This document shows positions 1 to 64,000 of a DNA stretch of 64,000 nt, one piece after another. The DNA comes from Candidatus Dormiibacterota bacterium (GTDB lineage: Bacteria; Chloroflexota; Dormibacteria; Aeolococcales; Aeolococcaceae), in NCBI GenBank assembly GCA_963718525.1, contig OY970355.1:3072001-3136000 (forward strand), written 5' to 3'. Numbering within the stretch: the first letter of the stretch is position 1; each line of letters begins with the position of its first letter. A program made the position numbers and the translations under genes. Below the pieces are notes generated by a model that searched no databases, was not told the DNA's origin, and saw only the letters and a program-made list of their open reading frames with translations.

Positions 1-819
1 CGGCGTCGCGATGGACGGATGATCACGATCGTCTCGGGCAAGGGCGGCGTCGGCAAATCCGTCATCGCCACCAACCTTGCGCTGGTGCTCAACCGGCCGC
101 ACCCCGGCAGCGTGGTGCTCGTCGACCTCTCACTCCAATTCGGCGACGTCGCCGCTCTGCTCGCTATGACGCCCGACGGATCGATCGCGGAATTCGCGGC
201 CAGCGATGCCGGGATGACCGATCGCCACGTCATCCAGCAGGCACTGTCGCTCGGTCCCCAGGGGCTGACCGTCATCGCGGCACCCCCGAGCCCCGAGCTC
301 GCCGACTACGTCACCACCGCACATCTGCGATCGCTGGTGGCCGAGCTCCGCTCCACGTTCGAACTCGTCGTCGCCGATACCACGTCACAGCTCTCCGAGA
401 TCACCCTGGAAGCCCTCGAGAACTCGGACCACATCGTGCTGGTCACCGACTTCAGCGTGACATCGGTCAAGAACACCCGCCTGATCATGTCGGTGATCGG
501 TGTGCTTCAGGTCGACCCCGAACGCATCGTGGTGGTGGCGAACCACCGCGACGCCCCGCTCGCCGGGGGCATGGATCGCGCTCGGATCGAAGATTTCCTT
601 CGCCACCCGGTCGCTGCGGAGATTCCGTACGACGCGACCGCGATCGGTGGGTCGGTCAGCACCGGGGTCCCTGTCGTAATCGCCGGCCACTCCTCCCCTG
701 CCACCGCAGCGTTCGAGCGCCTCGCGTCGACGTTACTCGGCGACGCCACCCCCGAGTCGGCCGCCGAGCCGGTCGGTAAGAAGCGCAGCCGCAGGCGACT
801 CGGCTTCGCTCGAGACTAA
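1..819 (+). CDS. CpaE/MinD-ParA family ATPase, 5'-truncated by the window edge
   Basis: Deviant Walker A SGKGGVGKS, VDLSLQFGD, LVVADT; basic C-terminal tail KKRSRRRLGF; frame open from base 1. Confidence 0.85.
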   Translation, partial: RRRDGRMITIVSGKGGVGKSVIATNLALVLNRPHPGSVVLVDLSLQFGDVAALLAMTPDGSIAEFAASDAGMTDRHVIQQALSLGPQGLTVIAAPPSPELADYVTTAHLRSLVAELRSTFELVVADTTSQLSEITLEALENSDHIVLVTDFSVTSVKNTRLIMSVIGVLQVDPERIVVVANHRDAPLAGGMDRARIEDFLRHPVAAEIPYDATAIGGSVSTGVPVVIAGHSSPATAAFERLASTLLGDATPESAAEPVGKKRSRRRLGFARD

Positions 820-826
820 GCGGCGC

Positions 827-2059
827 TTAGCGGCCGAAAATCCGGCGCTTGCGCTTGTCGTCCGCCTTGCCCGCGGCCGCACCGGCGCCAACCGGTTGGC
901 CGTTGCCGGGAACCATCGCGCCGGCCAGCTCACGAATCGAGCGGCTGATGTCGGATTCCGGGCTCGAGGTGACGAAGGGGATACCGCGGTTGATCGAATC
1001 GCCCACGACACGCGGGTCGTAGGGAATCTGCGCACCGACGCTCTGACGGAGGTTCTGCTCGATCGAGTCCTTGTTGAAGTCGGAATGTGAGTCACTGCGA
1101 TCGACGACCAGGAGCACCGCGCTCGGGTCGACTGTGAGCGATTCGAGCACCTTGAGGGCCAGCTTGGCATCCTTGATCGCGGGGATCGTGAGCGCGGTGA
1201 CCACGAGGATGTGCTGCGCCGACTCGATCACCTCGAGGTTGAAGTCAGCCAGGTGGCACGACGTGTCGACCACGACGTAGTCGAAGGTTTTTCGCAGCTC
1301 AGCCATGACCATGCGGACGTGGTCGTTGGTGATCAGGTCGGCCAGCTCGGGGCTGATCGGGGCGAGGAGCACACGAACCCCGTTCGGCCCGCTCGCCATG
1401 ACCTCGTTGAGCATCTCGGGCTCGAGTGTCTCCGAGTCCACCACATCGGTGATGCTCCGGCTGTGATCGAGGTTGAGCATCACGCCGATATCCCCGAACT
1501 GCAGGTCGAGATCGACAAGGGCGACGCGCGATTCCGTCTCGACCGCAAGTGCCACGGACAGGTTGGTCGCGAGCAGCGTCTTGCCGACGCCTCCCTTGCC
1601 GGAGAAGAGCACGATCACCTCGCCCAACGCGGCAGGGCGGGGGGCGCCAGTGCCGTCCGGGACGGCCGCGCGCGCGAACGTCCCCTTCTTCTCCTCGAGC
1701 TGATGGACACGGCGAATCGCCGCTACCAGCTCGTCATGGCTGAATGGTTTGATCAGATATTCGCGAGCGCCGGCCTGCATCGCCCGGCGCAGGTAGTCGC
1801 GCTCGCCCTGCACCGACATGATGATCACCGGCGAGGCTGGCAGTTCCTGGGCCAACCGCTCGGTGAGCTGGATCCCGTCCATGATCGGCATGTTCACGTC
1901 GGTGAGCACGATGTCCGGGAGCAGCCGGTGCGCCTCCTCGAGCCCCTGCTTGCCGTCGCCGGCGGTCCCGATGACCTCGATGTCCTCCTCGAACCCGAGC
2001 AATTTGCGCAGGTTGTCGCGGGTGCTCGCGATGTCGTCGACGATGAGAAGCCGGATCAC
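827..2059 (-). CDS. Receiver domain + CpaE-like ATPase (Tad/Flp pilus CpaE-type)
   Basis: REC (LLIVDD, LTDVNMP, IKPF) then SGKGGVGKT and VDLDLQFGD; GTG start at 2059 just after the rplA stop. Confidence 0.88.
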   Translation of the reverse strand: MIRLLIVDDIASTRDNLRKLLGFEEDIEVIGTAGDGKQGLEEAHRLLPDIVLTDVNMPIMDGIQLTERLAQELPASPVIIMSVQGERDYLRRAMQAGAREYLIKPFSHDELVAAIRRVHQLEEKKGTFARAAVPDGTGAPRPAALGEVIVLFSGKGGVGKTLLATNLSVALAVETESRVALVDLDLQFGDIGVMLNLDHSRSITDVVDSETLEPEMLNEVMASGPNGVRVLLAPISPELADLITNDHVRMVMAELRKTFDYVVVDTSCHLADFNLEVIESAQHILVVTALTIPAIKDAKLALKVLESLTVDPSAVLLVVDRSDSHSDFNKDSIEQNLRQSVGAQIPYDPRVVGDSINRGIPFVTSSPESDISRSIRELAGAMVPGNGQPVGAGAAAGKADDKRKRRIFGR

Positions 2060-2072
2060 ACCGATCTCGACC

Positions 2073-2783
2073 TCAGCCCACCGACAGTCGTGCTGCCTGC
2101 ACCGGGTCCACCGGGACGCCCGGGCCCATGGTCGCGGCAAGCGTGACCGTCTTCACGTAGGTGCCCTTTGCACCGGAGGGCTTGGCTCGAACGATCGCAT
2201 CCATCAAGGCGGCGAAATTGTCGCGCAATTTGTCGTCATCGAACGACGCTTTGCCGATTGCCGTATGGATGATGCCAGTCCTGTCATTGCGAAACTCGAC
2301 GCGTCCACCCTGGACGTCCTGGATCGCCTTGGCGATATCGAACGTCACGGTGCCGGCTTTGGGGTTGGGCATCAGCCCGCGCGGCCCGAGAATCTTGCCC
2401 AGGCGCCCGACCATGCCCATCACCTCGGGAGTGGCGAGCGCCACGTCGAAGTCGATCTCGCCGCCCTGCACCTTCTTCACCAGGTCCTCGCCGCCGACCA
2501 CGTCGGCCCCGGCCTCGATGGCCTCGCGAAGCTTCTCGCCAGTGGCAAAGACCGCGATGCGCCGGGTCTTGCCGGTGCCGTGGGGCAGGGTGACCGTGCT
2601 GCGGACGACCTGATCCGCATGGCGCGGATCGATGCCGAGGCGGACGTGCGCCTCGATCGACGAATCAAATGCGGTGACTGCGGTCTGGCGGGCGAGGCTC
2701 ACGGCCTCGGCCGGTGGATAGAACTTCCCGGTCTCGATCGCGCTCGCGGCCTCGCGGTATTTCTTGCCGTGTCGTGCTGGCAT
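2073..2783 (-). CDS. rplA: 50S ribosomal protein L1
   Basis: [27 protein letters not shown] motifs. Confidence 0.99.
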
Positions 2784-2798
2784 GGTTTCACTTTCTCC

Positions 2799-2834
2799 GT
2801 GGTGTTGGCGGGCACATCAACGGCGCCCTCCCAC
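2799..2834 (-). promoter_or_regulatory. Putative L1 autogenous binding site in the rplA leader
   Basis: GUGGGAG-GGCGC...GUGCC...ACCAC stem resembling the 23S rRNA L1 site, between rplK and rplA. Confidence 0.65.
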
Positions 2835-2842
2835 TCAGTGGT

Positions 2843-3265
2843 TCAGTTGACGTTGAGACCCATCGATCGCGCGGTGCCCTCGATGATCCGCGTCGCGTGT
2901 TCGAGGTCGTGCGCATTGAGGTCAGCCTGCTTGACCTCGGCGATCTCGCGCACCTGCTGCTTGGAAAGGGAGCCGACCTTGTCGCGGTTGGGGTTGCCCG
3001 ATCCCTTCTCCACGCCCGCAGCCTTTTTCAGCAGCTCGGAGGCGGGCGGCGTTTTGGTGATGAAGCTGAAGGTCCGGTCCTCGAACACGGTGATCTGGGC
3101 GGGGATCACTCCTGTCATGTTGGCGGTGCGCTCGTTGTACGCCTTGCAGAATTCCATGATGTTGAGCCCGTGGGGACCCAGCGCGGTGCCCACCGGCGGA
3201 GCCGGGGTTGCCTTGCCGGCCTGCAGCTGCAGCTTGATGACGGTCTTGATCTTCTTCTTGCTCAT
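2843..3265 (-). CDS. rplK: 50S ribosomal protein L11
   Basis: [26 protein letters not shown]. Confidence 0.99.
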
Positions 3266-3282
3266 GCTTTCCTTGCAGCGTC

Positions 3283-3849
3283 CTAGCGGAGGCGCTCGAC
3301 CTGGAGCAGGTCGAGCTCGACGGGCGTCTCGCGTCCGAACATGTTCACGAGCACCTTGAGCTTGCCCTTCTCGACGTTGATCTCGGTCACCTTGCCGTGG
3401 AAGTCCGTGAACGGCCCGTCGATGACCCGGACGTTCTCGCCGACCTCGTACTCGACGTTGACCTTGGTGGGCGCCTCGGCCTTCACCTGCTTCTGAATGC
3501 CGCGAATCTCGTGCTCCTGCAACGGAACAGGCTTGTTGCCCGAGCCCACGAAGGAGGTCACGCCCGGCGTGTTACGGACGACGTACCACGACTCGTCCGA
3601 CATCACCATGTTGACGAGGATGTAGCCGGGGAAGATCCGTTTGCTCACCTTGCGGCGCTGGCCATCCTTGATCTCCATGACCTCCTCGGTCGGAACCAGG
3701 ACGTCGAAGATCTGGTCGTGCATGTCCATGGACTCGACGCGCTTGAGGAGGTTCGCGCGAACCTTCTCCTCATGGCCGGAATACGCATGCACGACGTACC
3801 AGCGGGCGTCCTTGGCGGAAACGGCGGCGTTGCTCACAGCGATGTTCAT
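3283..3849 (-). CDS. nusG: Transcription termination/antitermination factor NusG
   Basis: [19 protein letters not shown] motif [17 protein letters not shown]. Confidence 0.99.
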
Positions 3850-3862
3850 TCTCCCACGACGG

Positions 3863-4210
3863 CTACGGGGACACAGTTGGTGCCACGGTCGCGGCCGGTG
3901 CTGTTACGACGGGGGCGGTTGTCGCCGCCGGCGCCGGTGTCGTGGCGCTCACCTGCTGGGTGACCGCCTGCTTGACGCCGAGGCTCAACAGATAGTCTGC
4001 GCCACCCACGAGCGCGGCAAAGATGATCACCGTCGCGATCACGATCCCGGTCATGCGCAGCAATTCGTCCCGAGCCGGCCAGACGACCTTCTTCAGCTCC
4101 TCCCAGACACCACGCAGGTAGCCGACCGGGCCTCCCCGTCCGGCGGTGGCGGCAGGGAGGGCAGGCCGTGGTGGCCGCGGACCACCCGGGGCGCTTCGAG
4201 CCTTGGCCAT
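3863..4210 (-). CDS. secE: Preprotein translocase subunit SecE
   Basis: ELKKVVWP plus one TM helix; lies between tRNA-Trp and nusG; Ala/Thr/Pro-rich tail. Confidence 0.95.
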   Translation of the reverse strand: MAKARSAPGGPRPPRPALPAATAGRGGPVGYLRGVWEELKKVVWPARDELLRMTGIVIATVIIFAALVGGADYLLSLGVKQAVTQQVSATTPAPAATTAPVVTAPAATVAPTVSP

Positions 4211-4264
4211 TGACGGTGATGTCTCCTGATGGTGGTGCCGGGGCGGGCACGGCTGGGTGGGTGG

Positions 4265-4340
4265 TGGCAGGGGCGGCACGACTCGAACGCGCGACCCTCG
4301 GTTTTGGAGACCGATGCTCTACCAGCTGAGCTACGCCCCT
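4265..4340 (-). tRNA. tRNA-Trp (CCA)
   Basis: 76-nt cloverleaf AGGGGCGTAGCTCAG...CTCCAAA...GTTCGAGTC...CCCCTGCCA with encoded CCA. Confidence 0.97.
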
Positions 4341-4344
4341 TCGG

Positions 4345-4512
4345 TCACTTGGTCTCGCGATGCTGCCTGTGCATGCGGCAACGCCTGCAGAACTTCCGCA
4401 ACTCCAGTCGATCCGGGTCGTTCCGCTTGTTCTTGACCGTCGTGTAATTGCGTTCCTTGCACTCGTTGCACTGCAACGTGATGATCGCGGAACCGCCCTT
4501 GGTCGTGGCCAC
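4345..4512 (-). CDS. rpmG: 50S ribosomal protein L33, zinc-binding (C+) type; not in the ORF track
   Basis: Own translation [55 protein letters not shown]; GTG start. Confidence 0.97.
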
Positions 4513-4526
4513 GTGACAATTGCCTC

Positions 4527-4573
4527 AAACACAAAAGAGACCTAGCGGCGCTAGGTCGGCATGCAGTTTACCA
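4527..4573 (-). promoter_or_regulatory. rpmG operon promoter (extended -10 TGgTAAACT) followed by a leader hairpin and U-tract
   Basis: TAAACT at 4570-4565; stem GACCTAGC/GCTAGGTC at 4539-4557 followed by TCTTTTGT. Confidence 0.5.
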
Positions 4574-4707
4574 CAGATCAGGAGAGCCAACGAAGCAACG
4601 GCCTCGGGTTCGGAACGGCGGCTTCGTCACCGGGTCGCCAACTCCGGATCAGGCGATTCGGACTACGCTGTGAACATACAACCGTCCACCCCGGGGGACC
4701 TATCATC

Positions 4708-5190
4708 ATGCACCCGTTGCTCCGCCCCGCGAATGTCGTGATCGCCGTGCTCGGCGCTGCCGTCATCGGTCTCGGCACCGTGGTCGCCGTTGACCACACC
4801 GCCGCGACCCCGCAGCCGCAAACGGCCTCGCTGTCGGCGGCCCAGACTGCCGCGTCGTCGCTGCTCGCCTCGGGCGGGTTCGCGCCCACCGGTCAATTCA
4901 GCAATGAGGCGGCGCACATCTTCGGCTTCTTCACTGCCGACACCAGCCTCACCTGGAACCAGATCGAGGCCGACCTCCTCAAGGGGGAGACGCTCGATCA
5001 GATCGCGGGGGCTCACGCCTCCAAGGTCGAGGCTGATGCCCTCGGTGAGGTGAAGGCGGGGCTCGCGCTGGGCGTCGTCAGGGGCGTGATCACGCAGGCA
5101 CAGGCAACCCGTCTGGCCAACGACGCTCAGGACGCGATCTCGGTCCTCATGGCTGCGAAGCTGAGCTTGCTGCTGCCCTCGGCGCACTGA
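4708..5190 (+). CDS. Hypothetical secreted or membrane-anchored protein
   Basis: N-terminal hydrophobic segment; helical GETLDQIA...GVITQAQA motif. Confidence 0.7.
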   Translation: MHPLLRPANVVIAVLGAAVIGLGTVVAVDHTAATPQPQTASLSAAQTAASSLLASGGFAPTGQFSNEAAHIFGFFTADTSLTWNQIEADLLKGETLDQIAGAHASKVEADALGEVKAGLALGVVRGVITQAQATRLANDAQDAISVLMAAKLSLLLPSAH

Positions 5191-5908
5191 TCGGGATCCC
5201 CCGCAGGTCCGCCTCCGAGACACCGATCGGCGGGTGCAGCATGCACTCCTTGTCCGAGTCCCCTTCCCACCACCAGCGCCCGGCTCGCTCGTTGTCCCCC
5301 TCCCCAGTGGGACGCGTGCACGGCGCGCACCCGATCGACGTGTAGCCGCGGTCGTACAGCGGATGGTGGTCGATCCCCTGCGCAGCGAGGTAGTCCCAGA
5401 CCTCGGCGCGCGACCATCCCGCCAGCGGCACCACTTTGGCGATGCCACCGTGGCCGGAATCGGCCGCCACGATCGGTGTTTCCGCCCGCGTCGGGGTTTG
5501 CTCGCGACGAAGGCCTGTGATCCACGCGTCGTAGTCCACCAGGGCGCGAGCAAGTGGGTTGACCTTGCGCACGGCGCAGCATTCGTTACGCAGGGCCACC
5601 GAACGCCTGAACTGCATCGACCCGTGTTCCCCCATCATCGCATCGAGCTCGCCGGAGTCCGGGGAAAGGATGCGGAGGCGAATCGGGTATCGCCGCCTCA
5701 CCTGTTCGATGAACTCGTGGGTCTCCTCATGCAGCCTGCCGGTGTCCAGCGTGAGCACCTCCGGCTCCGGCACGATCGCGCACGCCATGTCGATCAGCAC
5801 CATGGACTCGGCCTGGAAGCTCGCGACCAGCGCAACGCGGCGGAACCGCTGGTACGTCCAGGCGAGCACCTCCTGTGCCCCGGCTCGGGCGGGCTCGGTG
5901 ACCGTCAC
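5147..5908 (-). CDS. cysH: APS/PAPS reductase, Fe-S type
   Basis: LDTG, ECCAVRKV, TGLRREQ, SIGCAPCT, RAGRW, KECMLH. Confidence 0.93.
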   Translation of the reverse strand: MTVTEPARAGAQEVLAWTYQRFRRVALVASFQAESMVLIDMACAIVPEPEVLTLDTGRLHEETHEFIEQVRRRYPIRLRILSPDSGELDAMMGEHGSMQFRRSVALRNECCAVRKVNPLARALVDYDAWITGLRREQTPTRAETPIVAADSGHGGIAKVVPLAGWSRAEVWDYLAAQGIDHHPLYDRGYTSIGCAPCTRPTGEGDNERAGRWWWEGDSDKECMLHPPIGVSEADLRGIPISAPRAAASSASQP

Positions 5909-6077
5909 TTGCTCGCCCTGACCGGTGCGTGCGCCGCGATATGAGGGATCGCAATCACGGCGCACATGATCGGGCACTCACCCCATCTGCGACCGGAATA
6001 CCGAGAATCCCAACGATCGCGATCTCAGGCTCGGCCTCCGTCGACGTCCACAGGTGCCACGAGTTCAGGCTAGCGAG

Positions 6078-6602
6078 GTGTCCGACCTCGCGGCGCGACG
6101 CTCCTTCGGGTACGCGTCAACGCCCCTGGGGCGGGTGCTTCTGGTCACGGCCGGCCATGACCTGCTCGGGCTCTTCTTCGACGGCCATGCGCGCTCCCCG
6201 AGCGCCCCCGAAGCCGGGACGGCGCCCCGGGAGACCCTCGACATGGTCCGAATACAGCTCGACGAATACTTCCAAGGGCGCCGAACCCGTTTCGACCTGC
6301 GGCTCCGGTTGGAGGGCACGCCCTTTCAGCTCGCGGTGTGGTCAGCGCTGCTCGACATCCCGTACGGAACGAAATCGACCTACTCGGACGTTGCCACGCA
6401 GATCGGACGTCCACGAGCTGCGCGCGCGGTGGGTGCTGCCAACGGCCGGAACCCCATCTCCATCATCGTCCCCTGCCACCGTCTCGTCGGAGCAGACGGC
6501 GGGCTGACCGGCTACGGAGGAGGAATCGATCGCAAGCGGAGCCTCCTGGAGCTCGAGGGTGCCCTGCGCCGGTCGAGTTCCGACCGGTGGCCAGCCGGTT
6601 AG
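6078..6602 (+). CDS. ogt: Methylated-DNA--protein-cysteine methyltransferase
   Basis: GTPFQ, RAVG, PCHR active site; start could be 6054. Confidence 0.95.
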   Translation: MSDLAARRSFGYASTPLGRVLLVTAGHDLLGLFFDGHARSPSAPEAGTAPRETLDMVRIQLDEYFQGRRTRFDLRLRLEGTPFQLAVWSALLDIPYGTKSTYSDVATQIGRPRAARAVGAANGRNPISIIVPCHRLVGADGGLTGYGGGIDRKRSLLELEGALRRSSSDRWPAG

Positions 6603-7642
6603 GAAGTGGACAGGGGAAGTGTGACCGCGTCTCGGAGGACAGCGCGCCCGTGTGCAGCCCCGTTGGTGCCGTTCCTCATGAGGGCGTGAGCCGGCTCGTG
6701 GCTGCCATTGCTGCCGTTGGACCCGTTGGCGGTTCCGTGACAGTTGCCGAAGAACGCCTTGAGCACCTCGAGCTGACGATGCACGGCAGCTTCGTTCCAG
6801 CCATGCCCCTGGTCGCTGTCGGTGAACACGTGGAGATCGGGCAGCGTTGCGATGAGGCCCTTGAGGCGGTCGACGTCCACCAATCGATCGTGCCGGGCGA
6901 CGATGATGAGGGTTCGATCAGCTCGAGCGGCCACCACCGCGACGTCGTCCCGGCGAAGGCAGTCGTTGAGCCACTCCCGGGCAGCGCGTGGGTCGGCTCG
7001 ACGCTGGTTGTCGTAGTTGATATCGGCGGTACGGTCGTCGACATCGCCCTCCACGATGACGAAGCGCTTGTACAGGTCGCTGATCCAGCGCTGACGGCTC
7101 AACCAGACGACGCCGTCCCACATCGGGCGCCGGCTCAGCAGCCGCACCTGGTCTCGATAGCGGCGTCGCATGAGGTCCGGCGAGAGCAGCGGCGTGTGCA
7201 GCACCAGCCGTTCGGCGCGGCGACCAGCTCGCTTCGCAAGCGCGCACGCAACCGTGGCTCCGAGGCAGAGACCGCCCACGTCGAACCGGTCGATGTCGAG
7301 CTCGGTGAGGAGGTCGAAGATCAGGTCCGCCATCGCTCCCGACGAGTGACGTCCGGCGAGCGGCGGCGAGTCGCCGTTGCCGGGAAGATCGGGAATGATC
7401 AGGGTTCGATGCGCGCCGAGCTCACTGAACCTTCCGCCGAACTCTTCGGCCGAGCTGAGGAATCCGTGGCACAACACCAGCGGTTTGCCCCGTCCACCGA
7501 CGAGGTAGCGAAGCCGCTGGCCGCGGATCGTCGTGAACCGCTCCTCCATCATCGGCGGATCGATGGTGCGTTCCGACGAAACCCCGGCGGCCAGGTGCGC
7601 GTCAAGCTGGGCGCCTTGCATCAATAGCGTCATTAAAGCCAT
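6599..7642 (-). CDS. Alpha/beta hydrolase with a GxCxG elbow
   Basis: LCHGF, PDLPGNGDS, GGLCLGA, HD..HG; start approximate. Confidence 0.8.
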   Translation of the reverse strand: MALMTLLMQGAQLDAHLAAGVSSERTIDPPMMEERFTTIRGQRLRYLVGGRGKPLVLCHGFLSSAEEFGGRFSELGAHRTLIIPDLPGNGDSPPLAGRHSSGAMADLIFDLLTELDIDRFDVGGLCLGATVACALAKRAGRRAERLVLHTPLLSPDLMRRRYRDQVRLLSRRPMWDGVVWLSRQRWISDLYKRFVIVEGDVDDRTADINYDNQRRADPRAAREWLNDCLRRDDVAVVAARADRTLIIVARHDRLVDVDRLKGLIATLPDLHVFTDSDQGHGWNEAAVHRQLEVLKAFFGNCHGTANGSNGSNGSHEPAHALMRNGTNGAAHGRAVLRDAVTLPLSTS

Positions 7643-7691
7643 ACCTCGGGTCGTTGCGGCGGTCCGGTGGCGTACAGAGGAGGATCTGAAG

Positions 7692-8561
7692 CTGATCGAC
7701 GTCGCTCTGGCAACCTGCTCGCTGCTCCCCGACCTCGACGCTGACGAGCGCCTGCTGATCCCCGCGCTGGAGGCACACGGCGTCACTGCCGTGCCTCGCG
7801 TCTGGGACGACCCGTCGGTCCGATGGGACGATTTCCGGCTGATCGTGATTCGCTCCGCGTGGGATTACGCCCCGCGACGCGACGCCTTTCTTGCGTGGTG
7901 TTCCAGTCTTCCGCGCGTCCTCAACTCCGTCCCGGTGATCACCTGGAATACGGACAAATCGTACCTGCGCACTCTCGCCACCGCGGGGGTCCCGACGGTT
8001 CCCACCACCTGGGTCGGCGCCGATTCAGCCACCGCGAGCTTTCGTCTTCCCGAGGGTCAGCTGGTGATCAAGCCCGCGATCTCGTCGGGTGCGCAGCACA
8101 CCTCTCGCTATCCTTCGGACGACCATGCGGCGGCTCGGATGCACATCGATCGCCTGGTGATGAGCGGTCGTGAAGTGATGGTCCAGCCATACGTTTCCTC
8201 GATCAACTCCCACGGCGAAACTGGCCTCATCTACATCGATGGCGTCTTCTCGCACGCAATTCGCAAAGGCCCGCTGCTCCATGCACCAGGCGCCGCAACC
8301 GATCACCTCTGGGCTCTCGAGGACATCACGCCCCGCGTCGCGGATGCGGACGAGCTGGCCCTCGCGAAGCGCGTCCTGGATGAGCTGCCCTGGCCACGAA
8401 GGGAGTTGTTGTACGCCCGCGTCGACCTGGTTCGCGGCAGCGACGGCGCACCGCTGGTGCTCGAGCTCGAGCTCGCGGAGCCGTCGTTGTTTCTAGGGCT
8501 TGGCTCCGGCGCCGCCTCGCGGCTCGCGGCGGCGATCGCCGTTCGCCTCGGGCAGGACTGA
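7692..8561 (+). CDS. ATP-grasp protein (glutathione synthase-like / DcsG-like)
   Basis: RSAWDY, WNTDKSYL, IKPAISSGA, YARVD, ELELAEPSLF; probable CTG start after GAGGAGG. Confidence 0.85.
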   Translation: MIDVALATCSLLPDLDADERLLIPALEAHGVTAVPRVWDDPSVRWDDFRLIVIRSAWDYAPRRDAFLAWCSSLPRVLNSVPVITWNTDKSYLRTLATAGVPTVPTTWVGADSATASFRLPEGQLVIKPAISSGAQHTSRYPSDDHAAARMHIDRLVMSGREVMVQPYVSSINSHGETGLIYIDGVFSHAIRKGPLLHAPGAATDHLWALEDITPRVADADELALAKRVLDELPWPRRELLYARVDLVRGSDGAPLVLELELAEPSLFLGLGSGAASRLAAAIAVRLGQD

Positions 8562-8692
8562 CAGCGTCGTCGGGCTGATCTTCTCGCGAGTGGCACGCTC
8601 GGTCCGGTTGGTGATGATCAGGCGGGTCACCAGCGCACTGAAGGTCTCGTCGGGTCCGAGTGGTTGCTGACGCGACTTCGACAAGCGACCGC

Positions 8693-11473
8693 TCATGACG
8701 CCCTCCCCGTCGACGCCTGGTCGGAGGGCCTCACCATTCGAGGGGTCTTCCCATCGCCCGCGCGCTCCGAACGTTCCGCGGGGATCCCGGTGATCTCACG
8801 CGCGTTGCGGGTTTCGGGGTCCCGCGCGCTCCCGGCCAAGCGGATGCGCGCCTGCCCGTTGCGCGGGCGGAGCGGACGCAGGGTGTCGCGCGCAGTCCAG
8901 GCAGCGGCGGCATCGACGAGCTCCGCCGCGACGGTTGGGCGGCCGAGGCCGAAACCCTGTCCGAGCGGTATATCCAGCGAGCGGATCTGGTCGCTCACCA
9001 GTTCGTTCTCGACGCCTTCGGCGATGACAATCGAGTCGTGGACACGGGCGAAGCTCAGCGCGCCTTTGATCGCGTTTCGAGCGCTTCGCCTCACCGAGTT
9101 CATCGTCAGGCTGCGCGCCAGCTTGACGAACTCGGGCTCCGCGGTCTCGAGAAGCTCGGTTGTGGCGAAACCCTCGCCGAGGTCGTCGATCGCAAAACGG
9201 ACGCCTGCCTGGCGATATGAGGTGAGCACCAGACGGAGGCGATCGAGGTCGCGGACACTCTCGTGCTCCCCGATCTCGAGGATGAGGCGATGCGGAGAGC
9301 GTCCCGTCCACTCCAGCAGGAGGAGGAGTTGATCAACGTCGTGGAGCGGGTCAAGAAGGGCGGCGAGGCTCACATTGATGAACAGAAGGATTCCGTCCGG
9401 GAGCGATGCGGCCTGGCTCAGCGCGGCACGGCGGCACAGCCAGTCGAGATCGCGGATGTGCCCGGACCGATGGGCCACCTCGAATAATGTCTCGACGCTG
9501 TCTGACGCGCCAAATCCCTCTGGGCGCGCCAGCGCCTCGTAGCCCACGACGTGCCCGTCGTTGAGATCCACGATCGGCTGGTACACCGCGTGGATCGGCA
9601 TCCCGTTCACCAGGGAACCGATCAGCTCGGTGACCGAGGAACCGGACGGGGTCACCTGCTCCGCACCGTCGACGTGCCGTCCGACGACGCGGTCGCGACC
9701 ACTCCGCTTGGCCTCGTAGAGGCACTCGTCAGCCCGACGCCACGCCGACATGGGGTCGGTTCCGGCCGGCGCCGACGCCCAGCCGAGGCTGATGTTCGAC
9801 CGGCCTCCGGGGGTGGGCACGAGATGCATCGCCGCTCGGAGCCGCTGTGCCGCTGACGCCGCCTCGGCGGGGTCGACGTCGAGAAGGATGGCGGCAAACT
9901 CGTCACCGCCCACCCGCGCGATGACGTCCCACCCGCGGAGCATCAGTGCGAGCGTCGTGGCCACCGTGCGCAGCACCGTGTCGCCAGCCTCGTGACCGAA
10001 CTCGTCGTTCACCCTCTTGAGGTGGTCGACGTCGATGGCGAGGACCGCGAAGGGCTGCCGGGGAATGGTTCCAAGGATCCGGTCGAATTCGCGACGGTTC
10101 TTCAACCCCGTGAGCCGATCCGTGCTGGCAAGCTCCGCCATACGGAGCGCCTCCGCGCGCAGCGCACCCTGGGCCCGAATCCGAGTGATGACGTGTGCTG
10201 CTTCGACGCCGATCTCGCTGATCGTTTCCACAGTCAGCGTTTCGACACTCGGCAGCGTCTCGAAGAAGTAGGCCAGCACGCCGACTGTTGCGGACCCCGT
10301 GGCGATCGGGCATGCAATCGCCGAGCGCACACCGAGCGAAGACGCAGCCGCGACCTGCGGCGACATCCCGAGTTCGTCGAGGTCCGGCACGACCACGAGC
10401 CTTCCAGTGGTACGCACCCGTGCAATCAGCGCTTGGAGAGGACCCGACGCACCGTCCGACGCGATATCGAGAGCATCGACGGTTGCCCGCGGAAAGGCGT
10501 GGCGTGACGTCGAGTCGAAACGACCCTGCTCCTGGTGCGGCACGAACATCTCGCTGAACGTAGCGCCGAGACTGCGTGCGGTGAGCTCGAGGATCGTCTC
10601 GGCCGCCGTGTCGACGTCCGAACAATCGGTGAGAGCCTGGACGAGGGCGAATTGCAGATCCCGGCGTCGCTGCCCCGCCTGCTCCGTGAGGTCGCGCGTC
10701 ACGGAGAAGAATCCGCGGAGCTCGCCATTGTCGCCATGCATGGCAGTAATCGAGACGCTCGCCCAGAATCGTGTTCCGTCCTTGCGTACCTGCCACGTCT
10801 CGTGGGGCCGCTCGGTCTCGATTACGTCGCCGCTGCCAGCAGCACCACTGACCGGCCATCCAGGCGGATAGAGGAGCGAATAATGCCGCCCGATCATCTT
10901 GCCGGCCTTGTACCCAAAGATCCGCTCTGCGCCCGTGTTCCAGCTGAGCACGAGACCCGCGGGATCCACGGTCATCAGCGCCTCGTCAAAGACGCCGTCC
11001 ACCAGTGCGCGCAGACTCATCTCGCTGCGGCGGAGCCCCTGCTCTGACTGGTCTCGCTCGGTGACGTCCCGGAGTGTGACGAGGAGCCGGCCCCCGTGTC
11101 TGCTGACGCGAACGTCGCGTATTTGCTCGATCGATTCGCCGGCACGGCTCACGTGAAATCGCACACCGTCGATCGCGCGCGGATCGTCAGTCGCGAGCAC
11201 ATCACGAAGTGCGGCGACCAGCCCAGTCGATGTCGCGGCATCGAGCCGGAAGACTTCGGATCCGATCAGCGCTCCCGGGCGAAGAGGGTCAGCGCGATCA
11301 TCAGCGAGAGCGGTTGCCGCTGCGTTTGCATAGTCCACCCGAAAGTCCGTGACGGCGCCACGACGACCGAGCACCGGCGAGACGATGAAGACGGCATCGG
11401 CCATCGCCTCGAGCCAGAATTGATCGCCAGGGTCGAGTACCCCCGGTTCCGGGACACTGCGTTCTGCAGTCAC
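8693..11473 (-). CDS. PAS-PAS-GAF-GGDEF-EAL c-di-GMP protein
   Basis: PAS/PAC RKDGTRFWA, RGWD I-site, GGDEF, YEALAR, AEGVE; GTG start after GGAGAGG. Confidence 0.92.
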   Translation of the reverse strand: MTAERSVPEPGVLDPGDQFWLEAMADAVFIVSPVLGRRGAVTDFRVDYANAAATALADDRADPLRPGALIGSEVFRLDAATSTGLVAALRDVLATDDPRAIDGVRFHVSRAGESIEQIRDVRVSRHGGRLLVTLRDVTERDQSEQGLRRSEMSLRALVDGVFDEALMTVDPAGLVLSWNTGAERIFGYKAGKMIGRHYSLLYPPGWPVSGAAGSGDVIETERPHETWQVRKDGTRFWASVSITAMHGDNGELRGFFSVTRDLTEQAGQRRRDLQFALVQALTDCSDVDTAAETILELTARSLGATFSEMFVPHQEQGRFDSTSRHAFPRATVDALDIASDGASGPLQALIARVRTTGRLVVVPDLDELGMSPQVAAASSLGVRSAIACPIATGSATVGVLAYFFETLPSVETLTVETISEIGVEAAHVITRIRAQGALRAEALRMAELASTDRLTGLKNRREFDRILGTIPRQPFAVLAIDVDHLKRVNDEFGHEAGDTVLRTVATTLALMLRGWDVIARVGGDEFAAILLDVDPAEAASAAQRLRAAMHLVPTPGGRSNISLGWASAPAGTDPMSAWRRADECLYEAKRSGRDRVVGRHVDGAEQVTPSGSSVTELIGSLVNGMPIHAVYQPIVDLNDGHVVGYEALARPEGFGASDSVETLFEVAHRSGHIRDLDWLCRRAALSQAASLPDGILLFINVSLAALLDPLHDVDQLLLLLEWTGRSPHRLILEIGEHESVRDLDRLRLVLTSYRQAGVRFAIDDLGEGFATTELLETAEPEFVKLARSLTMNSVRRSARNAIKGALSFARVHDSIVIAEGVENELVSDQIRSLDIPLGQGFGLGRPTVAAELVDAAAAWTARDTLRPLRPRNGQARIRLAGSARDPETRNAREITGIPAERSERAGDGKTPRMVRPSDQASTGRAS

Positions 11474-11607
11474 GCGCCAGCCTCTCCTTTGATCGCAGCG
11501 AACTGCGCGCCCGTTGTCGTCCCTTCTGGTGCCGCATAATCTGAGACACGCCAACCAGAACGTCTGTCCCGCAGCGCACATAGGTCGATGTCACCACGAG
11601 TGGAGGC

Positions 11608-12375
11608 ATGAGCCACGACGCGGCCGGCAACGCCACATCGTCGAGTGAGAACAGGATTCTCACCGCGCTCCCCGAACCCGAGCGACAGGAGTTGTTCGGT
11701 CTTGTGAGAAACGTCAGCCTCCCCGTCAGAACGGTGCTGTTTGAACCTGGGGCACCTATCGAGGCTCTGTACTTCCCCACCGACGGCGTCGTGTCCCTTG
11801 TCACCCCGCTGCACGACGGCGCGATTGTCGAGGTGGCAACCATCGGCAATGAGGGGATCGTCGGCGTGCCCCTGGTGCCGCTCGGCGCCCTGGCGGTGCG
11901 GGCCATCTCCCAGGTCGCCGGTCACAGCCTTCGTATGGAGGCGGCAGCCTTTCTCGCGCTGTCCGAGCGGAGCACCGTGTTCCAGTCGTTGGTGGCGAAA
12001 TACACGCAGGCGCTCTTTGGTCAGATCTCCCAGGCGGCCGCGTGCAACCGGCTCCATTCCAGCGAGGAGCGTCTCAGCCGCTGGCTGCTAATGAGCCATG
12101 ATCGCGTCGGTTCCGACCAATTCATGATCACCCAGGAATTTCTCGGCCAGATGCTGGGCGCTCGCCGATCGACGGTCTCCGTCTCGGCCGGCATCCTGCA
12201 GCGAGCGGGGCTCATTCGCTATGTCCGCGGCCACGTCACGATCGTCGACCGCGCCGGCCTCGAGGCGGTCTCATGCGAGTGCTACTGGGTTATCAAGACC
12301 GAGCTGGAGCGGGTGCTCGCGCCCGAACCGAAACCGGGGCTCACTGGCCGCGCTGACGCCCACCCGGCGTCGTGA
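11608..12375 (+). CDS. Crp/Fnr family transcriptional regulator
   Basis: IGNEGIVG, ACNRLH, RWLL, TQEFLGQMLGARRSTV. Confidence 0.93.
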   Translation: MSHDAAGNATSSSENRILTALPEPERQELFGLVRNVSLPVRTVLFEPGAPIEALYFPTDGVVSLVTPLHDGAIVEVATIGNEGIVGVPLVPLGALAVRAISQVAGHSLRMEAAAFLALSERSTVFQSLVAKYTQALFGQISQAAACNRLHSSEERLSRWLLMSHDRVGSDQFMITQEFLGQMLGARRSTVSVSAGILQRAGLIRYVRGHVTIVDRAGLEAVSCECYWVIKTELERVLAPEPKPGLTGRADAHPAS

Positions 12376-13295
12376 CCGCGTCTCTGGCCGGGCAGCAATA
12401 CGAGCTGGTGCATGACGACCAGCAAGCGGTGGTCGTCGAGGTCGGCGCCGGACTCCGCGAGTACCACACCGGGATCGGGGACATCGTTGACGGATATGGC
12501 GCTGACGAGGAATGCGACGGCAGCCGCGGTGAGCTGCTCCTCCCGTGGCCAAACCGCATCGCGGACGCCACCTATCGCTTCGAGGGCGAGGAATTACGAC
12601 TACCCGTGACCGAACCCCGGACCGGATGCGCCATCCACGGGCTGACCCGAGCCATGCCGTGGCGTCGCATCGACGCCTGGTCGCAGCAGGTCACGCTGGC
12701 GCTCGACCTGCCACCTCAGGATGGTTACCCGTTTCGACTCGGTCTGAGCGCGACGTACTCGCTCGGCGGCGACGGTCTCACCGTATGCGTGACCGCCACC
12801 AACCAGGGTGACCAACCATGCCCGTACGGGGCCGGAGCGCATCCCTACATCCGCCTCGCCGGCGACGGCCTCATCGACGATGCGTGGTTGCACATTCCAG
12901 CCGATGCCTTCCTGGAATCGGACGCTCGTGGCATCCCGACCGGGGCTGAACTTCCGGTGGAAGGCACCGCGTTCGATTTTCGCAACCCCCGGCGGCTCGG
13001 TTCGCTGGTGCTGGACACCGCATTCGCGCGCCTCCACGGCGACGATGACGGCACCACCAGGATCGCGCTCACGACACCCGGCGGACAGGACGGAGTCCTC
13101 GTGTGGATGGACGCAACCCACCGGTACGCGATGGTCTACACCGGCGACACGCTCGGCAACATGGCGCGACGCCGCCGGGGGCTGGCGGTCGAGCCGATGA
13201 CGTGTGCTCCCGACGCCTTCAACTCCGGGGCTGGGCTCATCGTGCTGCAACCCGGCGAGGAGCACAGCAGTAGTTGGGGAATTGCGCCGCTCTAG
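12372..13295 (+). CDS. Aldose 1-epimerase family protein
   Basis: LLPWPNRI, AIHG, GAHPY, AVEPMT; GTGA overlap with the Crp gene. Confidence 0.92.
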   Translation: MTASLAGQQYELVHDDQQAVVVEVGAGLREYHTGIGDIVDGYGADEECDGSRGELLLPWPNRIADATYRFEGEELRLPVTEPRTGCAIHGLTRAMPWRRIDAWSQQVTLALDLPPQDGYPFRLGLSATYSLGGDGLTVCVTATNQGDQPCPYGAGAHPYIRLAGDGLIDDAWLHIPADAFLESDARGIPTGAELPVEGTAFDFRNPRRLGSLVLDTAFARLHGDDDGTTRIALTTPGGQDGVLVWMDATHRYAMVYTGDTLGNMARRRRGLAVEPMTCAPDAFNSGAGLIVLQPGEEHSSSWGIAPL

Positions 13296-13333
13296 GTCGG
13301 GGTTGCGGACAATCGAGTCCGCATGGTCGACGG

Positions 13334-14149
13334 TTGACGATACGACGACGGCTCCTCCCAACTGGGTACACCAACCGCACCCACGTGCCGATGGTGCTGA
13401 ACCTCCACGGGTCGGAGTCGACCGCCGCGGAGCAGGAGGGATTCAGCGGTATGGATTCGCTCGCGGACGCAGACGGCTTCATCGTGGCCTACCCGCAGGC
13501 CGCGATCGTGGCGGGATCGGGATACGACTGGAACATTCCCGGGCAGCCGTTGTTCGGTGCCGCACCGGCTCCCGCGAGCGCGCCAGATGACGTCGCGTTT
13601 CTGACTCAGGTGATCCACACGCTCGAGGCGAGGCTCTGTGTCGACAGCACCCGCATTGACGTGACCGGCTTCTCGGGCGGAGCACGGATGGCCGGACAGC
13701 TCGGATGCGACATCTCCACCACCATCGCGGCCATCGCCCCGGTCAGCGGTCTGCGGCTTCCCTCGCCGTGCGACGCGACCCGTGCCGTGCCGGTGATCTC
13801 ATTTCATGGAACCGGCGACCCGATCGACCCCTATGCCGGTAACGGACAGGCGTATTGGACGTACAGCGTCCCGGTCGCGGCCTCGCGCTGGGCTGCACAC
13901 GACCAGTGCGCCACGTCGCTCGGCAGCATGCAGCCGGCGCCCGGCGTGAGCCTGACCGAGTACACCGACTGCGCCGACGGCGCCGTCGTGGCGCTGTACA
14001 CCCTCGCCGGTGAAGGGCACGAATGGCCCGGCGGTCCGCGTCTGCCGACCAGGGACACGCGAGTCCTCGGGCCGCAGTCCGACGCGATCAATGCGGATTC
14101 GACCATGTGGCAGTTCTTCGATGCGCATCCACTCGACGCCCAGACGTGA
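13334..14149 (+). CDS. LpqC/LpqP-like PHB depolymerase / esterase; 5' end uncertain
   Basis: LNLHG, DDVAF, GFSGG nucleophile, FHGTGD, GHEWPG. Confidence 0.8.
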   Translation: MTIRRRLLPTGYTNRTHVPMVLNLHGSESTAAEQEGFSGMDSLADADGFIVAYPQAAIVAGSGYDWNIPGQPLFGAAPAPASAPDDVAFLTQVIHTLEARLCVDSTRIDVTGFSGGARMAGQLGCDISTTIAAIAPVSGLRLPSPCDATRAVPVISFHGTGDPIDPYAGNGQAYWTYSVPVAASRWAAHDQCATSLGSMQPAPGVSLTEYTDCADGAVVALYTLAGEGHEWPGGPRLPTRDTRVLGPQSDAINADSTMWQFFDAHPLDAQT

Positions 14150-14175
14150 CCACAGTGGTGGTGGGTTCCCCGTCT

Positions 14176-15657
14176 TCACCTCTTTCCAGACCGGCCGGTC
14201 GCCGCCTGGCCGTTCGACACTGCGGATTGTCTGCGCCCCGCTCTGAGCGCATGCTTCCCCGGGCGCATGCCGGCATCCCGCGTGCCGCCGGCAGCAACGA
14301 CGAGGTCGCGCATCCCCGCCTCGATGCCGTCGCGAAGGACATCGATATCTGCGACGGTGTCGTAGTCGCCCGTGATTCCGAAGAAGAGCCTGCCGCAGTA
14401 CGAGAAGATCGCAATGCTGATCCGAACGCTCCCCATGATTGGCACGTAGGGGTACGAGTACACCATCCGGCGGCCCACCACGTACAACGGAAACTGGGGG
14501 CCGGGAACATTGGTGGTCACCGTCTGGAGGGCGTGCTGCGGGGTGCGGGCTGCCAGCCGCGCGCCGAGTGACAGCAGCATCGGAGGCGCGAACCCCGCGA
14601 GCTTGACCAGGGCATCGCCGGCGACCGCCTGCTTCAACTCCTTGAGCATCGACAGCTGTGCCGCGATGGCTCTGAGGCGGTCGCCTGGGTCAGCGATCGA
14701 CACCGGGAGCCCCGGGAAGATCCCCGACACGCGGTTGTTGAGGACGCCTCGCTCCGAATCGGGACGTACCGACACGGGGACCAGGGTCCGCACCACGCGA
14801 TTGGTCACGTCCTCGCCGCGATGCAGGAGCAGGCTCCTGAAGCCGGCGGTGATCGCCGCGAGCACGACGTCGTTCACGGTTCCTCCCAGCCCTTGACGCA
14901 CGGTCTTCACCTCGTCGAGACTGGCCTCCGCCCAGCTCCAGCGGCGATGCGGCCCAATCGGCCCGTTGAGTGACGTGGCGGATCGCTTGCTCCACTCGGT
15001 CAGGGAGCGGAACAAGGCGGCGCCCTGCGCAAGGCCGGCTCGCGATCCTGCCACAAGCCCCGGCCCCCTGATGTCACGCAGACGCCCAATCGGTTCGGCG
15101 ATCGTGCAACGGAGGCCGTTGGCGGCGAGCGACAGCGTGCCGGGCTCGGGGTCCGGCGTCCATGCCGCAGCCTGGACCGGCTTCGCCGGCGTGTCGGTAG
15201 CATCGAACGTCACGGTGAGCAGGTCGGTGGCCGAGACCCCGTCCACCATGCAGTGATGGACCTTGGAGATCAATGCCCAGCGGCCCTTCTGCAGTCCTTC
15301 GACCATCCACACCTCCCATAGAGGCTTGCTGCGATCGAGGGCCTGTGCGAAGACGCGCCCGGCAAGGTTGCGCAGCTCGTCCTTGCCACCCGGCGGCGGT
15401 ACGGCCGTGTGGCGTATGTGATACAGGATCTGGAAGTGTGGGTCGTCGACCCACACGGGTCGCCCCACACCACCCGGCACGAAACGCACCTTCTGCCGAT
15501 AGCGCGGTACGAGCAACAACTTGCCGGCGATGAGACGGATCAGGGCTCCATACGCAGGCGCAGGCCCCTCGAGCACGGCGACCGACCCGATGTGCATCGG
15601 GTTGTTGCCGTTCTCGATGTGGAGGAACGCCGCGTCTTGCGCGCTCATCATGTCCAC
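14176..15657 (-). CDS. Wax ester synthase/diacylglycerol acyltransferase (WS/DGAT)
   Basis: PMHIG, LDRSKPLW, catalytic HHCMVDG, TNVPGP. Confidence 0.95.
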   Translation of the reverse strand: MDMMSAQDAAFLHIENGNNPMHIGSVAVLEGPAPAYGALIRLIAGKLLLVPRYRQKVRFVPGGVGRPVWVDDPHFQILYHIRHTAVPPPGGKDELRNLAGRVFAQALDRSKPLWEVWMVEGLQKGRWALISKVHHCMVDGVSATDLLTVTFDATDTPAKPVQAAAWTPDPEPGTLSLAANGLRCTIAEPIGRLRDIRGPGLVAGSRAGLAQGAALFRSLTEWSKRSATSLNGPIGPHRRWSWAEASLDEVKTVRQGLGGTVNDVVLAAITAGFRSLLLHRGEDVTNRVVRTLVPVSVRPDSERGVLNNRVSGIFPGLPVSIADPGDRLRAIAAQLSMLKELKQAVAGDALVKLAGFAPPMLLSLGARLAARTPQHALQTVTTNVPGPQFPLYVVGRRMVYSYPYVPIMGSVRISIAIFSYCGRLFFGITGDYDTVADIDVLRDGIEAGMRDLVVAAGGTRDAGMRPGKHALRAGRRQSAVSNGQAATGRSGKR

Positions 15658-15854
15658 GTCAGCGACCGCGTGTGGACGCAGGGCTCATATTCGAAGCGTA
15701 CGCTGCTCCTCTCGGCCGGGATGGGACGGGCGCCCGCAGCGCGACGCATGCGGGCTGACAGGAGACGGGCCTGAAACCGAAATATGGCGATTCGCCAACG
15801 GAAAGCGACCGTTCCGTTGTCCGCTGAACCCTCCGAACCCAGCACACTCACCAC

Positions 15855-18368
15855 GTGCCTTCCCGGTCTCCTGATCTGCGTCTCGAGGTGCTCACCCGGC
15901 TCGGACACTCGCTTCCCGGCACGCGAAGCCCCGAAGAGGCCGCGGCCGTGGTTGTGAATGCGCTCGCGCCGCTGGAGCTGGCCGCCACCGTGAGCGGTGT
16001 TGAATCGGACATGGCAGTCGTGCTCGCCGTGAACATCCCGCTCGCGCTCGCCGTCCGGATGTCGTCGCGGCTCGCCTCCACCATGGTGGGCATGCGCATT
16101 CCGCTCGACGGGGTGGAGTCGTTGCGCAAACCCGTCCGGCTCCGCCGTCCGTATCACGGGGCCGCCGACGCTTCCGAGACCCTTCGCCGGCTGACCACGG
16201 ATTCGGCGCTTGCAAAGGCGCTGCCCAATGCGGCTGACGAGCACGAGGTCACGGCATTGCCGGTGATCTGCCGGGACCGGGTGGTCGCTGTGCTGTCGGT
16301 CTGGGGTCCTGGGTGCACCCCCGCGCTGACCCCGATCCTCGAGGTTGTGGCTGCGATGCTCGCCGCCGCATGGTCAGCAGAGGCTCGACCGGCCGTCGAG
16401 CGTTTCGATGCTCCTGGCTCGCCCGGTCGCGACCCCCGGCTTCGCTCCACCATCGGCACGCTGCTGACCAGCGGGACGATCGTCGCGGCTCTCCAGCCGA
16501 TCGTGCGTCTGACCAATGACACGGTGATCGGATACGAGGCGCTCGCCCGCTTCCAACCCAGAGGCCGAATCCGCAGTCCTGACCAGCTCTTCGAGGCCGC
16601 GGCCGCGCTGAACATGCAATCGTCAGTTGACCGCGCCTGCGTGCGTGCTGCGCTGCAGAGCGCATCCGACATCGGTGAAGCCGACCTCTTCGTCAACGTC
16701 CTGATCGGAACCCTGGTCGACCAGGGAGGCGTGGCCGCGCTTGACAAAGCGGTGGAGGAAGCCCGCGTGGATCCCGCCAGCGTCGTGCTCGAATTCAGCG
16801 AGCGCGAGCCGGTCCCCGACCTCGTGCTGCTGCAACGGATCGCGGCCGAGCTGCGCGCACGGGGGTTCCGCATCGCGGTCGACGATGCGGGGGCGGGTCA
16901 CGCGAGCATGCAAGTCATCGCCGAGCTGCGACCCGAGTTCATCAAGGTCGACCGTTCGCTGATCACCGCCATCGACGCCGACCGCGCACGCCGCGCTCTG
17001 GTGGTGGCGCTGCTCTCGTTCAGTGGGCACATCGGCGCGCGCGTCATCGCTGAGGGCATTGAGACGCAGCGTGAGCAGGAGACCCTGCAGTCGCTCGGTG
17101 TGCAATTCGGGCAGGGATGGCTGCTGGGTCGCCCGGTCCTGCCGCACCCACTCAAGGGTGATACGTCGATGGAGGTGGTCGATGCGACCTGGTTCGCCCA
17201 GCGACTGGTTTCGCCGACGCGGGTGGTCACGTCAAGCGCGGAACCGTCAGCCGCAAGCGAGGTCGCCGCAACCTCGACGTCGCGGCCGCGGCGGGGCCTG
17301 GCACGCGCCCTCAGCGATGCCGCCCTCGCGTTGCAGAGCGAGCACGACCCCCTGCGCATTCTCGGAGTCATGGCGGAGCAGATGAGCCGCGTCGTCCCGG
17401 TCACGGAGATGGCCATCTTCGTTGCCGACTACGAGACCTTTCGCCTCGTCCCGCTGCTCGCCACCGGGCCCGATCGCGACGAGATCATGGCTGACAGCAT
17501 GGCGCTCGACGCGGGGATCACCGGCTGGGCGTTCGCGAAAGGCACGCCGCAGAACATCCCCGACACTTCAAGGCATCCGCTCGCTCGACAGATTCCGGGG
17601 ACGTCGTACGTCGAGGAATCATTGCTGCTGGTCCCGCTCGTCGCAACTGAACACAAGCTCGGCATCATCAACTGCTGGCGTCTCGGTATCGACCAGTTCA
17701 GTGCCAGCGAGCTCGAAGCCGCGTCGCTGTTTGCACATGTCGCCGCGTCCGCGTGGCGCAATGCGCAGCTGTACGGGGAGCTCGTCAACGCGGCGATGAC
17801 GGACCCGCTGACCAGCCTGTACAACAGCCGCTGGCTGCGCGACGCGGGCGACCGGGACATCGCCCGCGCCGCGCGCGACTGCAAGCCTCTGTCGCTCCTG
17901 CTCGTCGACCTCGACCACTTCAAGGCGGTGAACGACAGCAGTGGGCATGCGATCGGCGACGTGGTGCTGCAGCGCGTGGCGGCGCATCTGCGCACGACCG
18001 TGCGCGGTGCCGACGCCGTCGTGCGTCTGGGTGGAGAGGAATTCGTCGTACTTCTGCACGAATGCTCCTCGGAAGGCGCATGGATCGCGGCCGAAGCGGT
18101 TCGCGCCGCGGTGCGCGACGTGGTGATGCCCGACGGTTGCAGCCTCGAAGGCCTCACCGCGTCGATCGGGATCTCCACGTACCCAGATCACGGCGTCACG
18201 CTCGATCAACTGCTCAGTTCGGCCGATCGCGCGATGTACTCCGCGAAGCACGAGGGACGGGATCGGTCGGTTCAGGCCACGTCGATCCCCGGCGCAGGCA
18301 AGATCATCACCCTCCCCCGTCGCCGCCCCCCGCGTGCGAGTGCCCCGCACCTCGTCTCAGGAGGTTGA
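15855..18368 (+). CDS. GAF-like-EAL-GAF-GGDEF protein
   Basis: YEALAR, VDDAGAG, IKVD, AEGIE, then GAF, RGAD I-site and GGEEF. Confidence 0.92.
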   Translation: MPSRSPDLRLEVLTRLGHSLPGTRSPEEAAAVVVNALAPLELAATVSGVESDMAVVLAVNIPLALAVRMSSRLASTMVGMRIPLDGVESLRKPVRLRRPYHGAADASETLRRLTTDSALAKALPNAADEHEVTALPVICRDRVVAVLSVWGPGCTPALTPILEVVAAMLAAAWSAEARPAVERFDAPGSPGRDPRLRSTIGTLLTSGTIVAALQPIVRLTNDTVIGYEALARFQPRGRIRSPDQLFEAAAALNMQSSVDRACVRAALQSASDIGEADLFVNVLIGTLVDQGGVAALDKAVEEARVDPASVVLEFSEREPVPDLVLLQRIAAELRARGFRIAVDDAGAGHASMQVIAELRPEFIKVDRSLITAIDADRARRALVVALLSFSGHIGARVIAEGIETQREQETLQSLGVQFGQGWLLGRPVLPHPLKGDTSMEVVDATWFAQRLVSPTRVVTSSAEPSAASEVAATSTSRPRRGLARALSDAALALQSEHDPLRILGVMAEQMSRVVPVTEMAIFVADYETFRLVPLLATGPDRDEIMADSMALDAGITGWAFAKGTPQNIPDTSRHPLARQIPGTSYVEESLLLVPLVATEHKLGIINCWRLGIDQFSASELEAASLFAHVAASAWRNAQLYGELVNAAMTDPLTSLYNSRWLRDAGDRDIARAARDCKPLSLLLVDLDHFKAVNDSSGHAIGDVVLQRVAAHLRTTVRGADAVVRLGGEEFVVLLHECSSEGAWIAAEAVRAAVRDVVMPDGCSLEGLTASIGISTYPDHGVTLDQLLSSADRAMYSAKHEGRDRSVQATSIPGAGKIITLPRRRPPRASAPHLVSGG

Positions 18369-18375
18369 GCGAGCT

Positions 18376-19137
18376 TTAGGCAACGTCACGGCGGGTGGTG
18401 AGCACCCACCCGCACACGGCGAAGAACAGTCCCCAGCCGAGCAGCACCAGGCCGCCCTGAACAGCGTCGAGGTGGGTGAGATTCCCGCGGCTGGCGCCGG
18501 TGATCGCCGCCCCAGCCGCTCCAGGGAGGTACGCGTATGCGTTCTGGATCACCGGGATGATGCTGACGAGCGGCTCCAGCACGAACAGGTAGACCAGCGC
18601 ACCGATGACTGCCGCGATCTGATTGCGCACGAGCACTCCGACGCCCACGCCGACAACCGCGAAGATGGCGATCACCACGAGGTCGCCGACCATCGAGAGC
18701 AGGACGCCGTTGTTGATCCAGCCGATCGTGACGTGCAGCGCAGCGAACCAGGGCGCCATGATCGCGGCGGTCAGCGCCGCGCACGCGAGTCCGTAGATGA
18801 TGCCGACGACAGCGGCGACGATCAGCTTCGCCACGATGACCCGGCCGCGTCGCGGCTCGATGAGGAATGTCGGCCGGGACGTGTAATGGCGGTACTCGGT
18901 GGTGATCAGAATGATCCCGACGACAACGGAGAACAGATAGGCGCTGCCGGCGGACGCGGTGATCGATCGTTGGGTTGCCGGGTCGCTGAGCGGCAGCGCG
19001 ATGTTGCCGCGAGCGCCGTTGCTGGCGATCTGCGCCACGACGCCGAGTGCGGCGAGCGCGAGGGCTCCGAGGAGCATTCCCCACCCGAGCTTGATGGTGG
19101 TCACCTTTCGCCACTCGGCGCGAAGGAGATTGATCAC
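18376..19137 (-). CDS. ABC-2 type permease
   Basis: LRAEWRK, EYRH.T, six TM segments, ends RRDVA; GTGA overlap. Confidence 0.9.
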   Translation of the reverse strand: MINLLRAEWRKVTTIKLGWGMLLGALALAALGVVAQIASNGARGNIALPLSDPATQRSITASAGSAYLFSVVVGIILITTEYRHYTSRPTFLIEPRRGRVIVAKLIVAAVVGIIYGLACAALTAAIMAPWFAALHVTIGWINNGVLLSMVGDLVVIAIFAVVGVGVGVLVRNQIAAVIGALVYLFVLEPLVSIIPVIQNAYAYLPGAAGAAITGASRGNLTHLDAVQGGLVLLGWGLFFAVCGWVLTTRRDVA

Positions 19138-20069
19138 GCGCCCGGTCCCGGTGGGTTGTTCGGCTCGGCGGTCAAGCGCAGGAAGGTCTCCTCCAGGCTC
19201 GAGCTTCCGGCGCGAAGCTCGTGCAGCTCGACGTGTGCCTGCCACGCCGCGCGGCCGACAGCCTCCGGGGTCGCACCGACGACCGCAAGCGATCCATCTG
19301 CTCGCGGCGTGATCTTGACGTTGAGGGGCGCCACGGCCGCCTTGAGTTGATCGGGATTCGGCGTGCGCACCACGACGCCTGCGCTCGCACCTTCGAGGTC
19401 GGCCAGTCTCCCCTCATAGATGAGCCGGCCGCGCGCGATGATCACAACTCGGTCAACCGTCTGCTCGACCTCCGAGAGGACGTGGCTGGAGATCAGCACC
19501 GTCCGCCCATCGACGTCGGCAAAGTGCCGGAGCAGTCCCCGCAACCAGGCGATCCCCTCGGGATCGAGACCGTTGGCGGGTTCGTCGAGAAGCAGCACCC
19601 TGGGATTCCCCAGGAGCGCCGTGGCCAGACCAAGCCGCTGGCGCATACCGAGCGAGAAGCCGTGCACGGCGTACCTGGCGGCCTGGGTGAGCCCGACCAG
19701 CTCGAGCACTTCATCGGCGCGCCGGTCGGGCAGCCCGGCGGCCGCACAGAAGATGCGCAGGTGATTGCGGGCTGACCGGCCCGGATGAAAGCTCGTCGCC
19801 TCCAGCACGGCTCCGACCATCCGTCCCGGCGCCGAGAGGTGCGCGTAGGTGACGCCGCTGATCGTCCCCGTGCCGGAAGTCGGGGCGGCGAGGCCGAGAA
19901 TCATTCGAAGCGTCGTGGTCTTGCCGGCACCGTTCGGTCCGAGAAATCCCGTCACCGACCCCGGCTCCACGCTGAACGACAGATCGTCAACCGCCTTGAT
20001 CTGGCCGAAGACCTTGGTCAGGCCGGCGGCGATGATGCGACCCTCAACACGGGGGGCTTCGCTGCTCAC
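19134..20069 (-). CDS. ABC transporter ATP-binding protein (BcrA-like)
   Basis: GPNGAGKT, FSLGMRQRL, LLDEPANGLD, SSH. Confidence 0.95.
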   Translation of the reverse strand: MSSEAPRVEGRIIAAGLTKVFGQIKAVDDLSFSVEPGSVTGFLGPNGAGKTTTLRMILGLAAPTSGTGTISGVTYAHLSAPGRMVGAVLEATSFHPGRSARNHLRIFCAAAGLPDRRADEVLELVGLTQAARYAVHGFSLGMRQRLGLATALLGNPRVLLLDEPANGLDPEGIAWLRGLLRHFADVDGRTVLISSHVLSEVEQTVDRVVIIARGRLIYEGRLADLEGASAGVVVRTPNPDQLKAAVAPLNVKITPRADGSLAVVGATPEAVGRAAWQAHVELHELRAGSSSLEETFLRLTAEPNNPPGPGA

Positions 20070-20404
20070 GCCTTAACGCCAAGGTGTACGAGCGCCCATT
20101 CACCGAGCGCCATCAACGCGGGCCGGAGCGCCTCGCCGCTCGGAGTCAGCCGGTAGAGCGACGCGATCGGCGGGCCCTCGATCACCTCGCGGGTCACGAG
20201 GCCCGCTTCCTTCAGTTCGGTGAGCCGGGCGGACAGCATGCTCTCGGTGATCCCGGGGATCGCCCGGACGATCTCGGCGAAGCGGGAGGGGCGCTCGAGC
20301 AGCACGCCGATCACCAGCCCAGTCCAGCGCTTTCCGAGCACTGCGAACACCGAGGTCAGGGCTTCATCGCAGCGCGGCGCGGAAGTGGCACGACCCGGAT
20401 CCAT
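20066..20404 (-). CDS. HxlR family winged-helix regulator
   Basis: LGKRWT, MLSARLTEL, YRLTPSG. Confidence 0.92.
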   Translation of the reverse strand: MDPGRATSAPRCDEALTSVFAVLGKRWTGLVIGVLLERPSRFAEIVRAIPGITESMLSARLTELKEAGLVTREVIEGPPIASLYRLTPSGEALRPALMALGEWALVHLGVKA

Positions 20405-20642
20405 TTCGCGATGGTACCCACGTTGCTCGCTTCGGGTCCTCGCGCTGATGTGGCTCGGGAGCAGTGCACCGGCGTTTCACGACGTCGTCATGTGATTTGC
20501 CGGGCGGATGACCGTGCTGCTACCGATCTGGGCGGCGATGTCGCAGTCGCAAGGGTAAGTGCGCCTGCGTACAGACCAGTTGTTCGGCGTCGACCAACGT
20601 GAGATCGCGAGCCCCTCCCATCCCTTCTTAAGGTGACGCACA

Positions 20643-22610
20643 GTGTCGGTCCATCCTCCTCTCGCGCCGCGCAGGCAGGCAACTCATCACGTCGCCGCTC
20701 GCGGTCTGTCCAGCCGCGAGCGCGAGGTCACGGGACGAGGCGAGCAGCATCCCAGAACGCAGCCTCGCACCGTTTCGGACGATGTGCTCACCGCCGCGTT
20801 GGTGCTGTTCAACGAATCGGATGACCTCGACGCCACGCTCCGGAAAACGCTGAACATGATCACCACCGCTCTCGAGGGGCGCATCGGGGAGATCTGGTTG
20901 CGGGACGGAGCCGCACGAGACGTGGAACTGCGGTACTCGGCATCAGATGGCGCGGAGGATGTCGTTGCCTTTGAAGCACAGGGCAGGGCGATGGGACTGG
21001 GAGCCGGGCCGGCGCTGATCAGTCGAGTCGTCAAGACCGGGCGTGGGTCCGCGAGTACTCTGTTGATCTTGCCTGGAAGTGATGGTCGTGTCGCCGAGGC
21101 GGCCGCGGCCGATATCCACAGCGCCTTGACCTTCCCGATCCGAGGCAAGGACAGCCTCATCGGAGTCATCGCGATCTTCCGCGAGTCAGCGGCTCGTCTT
21201 CACGGCGGTGCACTCGCAGTGATGCCGGCGCTGTGCCATCACCTGGGACGGTTCATAGAACGCGTCCGCGCGGAGCGGGCGATCCATGAAGCCGCGATGG
21301 AACTTGCTGCGCTTGCCTCAACCGATGCGCTCACCGGCCTCAAGAATCGCCGCGAATTCGACCGTGCCCTGCGCACCATTCCGCGCCTGCCGTTTGCCGT
21401 GCTATCGCTTGACGTCGACGGCCTCAAGCACATCAATGATTCCGAGGGTCATGCCGCCGGCGACGCCTTGCTGCGCGTGGTCGGCCATACCCTCGGCTTG
21501 CTGGTGCGAGGGTGGGACGTGATGGCGCGGATCGGGGGCGATGAGTTCGCCGCACTCCTTCCGGAGGTCGGCGTCTTCGGTGCCCAGCTGGTGGCCGAGC
21601 GCATGCGGGTTGCGATGCATTCACTCGTGCTCGCCACTGGTCCAGTGCGGATCACGGTCGGCTGGAGTGCCGCGCCTGCTGGCGCCGACCCGCTGTCGGT
21701 GTGGCAGCGAGCCGACGAGTCCCTCTACCACGCCAAGCGCGCTGGTGGCGATGCGGTTGCCGGCTCGTCGTATGAGCGAGGTGAGGTCGCCGACATCGCC
21801 GGGCGTTCGTACTCCAACGTGGTCGCACAGATCCTCGACGGCGGACCCTTCTCGACCATGTTTCAACCGATCGTGAGTCTCGACGACGGCGCTGTGATGG
21901 GCTACGAAGCACTGGCGCGCCCCGAGGGTTTTGCGGCGATGGACTCCGTGGAGGCGGTCTTCGAGGCGGCTCGCCACGGCGGCCAGATTCGCGACCTCGA
22001 CTGGGTGTGCCGTCGCAGAGCGGTCGACGACGCACGGCAGCTTCCAGGGGACAGCACGCTGTTTCTCAACATCAGTGCCGCCGCCCTCCTTGATCCTGTT
22101 CATCGCGTCGACCAGCTCCTGCTCCTGCTGAACAGCGCCGGGCGGCGGCCGGACAGTGTCGTGCTCGAGATCACTGAACACGAACGGATCCGAGACTACG
22201 ACATCCTGGCCCAGGTCCTGAACGCCTACCGGACCGAGGGGATCCGCTTTGCTCTTGACGATGTCGGCGAGGGCCACTCGACGCTCGAGCTCCTCGCCGC
22301 ATCCGCCAGTGAATTCCTCAAGCTGGGAAGGAGCCTCACCATGACCTCCACGCGGGTGGGCTCGCGGGCGGCGATGGACGCGACCATGGCGTTCGCCCGC
22401 GTCAGCGGTGCGGTGGTTATTGCCGAGGGTGTCGAGAACGAGTTCGTCGCCGATCTGATGAAGGCGAGCGGCATCCGGCTCGGCCAGGGGTTCGGTCTGG
22501 GCAAGCCCACGATGGCCTCGGACATCGAGGATGTCGCCGCGGCACTGGCCGAACGCGCGGCCCTGAGTGCGCTGCGCCCCCGAACGGCCGCCACGAGCGC
22601 ACTCGACTGA
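20643..22610 (+). CDS. GAF-GGDEF-EAL protein, paralog of 8693-11473
   Basis: TGLKNRREFD, RGWD, GGDEF, YEALARPEGF. Confidence 0.92.
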   Translation: MSVHPPLAPRRQATHHVAARGLSSREREVTGRGEQHPRTQPRTVSDDVLTAALVLFNESDDLDATLRKTLNMITTALEGRIGEIWLRDGAARDVELRYSASDGAEDVVAFEAQGRAMGLGAGPALISRVVKTGRGSASTLLILPGSDGRVAEAAAADIHSALTFPIRGKDSLIGVIAIFRESAARLHGGALAVMPALCHHLGRFIERVRAERAIHEAAMELAALASTDALTGLKNRREFDRALRTIPRLPFAVLSLDVDGLKHINDSEGHAAGDALLRVVGHTLGLLVRGWDVMARIGGDEFAALLPEVGVFGAQLVAERMRVAMHSLVLATGPVRITVGWSAAPAGADPLSVWQRADESLYHAKRAGGDAVAGSSYERGEVADIAGRSYSNVVAQILDGGPFSTMFQPIVSLDDGAVMGYEALARPEGFAAMDSVEAVFEAARHGGQIRDLDWVCRRRAVDDARQLPGDSTLFLNISAAALLDPVHRVDQLLLLLNSAGRRPDSVVLEITEHERIRDYDILAQVLNAYRTEGIRFALDDVGEGHSTLELLAASASEFLKLGRSLTMTSTRVGSRAAMDATMAFARVSGAVVIAEGVENEFVADLMKASGIRLGQGFGLGKPTMASDIEDVAAALAERAALSALRPRTAATSALD

Positions 22611-22625
22611 GGGCGCCGGCCTGCG

Positions 22626-25600
22626 TCAGCCGGCATCCCTGGACGCACCGCTGTTGAGAGCGCCGGCCGGACCGGGCATAAGCTCGTCGCGGAGCGCCGC
22701 ACTCGCCAGAACGAACTCGGCGTCCACGCTGTCGATCATCCGGGCGTCCTCGCCTGCATCGCCTGCCCTCGCGCGGGCCTGCAGCTCGCCGCAACGAGCA
22801 GCGAGCGCGCCGGCGCCGAAGCTGCTTGCGCTTCCCTTGAGACTGTGGGCGAGCTTGACCATTGCCGTGGTATCACCGTTCGCCTGCGCGACGCGGAGGT
22901 TGTCGACGCGCGTCTGGCCGTCCCTGAGGAAGAGGCGCACCAGCTTGTCGAACTCTTCGGTCCCGAGCTCGCGCAGGCCGGTCACGTAGGTCTGATCGAG
23001 CAAACCCGGTAACGCATCACTCGTGAATGGGGTCTGGTCGCGATGGGTGTCAGGATCGGTCCACAGCGTGACCATGGCCGCGAGCTTGTCGGCCTTGACG
23101 GGCTTGCTCAGATACGCATCCATTCCGGCGGCAAGGCACTTGTCCTGGTCACCTGCCATCGCACCCGCGGTCATCGCGATGATGACGGTGTGGCGGTCCG
23201 AGGCCTCGCGCCTGCGTATCTCGCGCGTCGCCTCGAAGCCGTCCATCTCCGGCATCTGGCAGTCCATCAGGACCGCGTCGTACTTGACTCGACCCAGCGC
23301 CGCGAGCGCGCCGATACCGTTGTCGGCGATGTCCACGACGTGGCCCATCTTCTCGAGCATACGAACAGCGACGCGCTGGTTCACGGGGTTGTCGTCCACG
23401 ACGAGGAGCCGCGCACGCGATGCGGAGCTGACCTCGGTGAATGAGTATCGAATGCTGTCGGTGATGACTCGACCGGCCGCCTCGGGATCCGGCGGCGCCA
23501 GCAGCGTGGCCAGGCACTCGTAGAGATCCGTGATCCGTGCGGGCTTGGTCAGGAAGGCACGAACTCCCGCGTCCGCAGCCGCCTGCGTGTCCCCCGGACC
23601 GGAGGACGATGTCAGCAGGATGAGGCCGACGCCGTTGATCGCCGGATCGCGTCCGATACGCATGGCAAGCTCGATCCCGTCCATCTGCGGCATCTGGTAA
23701 TCAAGGATCGCCAGGCGATACGGATCGCCGGCCTCAACGGCGTGCCGGAGGCCCGCCAGTGCATCCGCACCGCTCTCGAAGCTCGCGGATCGCGCCCCCC
23801 ACACCCTGAGGTTCTGTTCGAGAATCACGCGATTCGTCTTGTTGTCGTCGACGACGAGGACGCGGATGTCCTGCAGTGCCGCTCGGGACGGCGCCGGCCG
23901 CTCCTGAGCCCGGGCTCCGGCTTCGAGCGTGAGGGTGAACCAGAAGGTGCTGCCTTTACCTGCCTCACTCACGACGCCGACCTCACCGCCCATCCGTTCG
24001 ACAAGCTTCTTGCAGATTGCCAACCCGAGACCGGTCCCACCGAATCGCCGGGTCGTCGACGCGTCCGCCTGGATGAAGCTCTCGAAGAGACGCCTCTGCT
24101 GGGCGGCATCGATGCCAATCCCGGTGTCGGTCACCTCGAACCGCAGATCGATGGCCTTACCGCGCTCCGCCTCCTTGCGCACCCGGAGGATCACCTCGCC
24201 CGTGTCGGTGAACTTCACCGCGTTGCCCAGCATATTGATGAGAATCTGCCGGATCCGGCCGGGATCGCCTCGAACCCGCATGGACATCTGCGGATCGACC
24301 ATCACAGCGAGCTCGAGATCCTTCGCGTCCGCTTTCGGGGCGATCAACTTTGCTGCCTCTTCCACAACCATGCGGAGGTCGAAGTCGATCACCTCGATGT
24401 CGATCTTGCCCGCCTCGATCTTGGAGAAATCGAGGATGTCGTTGATGACCGTGAGCAGCGACTCCGCCGACTGGCTGATCGCCTCAGCATATTCACGCTG
24501 TTCGGCGTTCATCGTGGTCGTGAACAGCAGGCCGGTCATCCCGATCACGCCGTTCATCGGCGTGCGGATCTCGTGGCTCATGTTCGCGAGAAACTCGGAC
24601 TTCAGGCGCGACGCCTCCATCGCCTGCGCGTGAGCGACCGCGAGATCATCCTCGGTCCGCTTGCGCTCTGTGATGTCATTGAACGTGATCACCGCGCCGG
24701 TCGCCTCTCCCGTTACCGCGGCCTCGTCGACGATCGGGAAAGCGGAGTACTCGGCTGGGAACGAATTTCCGTCGCTCCGCCACATGACCTCCGTTGCGAC
24801 GCGGCAGCTCCCGCCGCCATGCATCGCCTTGTAGATGGGGCTGTCGGTGAACGCGATCGCCGACCCATCCGCTCGGTTGTGGTGAAAGAGCGGATGCGTG
24901 AGCTCTCCCATCACTTTGGAGATGTCAACGCCGAGCGCTCCCGATGCGGCGGTATTCATGAAGGTACAACGACCGTCGGCATCGATCCCATAGATTCCCT
25001 CGCCCGCCAACTCGAGCAGCATGCGGAGGCTGTTGGAGAGGCGCGTCCGCTCCACGTCGGCCGCGAGGTTGTCGCTCCGCAACTGGTCGGAGAGGCTGCT
25101 GAGCCCGACCGCGCCGGCGAGCGGGGGTACGAGAATGCGCGCCCGGTCGGACTCGACGCGAGTGAAGTGCGTCTCTCCCGAGCTGCGCAGCACCATGACG
25201 GCGCCGATACTCTCCCCGCCACTCACCATCGGGATTGCCATGACCGGTCCCGCCCCGGTCAGATCGCGGTACGCGATCGTATCCTTACCCCAGGATTCCG
25301 AGTGCAGGTCACCGATGAAGATCTGGCCGGTATGCACCGCCCGGCGGCTTGGTGAGTCTCCCGCGACGACGGACTCCTCGACGGCCGGGTGTCCATCCAC
25401 GATGCGCAACCCGCTCGGGTCGAGCAGGCTGATGACGATCCGTTCGGCGCCGAGCAACTTTGCCACATGCGCGAGAAGCCCCTTGTCGAGGACCTCGGAC
25501 TGTTCGACGCGCCCACTCAGGCGGTCGACCGTCACGCGCTGCCATGCGGCAAGGAACTGCGCGAGCTCGTCGACCTCGTCTCGGAGTGTGATCCCAGCAG

Positions 25601-25736
25601 AGGCCGACGTGGTCGCGACCATCGTCGACGTCCGAACGACCCGGAATCTGCGGCTGATCAGACCGATGGCTCCGACCAACAGCACCCCGCACACCACCGT
25701 GGCGAGGACCGAGACGAGAACTGCGACGAGAATCAC
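22626..25736 (-). CDS. Hybrid histidine kinase TM-GAF-PAS-HisKA-HATPase-REC-REC-HPt
   Basis: FLANMSHEIRTP, GGTGLGL, two REC domains, AHSLKGSA; GTG start after GGAGGT. Confidence 0.95.
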   Translation of the reverse strand: MILVAVLVSVLATVVCGVLLVGAIGLISRRFRVVRTSTMVATTSASAGITLRDEVDELAQFLAAWQRVTVDRLSGRVEQSEVLDKGLLAHVAKLLGAERIVISLLDPSGLRIVDGHPAVEESVVAGDSPSRRAVHTGQIFIGDLHSESWGKDTIAYRDLTGAGPVMAIPMVSGGESIGAVMVLRSSGETHFTRVESDRARILVPPLAGAVGLSSLSDQLRSDNLAADVERTRLSNSLRMLLELAGEGIYGIDADGRCTFMNTAASGALGVDISKVMGELTHPLFHHNRADGSAIAFTDSPIYKAMHGGGSCRVATEVMWRSDGNSFPAEYSAFPIVDEAAVTGEATGAVITFNDITERKRTEDDLAVAHAQAMEASRLKSEFLANMSHEIRTPMNGVIGMTGLLFTTTMNAEQREYAEAISQSAESLLTVINDILDFSKIEAGKIDIEVIDFDLRMVVEEAAKLIAPKADAKDLELAVMVDPQMSMRVRGDPGRIRQILINMLGNAVKFTDTGEVILRVRKEAERGKAIDLRFEVTDTGIGIDAAQQRRLFESFIQADASTTRRFGGTGLGLAICKKLVERMGGEVGVVSEAGKGSTFWFTLTLEAGARAQERPAPSRAALQDIRVLVVDDNKTNRVILEQNLRVWGARSASFESGADALAGLRHAVEAGDPYRLAILDYQMPQMDGIELAMRIGRDPAINGVGLILLTSSSGPGDTQAAADAGVRAFLTKPARITDLYECLATLLAPPDPEAAGRVITDSIRYSFTEVSSASRARLLVVDDNPVNQRVAVRMLEKMGHVVDIADNGIGALAALGRVKYDAVLMDCQMPEMDGFEATREIRRREASDRHTVIIAMTAGAMAGDQDKCLAAGMDAYLSKPVKADKLAAMVTLWTDPDTHRDQTPFTSDALPGLLDQTYVTGLRELGTEEFDKLVRLFLRDGQTRVDNLRVAQANGDTTAMVKLAHSLKGSASSFGAGALAARCGELQARARAGDAGEDARMIDSVDAEFVLASAALRDELMPGPAGALNSGASRDAG

Positions 25737-25779
25737 TGTGAGACCTCCACGATCACGACGGATGTTGTTGGCGATGCAA

Positions 25780-27520
25780 TCAACGGGCTGACAGGGCGAA
25801 CAACTCACCCCGTCTCCGAATCGCGGCGGTGACCCGGCTCACCAGGTCACGCGGGCTGAAGGGCTTGACCATGTAGTCGTCGGCTTCCAGTGAAAAGGCC
25901 ATGACCTTTTCGCTGGGACCTGCGTCGCCGGTGAGAATCACGATCGTGGTCCGCTGGTTGGCCGGGTCATCCCGAAGGATCCTGCACACGTCGAAGCCGC
26001 TGATCCCAGGCAGATTCACGTCGAGGACAACGCAGTCCGGCTTGAAGTGACGCGCCATCGTGACCGCGTCCTCGCCGCTTGCAGCCTCTCTGACCTCGAA
26101 TCCGACTGCAGCCAGAACTCGACCGCGCCAGCTGGCGGACGTCATCGGCATCATCGACGACCAGGACCTTTCCGATGTGCGCACTCTCCGAGTGCTTTCG
26201 TCCTTGCTGCGCGGTTCCTCCGACGTACGCCCGCAACTCGGCGCTGAGCCGCTCATCGATGGCGGCCGCCGATGCGGGTCGTGCAAAGAAGAATCCCTGC
26301 GCCTCGTCGCACCCCAGTGTCCGGAGCCTGACAACCTGATCGGCGGTCTCGACACCCTCGGCAACCACCCGGAGATCGAGGGCGTGCGCCATGCCCATAA
26401 CGGCCGCGACGATGGCCGTGGCTTCGAAGTCGCGTCCGAGGCCGTCGACGAACGACTTGTCGATCTTGAGCTCGTCGAGGGGAAACCTTTTGAGGTACGC
26501 GAGCGATGAGAACCCGGTGCCGAAGTCGTCGACTGAGATGCTCAGCCCGAGTGATTTGAGCTCGCGGAGCGTGGCGACCGCGAGCTCAGCGTCCTGCATG
26601 ACCATGCTCTCGGTGACCTCGAGGCATACCGTTGCGGGGTCGATCCCTGATCGCCCGATGATGCCGCCGAACGTCTCGGCGAGACCTGATTCGAACTGGC
26701 GTGGCGAGACGTTCACCGCGACCTGCAGGGGCTGGCCGCCGGGAAGCGCGGTGCGCCAGCGAATGGCTTCGCGGCACACCTGCTCGAGCACCCAGGCGCC
26801 GATTTGGACGATGATTCCCGACTCCTCCGCGAGCGGTATGAAATCGAGTGGTCCGATCAGTCCACGCTCTGGATGCAGCCAGCGCAGGAGCGCCTCGACG
26901 CCGACAGTCCGGTCGGTGACGAGCGAGACCTTGGGCTGATAGTCAACGTAGAACTCCCCATTGATCAGCGCACTACGAAGCGATGCCTCATTCGCGATTC
27001 CGACCAGCCGCAGTGACGGCATCGTCCCGGTGAACAGCGGGTGATGTCCTGCACCACGTTGCGCATGGAAGGCGTGTTGGTCTTCCGGATGCCGGCGATC
27101 GCTGATGTCGTGCCAGACGGTGATCGCGCCGAGCAGCTCACCCGCGGCGTCGAAGAGCGGTTCGCTGTCGACGATCATCGTCCGCCGCTCTCCGGACGGG
27201 GCGACGAAGATCATCTCCGTGTCGCGCGCGATTTCCCCTCTCAGCGCCCTGCTCACCGGCCCGGCACCGTCGCCAATCGGCCGGCCGTCGATGTCGAGCA
27301 TCGACCCGTAGGCCGACCAGTGCTCGGGGAGGCTCGCATCCGCATCAACGCCGGCGAACGTCTCCATCGCGCGGTTGGCCAGGGTGACCCGGCCACGGGG
27401 ATCACAGACGGCGACGAGGTCATGCATGTTGCCGAACACCGCCCGCGCGAATTTCGTGTCCGGAAGGGCCGGATCGGCGATAGGCCCCGGCGTCTTGAGC
27501 CGGCGGGGCTCACCTCGCAT
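25780..27520 (-). CDS. PAS-EAL-REC phosphodiesterase with an apparent frameshift near 26117
   Basis: VEALLRW, DDFGTGFSSL, KIDKSF; REC begins in ORF 25967-27520 (VLVVDD) and continues in ORF 25780-26364 (VLDVNLP, VKPF). Confidence 0.85.
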
Positions 27521-27877
27521 CGTTGCACCTCCGAACGGTCGCGTCGCAACGGCATCGCACGCCCAAGCTCAGAGCATATGGGGGTCGCCTGAGACCGCAC
27601 GGCTTGTAACCGAATGCACACACCTGACGAGCGATGTCGCAGCAATCAGCGCGAGCTGGGGCGACCAACCCGCGTGCGGCAGGTGAACGCGATGAGGTTG
27701 TGCAGCCGATCCCTCACCGCGAGCACCGCCACATGTATTCATTCCACTTCCGACAACGCAAAGTTGCTCTTCTGGAAGCTCGACGGTCTGTTCGATGGCG
27801 TACATAGCCGGGCGCTGTTCCACACTGTCACAACTACGCGGTGGGCGCACGTTCGCGCCGCGGCTAGGCTCGATCAC

Positions 27878-29422
27878 ATGATCAGCCCGCCGACGTACAG
27901 CCTGCGGGACCTTCGCCAGTCACTCGGAGCGTACCAGAACGCGTCTGCGATCACGAGCGTCCTTCAGCTGGCGATCGACGCGCTCAACCTTGAGGTCGTC
28001 ACACTCATGCGTCACGGCGAGGCGGTCATCTCGCTGCATGCTTCACCGCGGTCCGCCACCGTGGCAGCGCATCAGCAGCACCTGCAGACGAGCGACGCGG
28101 CATCCACGCCATTGGTCGGACCGTGCATCGTGCTTCCGGCGGGCGGTCTGCGCTCGCGCAGGGAGAGCACGCTGCGCTTCGAGCGAGCCGCGGGATCGCC
28201 GTTCAGCGTCCACGACCGGGCGATCGCAGAGGTGATCGCGTCCGCGGTCGTCTATACCGAGGCGGGCATCGGCCTGCTGATGCGTGATGGTGGATGGGCT
28301 CGTGCCGAACGCGATGACGAGGAAAGCGGACGGTTGCGGAAGATGCTCCGCGACCGCGACGCATTGCTCGATCAGCTTTCCGCCATTCAGCGCGCGCTGT
28401 CCCAGCGGGCGCCTCTCCAGCACATCCTTGACACCATCGTTGCGGCTGCGGTCGAGCTCATCGGCGATGAGACCGTGAACCTGCGCCTCCGCGATCCCGG
28501 CGATCCGGCTCTTCTCCTCAGGGTCGCCGGGTGCGGGTACTCCGCGGAGGTGGAGCCGTTGATGATGCGGATCCGAACCGATGAGGGCGCGGTCGGGCGG
28601 GCGTTCACCGAAGGCAGGCTCGTGGTCATCGAGGACTATCAGAACGACGAGAACCGGCTCCCAGTGCTCGCCGGCGAGGGCCTCGAGGCGGCGATGTCCG
28701 CACCGGTCGAGGAGAACGGCCGCGTGATCGGTGCGCTCACCGTCGCCACCCACCGCCACGGCCGCACCTACAGTCTCACCGAGCAGCAGATGCTGATCAC
28801 GTTCGCGGTGCACGCGAGCGTCGCGCTCACCAATGCGCGCATCGCCAACTCGATGGCACACCTCGCCTTTCACGATGCACTGACCGGTCTCCCCAACCGC
28901 GCCCTCTTCGTGGATCGCCTCGGACAGACGCTGGCTCGCGGCGGTCGCAAGATCCGGATGACAGCCGTGCTGTTCGCCGACCTCGACAACTTCAAGGCGG
29001 TCAACGACAGCCTCGGTCATGCGGGTGGCGACGAACTGCTCGTCGTTATCGCTCGGCGGCTCCGGGAATCGCTCCGCCCTTCCGACAGCGCGGCTCGCTT
29101 CGGCGGTGACGAATTTGCCATCCTGCTCGAGGACATCGGCACCGAGCGACGGGCCATCAGTGCATGCGAGCGCATCATCGCGTCGCTGGTTGCGCCGGTG
29201 ACGATTCAGGGACGAACGATCGACCCTCGAGCGAGCTTTGGTGTCGCATTGAGCCACGACACCACCCGTGACGCGGACGGCCTTCTGCGCGACGCGGATG
29301 TTGCGATGTATGCGGCCAAGGCCGCAGGCAAAGGCACCTACAAGCTCTACGCGCCCGCGATGCACGCTCAGGCCGGCATCCGGCTGCAGTTCCATGCCGA
29401 CCTCATGCAGGCGCTCGACTGA
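27878..29422 (+). CDS. GAF-GGDEF diguanylate cyclase
   Basis: HDALTGLPNR, RPSD, GGDEF, ADVAMYAAK; TAGGCT 7 nt before the ATG. Confidence 0.9.
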   Translation: MISPPTYSLRDLRQSLGAYQNASAITSVLQLAIDALNLEVVTLMRHGEAVISLHASPRSATVAAHQQHLQTSDAASTPLVGPCIVLPAGGLRSRRESTLRFERAAGSPFSVHDRAIAEVIASAVVYTEAGIGLLMRDGGWARAERDDEESGRLRKMLRDRDALLDQLSAIQRALSQRAPLQHILDTIVAAAVELIGDETVNLRLRDPGDPALLLRVAGCGYSAEVEPLMMRIRTDEGAVGRAFTEGRLVVIEDYQNDENRLPVLAGEGLEAAMSAPVEENGRVIGALTVATHRHGRTYSLTEQQMLITFAVHASVALTNARIANSMAHLAFHDALTGLPNRALFVDRLGQTLARGGRKIRMTAVLFADLDNFKAVNDSLGHAGGDELLVVIARRLRESLRPSDSAARFGGDEFAILLEDIGTERRAISACERIIASLVAPVTIQGRTIDPRASFGVALSHDTTRDADGLLRDADVAMYAAKAAGKGTYKLYAPAMHAQAGIRLQFHADLMQALD

Positions 29423-29436
29423 GCCTGCATAGCCGC

Positions 29437-30267
29437 TCAGCCTGCGGTGATCAGGACCACGGCGACAACCGCCACGCCCACACCCGCGACCTGGGGCGAA
29501 CGCAGGCGCTCACCGAGCACCAGCATCGAACACAGCACTGTCGACACCGGGTACAGGGATACGAGCACCGCAACGATGCTCAGCAGCCCACCGTGCACCG
29601 CGAGGAGGTACAGCGCATTCGCAGTCACGTCGAGCACGCCCGCGCCGACGATCACCAATGGGTTCGCAGCGCCGAACGTCGGCGCCCGGCGAGCAGCGCC
29701 GGAGACCACGGCGAGCGCCGCCACCGAGGCGCCTCGCGCCGCGACCAGCGGCCAGAGATTGGCCGTCATAGACGTCTTCGCGATGGCGACATAGAACAGG
29801 CCGAAACCGAGTCCCGCGCCAAGCGCCAGCAGGAGCGTTCCGCGACCGAGGCGCGCGGTCCTGCTGCCGCCGCCGCTGAGCAGGACCACCGCGGCGACCG
29901 CGGCAGCGATGCCGCCGTACTGGAGCGCGGCCGGGCGCTCTCCGCCACCGACGCCGACCGCGATCGGCACCACGACCGCGACCACACCGGTGATCGGAGC
30001 GACCAGCGACATTGCGCCCGATGCGAGTCCGCGGTACAGCATCGCCACGCCGGCAGCGCCGGCCAGGCCCGCCAGCCCACCGTCGGCGAGGTCCGCTCCG
30101 CTCGGGTTGCCCCCCAGCACAACGGCGGCGACGATCATGCCCAGCAAACCGACACCCTGGGAGATGAGCAGCACCGAGAGCAGCGGCGCGGCGCGATTCG
30201 CCAGGCCCCCCAGAAAGTCGCCGCTCCCCCACAGCGCCGCCGCGGCGAGGGCCAGTCCGATGCTCAG
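29437..30267 (-). CDS. EamA/DMT family transporter
   Basis: [18 protein letters not shown]; about 10 TM segments; probable CTG start overlapping the upstream TGA. Confidence 0.88.
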
Positions 30268-31898
30268 GCGGTTGTCACCGAGGCGGCGGCCTGCAGCCCG
30301 AACTCCTCGACGGACGCCTCGCGCATGAGGTACTTCTGCACCTTGCCCGTCACCGTCATCGGGAAGGAATCGACGAACTTCCAGTACCTCGGTACCTTGT
30401 TGGAGGCGATGCGGCCGCGGCAGAAAGCCTCCAGCGACTCGGCGGTGAGGATCACGCCCTCCCTCGGCTTCACCCAGGCCATGACCTCTTCACCGTAGCG
30501 CTCAGACGGCACCCCGATGACCTGCACGTCGCTGACTTCCGGATGCGCGTAGAGAAATTCCTCGATCTCGCGAGGGTAGATGTTCTCGCCGCCTCGGATG
30601 ATCATGTCCTTGATCCGACCGACGATGTTCACGTACCCGCTATCGTCGATGGTGGCGAGGTCGCCGGTGTGCATCCAGCCCGCTGCGTCGATTGCGGCCG
30701 CGGTGGCGGCGGTATCGTTCCAATAGCCGAGCATCACGCTGTATCCCCGGGTGCAGAGCTCGCCGGAAGCTCCCCGCGGCACGATCTCGCTTGTCTCCGG
30801 ATCGATGACCTTGACCTCGATGTGCGGATGCACCCGTCCCACCGTTCCGACACGCTTGTCGAGCGGGTCGTCGAGTGCGCTCTGTGTCGACACCGGTGAT
30901 GTCTCCGTCATCCCGTAACAGATGGTGACCTCGCGCATGTTCATGCGCAGCTGCACCTTCTTCATCACCTCCACCGGGCACGGCGATCCGGCCATGATGC
31001 CGGTGCGCAGCCGGCTCAGGTCGTACTGTTCGAACACGGGATGCTCGAGCTCGGCGATGAACATGGTCGGCACGCCGTAGAGCGATGTGCAGCGTTCCTG
31101 CTCGGCAACCCGGAGCACGGTGTCGGCGTCAAACGCCTCCCCGGGGACAACGATGCACGCACCGTGAGTCGTGCAGGCAAGATTCCCGAGGACCATGCCG
31201 AAGCAATGATAGAACGGCACGGGAATGCACACCCGATCCTCGGGTGTGTAGTTGACCGTCTCACCAACGAAGAAGCCGTTGTTGAGGATGTTGTGGTGTG
31301 ACAGCGTCGCGCCCTTGGGGAAGCCGGTTGTCCCCGACGTGTACTGAATGTTGATCGGGTCATCGAATTGCAGGCGTGACTCGACGGCGGCAAGCGCATC
31401 CTCCGACACATCCCGACCGTCGCGCAGCAGCGAGTTCCACGCGTCCTCGAGCACCAGCGCCTCGCGAAGCTCGGGGCATGTGCCCCTCACGTCGCCAAGC
31501 ATGTGCACGTAATCCGCCTGCCGGAATTCACGGGCCAGCACCAGGAATGACACGCCTGATTGTGCCAGCGCATACGCGAGCTCGGTGGTTCGGTACGCCG
31601 GGTTGATGTTGACGAGGATCGCCCCGATTCGGGCAGTCGCATACTGGGTGACCACCCACTCGAATCGATTCGGCGACCAGATGCCGACGCGGTCGCCGCG
31701 CCCGACCCCTCGACCCAGCAGGCCACGTGCGACCAGCGACACCTGGTCCCAGAGCTGCCGGTACGTCGCCCTGTAATTCTGGTGCGGGACGACGAGCGCC
31801 TCCGAATCACCGTGCCTCTCGACAGTCCGCCTCAGGTTTTCGCCGATCGTCTCGCCGAGCAGGGGAAGCGTACTCGGCCCCGATGCATACGACAGCAC
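30264..31898 (-). CDS. AMP-binding acyl-CoA synthetase
   Basis: [34 protein letters not shown]. Confidence 0.95.
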
Positions 31899-31986
31899 GA
31901 TGCTTCGACCTCCTGGTCACGGTGTTGCGCGGTGCGTGGGCGCCGCCCCGCCAACGATACGCGGCGCAGCAATCAATCGATGTCAG

Positions 31987-32700
31987 TCAGTCCTGAGAGC
32001 ACGCAGCCGCGAACGCGGCCATCGACGGGAAGGTCCAACCGGGACTCACTGTGACGCCCGGCGGAGGCGTTGCGCCCCACCCTGACTGCTCCCCGCGCCT
32101 GTCGATCCACACGGTCGGCAGGCCGAGCTTCCTCGCCGGCACATGGTCGTGGAACAGGCTCTGCGCCACGTGCAGCAGCCGTCCCTCCTCGACGCCGAGC
32201 CCACGAACCGTTTCCAGGAGAACCTCGAAGTTGCGTGGCGACGGCTTGTATGTGCCCACGTCCTGGGCGGTGACGATAGCGTCGAAGGTGACACCGAGTC
32301 GCGCGTTGCTTCCTGCGAACGAGCCTCGGTCGACGTTTGACAGGATGACCAGCTTGTATCGCGCCGAGAGCGCTGCAAGCGCGGCCGCGGAGTCCGGGAA
32401 CGCCGGCCAGTCCGCGACCGAGGTGGCAAGCCGCGCGCTCTCACCCGCGGAGACTTCGACACCCAGTGACGCACCGAGGCTGCGCATTGCAGCACCAAGG
32501 ATTTCGGGATAGAGCGCCGCCGGAGACCGCTCCTCCTGACGCGCTTCCGCACTCGCGTACCGCTCGAGCAGCTCCTCAACACCGAGGCTGAGGTGGTGCT
32601 CGCGCGCCCACGGGGTGAGCACCGCCTCGATGCCCGCCTCCCAGTCGATCAGGGTTCCATAGCAGTCGAAGCTCAGCACGTCGAAATCGGTGAGGTTCAT
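31987..32700 (-). CDS. HAD-superfamily 2-haloacid dehalogenase type II-like protein
   Basis: FDCYGTLIDWE, LSNVD, YKPS, HVAQSLFHD. Confidence 0.92.
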   Translation of the reverse strand: MNLTDFDVLSFDCYGTLIDWEAGIEAVLTPWAREHHLSLGVEELLERYASAEARQEERSPAALYPEILGAAMRSLGASLGVEVSAGESARLATSVADWPAFPDSAAALAALSARYKLVILSNVDRGSFAGSNARLGVTFDAIVTAQDVGTYKPSPRNFEVLLETVRGLGVEEGRLLHVAQSLFHDHVPARKLGLPTVWIDRRGEQSGWGATPPPGVTVSPGWTFPSMAAFAAACSQD

Positions 32701-33119
32701 CCGGCGTCTCGCCCTGTTGCGGCAGATGGCGACCGCAATATGAATCCGGACAGGATCAGCGCATTGACGACGATGGTGACAGCTCCTGGAATCGGTGTCG
32801 TTGCAACGACAATCCACACCAATCCTAGGACGATCCACAGGCAGCAGAACACGAGCGCATTGGTACGCGCCGCAGCCGCGCCACGATGTACTGCTCGAGC
32901 TGTCCAGATCCCCCAAGAGCCGGCGCCGACCATTGCCGCGCCCGCACCGACGGCCCAGCCGGCGACCACGCTCCCAAACCCTGGTTCGTCGACATTGACG
33001 ACCCCAGGGAGCCCGGTGCCGCCACGGAGAACGATGAGCCCACCCGCGATCAGCAGCGCACCCAGCAGAACCCATGCCGCGCTCTCGATCCAGAGCAGCA
33101 CCCGCGCCAGCTGACGCAT
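32697..33119 (-). CDS. Hypothetical 4-TM membrane protein
   Basis: MRQLARVLLW...; coupled by TGATG and ATGA overlaps to both neighbours. Confidence 0.75.
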   Translation of the reverse strand: MRQLARVLLWIESAAWVLLGALLIAGGLIVLRGGTGLPGVVNVDEPGFGSVVAGWAVGAGAAMVGAGSWGIWTARAVHRGAAAARTNALVFCCLWIVLGLVWIVVATTPIPGAVTIVVNALILSGFILRSPSAATGRDAG

Positions 33120-34240
33120 CAGGTGTGTCCGCGTCCGGCAACGCCGTCCAGAACGATGCCAAGCGCCGCCATGAGGCCGCCATCCGCCGGCGTCGCGGGC
33201 TCGGCGACCGGTGGCGGCACCCCCTCGGCTGCTGATTGGTCGAGGCTCACCCGCACCGCGCCGCCGCTCACCTCGAGCTCGTAGCGATCCGGCGTGGTGG
33301 CGGCCCCGGGCGTCTCCCACCGAGTGTCCGCTATGGCGACGCGATTGTGGAAGTCGTCGAGATCCACTTGAACCGCGCCGCTCTTGAGCACCGCCGACAC
33401 CGCAGTTCCCGCGAGCCGCTGCAGTGAGACGCGGAACACGCCGCTCGAGATGTGGATCGGGACGACCCCTCGCGGACGCGGCAGCAGGCAGTCGACCTTG
33501 CTGGCGCTGCTGTCCATCTGGATCTCGCGTAGGTTGATGCCGCGCAGGTCGAGGTGCGTGTTCCATGTCGGACCCTGGACCTGGATTCGCCACGGATGTG
33601 CCGGGTTGATCTCGATCTCGCCGCGCTTCCCGCCGCGAAGCCTCCGGACGATCACGCGCTCCCCGCGCACCACGGTGGTGGGTGGCGCCACCGTGCCCTG
33701 GGGGATCCGGAAGAGTTCTTCCATTGAACCGCTCGCCTGGACGACGACGCCACGCGACCCCGAATCGATGGCGAGCGTGATCGTCGTGCCGGGTCCCGAC
33801 GCCCGATCGACTGGGCTCGTGGACGGTTGCGCCGCCACGAACCCGATCATCATCGCTGCCACGTCCGCAGCCGTCGCCGGGTCGACGCCGCCCGCGACGA
33901 TGGCCTTCGCAAGTCGGGCATGGACGGCGCTTCGCCGGATGGCTCCGGGAACCTCGTGCAGGATCCGATCCCCGTCGCGCTGACCGGCGATCTGTGCGGC
34001 GGTGGTCGCGCACAACGTGAGCGCCGCACGGCGCCAGTCGCGTCCTCGATCGGGCTGCGGGACCCGCGCCAGGAGCGCATCGGCGACGATCTCGAGGAGT
34101 TCACCGCGATCCCGAACGTGCCAGTACAGCGACGCTGCCTTGACCCCGCTCCGGTCCGCGAGCGTGCGCATCGTGAGCCCGTCCAGGCCGTCCTCCTGGA
34201 TCAGTTCAAGCGCGCTCTCCGCGAGGGTCGCGCGGTTCAT
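33119..34240 (-). CDS. TetR family regulator carrying an inserted beta-rich domain
   Basis: GLDGLTMRTLA..GVKAASLYWHV HTH; about 170 aa extra beta-strand domain. Confidence 0.88.
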   Translation of the reverse strand: MNRATLAESALELIQEDGLDGLTMRTLADRSGVKAASLYWHVRDRGELLEIVADALLARVPQPDRGRDWRRAALTLCATTAAQIAGQRDGDRILHEVPGAIRRSAVHARLAKAIVAGGVDPATAADVAAMMIGFVAAQPSTSPVDRASGPGTTITLAIDSGSRGVVVQASGSMEELFRIPQGTVAPPTTVVRGERVIVRRLRGGKRGEIEINPAHPWRIQVQGPTWNTHLDLRGINLREIQMDSSASKVDCLLPRPRGVVPIHISSGVFRVSLQRLAGTAVSAVLKSGAVQVDLDDFHNRVAIADTRWETPGAATTPDRYELEVSGGAVRVSLDQSAAEGVPPPVAEPATPADGGLMAALGIVLDGVAGRGHT

Positions 34241-34301
34241 GCCCGCCGGATCGGCTTGTTCATTCGAAACCTGACTCCCTGATCGTACCTGGCGCCATCA
34301 C

Positions 34302-34359
34302 TTGACACACTAACATCGTTAGGGGTACATTTGCCGCCACATCGACCTAACAACGTTAG
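34302..34359 (+). promoter_or_regulatory. Sigma70-type promoter with two TetR-type operators CTAAC-N3-GTTAG
   Basis: TTGACA 34302-34307, TACATT 34326-34331; palindromes at 34310-34322 and 34347-34359. Confidence 0.8.
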
Positions 34360-34375
34360 CTCAGAAGGATCGCCG

Positions 34376-34537
34376 ATGGCACACCACCTGCTCGTACTCG
34401 CCCTGATCTGGATCGCCTTCGCGGGCGTGGCCGGAACGGTCGCTGCAGCCGGTGCCGGACAGCGAGCGGTCGGCGCGGTCTCGACAGGCGGCGTGTTCCT
34501 CGCCGTCATCGGCTCCCTGTTGGTGTTCTTCGCGTGA
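34376..34537 (+). CDS. Small 2-TM membrane protein
   Basis: 53 aa, hydrophobic, RBS AAGGA, GTGA overlap with the ABC ATPase. Confidence 0.7.
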   Translation: MAHHLLVLALIWIAFAGVAGTVAAAGAGQRAVGAVSTGGVFLAVIGSLLVFFA

Positions 34538-35523
34538 CCGCCGCCACCCCGGGATCCCTCGCCATCGAGGCCGCGCACCTCGAAAAGCACTACGCGAAGA
34601 CCATTCGCGCGCTGAGCGATCTGAGCTTTCGCGTGGAGCGCGGAACCATCTTCGCGCTGCTCGGACCCAACGGTGCCGGCAAGTCCACGGCCGTGAAGAT
34701 CCTGACAACGATGACCCGGCCGGATGCCGGCACCGCTCGCGTGGCAGGCATCGACGTCCTCGCCAACCCACAGCGCGTGCGTCGACTCATCGGGTGCGTC
34801 GCACAAAAGGACGCTGTCGACCTGGAGGCGACGGGCCGCGAGAACATCAGCCTGCAGGGACAGCTGTATGGCATGGCACACGGAGACCTCCGTCGCCGCA
34901 CTGCTGCGCTGCTCGACCAGTTCCAACTCACCGAGGCCGCCGACCGCGTGTCGCGCACCTACTCGGGCGGCATGCGCCGCAAGCTCGGTGTCGCCATGGG
35001 CCTCGTCCACAGCCCGGAGGTGCTCTTCTTCGATGAGCCGACGACGGGGCTGGATCCCGAGGCTCGGAGCGGCCTCTGGGGCGAGATCCACAGGCTCGCG
35101 ACGCGCGACGGAGTCACGGTGCTGCTGACCACGCATTATCTGGATGAAGCCGACCATCTCGCCCAGCGTGTGGCGATCATCGATCAGGGCCGTGTCGTCA
35201 CCGAGGGGACTCCGGACGAGCTCAAGAGTCAGCTGCGCGGCGATGCGATCAACATTCAGCTCGACGCCGACGCAGCCGTCGGTGCTGCGATTCGCGCGCT
35301 GAGCACGCGGAACGGGCGCCTGCGCCAGCTGACCGGCGAAGGGCGATCCGTACATGCCCGTGTTGACGACGGCGCCAGCTCGGTGCCGGAGGTGCTCGCC
35401 GCCCTCGATGCAGCCGGCGTCATGGTGACCGCCGTCACCGTGTCCCGCCCCTCACTTGACGACGTGTACCTCAGCCACACCGGGCGCAGTTTCAGCGCCG
35501 CCCACGCCGGAGAGCCGCGATGA
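34534..35523 (+). CDS. DrrA-like ABC exporter ATP-binding protein
   Basis: GPNGAGKS, YSGGMRRKL, DEPTTGLD, TTHYLDEA, SLDDVY. Confidence 0.95.
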   Translation: MTAATPGSLAIEAAHLEKHYAKTIRALSDLSFRVERGTIFALLGPNGAGKSTAVKILTTMTRPDAGTARVAGIDVLANPQRVRRLIGCVAQKDAVDLEATGRENISLQGQLYGMAHGDLRRRTAALLDQFQLTEAADRVSRTYSGGMRRKLGVAMGLVHSPEVLFFDEPTTGLDPEARSGLWGEIHRLATRDGVTVLLTTHYLDEADHLAQRVAIIDQGRVVTEGTPDELKSQLRGDAINIQLDADAAVGAAIRALSTRNGRLRQLTGEGRSVHARVDDGASSVPEVLAALDAAGVMVTAVTVSRPSLDDVYLSHTGRSFSAAHAGEPR

Positions 35524-36296
35524 GCACATTGGTGATGCAACCCACGCATGTGGCCGTCCGCTACCTGCGGGCGCTCTGGCGCCAGCCGATCTATGTCGTG
35601 ATGCAGCTGGTCCAGCCGGTGATCTGGCTGTTCCTGTTCGGGCAGCTGTTCAAAAACGTGGCCTCCCTGCCTGGGTTCGGCGGCGTCTCCTATATCGACT
35701 ACCTCGCGCCGGGAGTGCTGGTGATGAGCTCCCTGCTCTCCAATGGCTGGAGCGGCACGCTCTACCTCACCGACATGGAACGAGGCGTGCTCGATCGCTT
35801 CCTCGCCACCCCCGCGCGACGCAGCTCGTTCCTCGTCGGGCAACTAGGCTACTGGGCGACGCTCACCGTCATCCAATCGGTGATCCTCGTCGGTCTGGCC
35901 ATGCTCGGCGGCGCGCGGTTCGCCGGCGGCCCCATGAGCGTGCTGGCTCTGATCGCCGCGGCCGTCCTGCTCGGCTTGGTGATGGCGAGCTTCTCGAACG
36001 CGCTGGCTCTTCGGCTCCGCGATCAGAACACGGTGATTGCCGCCAACGTGATGCTCGTGCTCCCCCTGTGCTTCGTCTCGTCGGTCTTCCTCCCGCAAGG
36101 GCTCATGCCTCAGTGGATTCAGATCGTTGCTCGCTTCAACCCGGTCGACTGGGCGGTTGAGGCGGGCCGCCAGAGCATCGTCGCAAACGTCGATTGGTCG
36201 ATGGTGCTCACCAGGCTCGGCGGCCTTGCGGCGCTCGCGCTCGTGTTCGGATTGATCGCCGTCAGCTCGTTCCGCGCCTACCAGCGAGCCGTCTGA
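35520..36296 (+). CDS. DrrB-like ABC-2 permease
   Basis: LVQPVIWLFLFG, YLAPG, NPV; six TM segments. Confidence 0.93.
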   Translation: MSTLVMQPTHVAVRYLRALWRQPIYVVMQLVQPVIWLFLFGQLFKNVASLPGFGGVSYIDYLAPGVLVMSSLLSNGWSGTLYLTDMERGVLDRFLATPARRSSFLVGQLGYWATLTVIQSVILVGLAMLGGARFAGGPMSVLALIAAAVLLGLVMASFSNALALRLRDQNTVIAANVMLVLPLCFVSSVFLPQGLMPQWIQIVARFNPVDWAVEAGRQSIVANVDWSMVLTRLGGLAALALVFGLIAVSSFRAYQRAV

Positions 36297-36337
36297 CATG
36301 TGGTGCAGGACGCAACCGGCGCGATAGTGTTCGCCGC

Positions 36338-37315
36338 GTGAAGCGGTACGACGACGGTCCTGCATACCTCGGTCCGACGACGTTCTGCCGCGTTCCGCTG
36401 CTCATGAACGCCGAGGACCTCGATGCGGTGCGGCCCGATGTCGCCATCATCGGGGCACCCTGGGACGACGGAGTCACGTACCGGCCCGGGGCGCGCTTCG
36501 GCCCTCGCGCGGTGCGGACCGCGTCGTATCAGAACGGCGAGTGGCATCTCGAGCTCGAGGTCGCGCCTCTCGAGGTGCTCCGCGTCGTCGACTACGGGGA
36601 CGCCCGGTGCCTGCCCGGCATGGCCGAGGCGTCGCACACGGCGATCCGCGAGCGTGTGGCCGAGGTCGCGGCACGGCACGTGATCCCGATGATCATCGGG
36701 GGCGACCACTCGATCACGTGGCCGGCCGCGACCGCCGTGGCGGCAGCGCATCCACCCGGAAGCGTCGGGATCGTGCATTTCGATGCGCACGCCGACACCG
36801 GTGACAGCGCCTGGGGAAACCTCTATTCGCACGGTTCGCCGATGCGCCGTCTCATCGAGTCCGGCGCGATCCCTGGGCGGAATTTCGTGCAGGTCGGGCT
36901 GCGAGGATACTGGCCTCCGAAGGACGTGTTCGACTGGATGCGGACGCAGGGGATGCGCTGGCACCTGATGGGCGAGCTTCGCGACCGCGGCGTTGTCACC
37001 GTTGTTGAAGACGCCATCGCAGAAGCTCTCGACGGACCGGAACACATCTATCTCTCGGTGGACATCGACGTGCTCGATCCGGGCTTCGCGCCGGGAACGG
37101 GGACGCCGGAACCGGGCGGCATGCAGCCAGTTGACCTGCTCAATGCCATCCGCCAGATCGTCCTGCGCACTGATGTCGTGGCCATGGACGTCGTCGAGGT
37201 GTCGCCACCCTACGATTGGGCCGAGCTGACCTCGCAGAACGCGAATCGATGCCTGCTCGAAGCCGTATCGGCGCTTGCGGTCAAACGTCGCGACAGCGCG
37301 GGCGCGAAGGACTGA
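36338..37315 (+). CDS. speB: Agmatinase / ureohydrolase
   Basis: GARFGP, GGDHS, DAHAD, SVDIDVLDP..APGTG, EVSP. Confidence 0.9.
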   Translation: MKRYDDGPAYLGPTTFCRVPLLMNAEDLDAVRPDVAIIGAPWDDGVTYRPGARFGPRAVRTASYQNGEWHLELEVAPLEVLRVVDYGDARCLPGMAEASHTAIRERVAEVAARHVIPMIIGGDHSITWPAATAVAAAHPPGSVGIVHFDAHADTGDSAWGNLYSHGSPMRRLIESGAIPGRNFVQVGLRGYWPPKDVFDWMRTQGMRWHLMGELRDRGVVTVVEDAIAEALDGPEHIYLSVDIDVLDPGFAPGTGTPEPGGMQPVDLLNAIRQIVLRTDVVAMDVVEVSPPYDWAELTSQNANRCLLEAVSALAVKRRDSAGAKD

Positions 37316-37430
37316 ACGCCCCGGAAGTCCAGCATGCAGGGGCTCGGCCCTTGTTCCTCCATCGAGGCGCGATGGTCGTCCAGGCGCGCTTTCAGGCGCA
37401 GAAGCGCCGGCGCGTCTATGCTCGCCGGCG

Positions 37431-38450
37431 ATGGCTGATGACGTCGTCATGGTCGAAGCCGCCGGTCGCGAGATCCCGATCACGAACCCGGGCAAGGTCT
37501 ATTTCAACGAACGGGGCGAGACCAAGCTCGACCTGGTCCGCTACTACCAGTCCGTCGAGGAGCCGCTGCTTCGCGCCATGGGCGGGCGCCCTGTGCTGCT
37601 TCAGCGCTTTCCCAACGGGGCCAGCGGCCCGTCGTTCTTTCAGAAGCGGGTCCCGGACTCACGTCCCGAATGGCTCGAGACCACGATCGTCAGCACACCG
37701 AACGGGACGACGTCGCGAGCCCTGGTCTCCGCCGACCTTGCGCACGTCCTGTGGGCGGTGAACCTCGGCTGCCTCGGCTTCCACGTATGGCCATCGAAGG
37801 CCTCCGACCCTGAGCACGCCGACGAGCTCCGCATCGATCTCGACCCGAGCCCCGGCGTGGTGTTCCCGATGGTGCAGGAGGCGGCCCGCGAAGTCCGCGC
37901 GCTCTTCGACGAGCTGGGGGTCGCGTGCCTCCCCAAAACCACCGGCAACCGCGGCATCCACGTCTACGTCCGGCTGGAACCCCGGTGGAGCTCTTATGAG
38001 GTGCGCTCTGCGGCCGTAGCAGTCGCGCGAGAGCTCGAACGCCGCAGGCCAGAGCTGATCACGGGTGCGTGGTGGAAGGAGGAACGGGGCCGGCGCGTCT
38101 TCGTCGACTTCAACCAGAACGCACCGCACAAGACCATCTTCGGCGCCTGGTCGGTTCGGGCTCGCCCCGGTGCTCAGGTCTCGACCCCGTTCGCGTGGGA
38201 CGAGATCAACTCGATCACACCGGACGTCCTGACCATCGTGACCGTCCCAACTCGCGTAGCGCAACTCGGCGACCCGTGGCTGCCGATGTCGATCGCACCG
38301 CAGTCGCTCGAACCTGTGCTCGCGCTCCACATCCGCGACACGGCGTCGGGCGCCCTCGACGCACCGTGGCCGCCGCAGTATCCGAAGATGCCGGGCGAGC
38401 CCTCACGCGTCGCGCCGAGCCGTGCGCGCAAACCCGAGCCGCTCTCGTGA
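37431..38450 (+). CDS. Stand-alone LigD polymerase-domain primase-polymerase (Prim-PolC-like)
   Basis: FFQKR, RIDLDP, KTTGNRGIH, VDFNQN, C-terminal WPPQYPKMPGEP. Confidence 0.9.
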   Translation: MADDVVMVEAAGREIPITNPGKVYFNERGETKLDLVRYYQSVEEPLLRAMGGRPVLLQRFPNGASGPSFFQKRVPDSRPEWLETTIVSTPNGTTSRALVSADLAHVLWAVNLGCLGFHVWPSKASDPEHADELRIDLDPSPGVVFPMVQEAAREVRALFDELGVACLPKTTGNRGIHVYVRLEPRWSSYEVRSAAVAVARELERRRPELITGAWWKEERGRRVFVDFNQNAPHKTIFGAWSVRARPGAQVSTPFAWDEINSITPDVLTIVTVPTRVAQLGDPWLPMSIAPQSLEPVLALHIRDTASGALDAPWPPQYPKMPGEPSRVAPSRARKPEPLS

Positions 38451-38465
38451 CTCCCCGGCCGGTTG

Positions 38466-39683
38466 CTACGCGCCCGACCCGGTCCACTCCTCGCGGTGCT
38501 GCGGCTGGGCGAGAAAAGCGTCGCGAACCGCGCGCCGGACGGTATCGTCGAAGACGACGTCGGCGCCGATTCTGCCGAGCACCTCAGCGGCTTTGAGCAT
38601 CGCTTCCTCGCCACGCGACGACACAGCCGCCTCACGAAAGGCGTGGGTGTGCGGGCCGATGCCCTCGTTCGCAATGGCAAACTCGGGGTGGAGAGTCGGT
38701 GCCGCATACGAGACATCGCCGACATCGGTTGAGCCAGTGCGTTCCCAGGGGATGACGCGGTCCTCTCTGAGTCCGACCGCGGCGAGGTGCACGCTGGCAC
38801 GCTCGCCGAGCACGGAGTTCGAACGCAAGTCGAGGTAGGTCTCCTTCTCATCAAGCTGCAGGGTGCAGCCCGTCGCCTGAGCGGCCGCCTCGAAGATCGC
38901 GCGAAAGCGACCGTTCATGATGCGAAGATAGTCGCCGTCACGCGCACGCGTGAGGTATTCACCGCGCGTGAGCTCCGGGATGATGTTGGGAGCCGTGCCC
39001 CCCTCGATGATGAAACCGTGCACGCGTGCGTCGTCACGTAGCTGCTGCCGCCACAGCGACACACCGTTGTACGCATGGACGAACGCGTCCAGGGCATTGA
39101 TCCCGTGGTCGGGATTGCCCGCTGCGTGCGCAGCCTTCCCGCGGTAGGTCCACTCCCAGTGTGTGCACGCAAGCGCGTACTGCATCGACGCGGTGCGATC
39201 CGAGGGGTGAAAGATGAGCACTGCGTCGCAATCGTCGAACATCCCGTCGTGGCAGAGCGGAATCTTGCCGCCACCACCCTCCTCCGCCGGTGCGCCCACG
39301 ATCGTCACGCGAGCATCGACCCCTGCGTTGCTCAGTGAGTCCGCAAGAGCCAGACCCGCTCCCGCAGACGAGGTCGCGATGAGGTTGTGTCCGCAAGCGT
39401 GTCCAAGGCCTCGGAGCGCGTCGTACTCGCACACGAATGCGACGTGCGGTCCGCTCGTCCCGCGTCTCGCCACGAACGCGGTCGGCATCCCCGAGACACC
39501 ACGTTCCACCCGGAAGCCGTGCTGCTCGATCACACCACTGAGCAGACGCGATGACTCGAATTCCTCGTAGCCGATCTCTGCGAGCGCGTGTATCGCACGC
39601 GACGTGGTGATCAACTCGTCGGCGTGTGCGCCGGTGGCGTCATGGATCGCGTCGAGGAATTCGACGGGAACTGTTGTCGTCAT
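38466..39683 (-). CDS. M20 family amidohydrolase
   Basis: EYDAL, HACGHN, PAEEGGGGK, GSTDVG. Confidence 0.92.
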   Translation of the reverse strand: MTTTVPVEFLDAIHDATGAHADELITTSRAIHALAEIGYEEFESSRLLSGVIEQHGFRVERGVSGMPTAFVARRGTSGPHVAFVCEYDALRGLGHACGHNLIATSSAGAGLALADSLSNAGVDARVTIVGAPAEEGGGGKIPLCHDGMFDDCDAVLIFHPSDRTASMQYALACTHWEWTYRGKAAHAAGNPDHGINALDAFVHAYNGVSLWRQQLRDDARVHGFIIEGGTAPNIIPELTRGEYLTRARDGDYLRIMNGRFRAIFEAAAQATGCTLQLDEKETYLDLRSNSVLGERASVHLAAVGLREDRVIPWERTGSTDVGDVSYAAPTLHPEFAIANEGIGPHTHAFREAAVSSRGEEAMLKAAEVLGRIGADVVFDDTVRRAVRDAFLAQPQHREEWTGSGA

Positions 39684-39715
39684 GCGCTTCTCCTCGCCCG
39701 CTATTGTGCACAAGC

Positions 39716-42073
39716 GTGGAGACCATCGAACGCCTCTACACGGAGGCCGAAGCGTCATTCCCGGACTGGGACGTGGTCAAGGACGTTGTCGACGAGTTCA
39801 TCGACCTCGCGCTCAACTATCGCCAGAGCGGGCACCCGGGTGGATCGCGCTCGAAGGTCCATCTCCTGCTCTCGACCATGCTGTCCGGCGCGATGCACTG
39901 GGACGTCCGCCGTCCGTGGCTGCCGTTTGGTGACCGGTTCGTCCTCTCGGCTGGACACACGGTTCCTGTCGTCTACGCAGCCCTTGCAGCGCTCAACGAG
40001 ACGCTTCGGCTCCGAGCAGCACGCGACCCCAATCCTGCCTTCACCCTGCCTGACGACGGGCGCTGGGCTCTGCTCCCCGAGCACCTCACCACCCTCCGGC
40101 ATCGCGGCGGACTACCGGGACATCCGGAGATGGCCGGGCGGAGCCTGTTTCTCAAGTTCAACACCGGTCCCTCCGGCCACGGTATGCCACCCGCCGCCGG
40201 CGAGGCCCTCGCGCTCAAGCTGGCCGGCGCCGGCGATGTGCGTGTCTTCGTCGTGGAGGGCGAAGGCGGTTTGACCGCCGGGGCGAGCCACGAGACGCGC
40301 AATGCGGCGTGGGGGCTGGGGCTCGCGAACCTCGTGTTCCTTGTCGACTGGAACGATTTCGGGATCGACGACTTCGCCGCGTCGTCGGTGGTCCCCGGAA
40401 CCCCCGAAACCTGGTTCGGGTCATACGGCTGGCGCGTGTCCGGCACCATGGAGGGATCCGAGTGGTCGCCGGTGACCAGGGCTGTGCTCGAGGCAGCGCG
40501 CGGCGAGAACCCCGAGCGCGTGCCGTCGGTGGCATGGTTCCGCACCCGCAAGGGTCGGGGGTACGGGAAGTACGACAGCAAGAGTCATGGCTCGCCGCAC
40601 GCCATGAACAGCGCGCCCTTCTGGGAAATCCGCCACGCGTTCATGGCGAAGTACGGCATGGGCTACGCCGGCGTGGACGAGCCCGCGCCGTCCGCCCCGG
40701 GCGCGATTCTCGAGCAGGCCGCTGAGAATCTGCGCCGGGCAGCCGGGGTGCTGGCGGCTCATCCCGCTGTGGTCGATGCGATTTCCGATCGGCTCATCGA
40801 GCTGGCTTCGCTGGTGCCGGAACGTATCGAGGGGCTGAAGGTCGGCGGTCATGGTGCCGACGTCTTCAGCGATCCACGGCTGACCGACTTCCACAGTTAC
40901 CCGGACGCGATGTACCGGAAACCCGGCGAGAAGCAGGCGAACCGCACCGCGTTCGGCGCCTGGAGCTCGTGGGTGAACGCGACCGCGCTCCGCGACTACG
41001 ATCGCCCGCTGTTCATCGCCGCCTCGGCGGACCTCGCCGATTCGACGAACCTCTCCGGTTTCGGCAAGGACTTCGGCGACCTGCCCGGTTCCGGTTGGTA
41101 CCAGCGTGACTCCAATCCGGCAGGGGCGCTGCTCCCGACTGAGATCACCGAGTTCACCAATGCCGGGATGATCGCGGGGCTTGCCACCGTGAACCTGGCA
41201 GGGGACCCGTTCAACTCCTTCAACGGTTTCTGGGGCGCGTGTTCCACGTACGGTTCGTTCAGCTACCTGAAATACGGCGAGATGCGACTGTTCAGCCAGC
41301 TCGCCCAGGACTGCGAGCTGAAGGTTGGCAGGGTGCTCTGGGTGGCCGGCCACTCGGGCCCGGAGACCGCAGAGGACTCGCGAACGCACTTCGGGATCTA
41401 CGAGCCTGGTGTGACCCAGCTCTTCCCCGAGGGAAAGGTCGTCGACCTGCACCCGTGGGAGTACAACGAGGTGCCGGTGGTGCTCGCGGCCGCGCTGGCA
41501 ACCGATGTACCGATCATCGCCCTCCATCTCACGCGACCGGCGATCGAGCTGCCCGATCGAGTGGCGCTCGGCATGCCGAGTCATTTCGAGGCGGCGCGCG
41601 GCGCGTATGTGCTTCGTGCCTTCCGCGCCGACCTGCCTGGGATGGGGACCGTGTTTGTGCAGGGTACGACGACAACTGCGAATCTCGTCAAGGCCTTGCC
41701 GGATCTTGACAGGCTTGGCCTCAACGTGAAGATCGTGGCTGCGATCAGCCCACAGCTGTTTCGTCTGCAGCCCGCGGAGTACCGCGAGAGCGTGATCGGC
41801 CCTGCAGACCGCCTCGATGCCATGGCGATCACCAACCGCACCGTCAAGCTCATGCGCGACTGGGTCGACGGGCCGCTGGGCGCGGAGTATTCGATGGGGG
41901 CGGATTGGGATGACCGGTGGCGGACCGGCGGCTCTGTGGACGAGGTCATGGACGAGGCGCACCTGACGACACCGCACATCCTCGAGGGTATCGGCCGGTT
42001 CGTGCGCGATCGCGAGAGCAGACTCCGGCGACTTCACGACCTGGTCGCCGCGGCGGATCGCGGGGAGTCGTAG
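39716..42073 (+). CDS. Transketolase-family TPP enzyme
   Basis: SGHPGGS, DRFVLSAGH, LPGHPE, TGPSGHG, SADLADS, HSG..EDSRTH. Confidence 0.88.
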   Translation: METIERLYTEAEASFPDWDVVKDVVDEFIDLALNYRQSGHPGGSRSKVHLLLSTMLSGAMHWDVRRPWLPFGDRFVLSAGHTVPVVYAALAALNETLRLRAARDPNPAFTLPDDGRWALLPEHLTTLRHRGGLPGHPEMAGRSLFLKFNTGPSGHGMPPAAGEALALKLAGAGDVRVFVVEGEGGLTAGASHETRNAAWGLGLANLVFLVDWNDFGIDDFAASSVVPGTPETWFGSYGWRVSGTMEGSEWSPVTRAVLEAARGENPERVPSVAWFRTRKGRGYGKYDSKSHGSPHAMNSAPFWEIRHAFMAKYGMGYAGVDEPAPSAPGAILEQAAENLRRAAGVLAAHPAVVDAISDRLIELASLVPERIEGLKVGGHGADVFSDPRLTDFHSYPDAMYRKPGEKQANRTAFGAWSSWVNATALRDYDRPLFIAASADLADSTNLSGFGKDFGDLPGSGWYQRDSNPAGALLPTEITEFTNAGMIAGLATVNLAGDPFNSFNGFWGACSTYGSFSYLKYGEMRLFSQLAQDCELKVGRVLWVAGHSGPETAEDSRTHFGIYEPGVTQLFPEGKVVDLHPWEYNEVPVVLAAALATDVPIIALHLTRPAIELPDRVALGMPSHFEAARGAYVLRAFRADLPGMGTVFVQGTTTTANLVKALPDLDRLGLNVKIVAAISPQLFRLQPAEYRESVIGPADRLDAMAITNRTVKLMRDWVDGPLGAEYSMGADWDDRWRTGGSVDEVMDEAHLTTPHILEGIGRFVRDRESRLRRLHDLVAAADRGES

Positions 42074-42100
42074 CGCCGCATCACGGCAAAGGCGTCTGCG

Positions 42101-43344
42101 CTACACGTCCGCCCGCTGCAGGAGATGCGGACCGTATCTCATCGCCGTCGACCGGCCCGTGCCGTCAGTCGCGAAACTCACCTCTTCACCGAAGTGTCCG
42201 TAGTCGTCACCACCAATCTCGCCGCGGTAGTGGCCGGCGAGCCGACCAACACTCGCGCGGGAGTGGCCGTGCGCCGTTTCGGCGGCATCGGCCCATCGAC
42301 GCACCACCCACGCGGCGCTGTGGAAGTTGGGATGGTGTCGAGCGCCATGCCCGGCACCGGACCGTTGGTGTTGTTCAGGACTGCCGCGGCGTGGCCCCAC
42401 TCCGGTGAGAATCCGATCTTGGTGGTGAATCCGGGAAACCCGCCACTGTGACCGCGGATGGGGATGCCGTCGACGTGCCAGATCATCCACCCCAGTCCGT
42501 GGTGGGGCTCCTCGTGACGCTGCCACTGCGTCCGTTGCATCTCGCGTCGCGACAGGTCCGAGATGAGCTCACCCGACCCTGGGAAGTGCGCCTGCTGATA
42601 CGTGAGCAGGTCAGGCACCGTCGAAACCAGGCCGCCGGCAGGAGCGAAGGCGCGCGCTTCGGCATGGCGCGCGGGATGCGGATCCTCTCCGGGACGTCCT
42701 TGGGAGTAGCCGGTGGCGAGCGTTCTCCGGGCGCGAGGAATCAACGACGGGGCGCTCCCTTTCAAGCCGAGCGCCCGCAGGACGTCTCGTTGCAGGAGGG
42801 CCTCAAACGGCCTGCCGCTGACGGCCTCGAGCGCCTCACCGAGCAACACGTAGGCGATATTCGAGTAGCGGAATGACGTCGCCGGCTCCGCGAAGGTCAG
42901 CCGCTGACGCACCTCCTTGCGCACCGTGTCTCGATCCGGGAAGTCGTCATCGCCCCACGTGTTGGACCCGTCGCGAATCACGCCGCCGCCGTGAATCAGC
43001 AGGTGCCGAATGGTGATGTCCCTCGCATGGGGCAAGCGCCTGATCCAGCTCAGGTAGGTCGCGATGGGCTCATCGAGTCGCATCCGTCCGGCCTCGACCT
43101 GCTGCATCACCAGAGTTGCCGTCATCGTTTTGGTGATCGACGCGCAGCGGTAGCTCGTCGCATCGGGAGTCGTCGGGCGACCCGACGCAATGTCGGCGGT
43201 GCCCATCGCGTCGAGCATGACAGCGCGAGCGCCATGGCTGATCCCGAACGAGATTCCAGGAACGCCCCAGCGCATCGCCTGGTAGCGAATCCACCGCCGG
43301 GCGACCTCCGCCGCATCGGCAAGCTGGCGGGGTGCGATGTTCAC
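42101..43344 (-). pseudogene. Beta-lactamase-family serine hydrolase with a frameshifted C-terminus
   Basis: SxxK (ASITK), YSN, HSGG; after ALDTI near 42325 the protein-like sequence continues in another frame to the TAG at 42101. Confidence 0.7.
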
Positions 43345-43585
43345 GAGCGCAACACTAGCGCGTGAGCTTCACGGTGTTTCTTGCCAGAGGCGGCATGCAC
43401 GGAGACAAAAGAGGCGCTGGTCCCTCTCCATACCGATGGAGACTCCGAGGCCAGCAGTGTGACGCGTTAGGCGCGATCGGAGCAAGGGGTTTATTTGCCT
43501 TGAACGATTCGAAGTAATAGTTCGACCGTTTCGGCGGATGAGATAAGCGCGCTCGAATCGCACCTGCGCCCCGTAGGATTGTGGG

Positions 43586-45386
43586 GTGGCCGACGCACTT
43601 CTGACGCGCCTCCTCGAAGCACGCAGCTCGGTCATCGCCGATGTCGCAGCCGATGGCGCCGAGCTGCTCGTGCGCTGCGATGCCACCGGCAGCATGCAGG
43701 TCTACCGCCTCGCCGCAGAGGGCGGCGACCTGACGCAGCTGACCTTCCTCGATGAGCCGGTTTCGGCGGCTCGCTACATTCCCGGTACCGACGACGTGGT
43801 GGTTGCTGTCGATCGTGGCGGCAACGAGAACTATCAGCTGTGGCTGGTCGACATCAATGGCGGTGCACCGCGCCCGCTCCTCGTCGAGGAGCACATCAAA
43901 CACGATCTTGGGGATGTCAGCCGCGACGGAGGGTTCATTGCCTTCTCCTCAACGAAGCGAAACGGCGTGGACATCGACGTGTACCTGCTCGACCTCGCGG
44001 ACGGCACGGTTCGCAGCCTCCTCGAGGGCGGATGGAACAGGGTCGAGAGCTTCTCGCCTGACGGACATTGGCTCACCGTGGTGCGCCTCGATGGCGCGTT
44101 CGCGCTCAGCGACGACCTGCTGCTCATCGACCTCACAACGGGCGACGTTCGGACGGTGGTCGAACGCCTCGGTGCGGGCACCGCCATCGCTCCAGCATGG
44201 TATCCCAACTCGTCAGGCTTCCTCTTCAGCACGGACTCGGGCCGCGATGTCTCGTCAATCGCCCGGTACGACATCGAGACAGATGCCTGGCGCTACGTGC
44301 TCGAAACCGCTTGGGATAGCGAGGCCACGCTGAGTCGGGATGGACGGACCGCGCTCATTGTGCACGCGGAGAATGCGGTGACGCGCCTCCAGCTCCACGA
44401 CGGCGAGAGCCTCGCGCACCTGCGAAATCTCTCCCTGCCCAAAGCCGGGACCGGGTTCGGTTTGCCCCTGGTTCCACGGCCATATCTGAGCTCTGACGGC
44501 GAGACCGCACTGCTGACCTACACAGCCACTGCGACACCGTTGACCCCCATCCGCGTCGATACCACCGGTGCGGGGCCGCCGACGCCGCTGCTGCCGATCG
44601 ACCAGGTCGTCTCGCCGGATCTCGTCACGCCCGAGCTGCAGAAGATTGCTTCTTTTGATGGTGAGCAGATCACCTACTTCCTGTACAAACCGCCGGTCGA
44701 CAATGCGCCGGTTGTCGTGGTGGTGCACGGAGGACCGGAGGCGCGCTTCGTGCCTCGCTACGACCCCTTCATCATCCGTCTGCTCGCCGAGGGGATCGCG
44801 GTTGTGGCGCCGAATGTCCGCGGTTCAGCCGGTTGGGGACGCCGCTTCGTTTCGCTTGACGACCGCCGCCTGCGGCTCGACTCCGTCCGTGATCTGACCG
44901 CGGTGCACGCATCGCTCGGTGAGCGCGGCGTTGACGCCAGGCGGGTCGCCGTGATGGGAGCGTCGTACGGAGGCTACATGACGCTCGCCGCGCTGGCCTT
45001 CTACCCGGACCTGTGGGCGGCCGGGATCGCGACCGTCGGTATCAGCAGCTTGCTGACCTTCCTCGAGAACACCTCGCCGTATCGACGCCGGGTGCGCGAG
45101 GTTGAGTACGGTTTTCTGGAGACGGATCGCGACTTTCTCATCGAGGCGTCACCGATGACCCACGTCGAGGAAATCCGCGCTCCCCTGATGCTGATTCACG
45201 GGGCCAATGACCCGCGCGTCCCCGTCGGTGAGGCGCGTCAGCTCCACGAGTCGCTGCTGTCGCGCGGCATCGCCACCGAACTGTTGATTTACGACGACGA
45301 GGGCCACGGTCTGGCGAAGCGCGCCAATCGAACTCGATGCGTCGCCCCGGATGCTCGCCTTTCTGCGCAAGCATCTCGGCGTGTAA
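43586..45386 (+). CDS. S9 prolyl oligopeptidase/acylaminoacyl peptidase with an apparent +1 frameshift near 45331
   Basis: Beta-propeller, VHGGP, GASYGG, NDPRV, EGHG; shifted frame gives a natural end LDASPRMLAFLRKHLGV-stop. Confidence 0.88.
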
Positions 45387-45400
45387 CGGGCGACGCGGCA

Positions 45401-45619
45401 ATGGTCATCGTTGTTGACCCGGGCGGTGACGAGCATGCGTATCAGACCGGACGCTACATCGAGGTCACCGACGGTCATCTGATCATCAGGGATGGCATCG
45501 GCGGCACAGCCATAGCGATCTTTGCGCCAGGGACATGGCAGTCTGCCCACATCGAGGCGGCGACTGCCCGCAATCCTGGAACGTCGGGCATCGCTCCCCG
45601 CCGGGGCCAGTCCACGTAG
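45401..45619 (+). CDS. Small hypothetical beta-strand protein
   Basis: MVIVVDP...DGHLII...AIFAPGTW; fused to the peptidase in the ORF track only through the frameshift. Confidence 0.6.
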   Translation: MVIVVDPGGDEHAYQTGRYIEVTDGHLIIRDGIGGTAIAIFAPGTWQSAHIEAATARNPGTSGIAPRRGQST

Positions 45620-45663
45620 CCGGCCCTCCGCCCTGGTGGCTCGTCACGCGTGAGGGCGCCTGT

Positions 45664-45816
45664 CTATTGCTTGCGAGGAGGGCCTTCGGGAGCGTCGGTC
45701 TCGGCCGAGCGGTCGGGATCCGGCACCTCCGGCTGCTCAGGATCGGGATCCGCGATCTCCGGCTCGGGCAACGGCTCGGGCGTTGAACTGGGGGTCGGGG
45801 TCATGGGAATATTCAT
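45664..45816 (-). CDS. Small acidic Pro-rich protein, leaderless
   Basis: TACACT 6 nt before the ATG; 50 aa rich in P/E/D. Confidence 0.5.
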   Translation of the reverse strand: MNIPMTPTPSSTPEPLPEPEIADPDPEQPEVPDPDRSAETDAPEGPPRKQ

Positions 45817-45876
45817 ACTGGGAGTGTATCTACCTGTACCTAACGATGGGCGTCTATCTGATATTGTCGCTATCAA

Positions 45877-46392
45877 ATGAGCACCACCCGCGTCACCGAT
45901 GTCATCCGAATGGACCACGTGTGGTTCCGCAATCAGTTCACCGCGCTCGGTGACGCGCGCGGCGATGTTGCGCGACTGACTTCGATCTGGGCCGCGCTGT
46001 CAACTCGCCTGGAGGTGCATGCGGCGGCCGAGGAGACGCTCTTCTACCCGCGGTTGCTCAAGGACGACCCCGATGCGGTCGATGACACCAAGGATGCGGT
46101 GAGAGACCACAACGAGATCCGAGACGCGATACGCAACGCCGAGGGGCACAGCGTCGGGGACGATCGATGGTGGCACGCGGTCAACGACACCGAGAAGGCC
46201 AACGACGAGCACATGGACGAGGAAGAACAAGGTCCGCTGCTCGAGTTCGACGATGCTGCGTCCACCGCCGAGCAGGCTGAGCTCGCGTCCGCATTCACGG
46301 CGTTTGAAGCAGAGCATGCAGGGGCTCGGGGTATAGCGGTAGTTGACAAGGACCCGGACGAGTACGTCGAGGAGATCATCGACGAGAGCTGA
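45877..46392 (+). CDS. Hemerythrin/HHE domain protein
   Basis: DH, HAAAEE..FYP, DHNE, HMDEEE. Confidence 0.9.
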   Translation: MSTTRVTDVIRMDHVWFRNQFTALGDARGDVARLTSIWAALSTRLEVHAAAEETLFYPRLLKDDPDAVDDTKDAVRDHNEIRDAIRNAEGHSVGDDRWWHAVNDTEKANDEHMDEEEQGPLLEFDDAASTAEQAELASAFTAFEAEHAGARGIAVVDKDPDEYVEEIIDES

Positions 46393-46413
46393 TCCGGTAC
46401 GACGACGACACAG

Positions 46414-46468
46414 CCGTATAGCTTGTCTGGCAGCTAAGTTGACACGACTGGTGCCGGGTCACTAAGCT
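46414..46468 (+). promoter_or_regulatory. Promoter of candidate sRNA 1
   Basis: CCGTATAGC-N16-TTGACA-N18-TAAGCT. Confidence 0.65.
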
Positions 46469-46474
46469 CCTGAG

Positions 46475-46566
46475 GTCGACGGTCGAGAGGTCGTCGTCCC
46501 CACCCCCTCCCAACGAGTCCACCCCGCCGGGATCAAGGTCCACGGCGCGGGTGGACTCTTCGGTTT
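46475..46566 (+). ncRNA. Candidate sRNA 1 (hairpin, C-rich seed, terminator hairpin)
   Basis: GACGGUC-GAGA-GGUCGUC hairpin, CCCCACCCCCUCCCAAC linker, GAGUCCACCC...GGGUGGACUC-UUCGGUUU; no convincing ORF. Confidence 0.55.
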
Positions 46567-46571
46567 CGCGG

Positions 46572-47708
46572 TCAGGCGAGTGGGAGGACGACGGTGAACG
46601 TGCTCCCGCCACCCGGGGTCGCGGTGACCGCGATGTCGCCCCCGTGGAGCCGAGCGGTCTCACGGGCCAGGTAGAGGCCGAGGCCGGTCCCGCGAATGTG
46701 GCTGGTTTCAGGCGTCACCAGGCGGCCGAACCGGCTGAAAAGCAGATGCGCCTGCTCGGCGTTGATGCCGATCCCGTGGTCGCGAACGACGATGCTCATG
46801 GCTCTGCCGTCATCTTCGCAGCCGATCTCGATCGTCCCACCCGCAGGCGAGTATTTGATCGCGTTGTCGATGAGGTTGGTCAACATGGTGGTGAGGCGGC
46901 GGCGGTCGGCGACAACGGCCACCGAGTCGCGCTGCGTGGTCACAGCGAACCGGTGCTCTTCGCTCATCAGCGGACGCATCGACTGCACGGCATCCTCAAT
47001 GACCCTGAGCAGGTCCAGGGGTTCGAGCTCGAGCTCGAGTCCGAGGGTCTCGAGCCGGGCGGTTTCAAGCATGTCTGAGATCAGTCGCGCCATCTCTTCG
47101 GCCTTCTCGGTGATGCGGCTGAGCGCCACGCGTCGCTCTGCAGGAGGCAACACCCCCTCGCCGAGCATCGATGAGTACCCCCTGATGATTCCGAGAGGGC
47201 TTCGAAGCTCATGCGCGGCGATGTTCAGGAACTCGCTCTTGAGCCGCTCGAGGCGCCGGCTGCGTTCGGCCTCCTGGAGCAGCTCGTCGGCCATCGCGGC
47301 CTGGCTGACTCCGTGACCAACGATGCCGGCAAGCGACTGCAACGTGCCGCGAGCATCGGCGCTGAGTCGGCCCTCGCCGCTGACGACGAGGAGCGCGGCG
47401 ACTCTCTCGTCGCCCCGCACCGGCACGATGACGGCGGGCGGGTCGTCGACAGTCAGGCCCGACGAGATCGCTCGGTCGAATGCAGGGTGGTCGCTGACGC
47501 GATAGGGCCCGCGAGCACTCGGCTCGACGAGGTCCGATGCCGCGACGCACGCCAGAAAATCGCCGCGGAGCAGGAGTAGCCAGGCTTGGCGGGAAATTCC
47601 AGGGGCGGATGCCAGCCGTGAGGCGAGCCTGACCGCTTCGCGGAAGAGCCGGCGCGACGCGTCATCCTGGGTGCCGGGGTCATCCGTAATGGGCGCCGGG
47701 TCCTGCAC
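46572..47708 (-). CDS. GAF sensor histidine kinase
   Basis: AAHELRSP, NAIKYS, GTGLGL; start 47708 or 47765. Confidence 0.92.
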   Translation of the reverse strand: MQDPAPITDDPGTQDDASRRLFREAVRLASRLASAPGISRQAWLLLLRGDFLACVAASDLVEPSARGPYRVSDHPAFDRAISSGLTVDDPPAVIVPVRGDERVAALLVVSGEGRLSADARGTLQSLAGIVGHGVSQAAMADELLQEAERSRRLERLKSEFLNIAAHELRSPLGIIRGYSSMLGEGVLPPAERRVALSRITEKAEEMARLISDMLETARLETLGLELELEPLDLLRVIEDAVQSMRPLMSEEHRFAVTTQRDSVAVVADRRRLTTMLTNLIDNAIKYSPAGGTIEIGCEDDGRAMSIVVRDHGIGINAEQAHLLFSRFGRLVTPETSHIRGTGLGLYLARETARLHGGDIAVTATPGGGSTFTVVLPLA

Positions 47709-48123
47709 GGCGGCGAGCGCCTGCTTCAGCTTGCGGTTGGGAGCGAGGCGCGATCGCTCGTTCAACGCTCTCGGCGAGCTGCGCCGGAGTGGTGTCGGCC
47801 TTGACCAGGAACTCGAGCGCGCCTAGCTTCATGCCTCGTTCTCGGAGCTCGGGTTCGCCGTAGTTGGTGAGGATGATCACCGGGATGTGCATGGTCTCGG
47901 GGGCCGAGCGAAGGCTCTCCAGCACTTCGAATCCATCGAGGCCCGGGAGACGGAGATCGAGGTAGATGAAGTCCGGAGCTTCGTCTGCGGCCAAGCGCAG
48001 GCCTTCCTTGCCATCGCGACCAATCACCACCGAATAGCCGTCGGCGACAAGTCGCAGCCGATACATCTCCGCTGCGGCGACGTCGTCCTCAATCAGCAGG
48101 ACCTTGACGTCATCCTCCAGCAC
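47680..48123 (-). CDS. Single-domain response regulator
   Basis: LLIEDD, IYLDLRLP, ILTN, FLVK; RBS GGAGGA. Confidence 0.92.
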   Translation of the reverse strand: MLEDDVKVLLIEDDVAAAEMYRLRLVADGYSVVIGRDGKEGLRLAADEAPDFIYLDLRLPGLDGFEVLESLRSAPETMHIPVIILTNYGEPELRERGMKLGALEFLVKADTTPAQLAESVERAIAPRSQPQAEAGARRRAGPGAHYG

Positions 48124-48290
48124 GTGCTCCTCCTTGGCCGTTGCAATTGGTCGCTCCCTCGGCAAATGCTACCTCCGCCTCTCGGTACGGTACCAGACAC
48201 AAAGCGCCCGTATTCACCGCACGGGTGTAGGCCCGAGGCCCTGGGACGCCACCGAGGGGCGTCCACCCCGCCGAACGCCAACCGCAGCGA

Positions 48291-48461
48291 TCAGCGAACG
48301 ACGATGCCCACTCCGAAGACGATGGTCCACGCCACGGCAAGGAAGAGTGCCATGCCGGTCACCAGGCTGCGTACGTCCAGCCTCCGACGACGCCGCAATG
48401 CGCGCAGGCGGATTCGAGGGGCAACCACCTCGTCCCGCCTTGGGGAAAGCATCTCGGTCAC
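48291..48461 (-). CDS. Small single-TM membrane protein (56 aa); not in the ORF track
   Basis: MTEMLSPRRDEVVAPRIRLRALRRRRRLDVRSLVTGMALFLAVAWTIVFGVGIVVR; TATCAT 6 nt before the GTG. Confidence 0.6.
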   Translation of the reverse strand: MTEMLSPRRDEVVAPRIRLRALRRRRRLDVRSLVTGMALFLAVAWTIVFGVGIVVR

Positions 48462-48485
48462 CGCGCAATGATAGCAATATCGCCG

Positions 48486-48504
48486 CTATCATGTTTTGTG
48501 ATAG
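48486..48504. promoter_or_regulatory. Palindrome CTATCA-N7-TGATAG
   Basis: CTATCAtgttttgTGATAG overlapping extended -10 TGaTAGGAT. Confidence 0.75.
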
Positions 48505-48561
48505 GATGTTCCTGCGGGGAGGACGAGGGACAGTCGCGACAATCAATTGGAGGTACGCGGT

Positions 48562-48765
48562 ATGGCTCGTAAGTACAAGCCGATACAGCTCGATGTGAAG
48601 CCGGTGGCCGGCGCCTATCTGAACGAGGCAGCCACGTGCCCGCAATGCAGCTCGCGCATCACCGAGGTGCTGGGCCGCATGGGTCTGCGGCTCGTCTTCC
48701 GCTGTGATCGGTGCCGGGTGCAGTTCTTCCGCCAGCGTGCCATCACCAGCGCAGGCCTGGTGTAA
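48562..48765 (+). CDS. Small CxxC..CxxC zinc-ribbon-like protein, copy 1
   Basis: RBS GGAGGT; TCPQC...RCDRC; paralog at 52829. Confidence 0.85.
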   Translation: MARKYKPIQLDVKPVAGAYLNEAATCPQCSSRITEVLGRMGLRLVFRCDRCRVQFFRQRAITSAGLV

Positions 48766-48882
48766 ATCTCCGAGTGCCGCGGCGATTGACGTATAGAATC
48801 GCTGGGATGCTGGTAACGCGCAGAGCTTCCCTACTGGCCGTCCGTGGCCGTCAGCTCCCACGCATCACATTCGGTCGGTCGA

Positions 48883-49227
48883 ATGCCGGCTGAAACGGTG
48901 GTTCCCACGTCGGAGCGCATGCTCGATCTCGACAAGCCGCTCTACACCATCAGCGTCGCTGCCGAGATCCTCGCAAGCCATCCGCGGACGCTGATGATGT
49001 ACGAGACCATGGGTCTCGGCGTGCCGGACCGCACCGCGACCAATCGGCGGCGGTACTCGCAGCGCGACATCCTCACGCTCAGCGCCATCCAGCGGCTCAC
49101 CAGGCAATCCGGGCTGAACATCGCAGGCGCGCGCTACGTCATCAAATGCCTGCAACTCCTCGACGCGCACGGCATCCCTCGGCCGCCGGAGCTCGCCGGG
49201 ATTGACATCGAGCACGTTCGGCTCTGA
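48883..49227 (+). CDS. HspR/GlnR-like MerR family regulator, copy 1
   Basis: PLYTISVAAE..HPRTL..YE..GL..P.RT..NRRRYS..D; start chosen by comparison with the paralog. Confidence 0.9.
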   Translation: MPAETVVPTSERMLDLDKPLYTISVAAEILASHPRTLMMYETMGLGVPDRTATNRRRYSQRDILTLSAIQRLTRQSGLNIAGARYVIKCLQLLDAHGIPRPPELAGIDIEHVRL

Positions 49228-51034
49228 TCTGCAGCCGCATCCGCCGGAGACCACGTTCGCCGGGTCGATCGAAGCGGACCTGGTCTCGCGTGGCGATCCC
49301 CACCAGATCATGGGGAGCCTGGTTCGTTTCGCGGCAGAGAACATCGATGTGGACCGCTGCACGCTCACCAGCCTGGACCAGGACGTCCTGCGGGTCGAGG
49401 CCAGCTACCAGCGCGGCGGCCCACCGGACTTCGTCGGGCACGAATACCCGCTGACCTGGCTGGCGAGGCAGCCATTGCTCCAGCAGGCGGTGGAGACCGG
49501 GTCGATCGTCCTCGGTGGCAGCCTCGGTCATGGTGGCAACGCCGATCCCGATCTCATCCCCGCATTGATTGCAATGCACCACACGGCCATCGTCCCGCTG
49601 TCCATCGGCGAGACGGTCGGCGCGGTGCTCATCCTCAGCCGGAGCAGCGACCGCCCATTCGTCCCCCACGAGCTGGCGGGTCTCCAGGAGGTCGGGCTCC
49701 TCGCGATCCTGGCCCTCCGCAACGCGCGCCTCGTCGAGCAAGTGCAGAGTGCGCAGAGTCGCGGCCTGGACTCCCTGACGCAGATGTCGCGCCACGTTGC
49801 CTCCAGCGTCGATCCGGCGACCTTCTTCGACAAGATGAGCGACACGATCGCTGGACTCGTCGGCGCGGAACGCGCGGGCTTCTGGCAGCTGACCGGGACG
49901 CAACTTGTGCCGATGCACCAGACGCCACCCAGCCCCGGCGACTCGCTGGACGCGCCGGAACGCCGCGTTCTCGATTCCGAAGGGGACCAGGACCTCGAGA
50001 AACTCCTGTTCTCGGGTCAGGCCCTGCGACACAGTGATGGTGACGCTGGCGCAGCGCGTGCGGATTCGCTGCTCACGCGGCTCGGGGCTCGAGACGTGCT
50101 CGCGGTTCCGTGGCGAACAGCCGCGGTTCCGCTGGGGATCCTGGCAGCCAGCAACTCCCAGTCGGGTTTCACCGATCAGGACGAATGGGTCATGCGTCTC
50201 GCCGCCCGCGCCTCTGCGCTCGTCTGGCAGGGCTATGCGGCGGAGCAGCGCGCCCAGGGGCTCCAGACGACCGAGTTGGACCGCCTCGAGGCACACGCAC
50301 ACCGCATGGCCGATCTCGAGCGCCAGAAATCAGAGTTCCTGCAACTGGCATCACACGAGCTCCGTGCACCGATCACCCTTGTGAGCGGCTACCTGTCGAT
50401 GCTCGAGGAGGGATCGCTCGGCGAGCTGCCCGAGCCAGCCGCGAAGGTTGTGCCGCTGATGACGGCGAGGATGCGGCATATGAGCCAACTCGTCGACCGC
50501 ATGTTGACGGCAAGCCGGATGGAGAATCGTGCTCGCGGCCAGAACGCCAAGGACGTCAGCGTTGCCGCGCTCGCGCGGGCCGTTGCGGCTTCGGCCGCGC
50601 ACTCGCCCGACGGCAGCTCACCCAGGGCAGTCCGCGTCAAGTCGGAGGGACGGGTCCGAATGCGTGTGGACCCGGAGCAGGTCGAGACGATCCTCGGCAA
50701 TCTCGTATCCAATGCGATCAAGTACTCCGCCGACGGCAGCGACGTGACAATCACCATTCGCGAGGAGCCGAGATGGGTGGCCGTCGAGGTCTCAGACCAC
50801 GGTGAGGGCATCCCCGAAGAAGACCTGCCAAAGCTGTTTCAGCCGTTCGGCCGGCTCTCGAAGGCGCTCGCCGCCGGCATCCCGGGCACGGGTCTCGGTC
50901 TGCACCTATCTCGCGGCTTGGCCCAAACCCTGGGCGGGGACATCGAGGTCACCTCTCGTCCGGGCGAAGGGAGTACATTCACGCTGCGCCTGCCGCGCGG
51001 ACGCAAAGGGCCAGCGGGGAGAATCCATGCCTGA
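49202..51034 (+). CDS. GAF-GAF sensor histidine kinase
   Basis: ASHELRAP, NAIKYS, GTGLGL; no TM segment; start uncertain. Confidence 0.92.
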   Translation: MTSSTFGSDLQPHPPETTFAGSIEADLVSRGDPHQIMGSLVRFAAENIDVDRCTLTSLDQDVLRVEASYQRGGPPDFVGHEYPLTWLARQPLLQQAVETGSIVLGGSLGHGGNADPDLIPALIAMHHTAIVPLSIGETVGAVLILSRSSDRPFVPHELAGLQEVGLLAILALRNARLVEQVQSAQSRGLDSLTQMSRHVASSVDPATFFDKMSDTIAGLVGAERAGFWQLTGTQLVPMHQTPPSPGDSLDAPERRVLDSEGDQDLEKLLFSGQALRHSDGDAGAARADSLLTRLGARDVLAVPWRTAAVPLGILAASNSQSGFTDQDEWVMRLAARASALVWQGYAAEQRAQGLQTTELDRLEAHAHRMADLERQKSEFLQLASHELRAPITLVSGYLSMLEEGSLGELPEPAAKVVPLMTARMRHMSQLVDRMLTASRMENRARGQNAKDVSVAALARAVAASAAHSPDGSSPRAVRVKSEGRVRMRVDPEQVETILGNLVSNAIKYSADGSDVTITIREEPRWVAVEVSDHGEGIPEEDLPKLFQPFGRLSKALAAGIPGTGLGLHLSRGLAQTLGGDIEVTSRPGEGSTFTLRLPRGRKGPAGRIHA

Positions 51035-51410
51035 TGGGTCACATGCGATACGGCTGTTGCTCGTCGACGACGATGCCGACGTCGCCAGCATGTACGAGCT
51101 GCAGCTGTCTGCTCACGGCTTCGACGTCATCAGGGCTAATTCCGGCAAGGAGGCCATTGATCGTGCCAGCACCGAGGCTCCTGATCTGATCTACCTCGAC
51201 CTCGGATTGCCGGAGATGCACGGGCTCGACGTCCTCAAGGAGTTGCGCTTGGATGCGCAGACGGCCGATATCCCAGTGGTCATCCTCACCAACTACAGCG
51301 AACCCGAGCTGATGGAGCGTGGCCGCCAGCTCGGAGCGCACGATTTTCTGATCAAAGCCCACACGCCGCCCGCCGCCCTCGCGGAAGCCACCCGAAGGTG
51401 GGTCTCGTGA
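51027..51410 (+). CDS. Single-domain response regulator
   Basis: LLVDDD, IYLDLGLP, ILTN, FLIK. Confidence 0.92.
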   Translation: MPDGSHAIRLLLVDDDADVASMYELQLSAHGFDVIRANSGKEAIDRASTEAPDLIYLDLGLPEMHGLDVLKELRLDAQTADIPVVILTNYSEPELMERGRQLGAHDFLIKAHTPPAALAEATRRWVS

Positions 51411-51769
51411 CTGATTCGACGTCTCCGGAGGATTCGGAGGCAGAACCCGATCACCAGGAGGCTCGAGAGGCAGCGCTCGATGCCGTGGAGCCGGTGCGCC
51501 TGCTTGAGGGCGAGGACGAGGACACCATGTATGTCGATGATGCCGTGCACTGGACGAAGGTGTACGCCGAGCTCCTTGACTTCAAGGCGAGCCTGCTGAC
51601 CGTTGCCGAGCATCGGCTGCCATCGATGGATGACGATGCCGAATCGGAGGTCAGGGAGACCGACCTCAAGGTGCTCAAGGCCGAGGCGGCTCGATTCGAG
51701 CGTCGCCTGGAGTTCTGGCGCGAGCGCGCTCGCGAGCTCAAGGCAGGCTCCGTTACCGATCCTCAATAA
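51407..51769 (+). CDS. Hypothetical acidic helical protein
   Basis: GTGA coupling to the receiver gene; DDAVHW..VY.ELL.FK...RRLEFW. Confidence 0.8.
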   Translation: MTDSTSPEDSEAEPDHQEAREAALDAVEPVRLLEGEDEDTMYVDDAVHWTKVYAELLDFKASLLTVAEHRLPSMDDDAESEVRETDLKVLKAEAARFERRLEFWRERARELKAGSVTDPQ

Positions 51770-51930
51770 ATCCAGGGGCGGCGGTTGCGCCACGTCACCG
51801 GGCGTCAACGCACGTATCGCAAACCATCTCATGGCGTCTCCGGCGTGACGCCGGTAGCGTCTGATTAGCCACGGGCGCCGGCGAACGAGGGTGGCCGCGT
51901 CCAGAGAGTGGGACTTGGAGGATTGGTGCC

Positions 51931-52680
51931 GTGCTGACTGTGGAGACTCCGCGAAAGGACACGAGCGCGCTCCGGCGCCTCGGTGCATTGCCCGCGACAG
52001 CGCTGTTCCGCCGCCGTGAGCAGGTCGCCCCGACGCCTCCTCCAGCATCGGGCATCGCCTGCACGATGCGTGGTTGCAGCAACGACACTGCCCAGCTATG
52101 TGCGTACCGTGATCGTCGCGACCGCTCCTGCACGGCCACGATCTGCCGTGCTCACGCGATCTCGCTTGGCGGCCGAACGTATTGCCGCCGGCACGCCGGC
52201 ACCGTGCAGGCGATCGGTGATCTGGCTCGGGACCAGAGTGCACACCCCGACGTCGACGACAGAGCTCCGTCGCTCGTGGACTGGATCGGCCGCGACATCG
52301 ACAGGGGCATCCGGACTCTGCTGGCGCGCGCCGCGCGCCCGGGCGAAAGCGTCATCGCCGATGAGGCTGCCCGGCTCGCCCACGACTTCCGCCGCAATGC
52401 CCGGTGGGAGCGGAGCTGGCGACTGATCGAGAGCACCGGCCCGATCCTCAACGTGACGCTGCACGTTGCGCAGGATGACGACTCGCTCGTGCACGTCAGG
52501 GTGGGAACCGAGGCGGTCGCGGACGGCGTACCTCCATGGATCGCCCGGCGCCGTGACGGGCAGGACGTCGAGGCAGCCATCGATATCTCCCAGCGACGGC
52601 TCTTCTACCGGTACCTCGAGGAGACGATCTCCGAGGCGGTGGCCCGGTTCCGCGACCGCTCCGATCGTATCGCCCAGTAG
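51931..52680 (+). CDS. Hypothetical protein with an N-terminal Cys/His-rich zinc-finger-like domain
   Basis: RBS GGAGG; C-x4-C-x7-C-x9-C-x4-C-x2-H-x9-C-x2-H. Confidence 0.8.
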   Translation: MLTVETPRKDTSALRRLGALPATALFRRREQVAPTPPPASGIACTMRGCSNDTAQLCAYRDRRDRSCTATICRAHAISLGGRTYCRRHAGTVQAIGDLARDQSAHPDVDDRAPSLVDWIGRDIDRGIRTLLARAARPGESVIADEAARLAHDFRRNARWERSWRLIESTGPILNVTLHVAQDDDSLVHVRVGTEAVADGVPPWIARRRDGQDVEAAIDISQRRLFYRYLEETISEAVARFRDRSDRIAQ

Positions 52681-52753
52681 GAGCGGCGGCGGGGGTCACC
52701 GCCCCTCGAACGCGAACGCCCCACCATGGCTGGAGCGTAGTGTGGTAGTATTA

Positions 52754-52772
52754 CTATCATCTTTTCTGATAG
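52754..52772. promoter_or_regulatory. Palindrome CTATCA-N7-TGATAG
   Basis: CTATCAtcttttcTGATAG overlapping extended -10 TGaTAGCTT. Confidence 0.75.
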
Positions 52773-52828
52773 CTTGTAGCCGACTCTTGCGCACGGTCGC
52801 CGGAGCGGTGCAGTCCGGAGGTAGCGCG

Positions 52829-53035
52829 TTGCCACGTAGATACAAGCCGGTCCATCTCGACGCAAAACCGGTCCCCGAGGCATGGCTGCAAGAGTTGGCA
52901 ACCTGCCCCCAGTGCGATTCCCGGCTGACCGAGGTGCTGGGGCGCATGGGCCTGCGTCTGCTGTTCCGCTGTGCGCAGTGCCGGGTCCGATTCTTCCGCC
53001 ACCCCAAGCCCACCGCAAGCGCGAGGTTCGTCTAG
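52829..53035 (+). CDS. Small CxxC..CxxC zinc-ribbon-like protein, copy 2
   Basis: TTG start after GGAGGT; TCPQCDSRLTEVLGRMGLRLLFRCAQC. Confidence 0.85.
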   Translation: MPRRYKPVHLDAKPVPEAWLQELATCPQCDSRLTEVLGRMGLRLLFRCAQCRVRFFRHPKPTASARFV

Positions 53036-53036
53036 C

Positions 53037-53381
53037 TCAGACCTTCACGTGCTCGACGTCGATCTCTGTCAGTTCGGCGGGACGCGGGACCCCATGCGCA
53101 TCGAGCAGCTGGAGACAGAGGATCAGGTAACGGGCGCTGATCAGATTGAGCCCGTATCCGCGAGTGAGTCGCTGAATCGCGCCAAGGGTGATGATGTCGC
53201 GCTGCGAGTACAGTCGACGGTTGCTGGCAGTCCGGCTGGGGACGACCAGGCCGAGATGCTCGTACATCATGAGCGTCCGCGTATGCGTGGCAAGGATTTC
53301 CGCCGTGATGCCGATCGTGTACAGGGGCTTGTCGAGGTTCAACATCTTGACCTCGCTGGTCGGAGCTGCCGCGCGTGTCAT
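53037..53381 (-). CDS. HspR/GlnR-like MerR family regulator, copy 2
   Basis: LDKPLYTIG...RTLMMYE...NRRLYSQRD...CLQLLDAHG. Confidence 0.9.
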   Translation of the reverse strand: MTRAAAPTSEVKMLNLDKPLYTIGITAEILATHTRTLMMYEHLGLVVPSRTASNRRLYSQRDIITLGAIQRLTRGYGLNLISARYLILCLQLLDAHGVPRPAELTEIDVEHVKV

Positions 53382-53401
53382 CTGTGACGACGAATCCGCA
53401 A

Positions 53402-54376
53402 CTACGCTGCGCGACGCCTGGCGTGCACGCGCAGGCGCACCACCGATCCCATCTCGCGCGACGAGCGCAGTTGCACGAGATCACAGAGCTGGTTGGCGGT
53501 CCAGAGGCCGCGTGCCCGAGTAGGATCCGCACCCGGCTGCTGCCGGTCGACAAGCGGGTCGCTGATCACGCCACGATCGGAGATCTCGCATACAACATCG
53601 CCATCGTCGAACCAGATCCGCGCGACGCCGCTCCCGGCGCCGTGGGTGACGCTGTTGGTTGCGACTTCGCTGACCGCGAGAATGAGGTCGTCAAGCCGTG
53701 CGGCGGAAAGCCCGGCGCGGGCGCCCTGAGTCGCGACCAGCGCGCGCAGTTCTCCGAGCGTGGCCGCTGTGAAGGACATCTCGGCGACGACCGTGGCGGG
53801 AGGCGCGAACGGCGATGAACGCGGAGCGCTTGGAGCCTGAAACTCCTCGCGACCACCGTCGCGTTCCGCCGAGACGGCCCCGCGGCTGTTGCCGATCACG
53901 GGGTGCGTCGTCCGCGCACCCTTGATGACTTCTGGATCGAGACCGGCGACGTCATATGGGCAGATCAGCCAGAAGCCTTGCACGCCGGCAAACGCCCGGT
54001 TGATGAGGGCCTCGTGCCACTGGCATTCCTCGAGGTGGACAGCAGAGCGACCAGGCCAGATCGGCTCGCCGACTCCGCGCATCCGCACGGCACCGGAGTG
54101 AGCGCCCGCGACAGCGAATTCATCCCACGCTGGAATGATCCGCGCGGGGTTCGCCCCGACGATCCGCATGTCGCGATATTCGACGAGCCCATCGTCGACG
54201 CCGCCGACACGCGCGCGGAGCGCGTCGATCTTGGGACCGCTGACCATCACCAGAGTCGGGTCCCCGGCGGCGATGCCATCGGTGATGAACTGCGCGACGT
54301 TTTCGACGAACTCGCTCTCATCTCTGTAGAAAACGGCCTCGTGGCGGAAGTCCGCGATGCTCGTGTTGCTGCTCAC
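53402..54376 (-). CDS. MEDS domain + RsbW-like HATPase (anti-sigma/Ser kinase)
   Basis: FRHEAVFY, NPARII, GEPIW, CPYD; SEVATNS..HG, DRG, RGLW. Confidence 0.9.
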   Translation of the reverse strand: MSSNTSIADFRHEAVFYRDESEFVENVAQFITDGIAAGDPTLVMVSGPKIDALRARVGGVDDGLVEYRDMRIVGANPARIIPAWDEFAVAGAHSGAVRMRGVGEPIWPGRSAVHLEECQWHEALINRAFAGVQGFWLICPYDVAGLDPEVIKGARTTHPVIGNSRGAVSAERDGGREEFQAPSAPRSSPFAPPATVVAEMSFTAATLGELRALVATQGARAGLSAARLDDLILAVSEVATNSVTHGAGSGVARIWFDDGDVVCEISDRGVISDPLVDRQQPGADPTRARGLWTANQLCDLVQLRSSREMGSVVRLRVHARRRAA

Positions 54377-55326
54377 CTCGCTCCCCCAGCTCCGGTGTCG
54401 GCTGGGGCTGCAGATGCGTTTCGCACGAGCCCGGCAGCGCTCATCGCTCGCTGAAGACGCGGCTGGATGCCGCGCAGCGTCACGTGTCCCGCAGCCTCGG
54501 CCGCGACGAGCATGCGCAGGCCGGCGACCGAGCAGAAGGTGACCGCGGAGAGATCGATGGTGACCGCAGGGTGGCTGCCCGTGGCGTTCTCGATCGCTTC
54601 GCCCAGCGCATCGATGTTCGCCTCGTCGATGCTTCCCACCAGACTCAGATTCGGGCCGTGGGAGTGCGAGATCAGCAACCCTGCGGTCGCCACGACATCA
54701 CCCTCATGCGCTCCCCCGAAACCCTCGGGTCGGAGGATCGAATCTTCGTCCGCCGACGGCAGGTCGAGGCGCGAGCTGTGCTGCCATTCGCCGAGCACGT
54801 GCGCGGCGCGCGCCGTGAGATCGATCGGTGAGTAGCCGATGTCGGCGATCCGATCCGCATACTTTGTGATGAACGCGCTGAACTCCGCCACAAACTCACG
54901 GACCACCGCCGCGAGCGCGGCTCGTGCTGCGCGATCATCCGCTGGGGCCGCGAGCGCGGCCGCCTTGGCAGTGATCAATTGCCTGAGCGAATCCGGGTAG
55001 AGCCGCTCGAACTCGGCGTTGAGCGTCCGCAGCACCTCGATCCGTCCCGGTCCCATCATCGCTAGCCAGCGCATCCTCTCGAGGTCGGAACCGAGTGCGC
55101 AGCGCGGGTAGAACTGATTCGTGGCGAGCTCGCCAACCATGAGATGTGCGCACGCGACATGCGTTCCGAGCGGCTTTCCATAGGAGGTGGCCGCGATGAA
55201 CTGCGCACGTTGAAACGCGGGGCAGTCGGGGCTCAAACTGTCGAAGCTAGGACCGAAACGGCACCGATCTCGTGGCTCCTGGTCCTTCGATGTGCGTGCC
55301 ATCTGGCGCTTGGAAAGAATGGCCAT
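54373..55326 (-). CDS. Cys-containing unknown domain fused to STAS (anti-anti-sigma-like)
   Basis: C-terminal GSIDEAN..IDLSAVTFCSVAGLRML; N-terminal C..CPAF..CAHL..YPRC; GTGA coupling to the MEDS gene. Confidence 0.8.
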   Translation of the reverse strand: MAILSKRQMARTSKDQEPRDRCRFGPSFDSLSPDCPAFQRAQFIAATSYGKPLGTHVACAHLMVGELATNQFYPRCALGSDLERMRWLAMMGPGRIEVLRTLNAEFERLYPDSLRQLITAKAAALAAPADDRAARAALAAVVREFVAEFSAFITKYADRIADIGYSPIDLTARAAHVLGEWQHSSRLDLPSADEDSILRPEGFGGAHEGDVVATAGLLISHSHGPNLSLVGSIDEANIDALGEAIENATGSHPAVTIDLSAVTFCSVAGLRMLVAAEAAGHVTLRGIQPRLQRAMSAAGLVRNASAAPADTGAGGAR

Positions 55327-55392
55327 CGAGCCAGCTCAGGCCGGCACGCGGTCGATCATGATAGTGAGTGTATACCGTGCGGCCAGCCGCCG

Positions 55393-55480
55393 AGAAGAGC
55401 TACCACCCCGGCCGGGGATGACCCCCGGCAGGGTGGGCTTTGGGGAGGGAAATTCGAATGCCGGTGGAATAATCCACCCA
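55393..55480 (-). ncRNA. Candidate sRNA 2, homologous to sRNA 1
   Basis: GGUGGA-UUAU-UCCACC hairpin, UUUCCCUCCCCAAAG linker, CCACCCUGCCGGGG..CCCCGGCCGGGGUGG hairpin, CUCUUCU. Confidence 0.55.
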
Positions 55481-55486
55481 GAGGTG

Positions 55487-55541
55487 ACTCTATCAGCCTG
55501 GTAGACCTGCTGTCAAGCAAACTTATAACATGGCTATACGG
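55487..55541 (-). promoter_or_regulatory. Promoter of candidate sRNA 2
   Basis: CCGTATAGC-N16-TTGACA-N18-TAGAGT on the minus strand. Confidence 0.65.
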
Positions 55542-55571
55542 ATAGTGATCTCGCCAGGTTCGCGCACGAGG

Positions 55572-55937
55572 CTAGGCATCACGGAGATGCACAGCTGCCT
55601 CCTCCGCGGGAGGCTCGTCGTCGACGTCGACACCGAGTGGGTCGGGCTCGGCGAGGGCGACACCGTCCTCTCCGGTCTCACCGTCGATCAATTCGGCTCG
55701 CTCCGGAAGGTTTGTTTCGACCGCTGAATCGGGTTCCTCCTCGGCGAGCCGCTCGTCGAGGGTCTCGCGGACGTCAGGATCGACGATGCGGCGCGCCGCG
55801 AGGTCCCGGGCGTCGGTCTCATCGCCGACCACCTCGGCTGGGTCCGGTTCGACGGCACCAGGGATCAATGCGTCGTCGTCCGGCACGTCGTTCGATGGCA
55901 GGTCTTCCGGGTGGGGGCCGGGGTTGTTCGAACTCAT
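55572..55937 (-). CDS. Acidic hypothetical protein (DUF5709-like)
   Basis: ETLDERLAEEEPD ... AEEAAVH motifs. Confidence 0.75.
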   Translation of the reverse strand: MSSNNPGPHPEDLPSNDVPDDDALIPGAVEPDPAEVVGDETDARDLAARRIVDPDVRETLDERLAEEEPDSAVETNLPERAELIDGETGEDGVALAEPDPLGVDVDDEPPAEEAAVHLRDA

Positions 55938-56041
55938 GGTGCTATGCAATCAGATCCATACGTGCCGGCGGGCCGTGCCGTCCGCCGGGGCCTCTTCAAT
56001 CAGGCTGCCACGCTGATACTCGCGCTCTATTCACATCCTTC

Positions 56042-56060
56042 CTATCAGTTTCGCTGATAA
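56042..56060. promoter_or_regulatory. Palindrome CTATCA-N7-TGATAA
   Basis: 7 nt upstream of the receiver GTG at 56068. Confidence 0.7.
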
Positions 56061-56067
56061 TAGCTTT

Positions 56068-56475
56068 GTGGACGACGACGTGAAGGTCCTGTTGATCGAG
56101 GACGACGCGGCTGCCGCCGAAATGTACCGGCTTCGGCTGGCCGCTGACGGCTACACAATCGTCATCGCGCGAGATGGCGAGGAAGGGTTGCGGATGGCCT
56201 CGGAAAACTCACCCGACTTCATCTATCTCGACCTGCGTCTGCCCGGGCTCGATGGCTTCGAGGTCCTCGAGCGGCTCAGGGGGGATCCGGCCACGACACA
56301 CATCCCGGTCATCATCCTCAGCAACTACGGCGAGCCGGAGTTGCGCGAGCGAGGCCTGAAGCTCGGAGCGCTGGAGTTCCTGGTCAAGGCGGACACGACA
56401 CCAGCGCAGCTGTCCACAAAGGTCGGGCAGTCCCGCGAGCCGCACGCGATCCCCTCGGGAGACGCGCCCCGCTGA
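56068..56475 (+). CDS. Single-domain response regulator, close paralog of 47680-48123
   Basis: DDVKVLLIEDD..AAEMYRLRL...PDFIYLDLRLPGLDG...FLVKADTTPAQL. Confidence 0.93.
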   Translation: MDDDVKVLLIEDDAAAAEMYRLRLAADGYTIVIARDGEEGLRMASENSPDFIYLDLRLPGLDGFEVLERLRGDPATTHIPVIILSNYGEPELRERGLKLGALEFLVKADTTPAQLSTKVGQSREPHAIPSGDAPR

Positions 56476-56491
56476 GGGTCTCCGTGTTGTG

Positions 56492-56522
56492 CCGGCGGCT
56501 GCCCCGGAGAGCCAGCCGCCGG
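56492..56522. terminator. GC hairpin between convergent genes
   Basis: CCGGCGGCTG-N11-CAGCCGCCGG. Confidence 0.6.
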
Positions 56523-56565
56523 ACTTCACGCCCCGTGCTTCAAACGGTGGGATCGGATATCGCTC

Positions 56566-56584
56566 CTATCCAAGTTCATGATAG
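56566..56584. promoter_or_regulatory. Palindrome variant CTATCC-N7-TGATAG
   Basis: One mismatch; overlaps a minus-strand TATCAT. Confidence 0.55.
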
Positions 56585-56613
56585 TGCTGCTGTACTGTTC
56601 GCCGCAACAAGCG

Positions 56614-57858
56614 CTAGGCGCCGTGGGGCACCGGCTCGGTGTGCACCCCCTCCTCCTCCACCGCTCCGACCTCTTCCCCGAGCCGGGGCAGGCTGTCGAC
56701 GCTGACCGAGTCGCCGGGGGTCGTGGTCATAGGCTCCTCACCGCGCCTGGCGCGGTAGAGGGCTCCCAGGAAAATGTTGCCCACGGCTGCGATGGGAACA
56801 GCGAAGAGCGCACCCAGGATTCCCGCCAGCTCGGCACCGACGAGCAGCGCCGCCATGGCCACCAGGGCGTGGAGGCGCGTCACCCGGCCGTAGATCCGAG
56901 GCCCGAGCAGGTACGCGTCGATGGCATGGCCGGCTAGGCCGATGCCGCCCGCGAAGAGTGCGAGTGCCGGACTCTGCACCAGGGCCACCAGAACGGCGAG
57001 CGCCATGGCCACCACCGCGCCGACGATGGGAATGAACTCCAGGAAGAACGCGGCAATGCCGATGAGAATCGCGTATCTGACGCCGATGAGAGTCAGCGCC
57101 ACCCCGGTGTACGTCCCGATGATGAACGACATCACCACCTGCCCGCGAACGTATGCGGCAACCGTCGATCCGATCGCGAGCGCCGCAAAGTCGAACTCGC
57201 GCTGATGATTGGGAGCGAGGTTGCGTGCAGTTGCGACCACCGCTCGTCCTTCGATGAGGAGGTAGATCGAGATGACCACCACCAGTACGACACTCACCAC
57301 TCCCGAGACGAACGCTGCGACAACGCCGAGTGCCACGCCGATCTGCTGACCGTTCAGGGTGTTGATCAACGATGTGAATGAGTAGGAAATCCCGTGCTGT
57401 CGCAATTGATTCTCGATCGTCGAGAGGAGCATCGGCAGCTGCTTCGCCTGCGCGATCACGGTCGGAAGCACCAGCACGATTGCGCCGGCAATGATCGCGA
57501 TCCCGACCCCGTAGAGCAGCAGCACCGCGAAGGAACGATGGCCGCGAAACGGTCGGATCCGCTCCATCGCGTCCACGAGCGGAGTCAGGATGAGTGCGAG
57601 GATTCCTGCGAAGACGAAGAGCAGCAGAACATTGAAGATGTGGACGAGGATGAATGCCGCACCTTCGAAGATCCAGATGAGCGCCAGGATGATCCCCAGC
57701 CATACCAACGCTTTCAGGGAGCGGCTTTCCCAGAGTTGGGAGCGCATCGACCGGCTCGCCGAGGCCGCCTGTGATCGTCGCGGCGTGGCGCCGTCCTTGG
57801 CCGCGCGCCGCCGAGCAGGTGACGAGGATGCGGTTCGCTTAGACGGAGACGTGCTCAA
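56614..57858 (-). CDS. AI-2E (PerM) family transporter
   Basis: YVRGQ, EFIPIVG, GALFAVP; multiple TM segments. Confidence 0.9.
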   Translation of the reverse strand: MSTSPSKRTASSSPARRRAAKDGATPRRSQAASASRSMRSQLWESRSLKALVWLGIILALIWIFEGAAFILVHIFNVLLLFVFAGILALILTPLVDAMERIRPFRGHRSFAVLLLYGVGIAIIAGAIVLVLPTVIAQAKQLPMLLSTIENQLRQHGISYSFTSLINTLNGQQIGVALGVVAAFVSGVVSVVLVVVISIYLLIEGRAVVATARNLAPNHQREFDFAALAIGSTVAAYVRGQVVMSFIIGTYTGVALTLIGVRYAILIGIAAFFLEFIPIVGAVVAMALAVLVALVQSPALALFAGGIGLAGHAIDAYLLGPRIYGRVTRLHALVAMAALLVGAELAGILGALFAVPIAAVGNIFLGALYRARRGEEPMTTTPGDSVSVDSLPRLGEEVGAVEEEGVHTEPVPHGA

Positions 57859-57873
57859 GGTTGAAGCTGTAGA

Positions 57874-57892
57874 CTATCAGTAAAGCTGACAT
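57874..57892. promoter_or_regulatory. Palindrome variant CTATCA-N7-TGACAT
   Basis: In the divergent AI-2E/kinase intergenic region. Confidence 0.55.
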
Positions 57893-58010
57893 TGTCAGTG
57901 TAGATTGTTGCGCTCAACTGCGTACGTGGGAGCAGGTCTACATTCAGCAATGTGTATCTTGGTGATATAGTCGATATCATCAAAATGGCCGGTCATTCAC
58001 TCGCGTAGCT

Positions 58011-60422
58011 GTGCCCGAAGGGATCCAGAAGGATTCGTCCTCCAGGGCCGTCCAATCTCCATACCGGCCGGCTACGATCGAAGCGGAGCCCAGCGACCCG
58101 CAGGACGGCAGCCGCGTCAATGAGGCCCTCGGTCGCCTTGTCGCGCGACTTCTGGATGACCTTCCCCCTGATCCACGCGAAACCGTGCCACTTCGGGATC
58201 TGCTCCGGACCATGGCCGTCGAGGGCACCCGCGTCGTGCCGCACACCGAGTGCGTCATCTCGGTGGTTCCGGCCTGGCGACCGGACGTCTTTCAGGTCGT
58301 CGCCGCCTCCGGCCCGTGGGCAGAACGCCTCGTCGGCGAGGAGTGGCCGCTGCATGACGGGATGCTGCACGGGCGCGCCATACTGAATCGCGTTCCCGTC
58401 GAGACCACCGACGCACCCAACGAGAGTGCTGCTCCCGAGGTCTTCGGCTCGCATATCCGCATCGGACGGCTGGTGCCGATGACGGCCGGTCTCCCACTCC
58501 CTGACGGACGCGTCGGCATGGGTGTCGTGGGTTTCTGGCGCCCCGAGACCAGGCCGTTCACCGATACCGAGCGAGCAATCATGGATCGCTTCACAGGGCT
58601 CATCAGCATCATGGTGCTTGGTGACGAGGCGAGTGAGTCCACACGGCACCTGGTCGATCGGCTGCGACTGACCAGGGAGGCGACACGCGAACTTTCGTCC
58701 TCGCTGGATCCGTCGCGGGTCGTGCAGGCGATCGTCGAACGCATCGCCGAGCTGGTTGACGTCGATCGCATCACGGTGACCAAGTTCTGGCCGGACTCGG
58801 TCGAGGCGATCGCAGGCTACGACAGGAGTTGCGTGCCCGCGCGCATCGGCGCCAGGTGGAGTTCGACGCCGGAACTTCGCGCCGAGATCGACAGCGGCGA
58901 GGCGGCGCTCGAAAGCCTTGCCGATGTCGCGGGGATGCCATCCGACATGCGCGAACAGCTCTCGGATGTGCGAAGGCGCGTGATCCTGCCGCTCAGAGCC
59001 GGTGGCCGCGTTCTCGGCATCCTCGCAGTGAGTTGCCGGACCGACAAGCCCTTTGCGCAGCTCGATTTGGAGAATCTCGAGCAGATCTCGCTCTCAGCGG
59101 CTCTCGCACTCCAGAATGCCAGCCTGTTCGCCGAGACAAAGGAAGCGCAGGAGAAAGCACTGCATGCGCTGTTGAGCGTGTCCGACCATCTCGACGCCAC
59201 CTCGAGCGACGTCGACCTCTATGCGCGCTTCGCCGCAACCGTGGCGGAGCTGGTCGGCGCTCGGCGCGTGAGCCTCTGGAGACTCAGCACGGATGGCACG
59301 CGATTGCGGCCCGCGGCGGGAGCGCACGGTGTATCCAAGAGGGAGTTCGAACGGCTGCGATCGGTCCCGTGTGACCCGCACGGGGCATCCGAACGTGATC
59401 GCGTCGTCTTCGGTGACGCGGTGTTCCGAGGGCGCGCCGCGGACCTCGGACTGGGTGCACCAACCGGCGAACAGGAGCATCCGCGGGCCGAAGCGATGGC
59501 AGTTGCGTGGCGCGCCGGCTCGTTGCGCCTCGGCGTGCTCGCCGCTCATGAGCCGATCAAGCTCTCGGGATTCAGCGACGAGGACGCATGGACGCTGCAG
59601 CTCGCCGCGTTCGCCGCGGGTCTCGTCTGGCAGATCAAGGCGTCAGAGGAGCGCATCCGGGCTCTCGGCGATGCGGAGGCACGCCGCCTGAACGAACACA
59701 TCGAGCGCACGCGGTCAATGGAAAAGATGCGTTCCGACTTCCTCAAACTCGCATCGCACGAGCTGCGCGGGCCGATTGCGGTGGTGCGCGGCTATTTCTC
59801 GATGATGGCCGACAAGTCGCTCGATGCAGAAGCGCTCGAGCGTGCCATGCCCGTCATCGAGCGCAAGCTCGACGATATGAACGCGCTGGTCAATGAGATG
59901 CTCGAAACAGCACGGCTCGACGATGGCATCACGAGGCTCGAGCGCCAACCGCAGAGCCTGCGCACCCTCGTGGCGGCCTCGACGGCCACTCTGCAATCAC
60001 AGCTGTCCTCACGACATCACCTCGACGTTCGTCTGCCAGGCAGCGCGGTGCTGGTCGATGTCGACGCGGGAAGGATCGAGACAATCATGAGAAACCTTCT
60101 CGACAACGCGATCAAGTTCTCACCCGAGGGAGGCGTGATCAGCTGCCACGTGACCGCGAGTGATGATGTTGCGCGAATCACGGTCATCGATCACGGCCTC
60201 GGCATCCCGCCTGAGCAGATGCACCGTCTGTTCACGCGCTTCAGCCGGCTGGTGACCCCGCAGAACAGTCACATCTCGGGCACCGGCCTGGGGCTCTACC
60301 TTTCGCGTGAACTCGCCCGCCTCCACGGCGGCGACATCACTGCGCACTCGACTCCAGGAGGCGGCGCGTCGTTTGTGCTGACGCTGCCGACGTGGCACGC
60401 GGAGCGCGCAACTTCCGGGTAA
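58011..60422 (+). CDS. Triple-GAF sensor histidine kinase
   Basis: ASHELRGP, NAIKFS, GTGLGLYLSRE; no TM segment. Confidence 0.93.
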   Translation: MPEGIQKDSSSRAVQSPYRPATIEAEPSDPQDGSRVNEALGRLVARLLDDLPPDPRETVPLRDLLRTMAVEGTRVVPHTECVISVVPAWRPDVFQVVAASGPWAERLVGEEWPLHDGMLHGRAILNRVPVETTDAPNESAAPEVFGSHIRIGRLVPMTAGLPLPDGRVGMGVVGFWRPETRPFTDTERAIMDRFTGLISIMVLGDEASESTRHLVDRLRLTREATRELSSSLDPSRVVQAIVERIAELVDVDRITVTKFWPDSVEAIAGYDRSCVPARIGARWSSTPELRAEIDSGEAALESLADVAGMPSDMREQLSDVRRRVILPLRAGGRVLGILAVSCRTDKPFAQLDLENLEQISLSAALALQNASLFAETKEAQEKALHALLSVSDHLDATSSDVDLYARFAATVAELVGARRVSLWRLSTDGTRLRPAAGAHGVSKREFERLRSVPCDPHGASERDRVVFGDAVFRGRAADLGLGAPTGEQEHPRAEAMAVAWRAGSLRLGVLAAHEPIKLSGFSDEDAWTLQLAAFAAGLVWQIKASEERIRALGDAEARRLNEHIERTRSMEKMRSDFLKLASHELRGPIAVVRGYFSMMADKSLDAEALERAMPVIERKLDDMNALVNEMLETARLDDGITRLERQPQSLRTLVAASTATLQSQLSSRHHLDVRLPGSAVLVDVDAGRIETIMRNLLDNAIKFSPEGGVISCHVTASDDVARITVIDHGLGIPPEQMHRLFTRFSRLVTPQNSHISGTGLGLYLSRELARLHGGDITAHSTPGGGASFVLTLPTWHAERATSG

Positions 60423-62172
60423 TCCCACCGGATCTCCGCGCCCGATCTGATGCAGCGCTCCAGATCGCGACGGATTCGGCGCCCAGTGCCGGTGTACCCT
60501 CGCCACGGACTGAGTCGTCAGATGCGAGCAACAGCGTCGCGCCCGTCGCTTCCGGCAGCTTGACACGCTCGCTTCCCAGATTGCAGCACACCAGCAGATC
60601 GCTCTGAGAGTACAGCAGCAGGTTGCGGGCGCTGTCGTACCGAGCGGTCGTCGGCGCAACATCGCCACCTTCGGCGGCCCGCCGATCGCGACGGAGCTCG
60701 ATGAGCCGTCGATACCACTCCAGCATGTGCGCGTGCGGATCCTCGCTGACCTCGTCCCACCTGAGGATCGACCGCCGGAAGGTCGCCGCTGCCTGAGGGT
60801 CGGGCACCGCGTCGGCCGGCCAGCCGAACGCCTTGAATTCGCGACGCCGTCCGTTCGTCACCGCTTTGCGCAGGTGCCCATCACCAAGGTCCGTGAAGTA
60901 TTGAAACGGCGTGCTCGCCGCCCATTCCTCCCCCTGGAACAGCATGGGAATCATGGGCGAGAGCAGCGTCAGGGCAGCGGCCATGCGCGCCCGCCCGTCA
61001 CTCACCAGATGACAGAGTCGCTCGCCGGCAGCGCGATTGCCGACCTGATCGTGGTTCTGCGAGTACACGATGAAACGAGAACGCGGCAGATCACCGGCAT
61101 ACCTGCCGACGGTGCGTTTCCGGTGACGCGAATACTGACCGGCGTAGACGAACGGCTGCAGCAACGCGGTGCGCAGGTCGTCGGGACTGCCGAAATCCTC
61201 GTAGTAGCCGTGCTGCTCCCCGGTGAGCAGCGCATGGAGCGCGTGGTGAAAGTCGTCGCCCCACTGCGCGTGAATGCCGAAGCCGCCATGATCACGATCG
61301 CGCACGAGCCGCGGGTCGTTGCTGTCGCTCTCGGCGATCGTCCAGAGTTCCCGGCCGAGCTCGTCCGCCAGCTCATCGACGCGGGTTGCGATGGCTTCGA
61401 GGATGTGCGTCGGTGAGGTATCGATGATCGCGTGCACCGCGTCGAGACGCAGACCGTCGAACGCGTACTCGCGCAGCCACATCTCGACGTTGTCGAGCAC
61501 GAACCTTCGCACCTCATCGGAGTGCTCTCCGTCGTAGTTGAACGCGCTCCCCCACGGAGTCTCGTACCGGGTCGTGAAATACGGCCCGAACGCGCTCAGG
61601 TAATCGCCTTCCGGACCAACATGGTTGTAGACGACATCGAGGATCACCGCGACGCCGCGCTCGTGCGCGGCATCGATGAGGCGATGGAGACCATCGGGTC
61701 CGCCGTAGCCGCTGTGGGGAGCGAAGAGATCCACGCCGTCGTAGCCCCAACCCCGGCGACCTGGAAATTCTGCGACGGGCATCAGCTCGATCGCGTTGAC
61801 CCCGAGGCCGACCAGGTGGTCGAGCTTCGTGATCGCGCTGTCGAACGTCCCTTCCGGTGTGAACGTGCCGACATGCAGCTCGTAGATGATCGCATCGCGC
61901 AGCGGGAATCCGCGCCAGTCCTCACGATCGCGGTTACGCGGCGGGTCGACAAACCGCGAAGGTCCGTGAACCCCGGACGGTTGCCATTTCGAACGTGGGT
62001 CGGGCAACGGGTCACCACGGTCAACGCTGAACGCATAGTCGTCGCCGGCTTCGAGGTCGGCATTGCCCGCGAACCAGCCCAGACCGGTTTCCTCCAAGGG
62101 GTGCATGCTCTCGCCCGCGACGAGGTCGACGGTCCGCGCACCCTGCGCCCAGACGCTGATCCTGCGAGTCAC
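60337..62172 (-). CDS. treZ: Malto-oligosyltrehalose trehalohydrolase
   Basis: YELHVGTF, WGYDG, DVVYNH, RLDAVH, QNHDQVGNR, LFQGEEW. Confidence 0.96.
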   Translation of the reverse strand: MTRRISVWAQGARTVDLVAGESMHPLEETGLGWFAGNADLEAGDDYAFSVDRGDPLPDPRSKWQPSGVHGPSRFVDPPRNRDREDWRGFPLRDAIIYELHVGTFTPEGTFDSAITKLDHLVGLGVNAIELMPVAEFPGRRGWGYDGVDLFAPHSGYGGPDGLHRLIDAAHERGVAVILDVVYNHVGPEGDYLSAFGPYFTTRYETPWGSAFNYDGEHSDEVRRFVLDNVEMWLREYAFDGLRLDAVHAIIDTSPTHILEAIATRVDELADELGRELWTIAESDSNDPRLVRDRDHGGFGIHAQWGDDFHHALHALLTGEQHGYYEDFGSPDDLRTALLQPFVYAGQYSRHRKRTVGRYAGDLPRSRFIVYSQNHDQVGNRAAGERLCHLVSDGRARMAAALTLLSPMIPMLFQGEEWAASTPFQYFTDLGDGHLRKAVTNGRRREFKAFGWPADAVPDPQAAATFRRSILRWDEVSEDPHAHMLEWYRRLIELRRDRRAAEGGDVAPTTARYDSARNLLLYSQSDLLVCCNLGSERVKLPEATGATLLLASDDSVRGEGTPALGAESVAIWSAASDRARRSGGITRKLRAPRATSAASAQTTRRLLESSAQ

Positions 62173-64000
62173 CCGCAGCGCTCCAGGAGAGAGATCGGAG
62201 CAGCATCGAGGAGCGCATGGAGACGATGCTCACCGCCTGCGACGGCACGCCGGGTCAGGAGATCCCGCCAATCGCCGGCGGGTAGATCCATCGTCGTGTC
62301 GCGCCAATCGCCACGCAGCAGCAGGGGCCATCGAATGGCAACTGTGAGCATTACCGACTGCCCGTCCGGTGCCGTCCGGGCGAAGGCGATCACGTGATCC
62401 GCTCTCGAGCCCGTCACGCGTAGCGGTGCATATCCCGACGCCTCGCCGAAGCCCTCGGGATGTCGGGCACGTGCCGCAAGCGCGGTGGCCACGAGGCGCA
62501 ATTTGGGTGCGCCCTCGTCAAGCCGAGCCATGAAGTCCCCGTGCGCCGGGTCCATCACCTCGCGCAGCAGCCGCCGGCGAACATCGTAGTCGACCGGGGT
62601 GCGGTTGTCCGGATCGACAAGGCGCAGATCCCAGAGCTCGGAACCCTGGTAGAGGTCGGGAACGCCGGGTGCGGTGAGCTTGACGAGCGTCTGCGAGAGC
62701 GACAGCGTCTGCCACGCCGGACTCATTGCATCGATCACCGCGGCGATCTCGGCCTGAACGTCTGCATCGGAGATCATCGCGCGCACGTAGCGTTCGAGAT
62801 TTTCCTCGTACGCGTGGTCCGGATCGATCCAGTTGGTCTCGCGCTTCGCCTCGCGCGCGGCTTTGCGCATGTACGCCCAGGCGCGGTCCGCATCGATGGG
62901 ATGTGCAGCCACCAGCGTCTGATAGAACAGGTACTCGGTTTGTCGTGACGGCGGCGGCGTTCCTCGATGCCGCGCGGCAAGCTCGTCGAGGCGACCCACG
63001 CATTCACGCCAACGCACTGGCATTTCGGCCAGGAGCGCTCCGCGCAAGCGCGCATCCTCAGCGCGCTTGGTGTCGTGCGTGGTCGTGGCGAGCAGCGTCG
63101 ACGGCTGCTCGTTCGCGACCGTGGCACACGTCGCGTGGAACTCGTCAAGACCGATCGTACGATCCGGATCCGAGCCGACCTCGTTGAGGGCGGCCAGCCG
63201 GACGTAGCGGTAGAACGCCGTGTCCTCGACCCCCTTGGCCATCACGGCTCCCGCAAGCTGCTGAAATCGCGCCTGGAGATCGGCGCCCGCGTGGTACGGA
63301 TCGTTATTGGCTCGCAGCACACTGACGATCGCGTCGAGACGCGCCGCGTCGCAGCGACCGGAGTGCAGCGCAGCGTTTTCGGCGGCACTGAGCGCGCGCT
63401 CGTCATCGGGCGACAGCGCTTGCTCGGCTCGTGGATAGATTCGGTACCGCGGCATCGAGGCGACGAGCTCGATCAATTCCGTTCGCGCTCCCGGGATGCC
63501 CGCATCCGCGGCCACGCGCGCGAGCCGATCGAGCTCGGGGTTCAGCAGCCTCTCGAGCACCTCCCGGCGGGCCTGATGCGAATGTTCCTGGAATCCGCTG
63601 ATGTCGCCGGTGAACTGACGGTAGAGATCCGAGAGTTCCGCGAGGCCCTGGGGATGCACGAACAATGCGGTCATCATGGCGCCGAACTCGTACCCCGTTG
63701 TCCCCTCGATGGGCCATTCGGCCGGCAGCCGCTCGCCGGTCGCCAGGATCTTCTCGGCGACGAGCCATGCACCCGGCGCAGCAGCGCGGAGTCTCGATGC
63801 GAATGCCGACGGATCGCGGAGCCCGTCGATGTGGTCGATGCGCAGCCCGTCGACCGTGCCGTCGGCCACCAACCCGAGCGAGCGCGAAAGCACATCGTCG
63901 AACACGATGTCCGACTCGACACGCACGCCCGCGAGCGATGACACGTCGAAGAACCTGCGGTAGTTGAGACGAGCCGCGCCCGTTTTGAAATGCTCGAGCA
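62169..64000 (-). CDS. treY: Malto-oligosyltrehalose synthase, 5'-truncated by the window edge
   Basis: NYRRFFDV, LRIDHIDG, EKIL, AKGVEDT, THDTKR, LVDPDNR. Confidence 0.96.
   Translation of the reverse strand, partial: LEHFKTGAARLNYRRFFDVSSLAGVRVESDIVFDDVLSRSLGLVADGTVDGLRIDHIDGLRDPSAFASRLRAAAPGAWLVAEKILATGERLPAEWPIEGTTGYEFGAMMTALFVHPQGLAELSDLYRQFTGDISGFQEHSHQARREVLERLLNPELDRLARVAADAGIPGARTELIELVASMPRYRIYPRAEQALSPDDERALSAAENAALHSGRCDAARLDAIVSVLRANNDPYHAGADLQARFQQLAGAVMAKGVEDTAFYRYVRLAALNEVGSDPDRTIGLDEFHATCATVANEQPSTLLATTTHDTKRAEDARLRGALLAEMPVRWRECVGRLDELAARHRGTPPPSRQTEYLFYQTLVAAHPIDADRAWAYMRKAAREAKRETNWIDPDHAYEENLERYVRAMISDADVQAEIAAVIDAMSPAWQTLSLSQTLVKLTAPGVPDLYQGSELWDLRLVDPDNRTPVDYDVRRRLLREVMDPAHGDFMARLDEGAPKLRLVATALAARARHPEGFGEASGYAPLRVTGSRADHVIAFARTAPDGQSVMLTVAIRWPLLLRGDWRDTTMDLPAGDWRDLLTRRAVAGGEHRLHALLDAAPISLLERCG

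Follow-up and report, generated by a model that had tools for sequence, protein, structure and literature searches.

The 64,000-nt stretch of DNA that was analysed (hereafter the window; G+C = 66%) carries at 45877–46392 on the plus strand a gene for a 171-aa hemerythrin-domain protein (Pfam PF01814, E = 1.2e-13). Among 529 candidates, 429 relatives of this protein were found at E ≤ 0.001; relatives were 64–94% identical to it, and the closest named organism among the matches listed was Candidatus Dormiibacterota (two matches). Converging on the hemerythrin gene is a histidine-kinase gene with HisKA and HATPase_c domains (46572–47765, minus strand) that is syntenic in relatives, and the 179-nt gap between the two genes (46393–46571) houses a compact module, referred to here as element 1, for which the hemerythrin gene is the syntenic anchor. 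The response-regulator gene adjoining element 1 encodes a receiver domain without a DNA-binding domain, and its product therefore cannot be the activator of the element-1 promoter. Elsewhere, the window contains a dense signalling cluster (8693–29422) that includes four GGDEF and/or EAL proteins with PAS/GAF domains (8693–11581, minus; 15855–18368, 20643–22610 and 27614–29422, plus), an EAL-PAS protein (25967–27520, minus), a hybrid kinase of 1060 aa with two receiver domains and an Hpt domain (22626–25808, minus) and a Crp-like regulator (11608–12375, plus). A wax-ester synthase/diacylglycerol acyltransferase gene (WS_DGAT, E = 1.5e-67) lies at 14176–15657 on the minus strand.

Read along the plus strand, element 1 opens with the 9-mer CCGTATAGC (46414–46422), a candidate regulator site ending 16 nt 5′ of a −35 hexamer, TTGACA (46439–46444), which sits 47 nt 3′ of the hemerythrin stop codon and outside the coding sequence. 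An 18-nt spacer leads to a −10 hexamer of the TANNNT type, TAAGCT (46463–46468). The predicted sRNA transcript of ~92 nt (46474–46566) has its start placed at 46475, a purine located 7 nt past the −10, and its 3′ end would fall within a U-containing tail. Its parts are a 5′ hairpin (46477–46496; 8-bp stem 46477–46484/46489–46496 with a GAGA loop at 46485–46488), an 18-nt C-rich linker predicted to be unpaired and presumed to be the seed (UCCCCACCCCCUCCCAAC; 46497–46514), and a GC-rich hairpin of 19 bp resembling an intrinsic terminator (46515–46558), followed by the tail UUCGGUUUC to ~46567. The seed is a single tract of three C-blocks (CCCC-A-CCCCC-U-CCC) with CCUCC inside it; neither hairpin has a long or C-rich loop (GAGA and CAAG in the window).

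The first-pass annotation had described a near-consensus promoter, TTGACA-N18-TAAGCT. The motif is present exactly in that form, and the −35 merits the description; the −10 does not, as it agrees with TATAAT at 3/6 positions, and a sigma-70 consensus scan of 45800–47200 called no promoter, this one included. Expressed as TTGACR-N17/18-TANNNT, the window contains three instances of the pattern where 0.20 would be expected, a count reached in 0/100 shuffles. The site that belongs to neither element 1 nor its sibling (described below) is TTGACA-N18-TACATT within 34302–34537 (plus), which drives a 53-codon hydrophobic ORF (34377–34537, ATG at 34377) with AAGGA before the ATG, is divergent from a TetR-family gene (33119–34240, minus) and is flanked by two operator-like palindromes, CTAACATCGTTAG and CTAACAACGTTAG. 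Judged by this context it is an ordinary gene promoter, and promoters of this type thus seem to be in normal use here. A minus-strand ORF called mechanically at 34237–35355 is probably spurious.

The proposed succession of hairpin, linker and terminator was recovered by folding 46470–46566, which gave a minimum free energy of −51.5 kcal/mol against −37.8 ± 3.7 for shuffles (z = −3.74; 0/200 as low) and left the linker unpaired; the GAGA loop that formed part of the proposal is found in the window and is not kept in relatives. A terminator scan flagged a site at 46537–46557 (1 found against 0.4 expected), and the tail that follows contains U but is U-poor. A C-rich 17-mer sought with up to 3 mismatches gave 1 match against 0.29 expected, and at least one was present in 28/100 shuffles, so that the C-run taken alone is within chance expectation.

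Element 1 had been presented as unannotated, and comparison with all 4227 Rfam 15 families using cmscan matched it to no known RNA family. At gathering thresholds, the only match in the whole window was a tRNA (4268–4340, minus). At E ≤ 10, the sole match on 46300–46700 was ASdes (13.7 bits, E = 3), which lies on the minus strand inside the kinase gene and is unrelated; the copy in the related locus L003 gave only sub-threshold microRNA-model noise, and the sibling element gave nothing relevant. BLASTN of the element against plasmid and phage collections found no match, and the 1.9-kb locus shared with plasmids only a 101-nt similarity in the kinase gene, in two Streptantibioticus records. Element 1 belongs neither to the 6C family, which we take to be RF01066, nor to RsaE/RoxS, presumably RF01820: the 6C covariance model did not match it and its C-runs do not occupy at least two hairpin loops, while the RsaE/RoxS model returned no match either at E ≤ 10 or at the gathering score.

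A genome scan with a hemerythrin alignment that included 30 of 120 listed relatives yielded 80 loci. Thirteen of these (L001–L013) encode hemerythrins 64–78% identical to that of the window and were taken as Dormibacterota relatives; hemerythrins of the remaining 67 are 39–49% identical, and 65 of those loci are titled Actinomycetota (L031 and L057 are otherwise titled). Element 1 lies directly 3′ of the hemerythrin stop in 7/13 Dormibacterota loci (L001–L006 and L012), which are the closest relatives, with hemerythrins 73–78% identical. A covariance-model search of related genomes, as the first-pass annotation had suggested, found no element 1 at E ≤ 1 in the other six: in L008, L009, L010 and L013 the hemerythrin and kinase genes still converge, across a short gap that lacks the element-1 module, and L007 and L011 have different genes beside hemerythrin. 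The window copy and the seven others make up 8 copies, all from one clade, and the covariance model built from them (R1) scores 66–112 bits on these same copies (highest in L012, 111.5 bits). R1 gave no match at E < 0.01 in the 67 further loci, of which L031 and L057 were additionally scanned with filters off.

Conservation of the terminator alone had been named as the pattern that would speak against an sRNA gene, and it is not the pattern observed: both promoter hexamers and the C-rich linker are kept across the 8 copies, whereas the spacer, loops and flanks drift. Mean pairwise identity is 0.96 in the −35 (TTGAC invariant in 8/8) and 0.89 in the −10 (TAAGCT in six copies, TAGTCT and TAGGCT in one each), against 0.56 in the promoter spacer and 0.44 in the 30 nt upstream. 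Spacer length is nonetheless constrained, at 18 nt in 7/8 copies and 17 nt in the other, and a purine stands 7 nt past the −10 in 8/8. Within the RNA, identity is highest in the terminator arms (0.88 and 0.90) and lower in the hairpin-1 arms (0.72 and 0.76), the linker (0.74), the tail (0.56), the terminator loop (0.43) and the hairpin-1 loop (0.37). The linker is G-free and 17–20 nt long, keeps the core CCACCCC(C)UCCC(C) in 8/8 copies and has a mean probability of being unpaired of 0.70–0.98 in every copy. GTATAGC, the 7-nt core of the upstream 9-mer, is kept in 4/8 copies (the window, L001, L004 and L005). Across the transcribed region as a whole, identity is 0.74 versus 0.51 at fourfold-degenerate sites of hemerythrin (7 genomes; L012 was omitted as its frame is broken), and on this comparison the region is evidently under purifying selection.

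The RNAalifold consensus of the 8 copies consists of two hairpins flanking an unpaired linker. In the MAFFT alignment, 96.4% of 196 cells can pair, compared with 37–54% when partners are slid by 1–3 columns, and 4/25 pairs have changed on both sides, in 8 copies from one clade. The covariation score of this alignment is 0.146 versus 0.111 ± 0.013 for shuffles and was reached by 4/500 of them; an alignment fitted to the model, and hence biased towards the structure, gave 97.4% paired cells and 0/500. Both shuffle tests involve only 8 related sequences, whose kinship can outscore shuffled columns without any structure. Changes on both sides affect 3/8 pairs of the 5′ hairpin, where 100% (model-fitted) or 96.7% (MAFFT) of cells remain paired, and one compensatory pair of the terminator hairpin (C-G to G-C). 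G-U cells outnumber A-C cells by 10 to 2, which favours the plus strand as the one transcribed.

In L012 the sRNA is complete despite an absent kinase gene and an interrupted hemerythrin frame, which suggests that element 1 is more than a portion of the genes around it. Within this locus (3001–3720), a stop codon at 3396 interrupts hemerythrin, the length of the tblastn match is not a multiple of 3, and, with the kinase gene missing, it is the response-regulator gene that converges directly on the sRNA. The damage to hemerythrin and kinase could be gene decay or an assembly error, as the genome is metagenome-assembled and indel errors are possible.

These patterns make it probable, with good confidence, that element 1 is a real, transcribed sRNA gene: its promoter and terminator are conserved independently of the neighbouring genes, and it has a conserved seed that is predicted to be accessible and single-stranded. 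The sequence could instead be merely a structured 3′ UTR with a bidirectional terminator shared by the hemerythrin and kinase genes, its promoter unused and without function in trans. No further hairpin was found between the hemerythrin stop (46392) and 46515, so the hemerythrin mRNA probably ends at the element-1 terminator, as this explanation requires; it also fits the greater conservation of the terminator arms than of any other part of the RNA and the failure of the consensus scan to call a promoter. However, a 3′ UTR leaves unexplained the invariant TTGAC, the conserved TANNNT and their fixed spacing of 17–18 nt around a drifting spacer, as well as the covarying second hairpin and the conserved unpaired C-tract. 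It is further at odds with the four loci in which the same convergent genes do without the module, and with the minus-strand reading of the terminator hairpin, which is followed by a G-run and not a U-run. We therefore consider a plain 3′ UTR unlikely.

A diverged sibling of element 1, element 2, lies 9 kb away on the minus strand at 55385–55541. It was detected as the best R1 match in the window outside the two strands of element 1 (55392–55482, 25.5 bits, E = 0.0025; filters off), and surfaced only with the covariance model, as BLASTN of element 1 against the window found no second copy. Its parts follow the same order: CCGTATAGC (55541–55533), a −35 TTGACA 16 nt further on (55516–55511), an 18-nt spacer, a −10 TAGAGT (55492–55487), a predicted 5′ hairpin of 6 bp on the same strand, a linker that includes UCCCUCCCC (55450–55442) and ends in UCCCUCCCCAAAG, and a GC hairpin as terminator (~55436–55403) with a U-containing tail after it. 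Within the window the 9-mer is present at two sites only, once per element and in both cases 16 nt upstream of the −35, against 0.10 occurrences expected; no count of two was reached in 100 shuffles. Given their common architecture, seed core and upstream 9-mer, elements 1 and 2 are probably co-regulated paralogues; that one regulator acts on both is suggested by the 9-mer.

A homologue of element 2 in L008 (505–639, minus; 26.2 bits) shares its footprint and has a wholly different 5′ hairpin sequence that nevertheless still pairs; of these two copies, GTATAGC is present in that of the window and absent from that of L008. The L008 contig, which is recorded as Candidatus Saccharimonadales, encodes a hemerythrin of the Dormibacterota type (65% identity) and carries, besides the element-2 homologue, a fragmentary match to the kinase; mis-binning may account for its taxonomic assignment. 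No gene converges on element 2, which lies upstream of a same-strand STAS-domain gene in both genomes, at a distance of ~70 nt in the window and ~285 nt in L008, and could also be the leader of a STAS operon. The genes 3′ of it in the window (53037–55326, minus) form a probable partner-switching operon encoding a STAS protein (317 aa), a MEDS + HATPase_c_2 protein resembling an anti-sigma kinase (324 aa) and a MerR-family regulator (114 aa).

A loose scan of the window for intergenic C-runs flanked by hairpins found this architecture only in elements 1 and 2. Other candidates were set aside: a C-run at 56644–56662 (plus) is coding, as it falls inside an AI-2E-transporter gene (56614–57858, minus); an R1 match at 24581–24676 (plus; 18.3 bits, E = 0.068) is contained in the hybrid kinase gene (22626–25808); and R1 matches on the minus strand of element 1 (31–39 bits) are a product of the palindromic terminator. 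A MITE or other mobile repeat was ruled out, as there are just two diverged copies, both of them syntenic across species.

Under the favoured reading, element 1 would be transcribed after the hemerythrin stop from its own housekeeping-type promoter (TTGACA-N18-TANNNT), and the sRNA would end at the GC-rich intrinsic terminator that would close the hemerythrin transcript too, a layout corresponding to a 3′-UTR-embedded sRNA with its own promoter. The 5′-terminal hairpin is probably protective, and the functional end of the molecule would be the constitutively single-stranded, G-free C-run linker (CCACCCCCUCCC), which could zip by consecutive G-C pairs onto G-rich single-stranded stretches of mRNA, probably with no need of a chaperone. 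Where such a stretch is a ribosome-binding site of the GGAGG type, pairing would block the 30S subunit, and translation or stability of the message would fall. That the RNA also acts in trans in this manner, through its C-tract on G-rich mRNA sites, is somewhat favoured by analogy with known C-rich sRNAs. Transcription, both RNA ends, action in trans, target class and co-regulation of element 1 are thus all features that we infer.

Duplex scans of the 64-kb window found no target site at a start codon, the best non-self duplex reaching about −31 kcal/mol, and those of the eight 6.5-kb loci found no target site that recurs across genomes; covering only 64 kb and eight 6.5-kb loci, these scans are weak evidence. 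Use of Shine–Dalgarno (SD) sequences was also assessed in the window, where SD-like 4-mers precede 14/128 candidate starts (11%) versus 100/861 internal in-frame controls (12%). TANNNT hexamers 5–9 nt before starts were, in contrast, enriched ~7-fold (7/128 versus 7/861; about 50 predicted genes), with examples at the hemerythrin start itself (45877), at 43586, and at the minus-strand genes 42178–43344 and 20066–20404. Leaderless mRNAs may accordingly be frequent and SDs few in this lineage, and with leaderless-type starts enriched, occlusion of SDs may apply to few genes. Since candidate starts show no excess of SD-like motifs, it is safer to speak of pairing with G-rich sites in general than of SD occlusion, and the 'anti-SD' role proposed for the seed, which is an analogy, is the weakest part of its reading.

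The same observations could also be accommodated by an RNA that does not act by base pairing, with the C-tract binding or titrating a protein (such as a single-strand binder of the KH/CSD type, or Rho) or acting as a decoy for G-rich RNA. The C-tract is G-free and unstructured in 8/8 copies, no local mRNA target was found and SD motifs are not enriched in the window, all of which would suit such a role. However, each RNA offers a single short site of 17–20 nt, whereas known titrating RNAs carry many, and no candidate partner protein is encoded beside element 1 or element 2; the local target search, moreover, was so small that its outcome says little in favour of a protein partner. This explanation is consequently judged to be rather improbable.

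Element 1 might alternatively act in cis on the kinase/response-regulator operon, as a convergent or antisense regulator: read-through kinase transcripts, which would contain the seed's exact complement, would be cleaved or terminated through pairing or through transcriptional interference. Only 5 nt separate the predicted 3′ end of the sRNA from the stop codon of the kinase gene, the seed has a perfect complement within the window only on the opposite strand of element 1 itself (−56.4 kcal/mol), and adjacency to the kinase gene is kept in 6/7 relatives that have the element. Yet the sRNA of L012 is fully intact despite loss of the kinase gene, element 2 is non-convergent and upstream of a same-strand STAS gene, and an antisense role alone needs neither an unpaired seed nor a 5′ hairpin, making regulation purely in cis very unlikely. 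A small protein encoded on either strand can practically be dismissed: in agreement with the first-pass annotation, which saw no convincing ORF in the gap between the convergent genes, no ORF of at least 8 codons on either strand is conserved in frame, length or sequence across the 8 copies, the window copy has no plus-strand start codon before the C-tract, and although a GTG-initiated minus-strand frame starts alike (VDSLGGGG...) in several copies, this likeness just mirrors the nucleotide conservation of the terminator arm and seed, and the frames run to 15, 19, 20, 20, 31 and 38+ codons, with sequences that differ even at 93% nucleotide identity.

As a predicted base-pairing sRNA, element 1 invites comparison with several known systems. 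In enterobacteria, 3′-UTR-embedded sRNAs of the DapZ/MicL type have their own promoters, depend on Hfq and have A/U-rich features. Element 1 is similar to these in that its promoter lies at or just past the end of a same-strand gene and its terminator is probably common to both transcripts, but differs in that the promoter is 47 nt past the stop codon rather than in the coding sequence. Closer in function is the 6C RNA (B11) of the Actinomycetota, which resembles element 1 in its length of ~90 nt, its high-GC organism and its exposed C-runs, and whose C-rich loops, in mycobacteria, bind single-stranded G-rich mRNA sites by multiple G-C pairs, reportedly without a chaperone (PMC6486639). Unlike 6C, in which the C-runs are in hairpin loops, element 1 has its C-run in the linker between two hairpins, and its host phylum is Dormibacterota, with no match in the 65 Actinomycetota-titled loci. 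RoxS/RsaE is described as acting through C-rich regions at or beside the ribosome-binding site and so blocking initiation, and the roxS promoter as having a conserved short box near −65 that is bound by a two-component regulator (PMC4409812). Element 1 likewise has a conserved upstream box, here the 9-mer at about −61 to −53, and its setting beside a two-component system and a hemerythrin (an O2/NO-type sensor domain) is reminiscent of RoxS, a likeness that is suggestive only. In contrast to the four separate C-rich regions of RsaE/RoxS, element 1 has one contiguous C-tract.

A far-reaching extension of the favoured reading would make elements 1 and 2 a family of anti-SD mimics that share a GTATAGC-binding activator, are wired to signalling modules and silence SD-led mRNAs en bloc, these being a minority class in a lineage whose mRNAs seem for the most part to have no SD or no leader. 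We regard this as highly speculative and doubtful on present evidence. If true, the signalling modules would be the hemerythrin/two-component locus and the STAS/anti-sigma partner-switching operon, and a redox or O2 signal, for example at entry into dormancy, would shift translation to leaderless messages.

The Dormibacterota are an uncultured, globally distributed phylum of soil bacteria known only from metagenomes, and the literature that links the phylum with sRNA or small RNA seems to contain no account of a regulatory RNA. As predicted here, element 1 and its sibling represent a new family of sRNAs from this uncultured phylum, functionally nearest to 6C and RsaE/RoxS. The design of a C-rich seed, a G-C zipper and independence from a chaperone would thereby reach past the Bacillota and Actinomycetota, which suggests convergent evolution in high-GC genomes. 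With model R1, further members of the family can be annotated in metagenome-assembled genomes, and a conserved sRNA gene whose promoter and seed are well defined and which has a sibling copy would provide a concrete, testable handle on post-transcriptional control in this Dormibacterota lineage.
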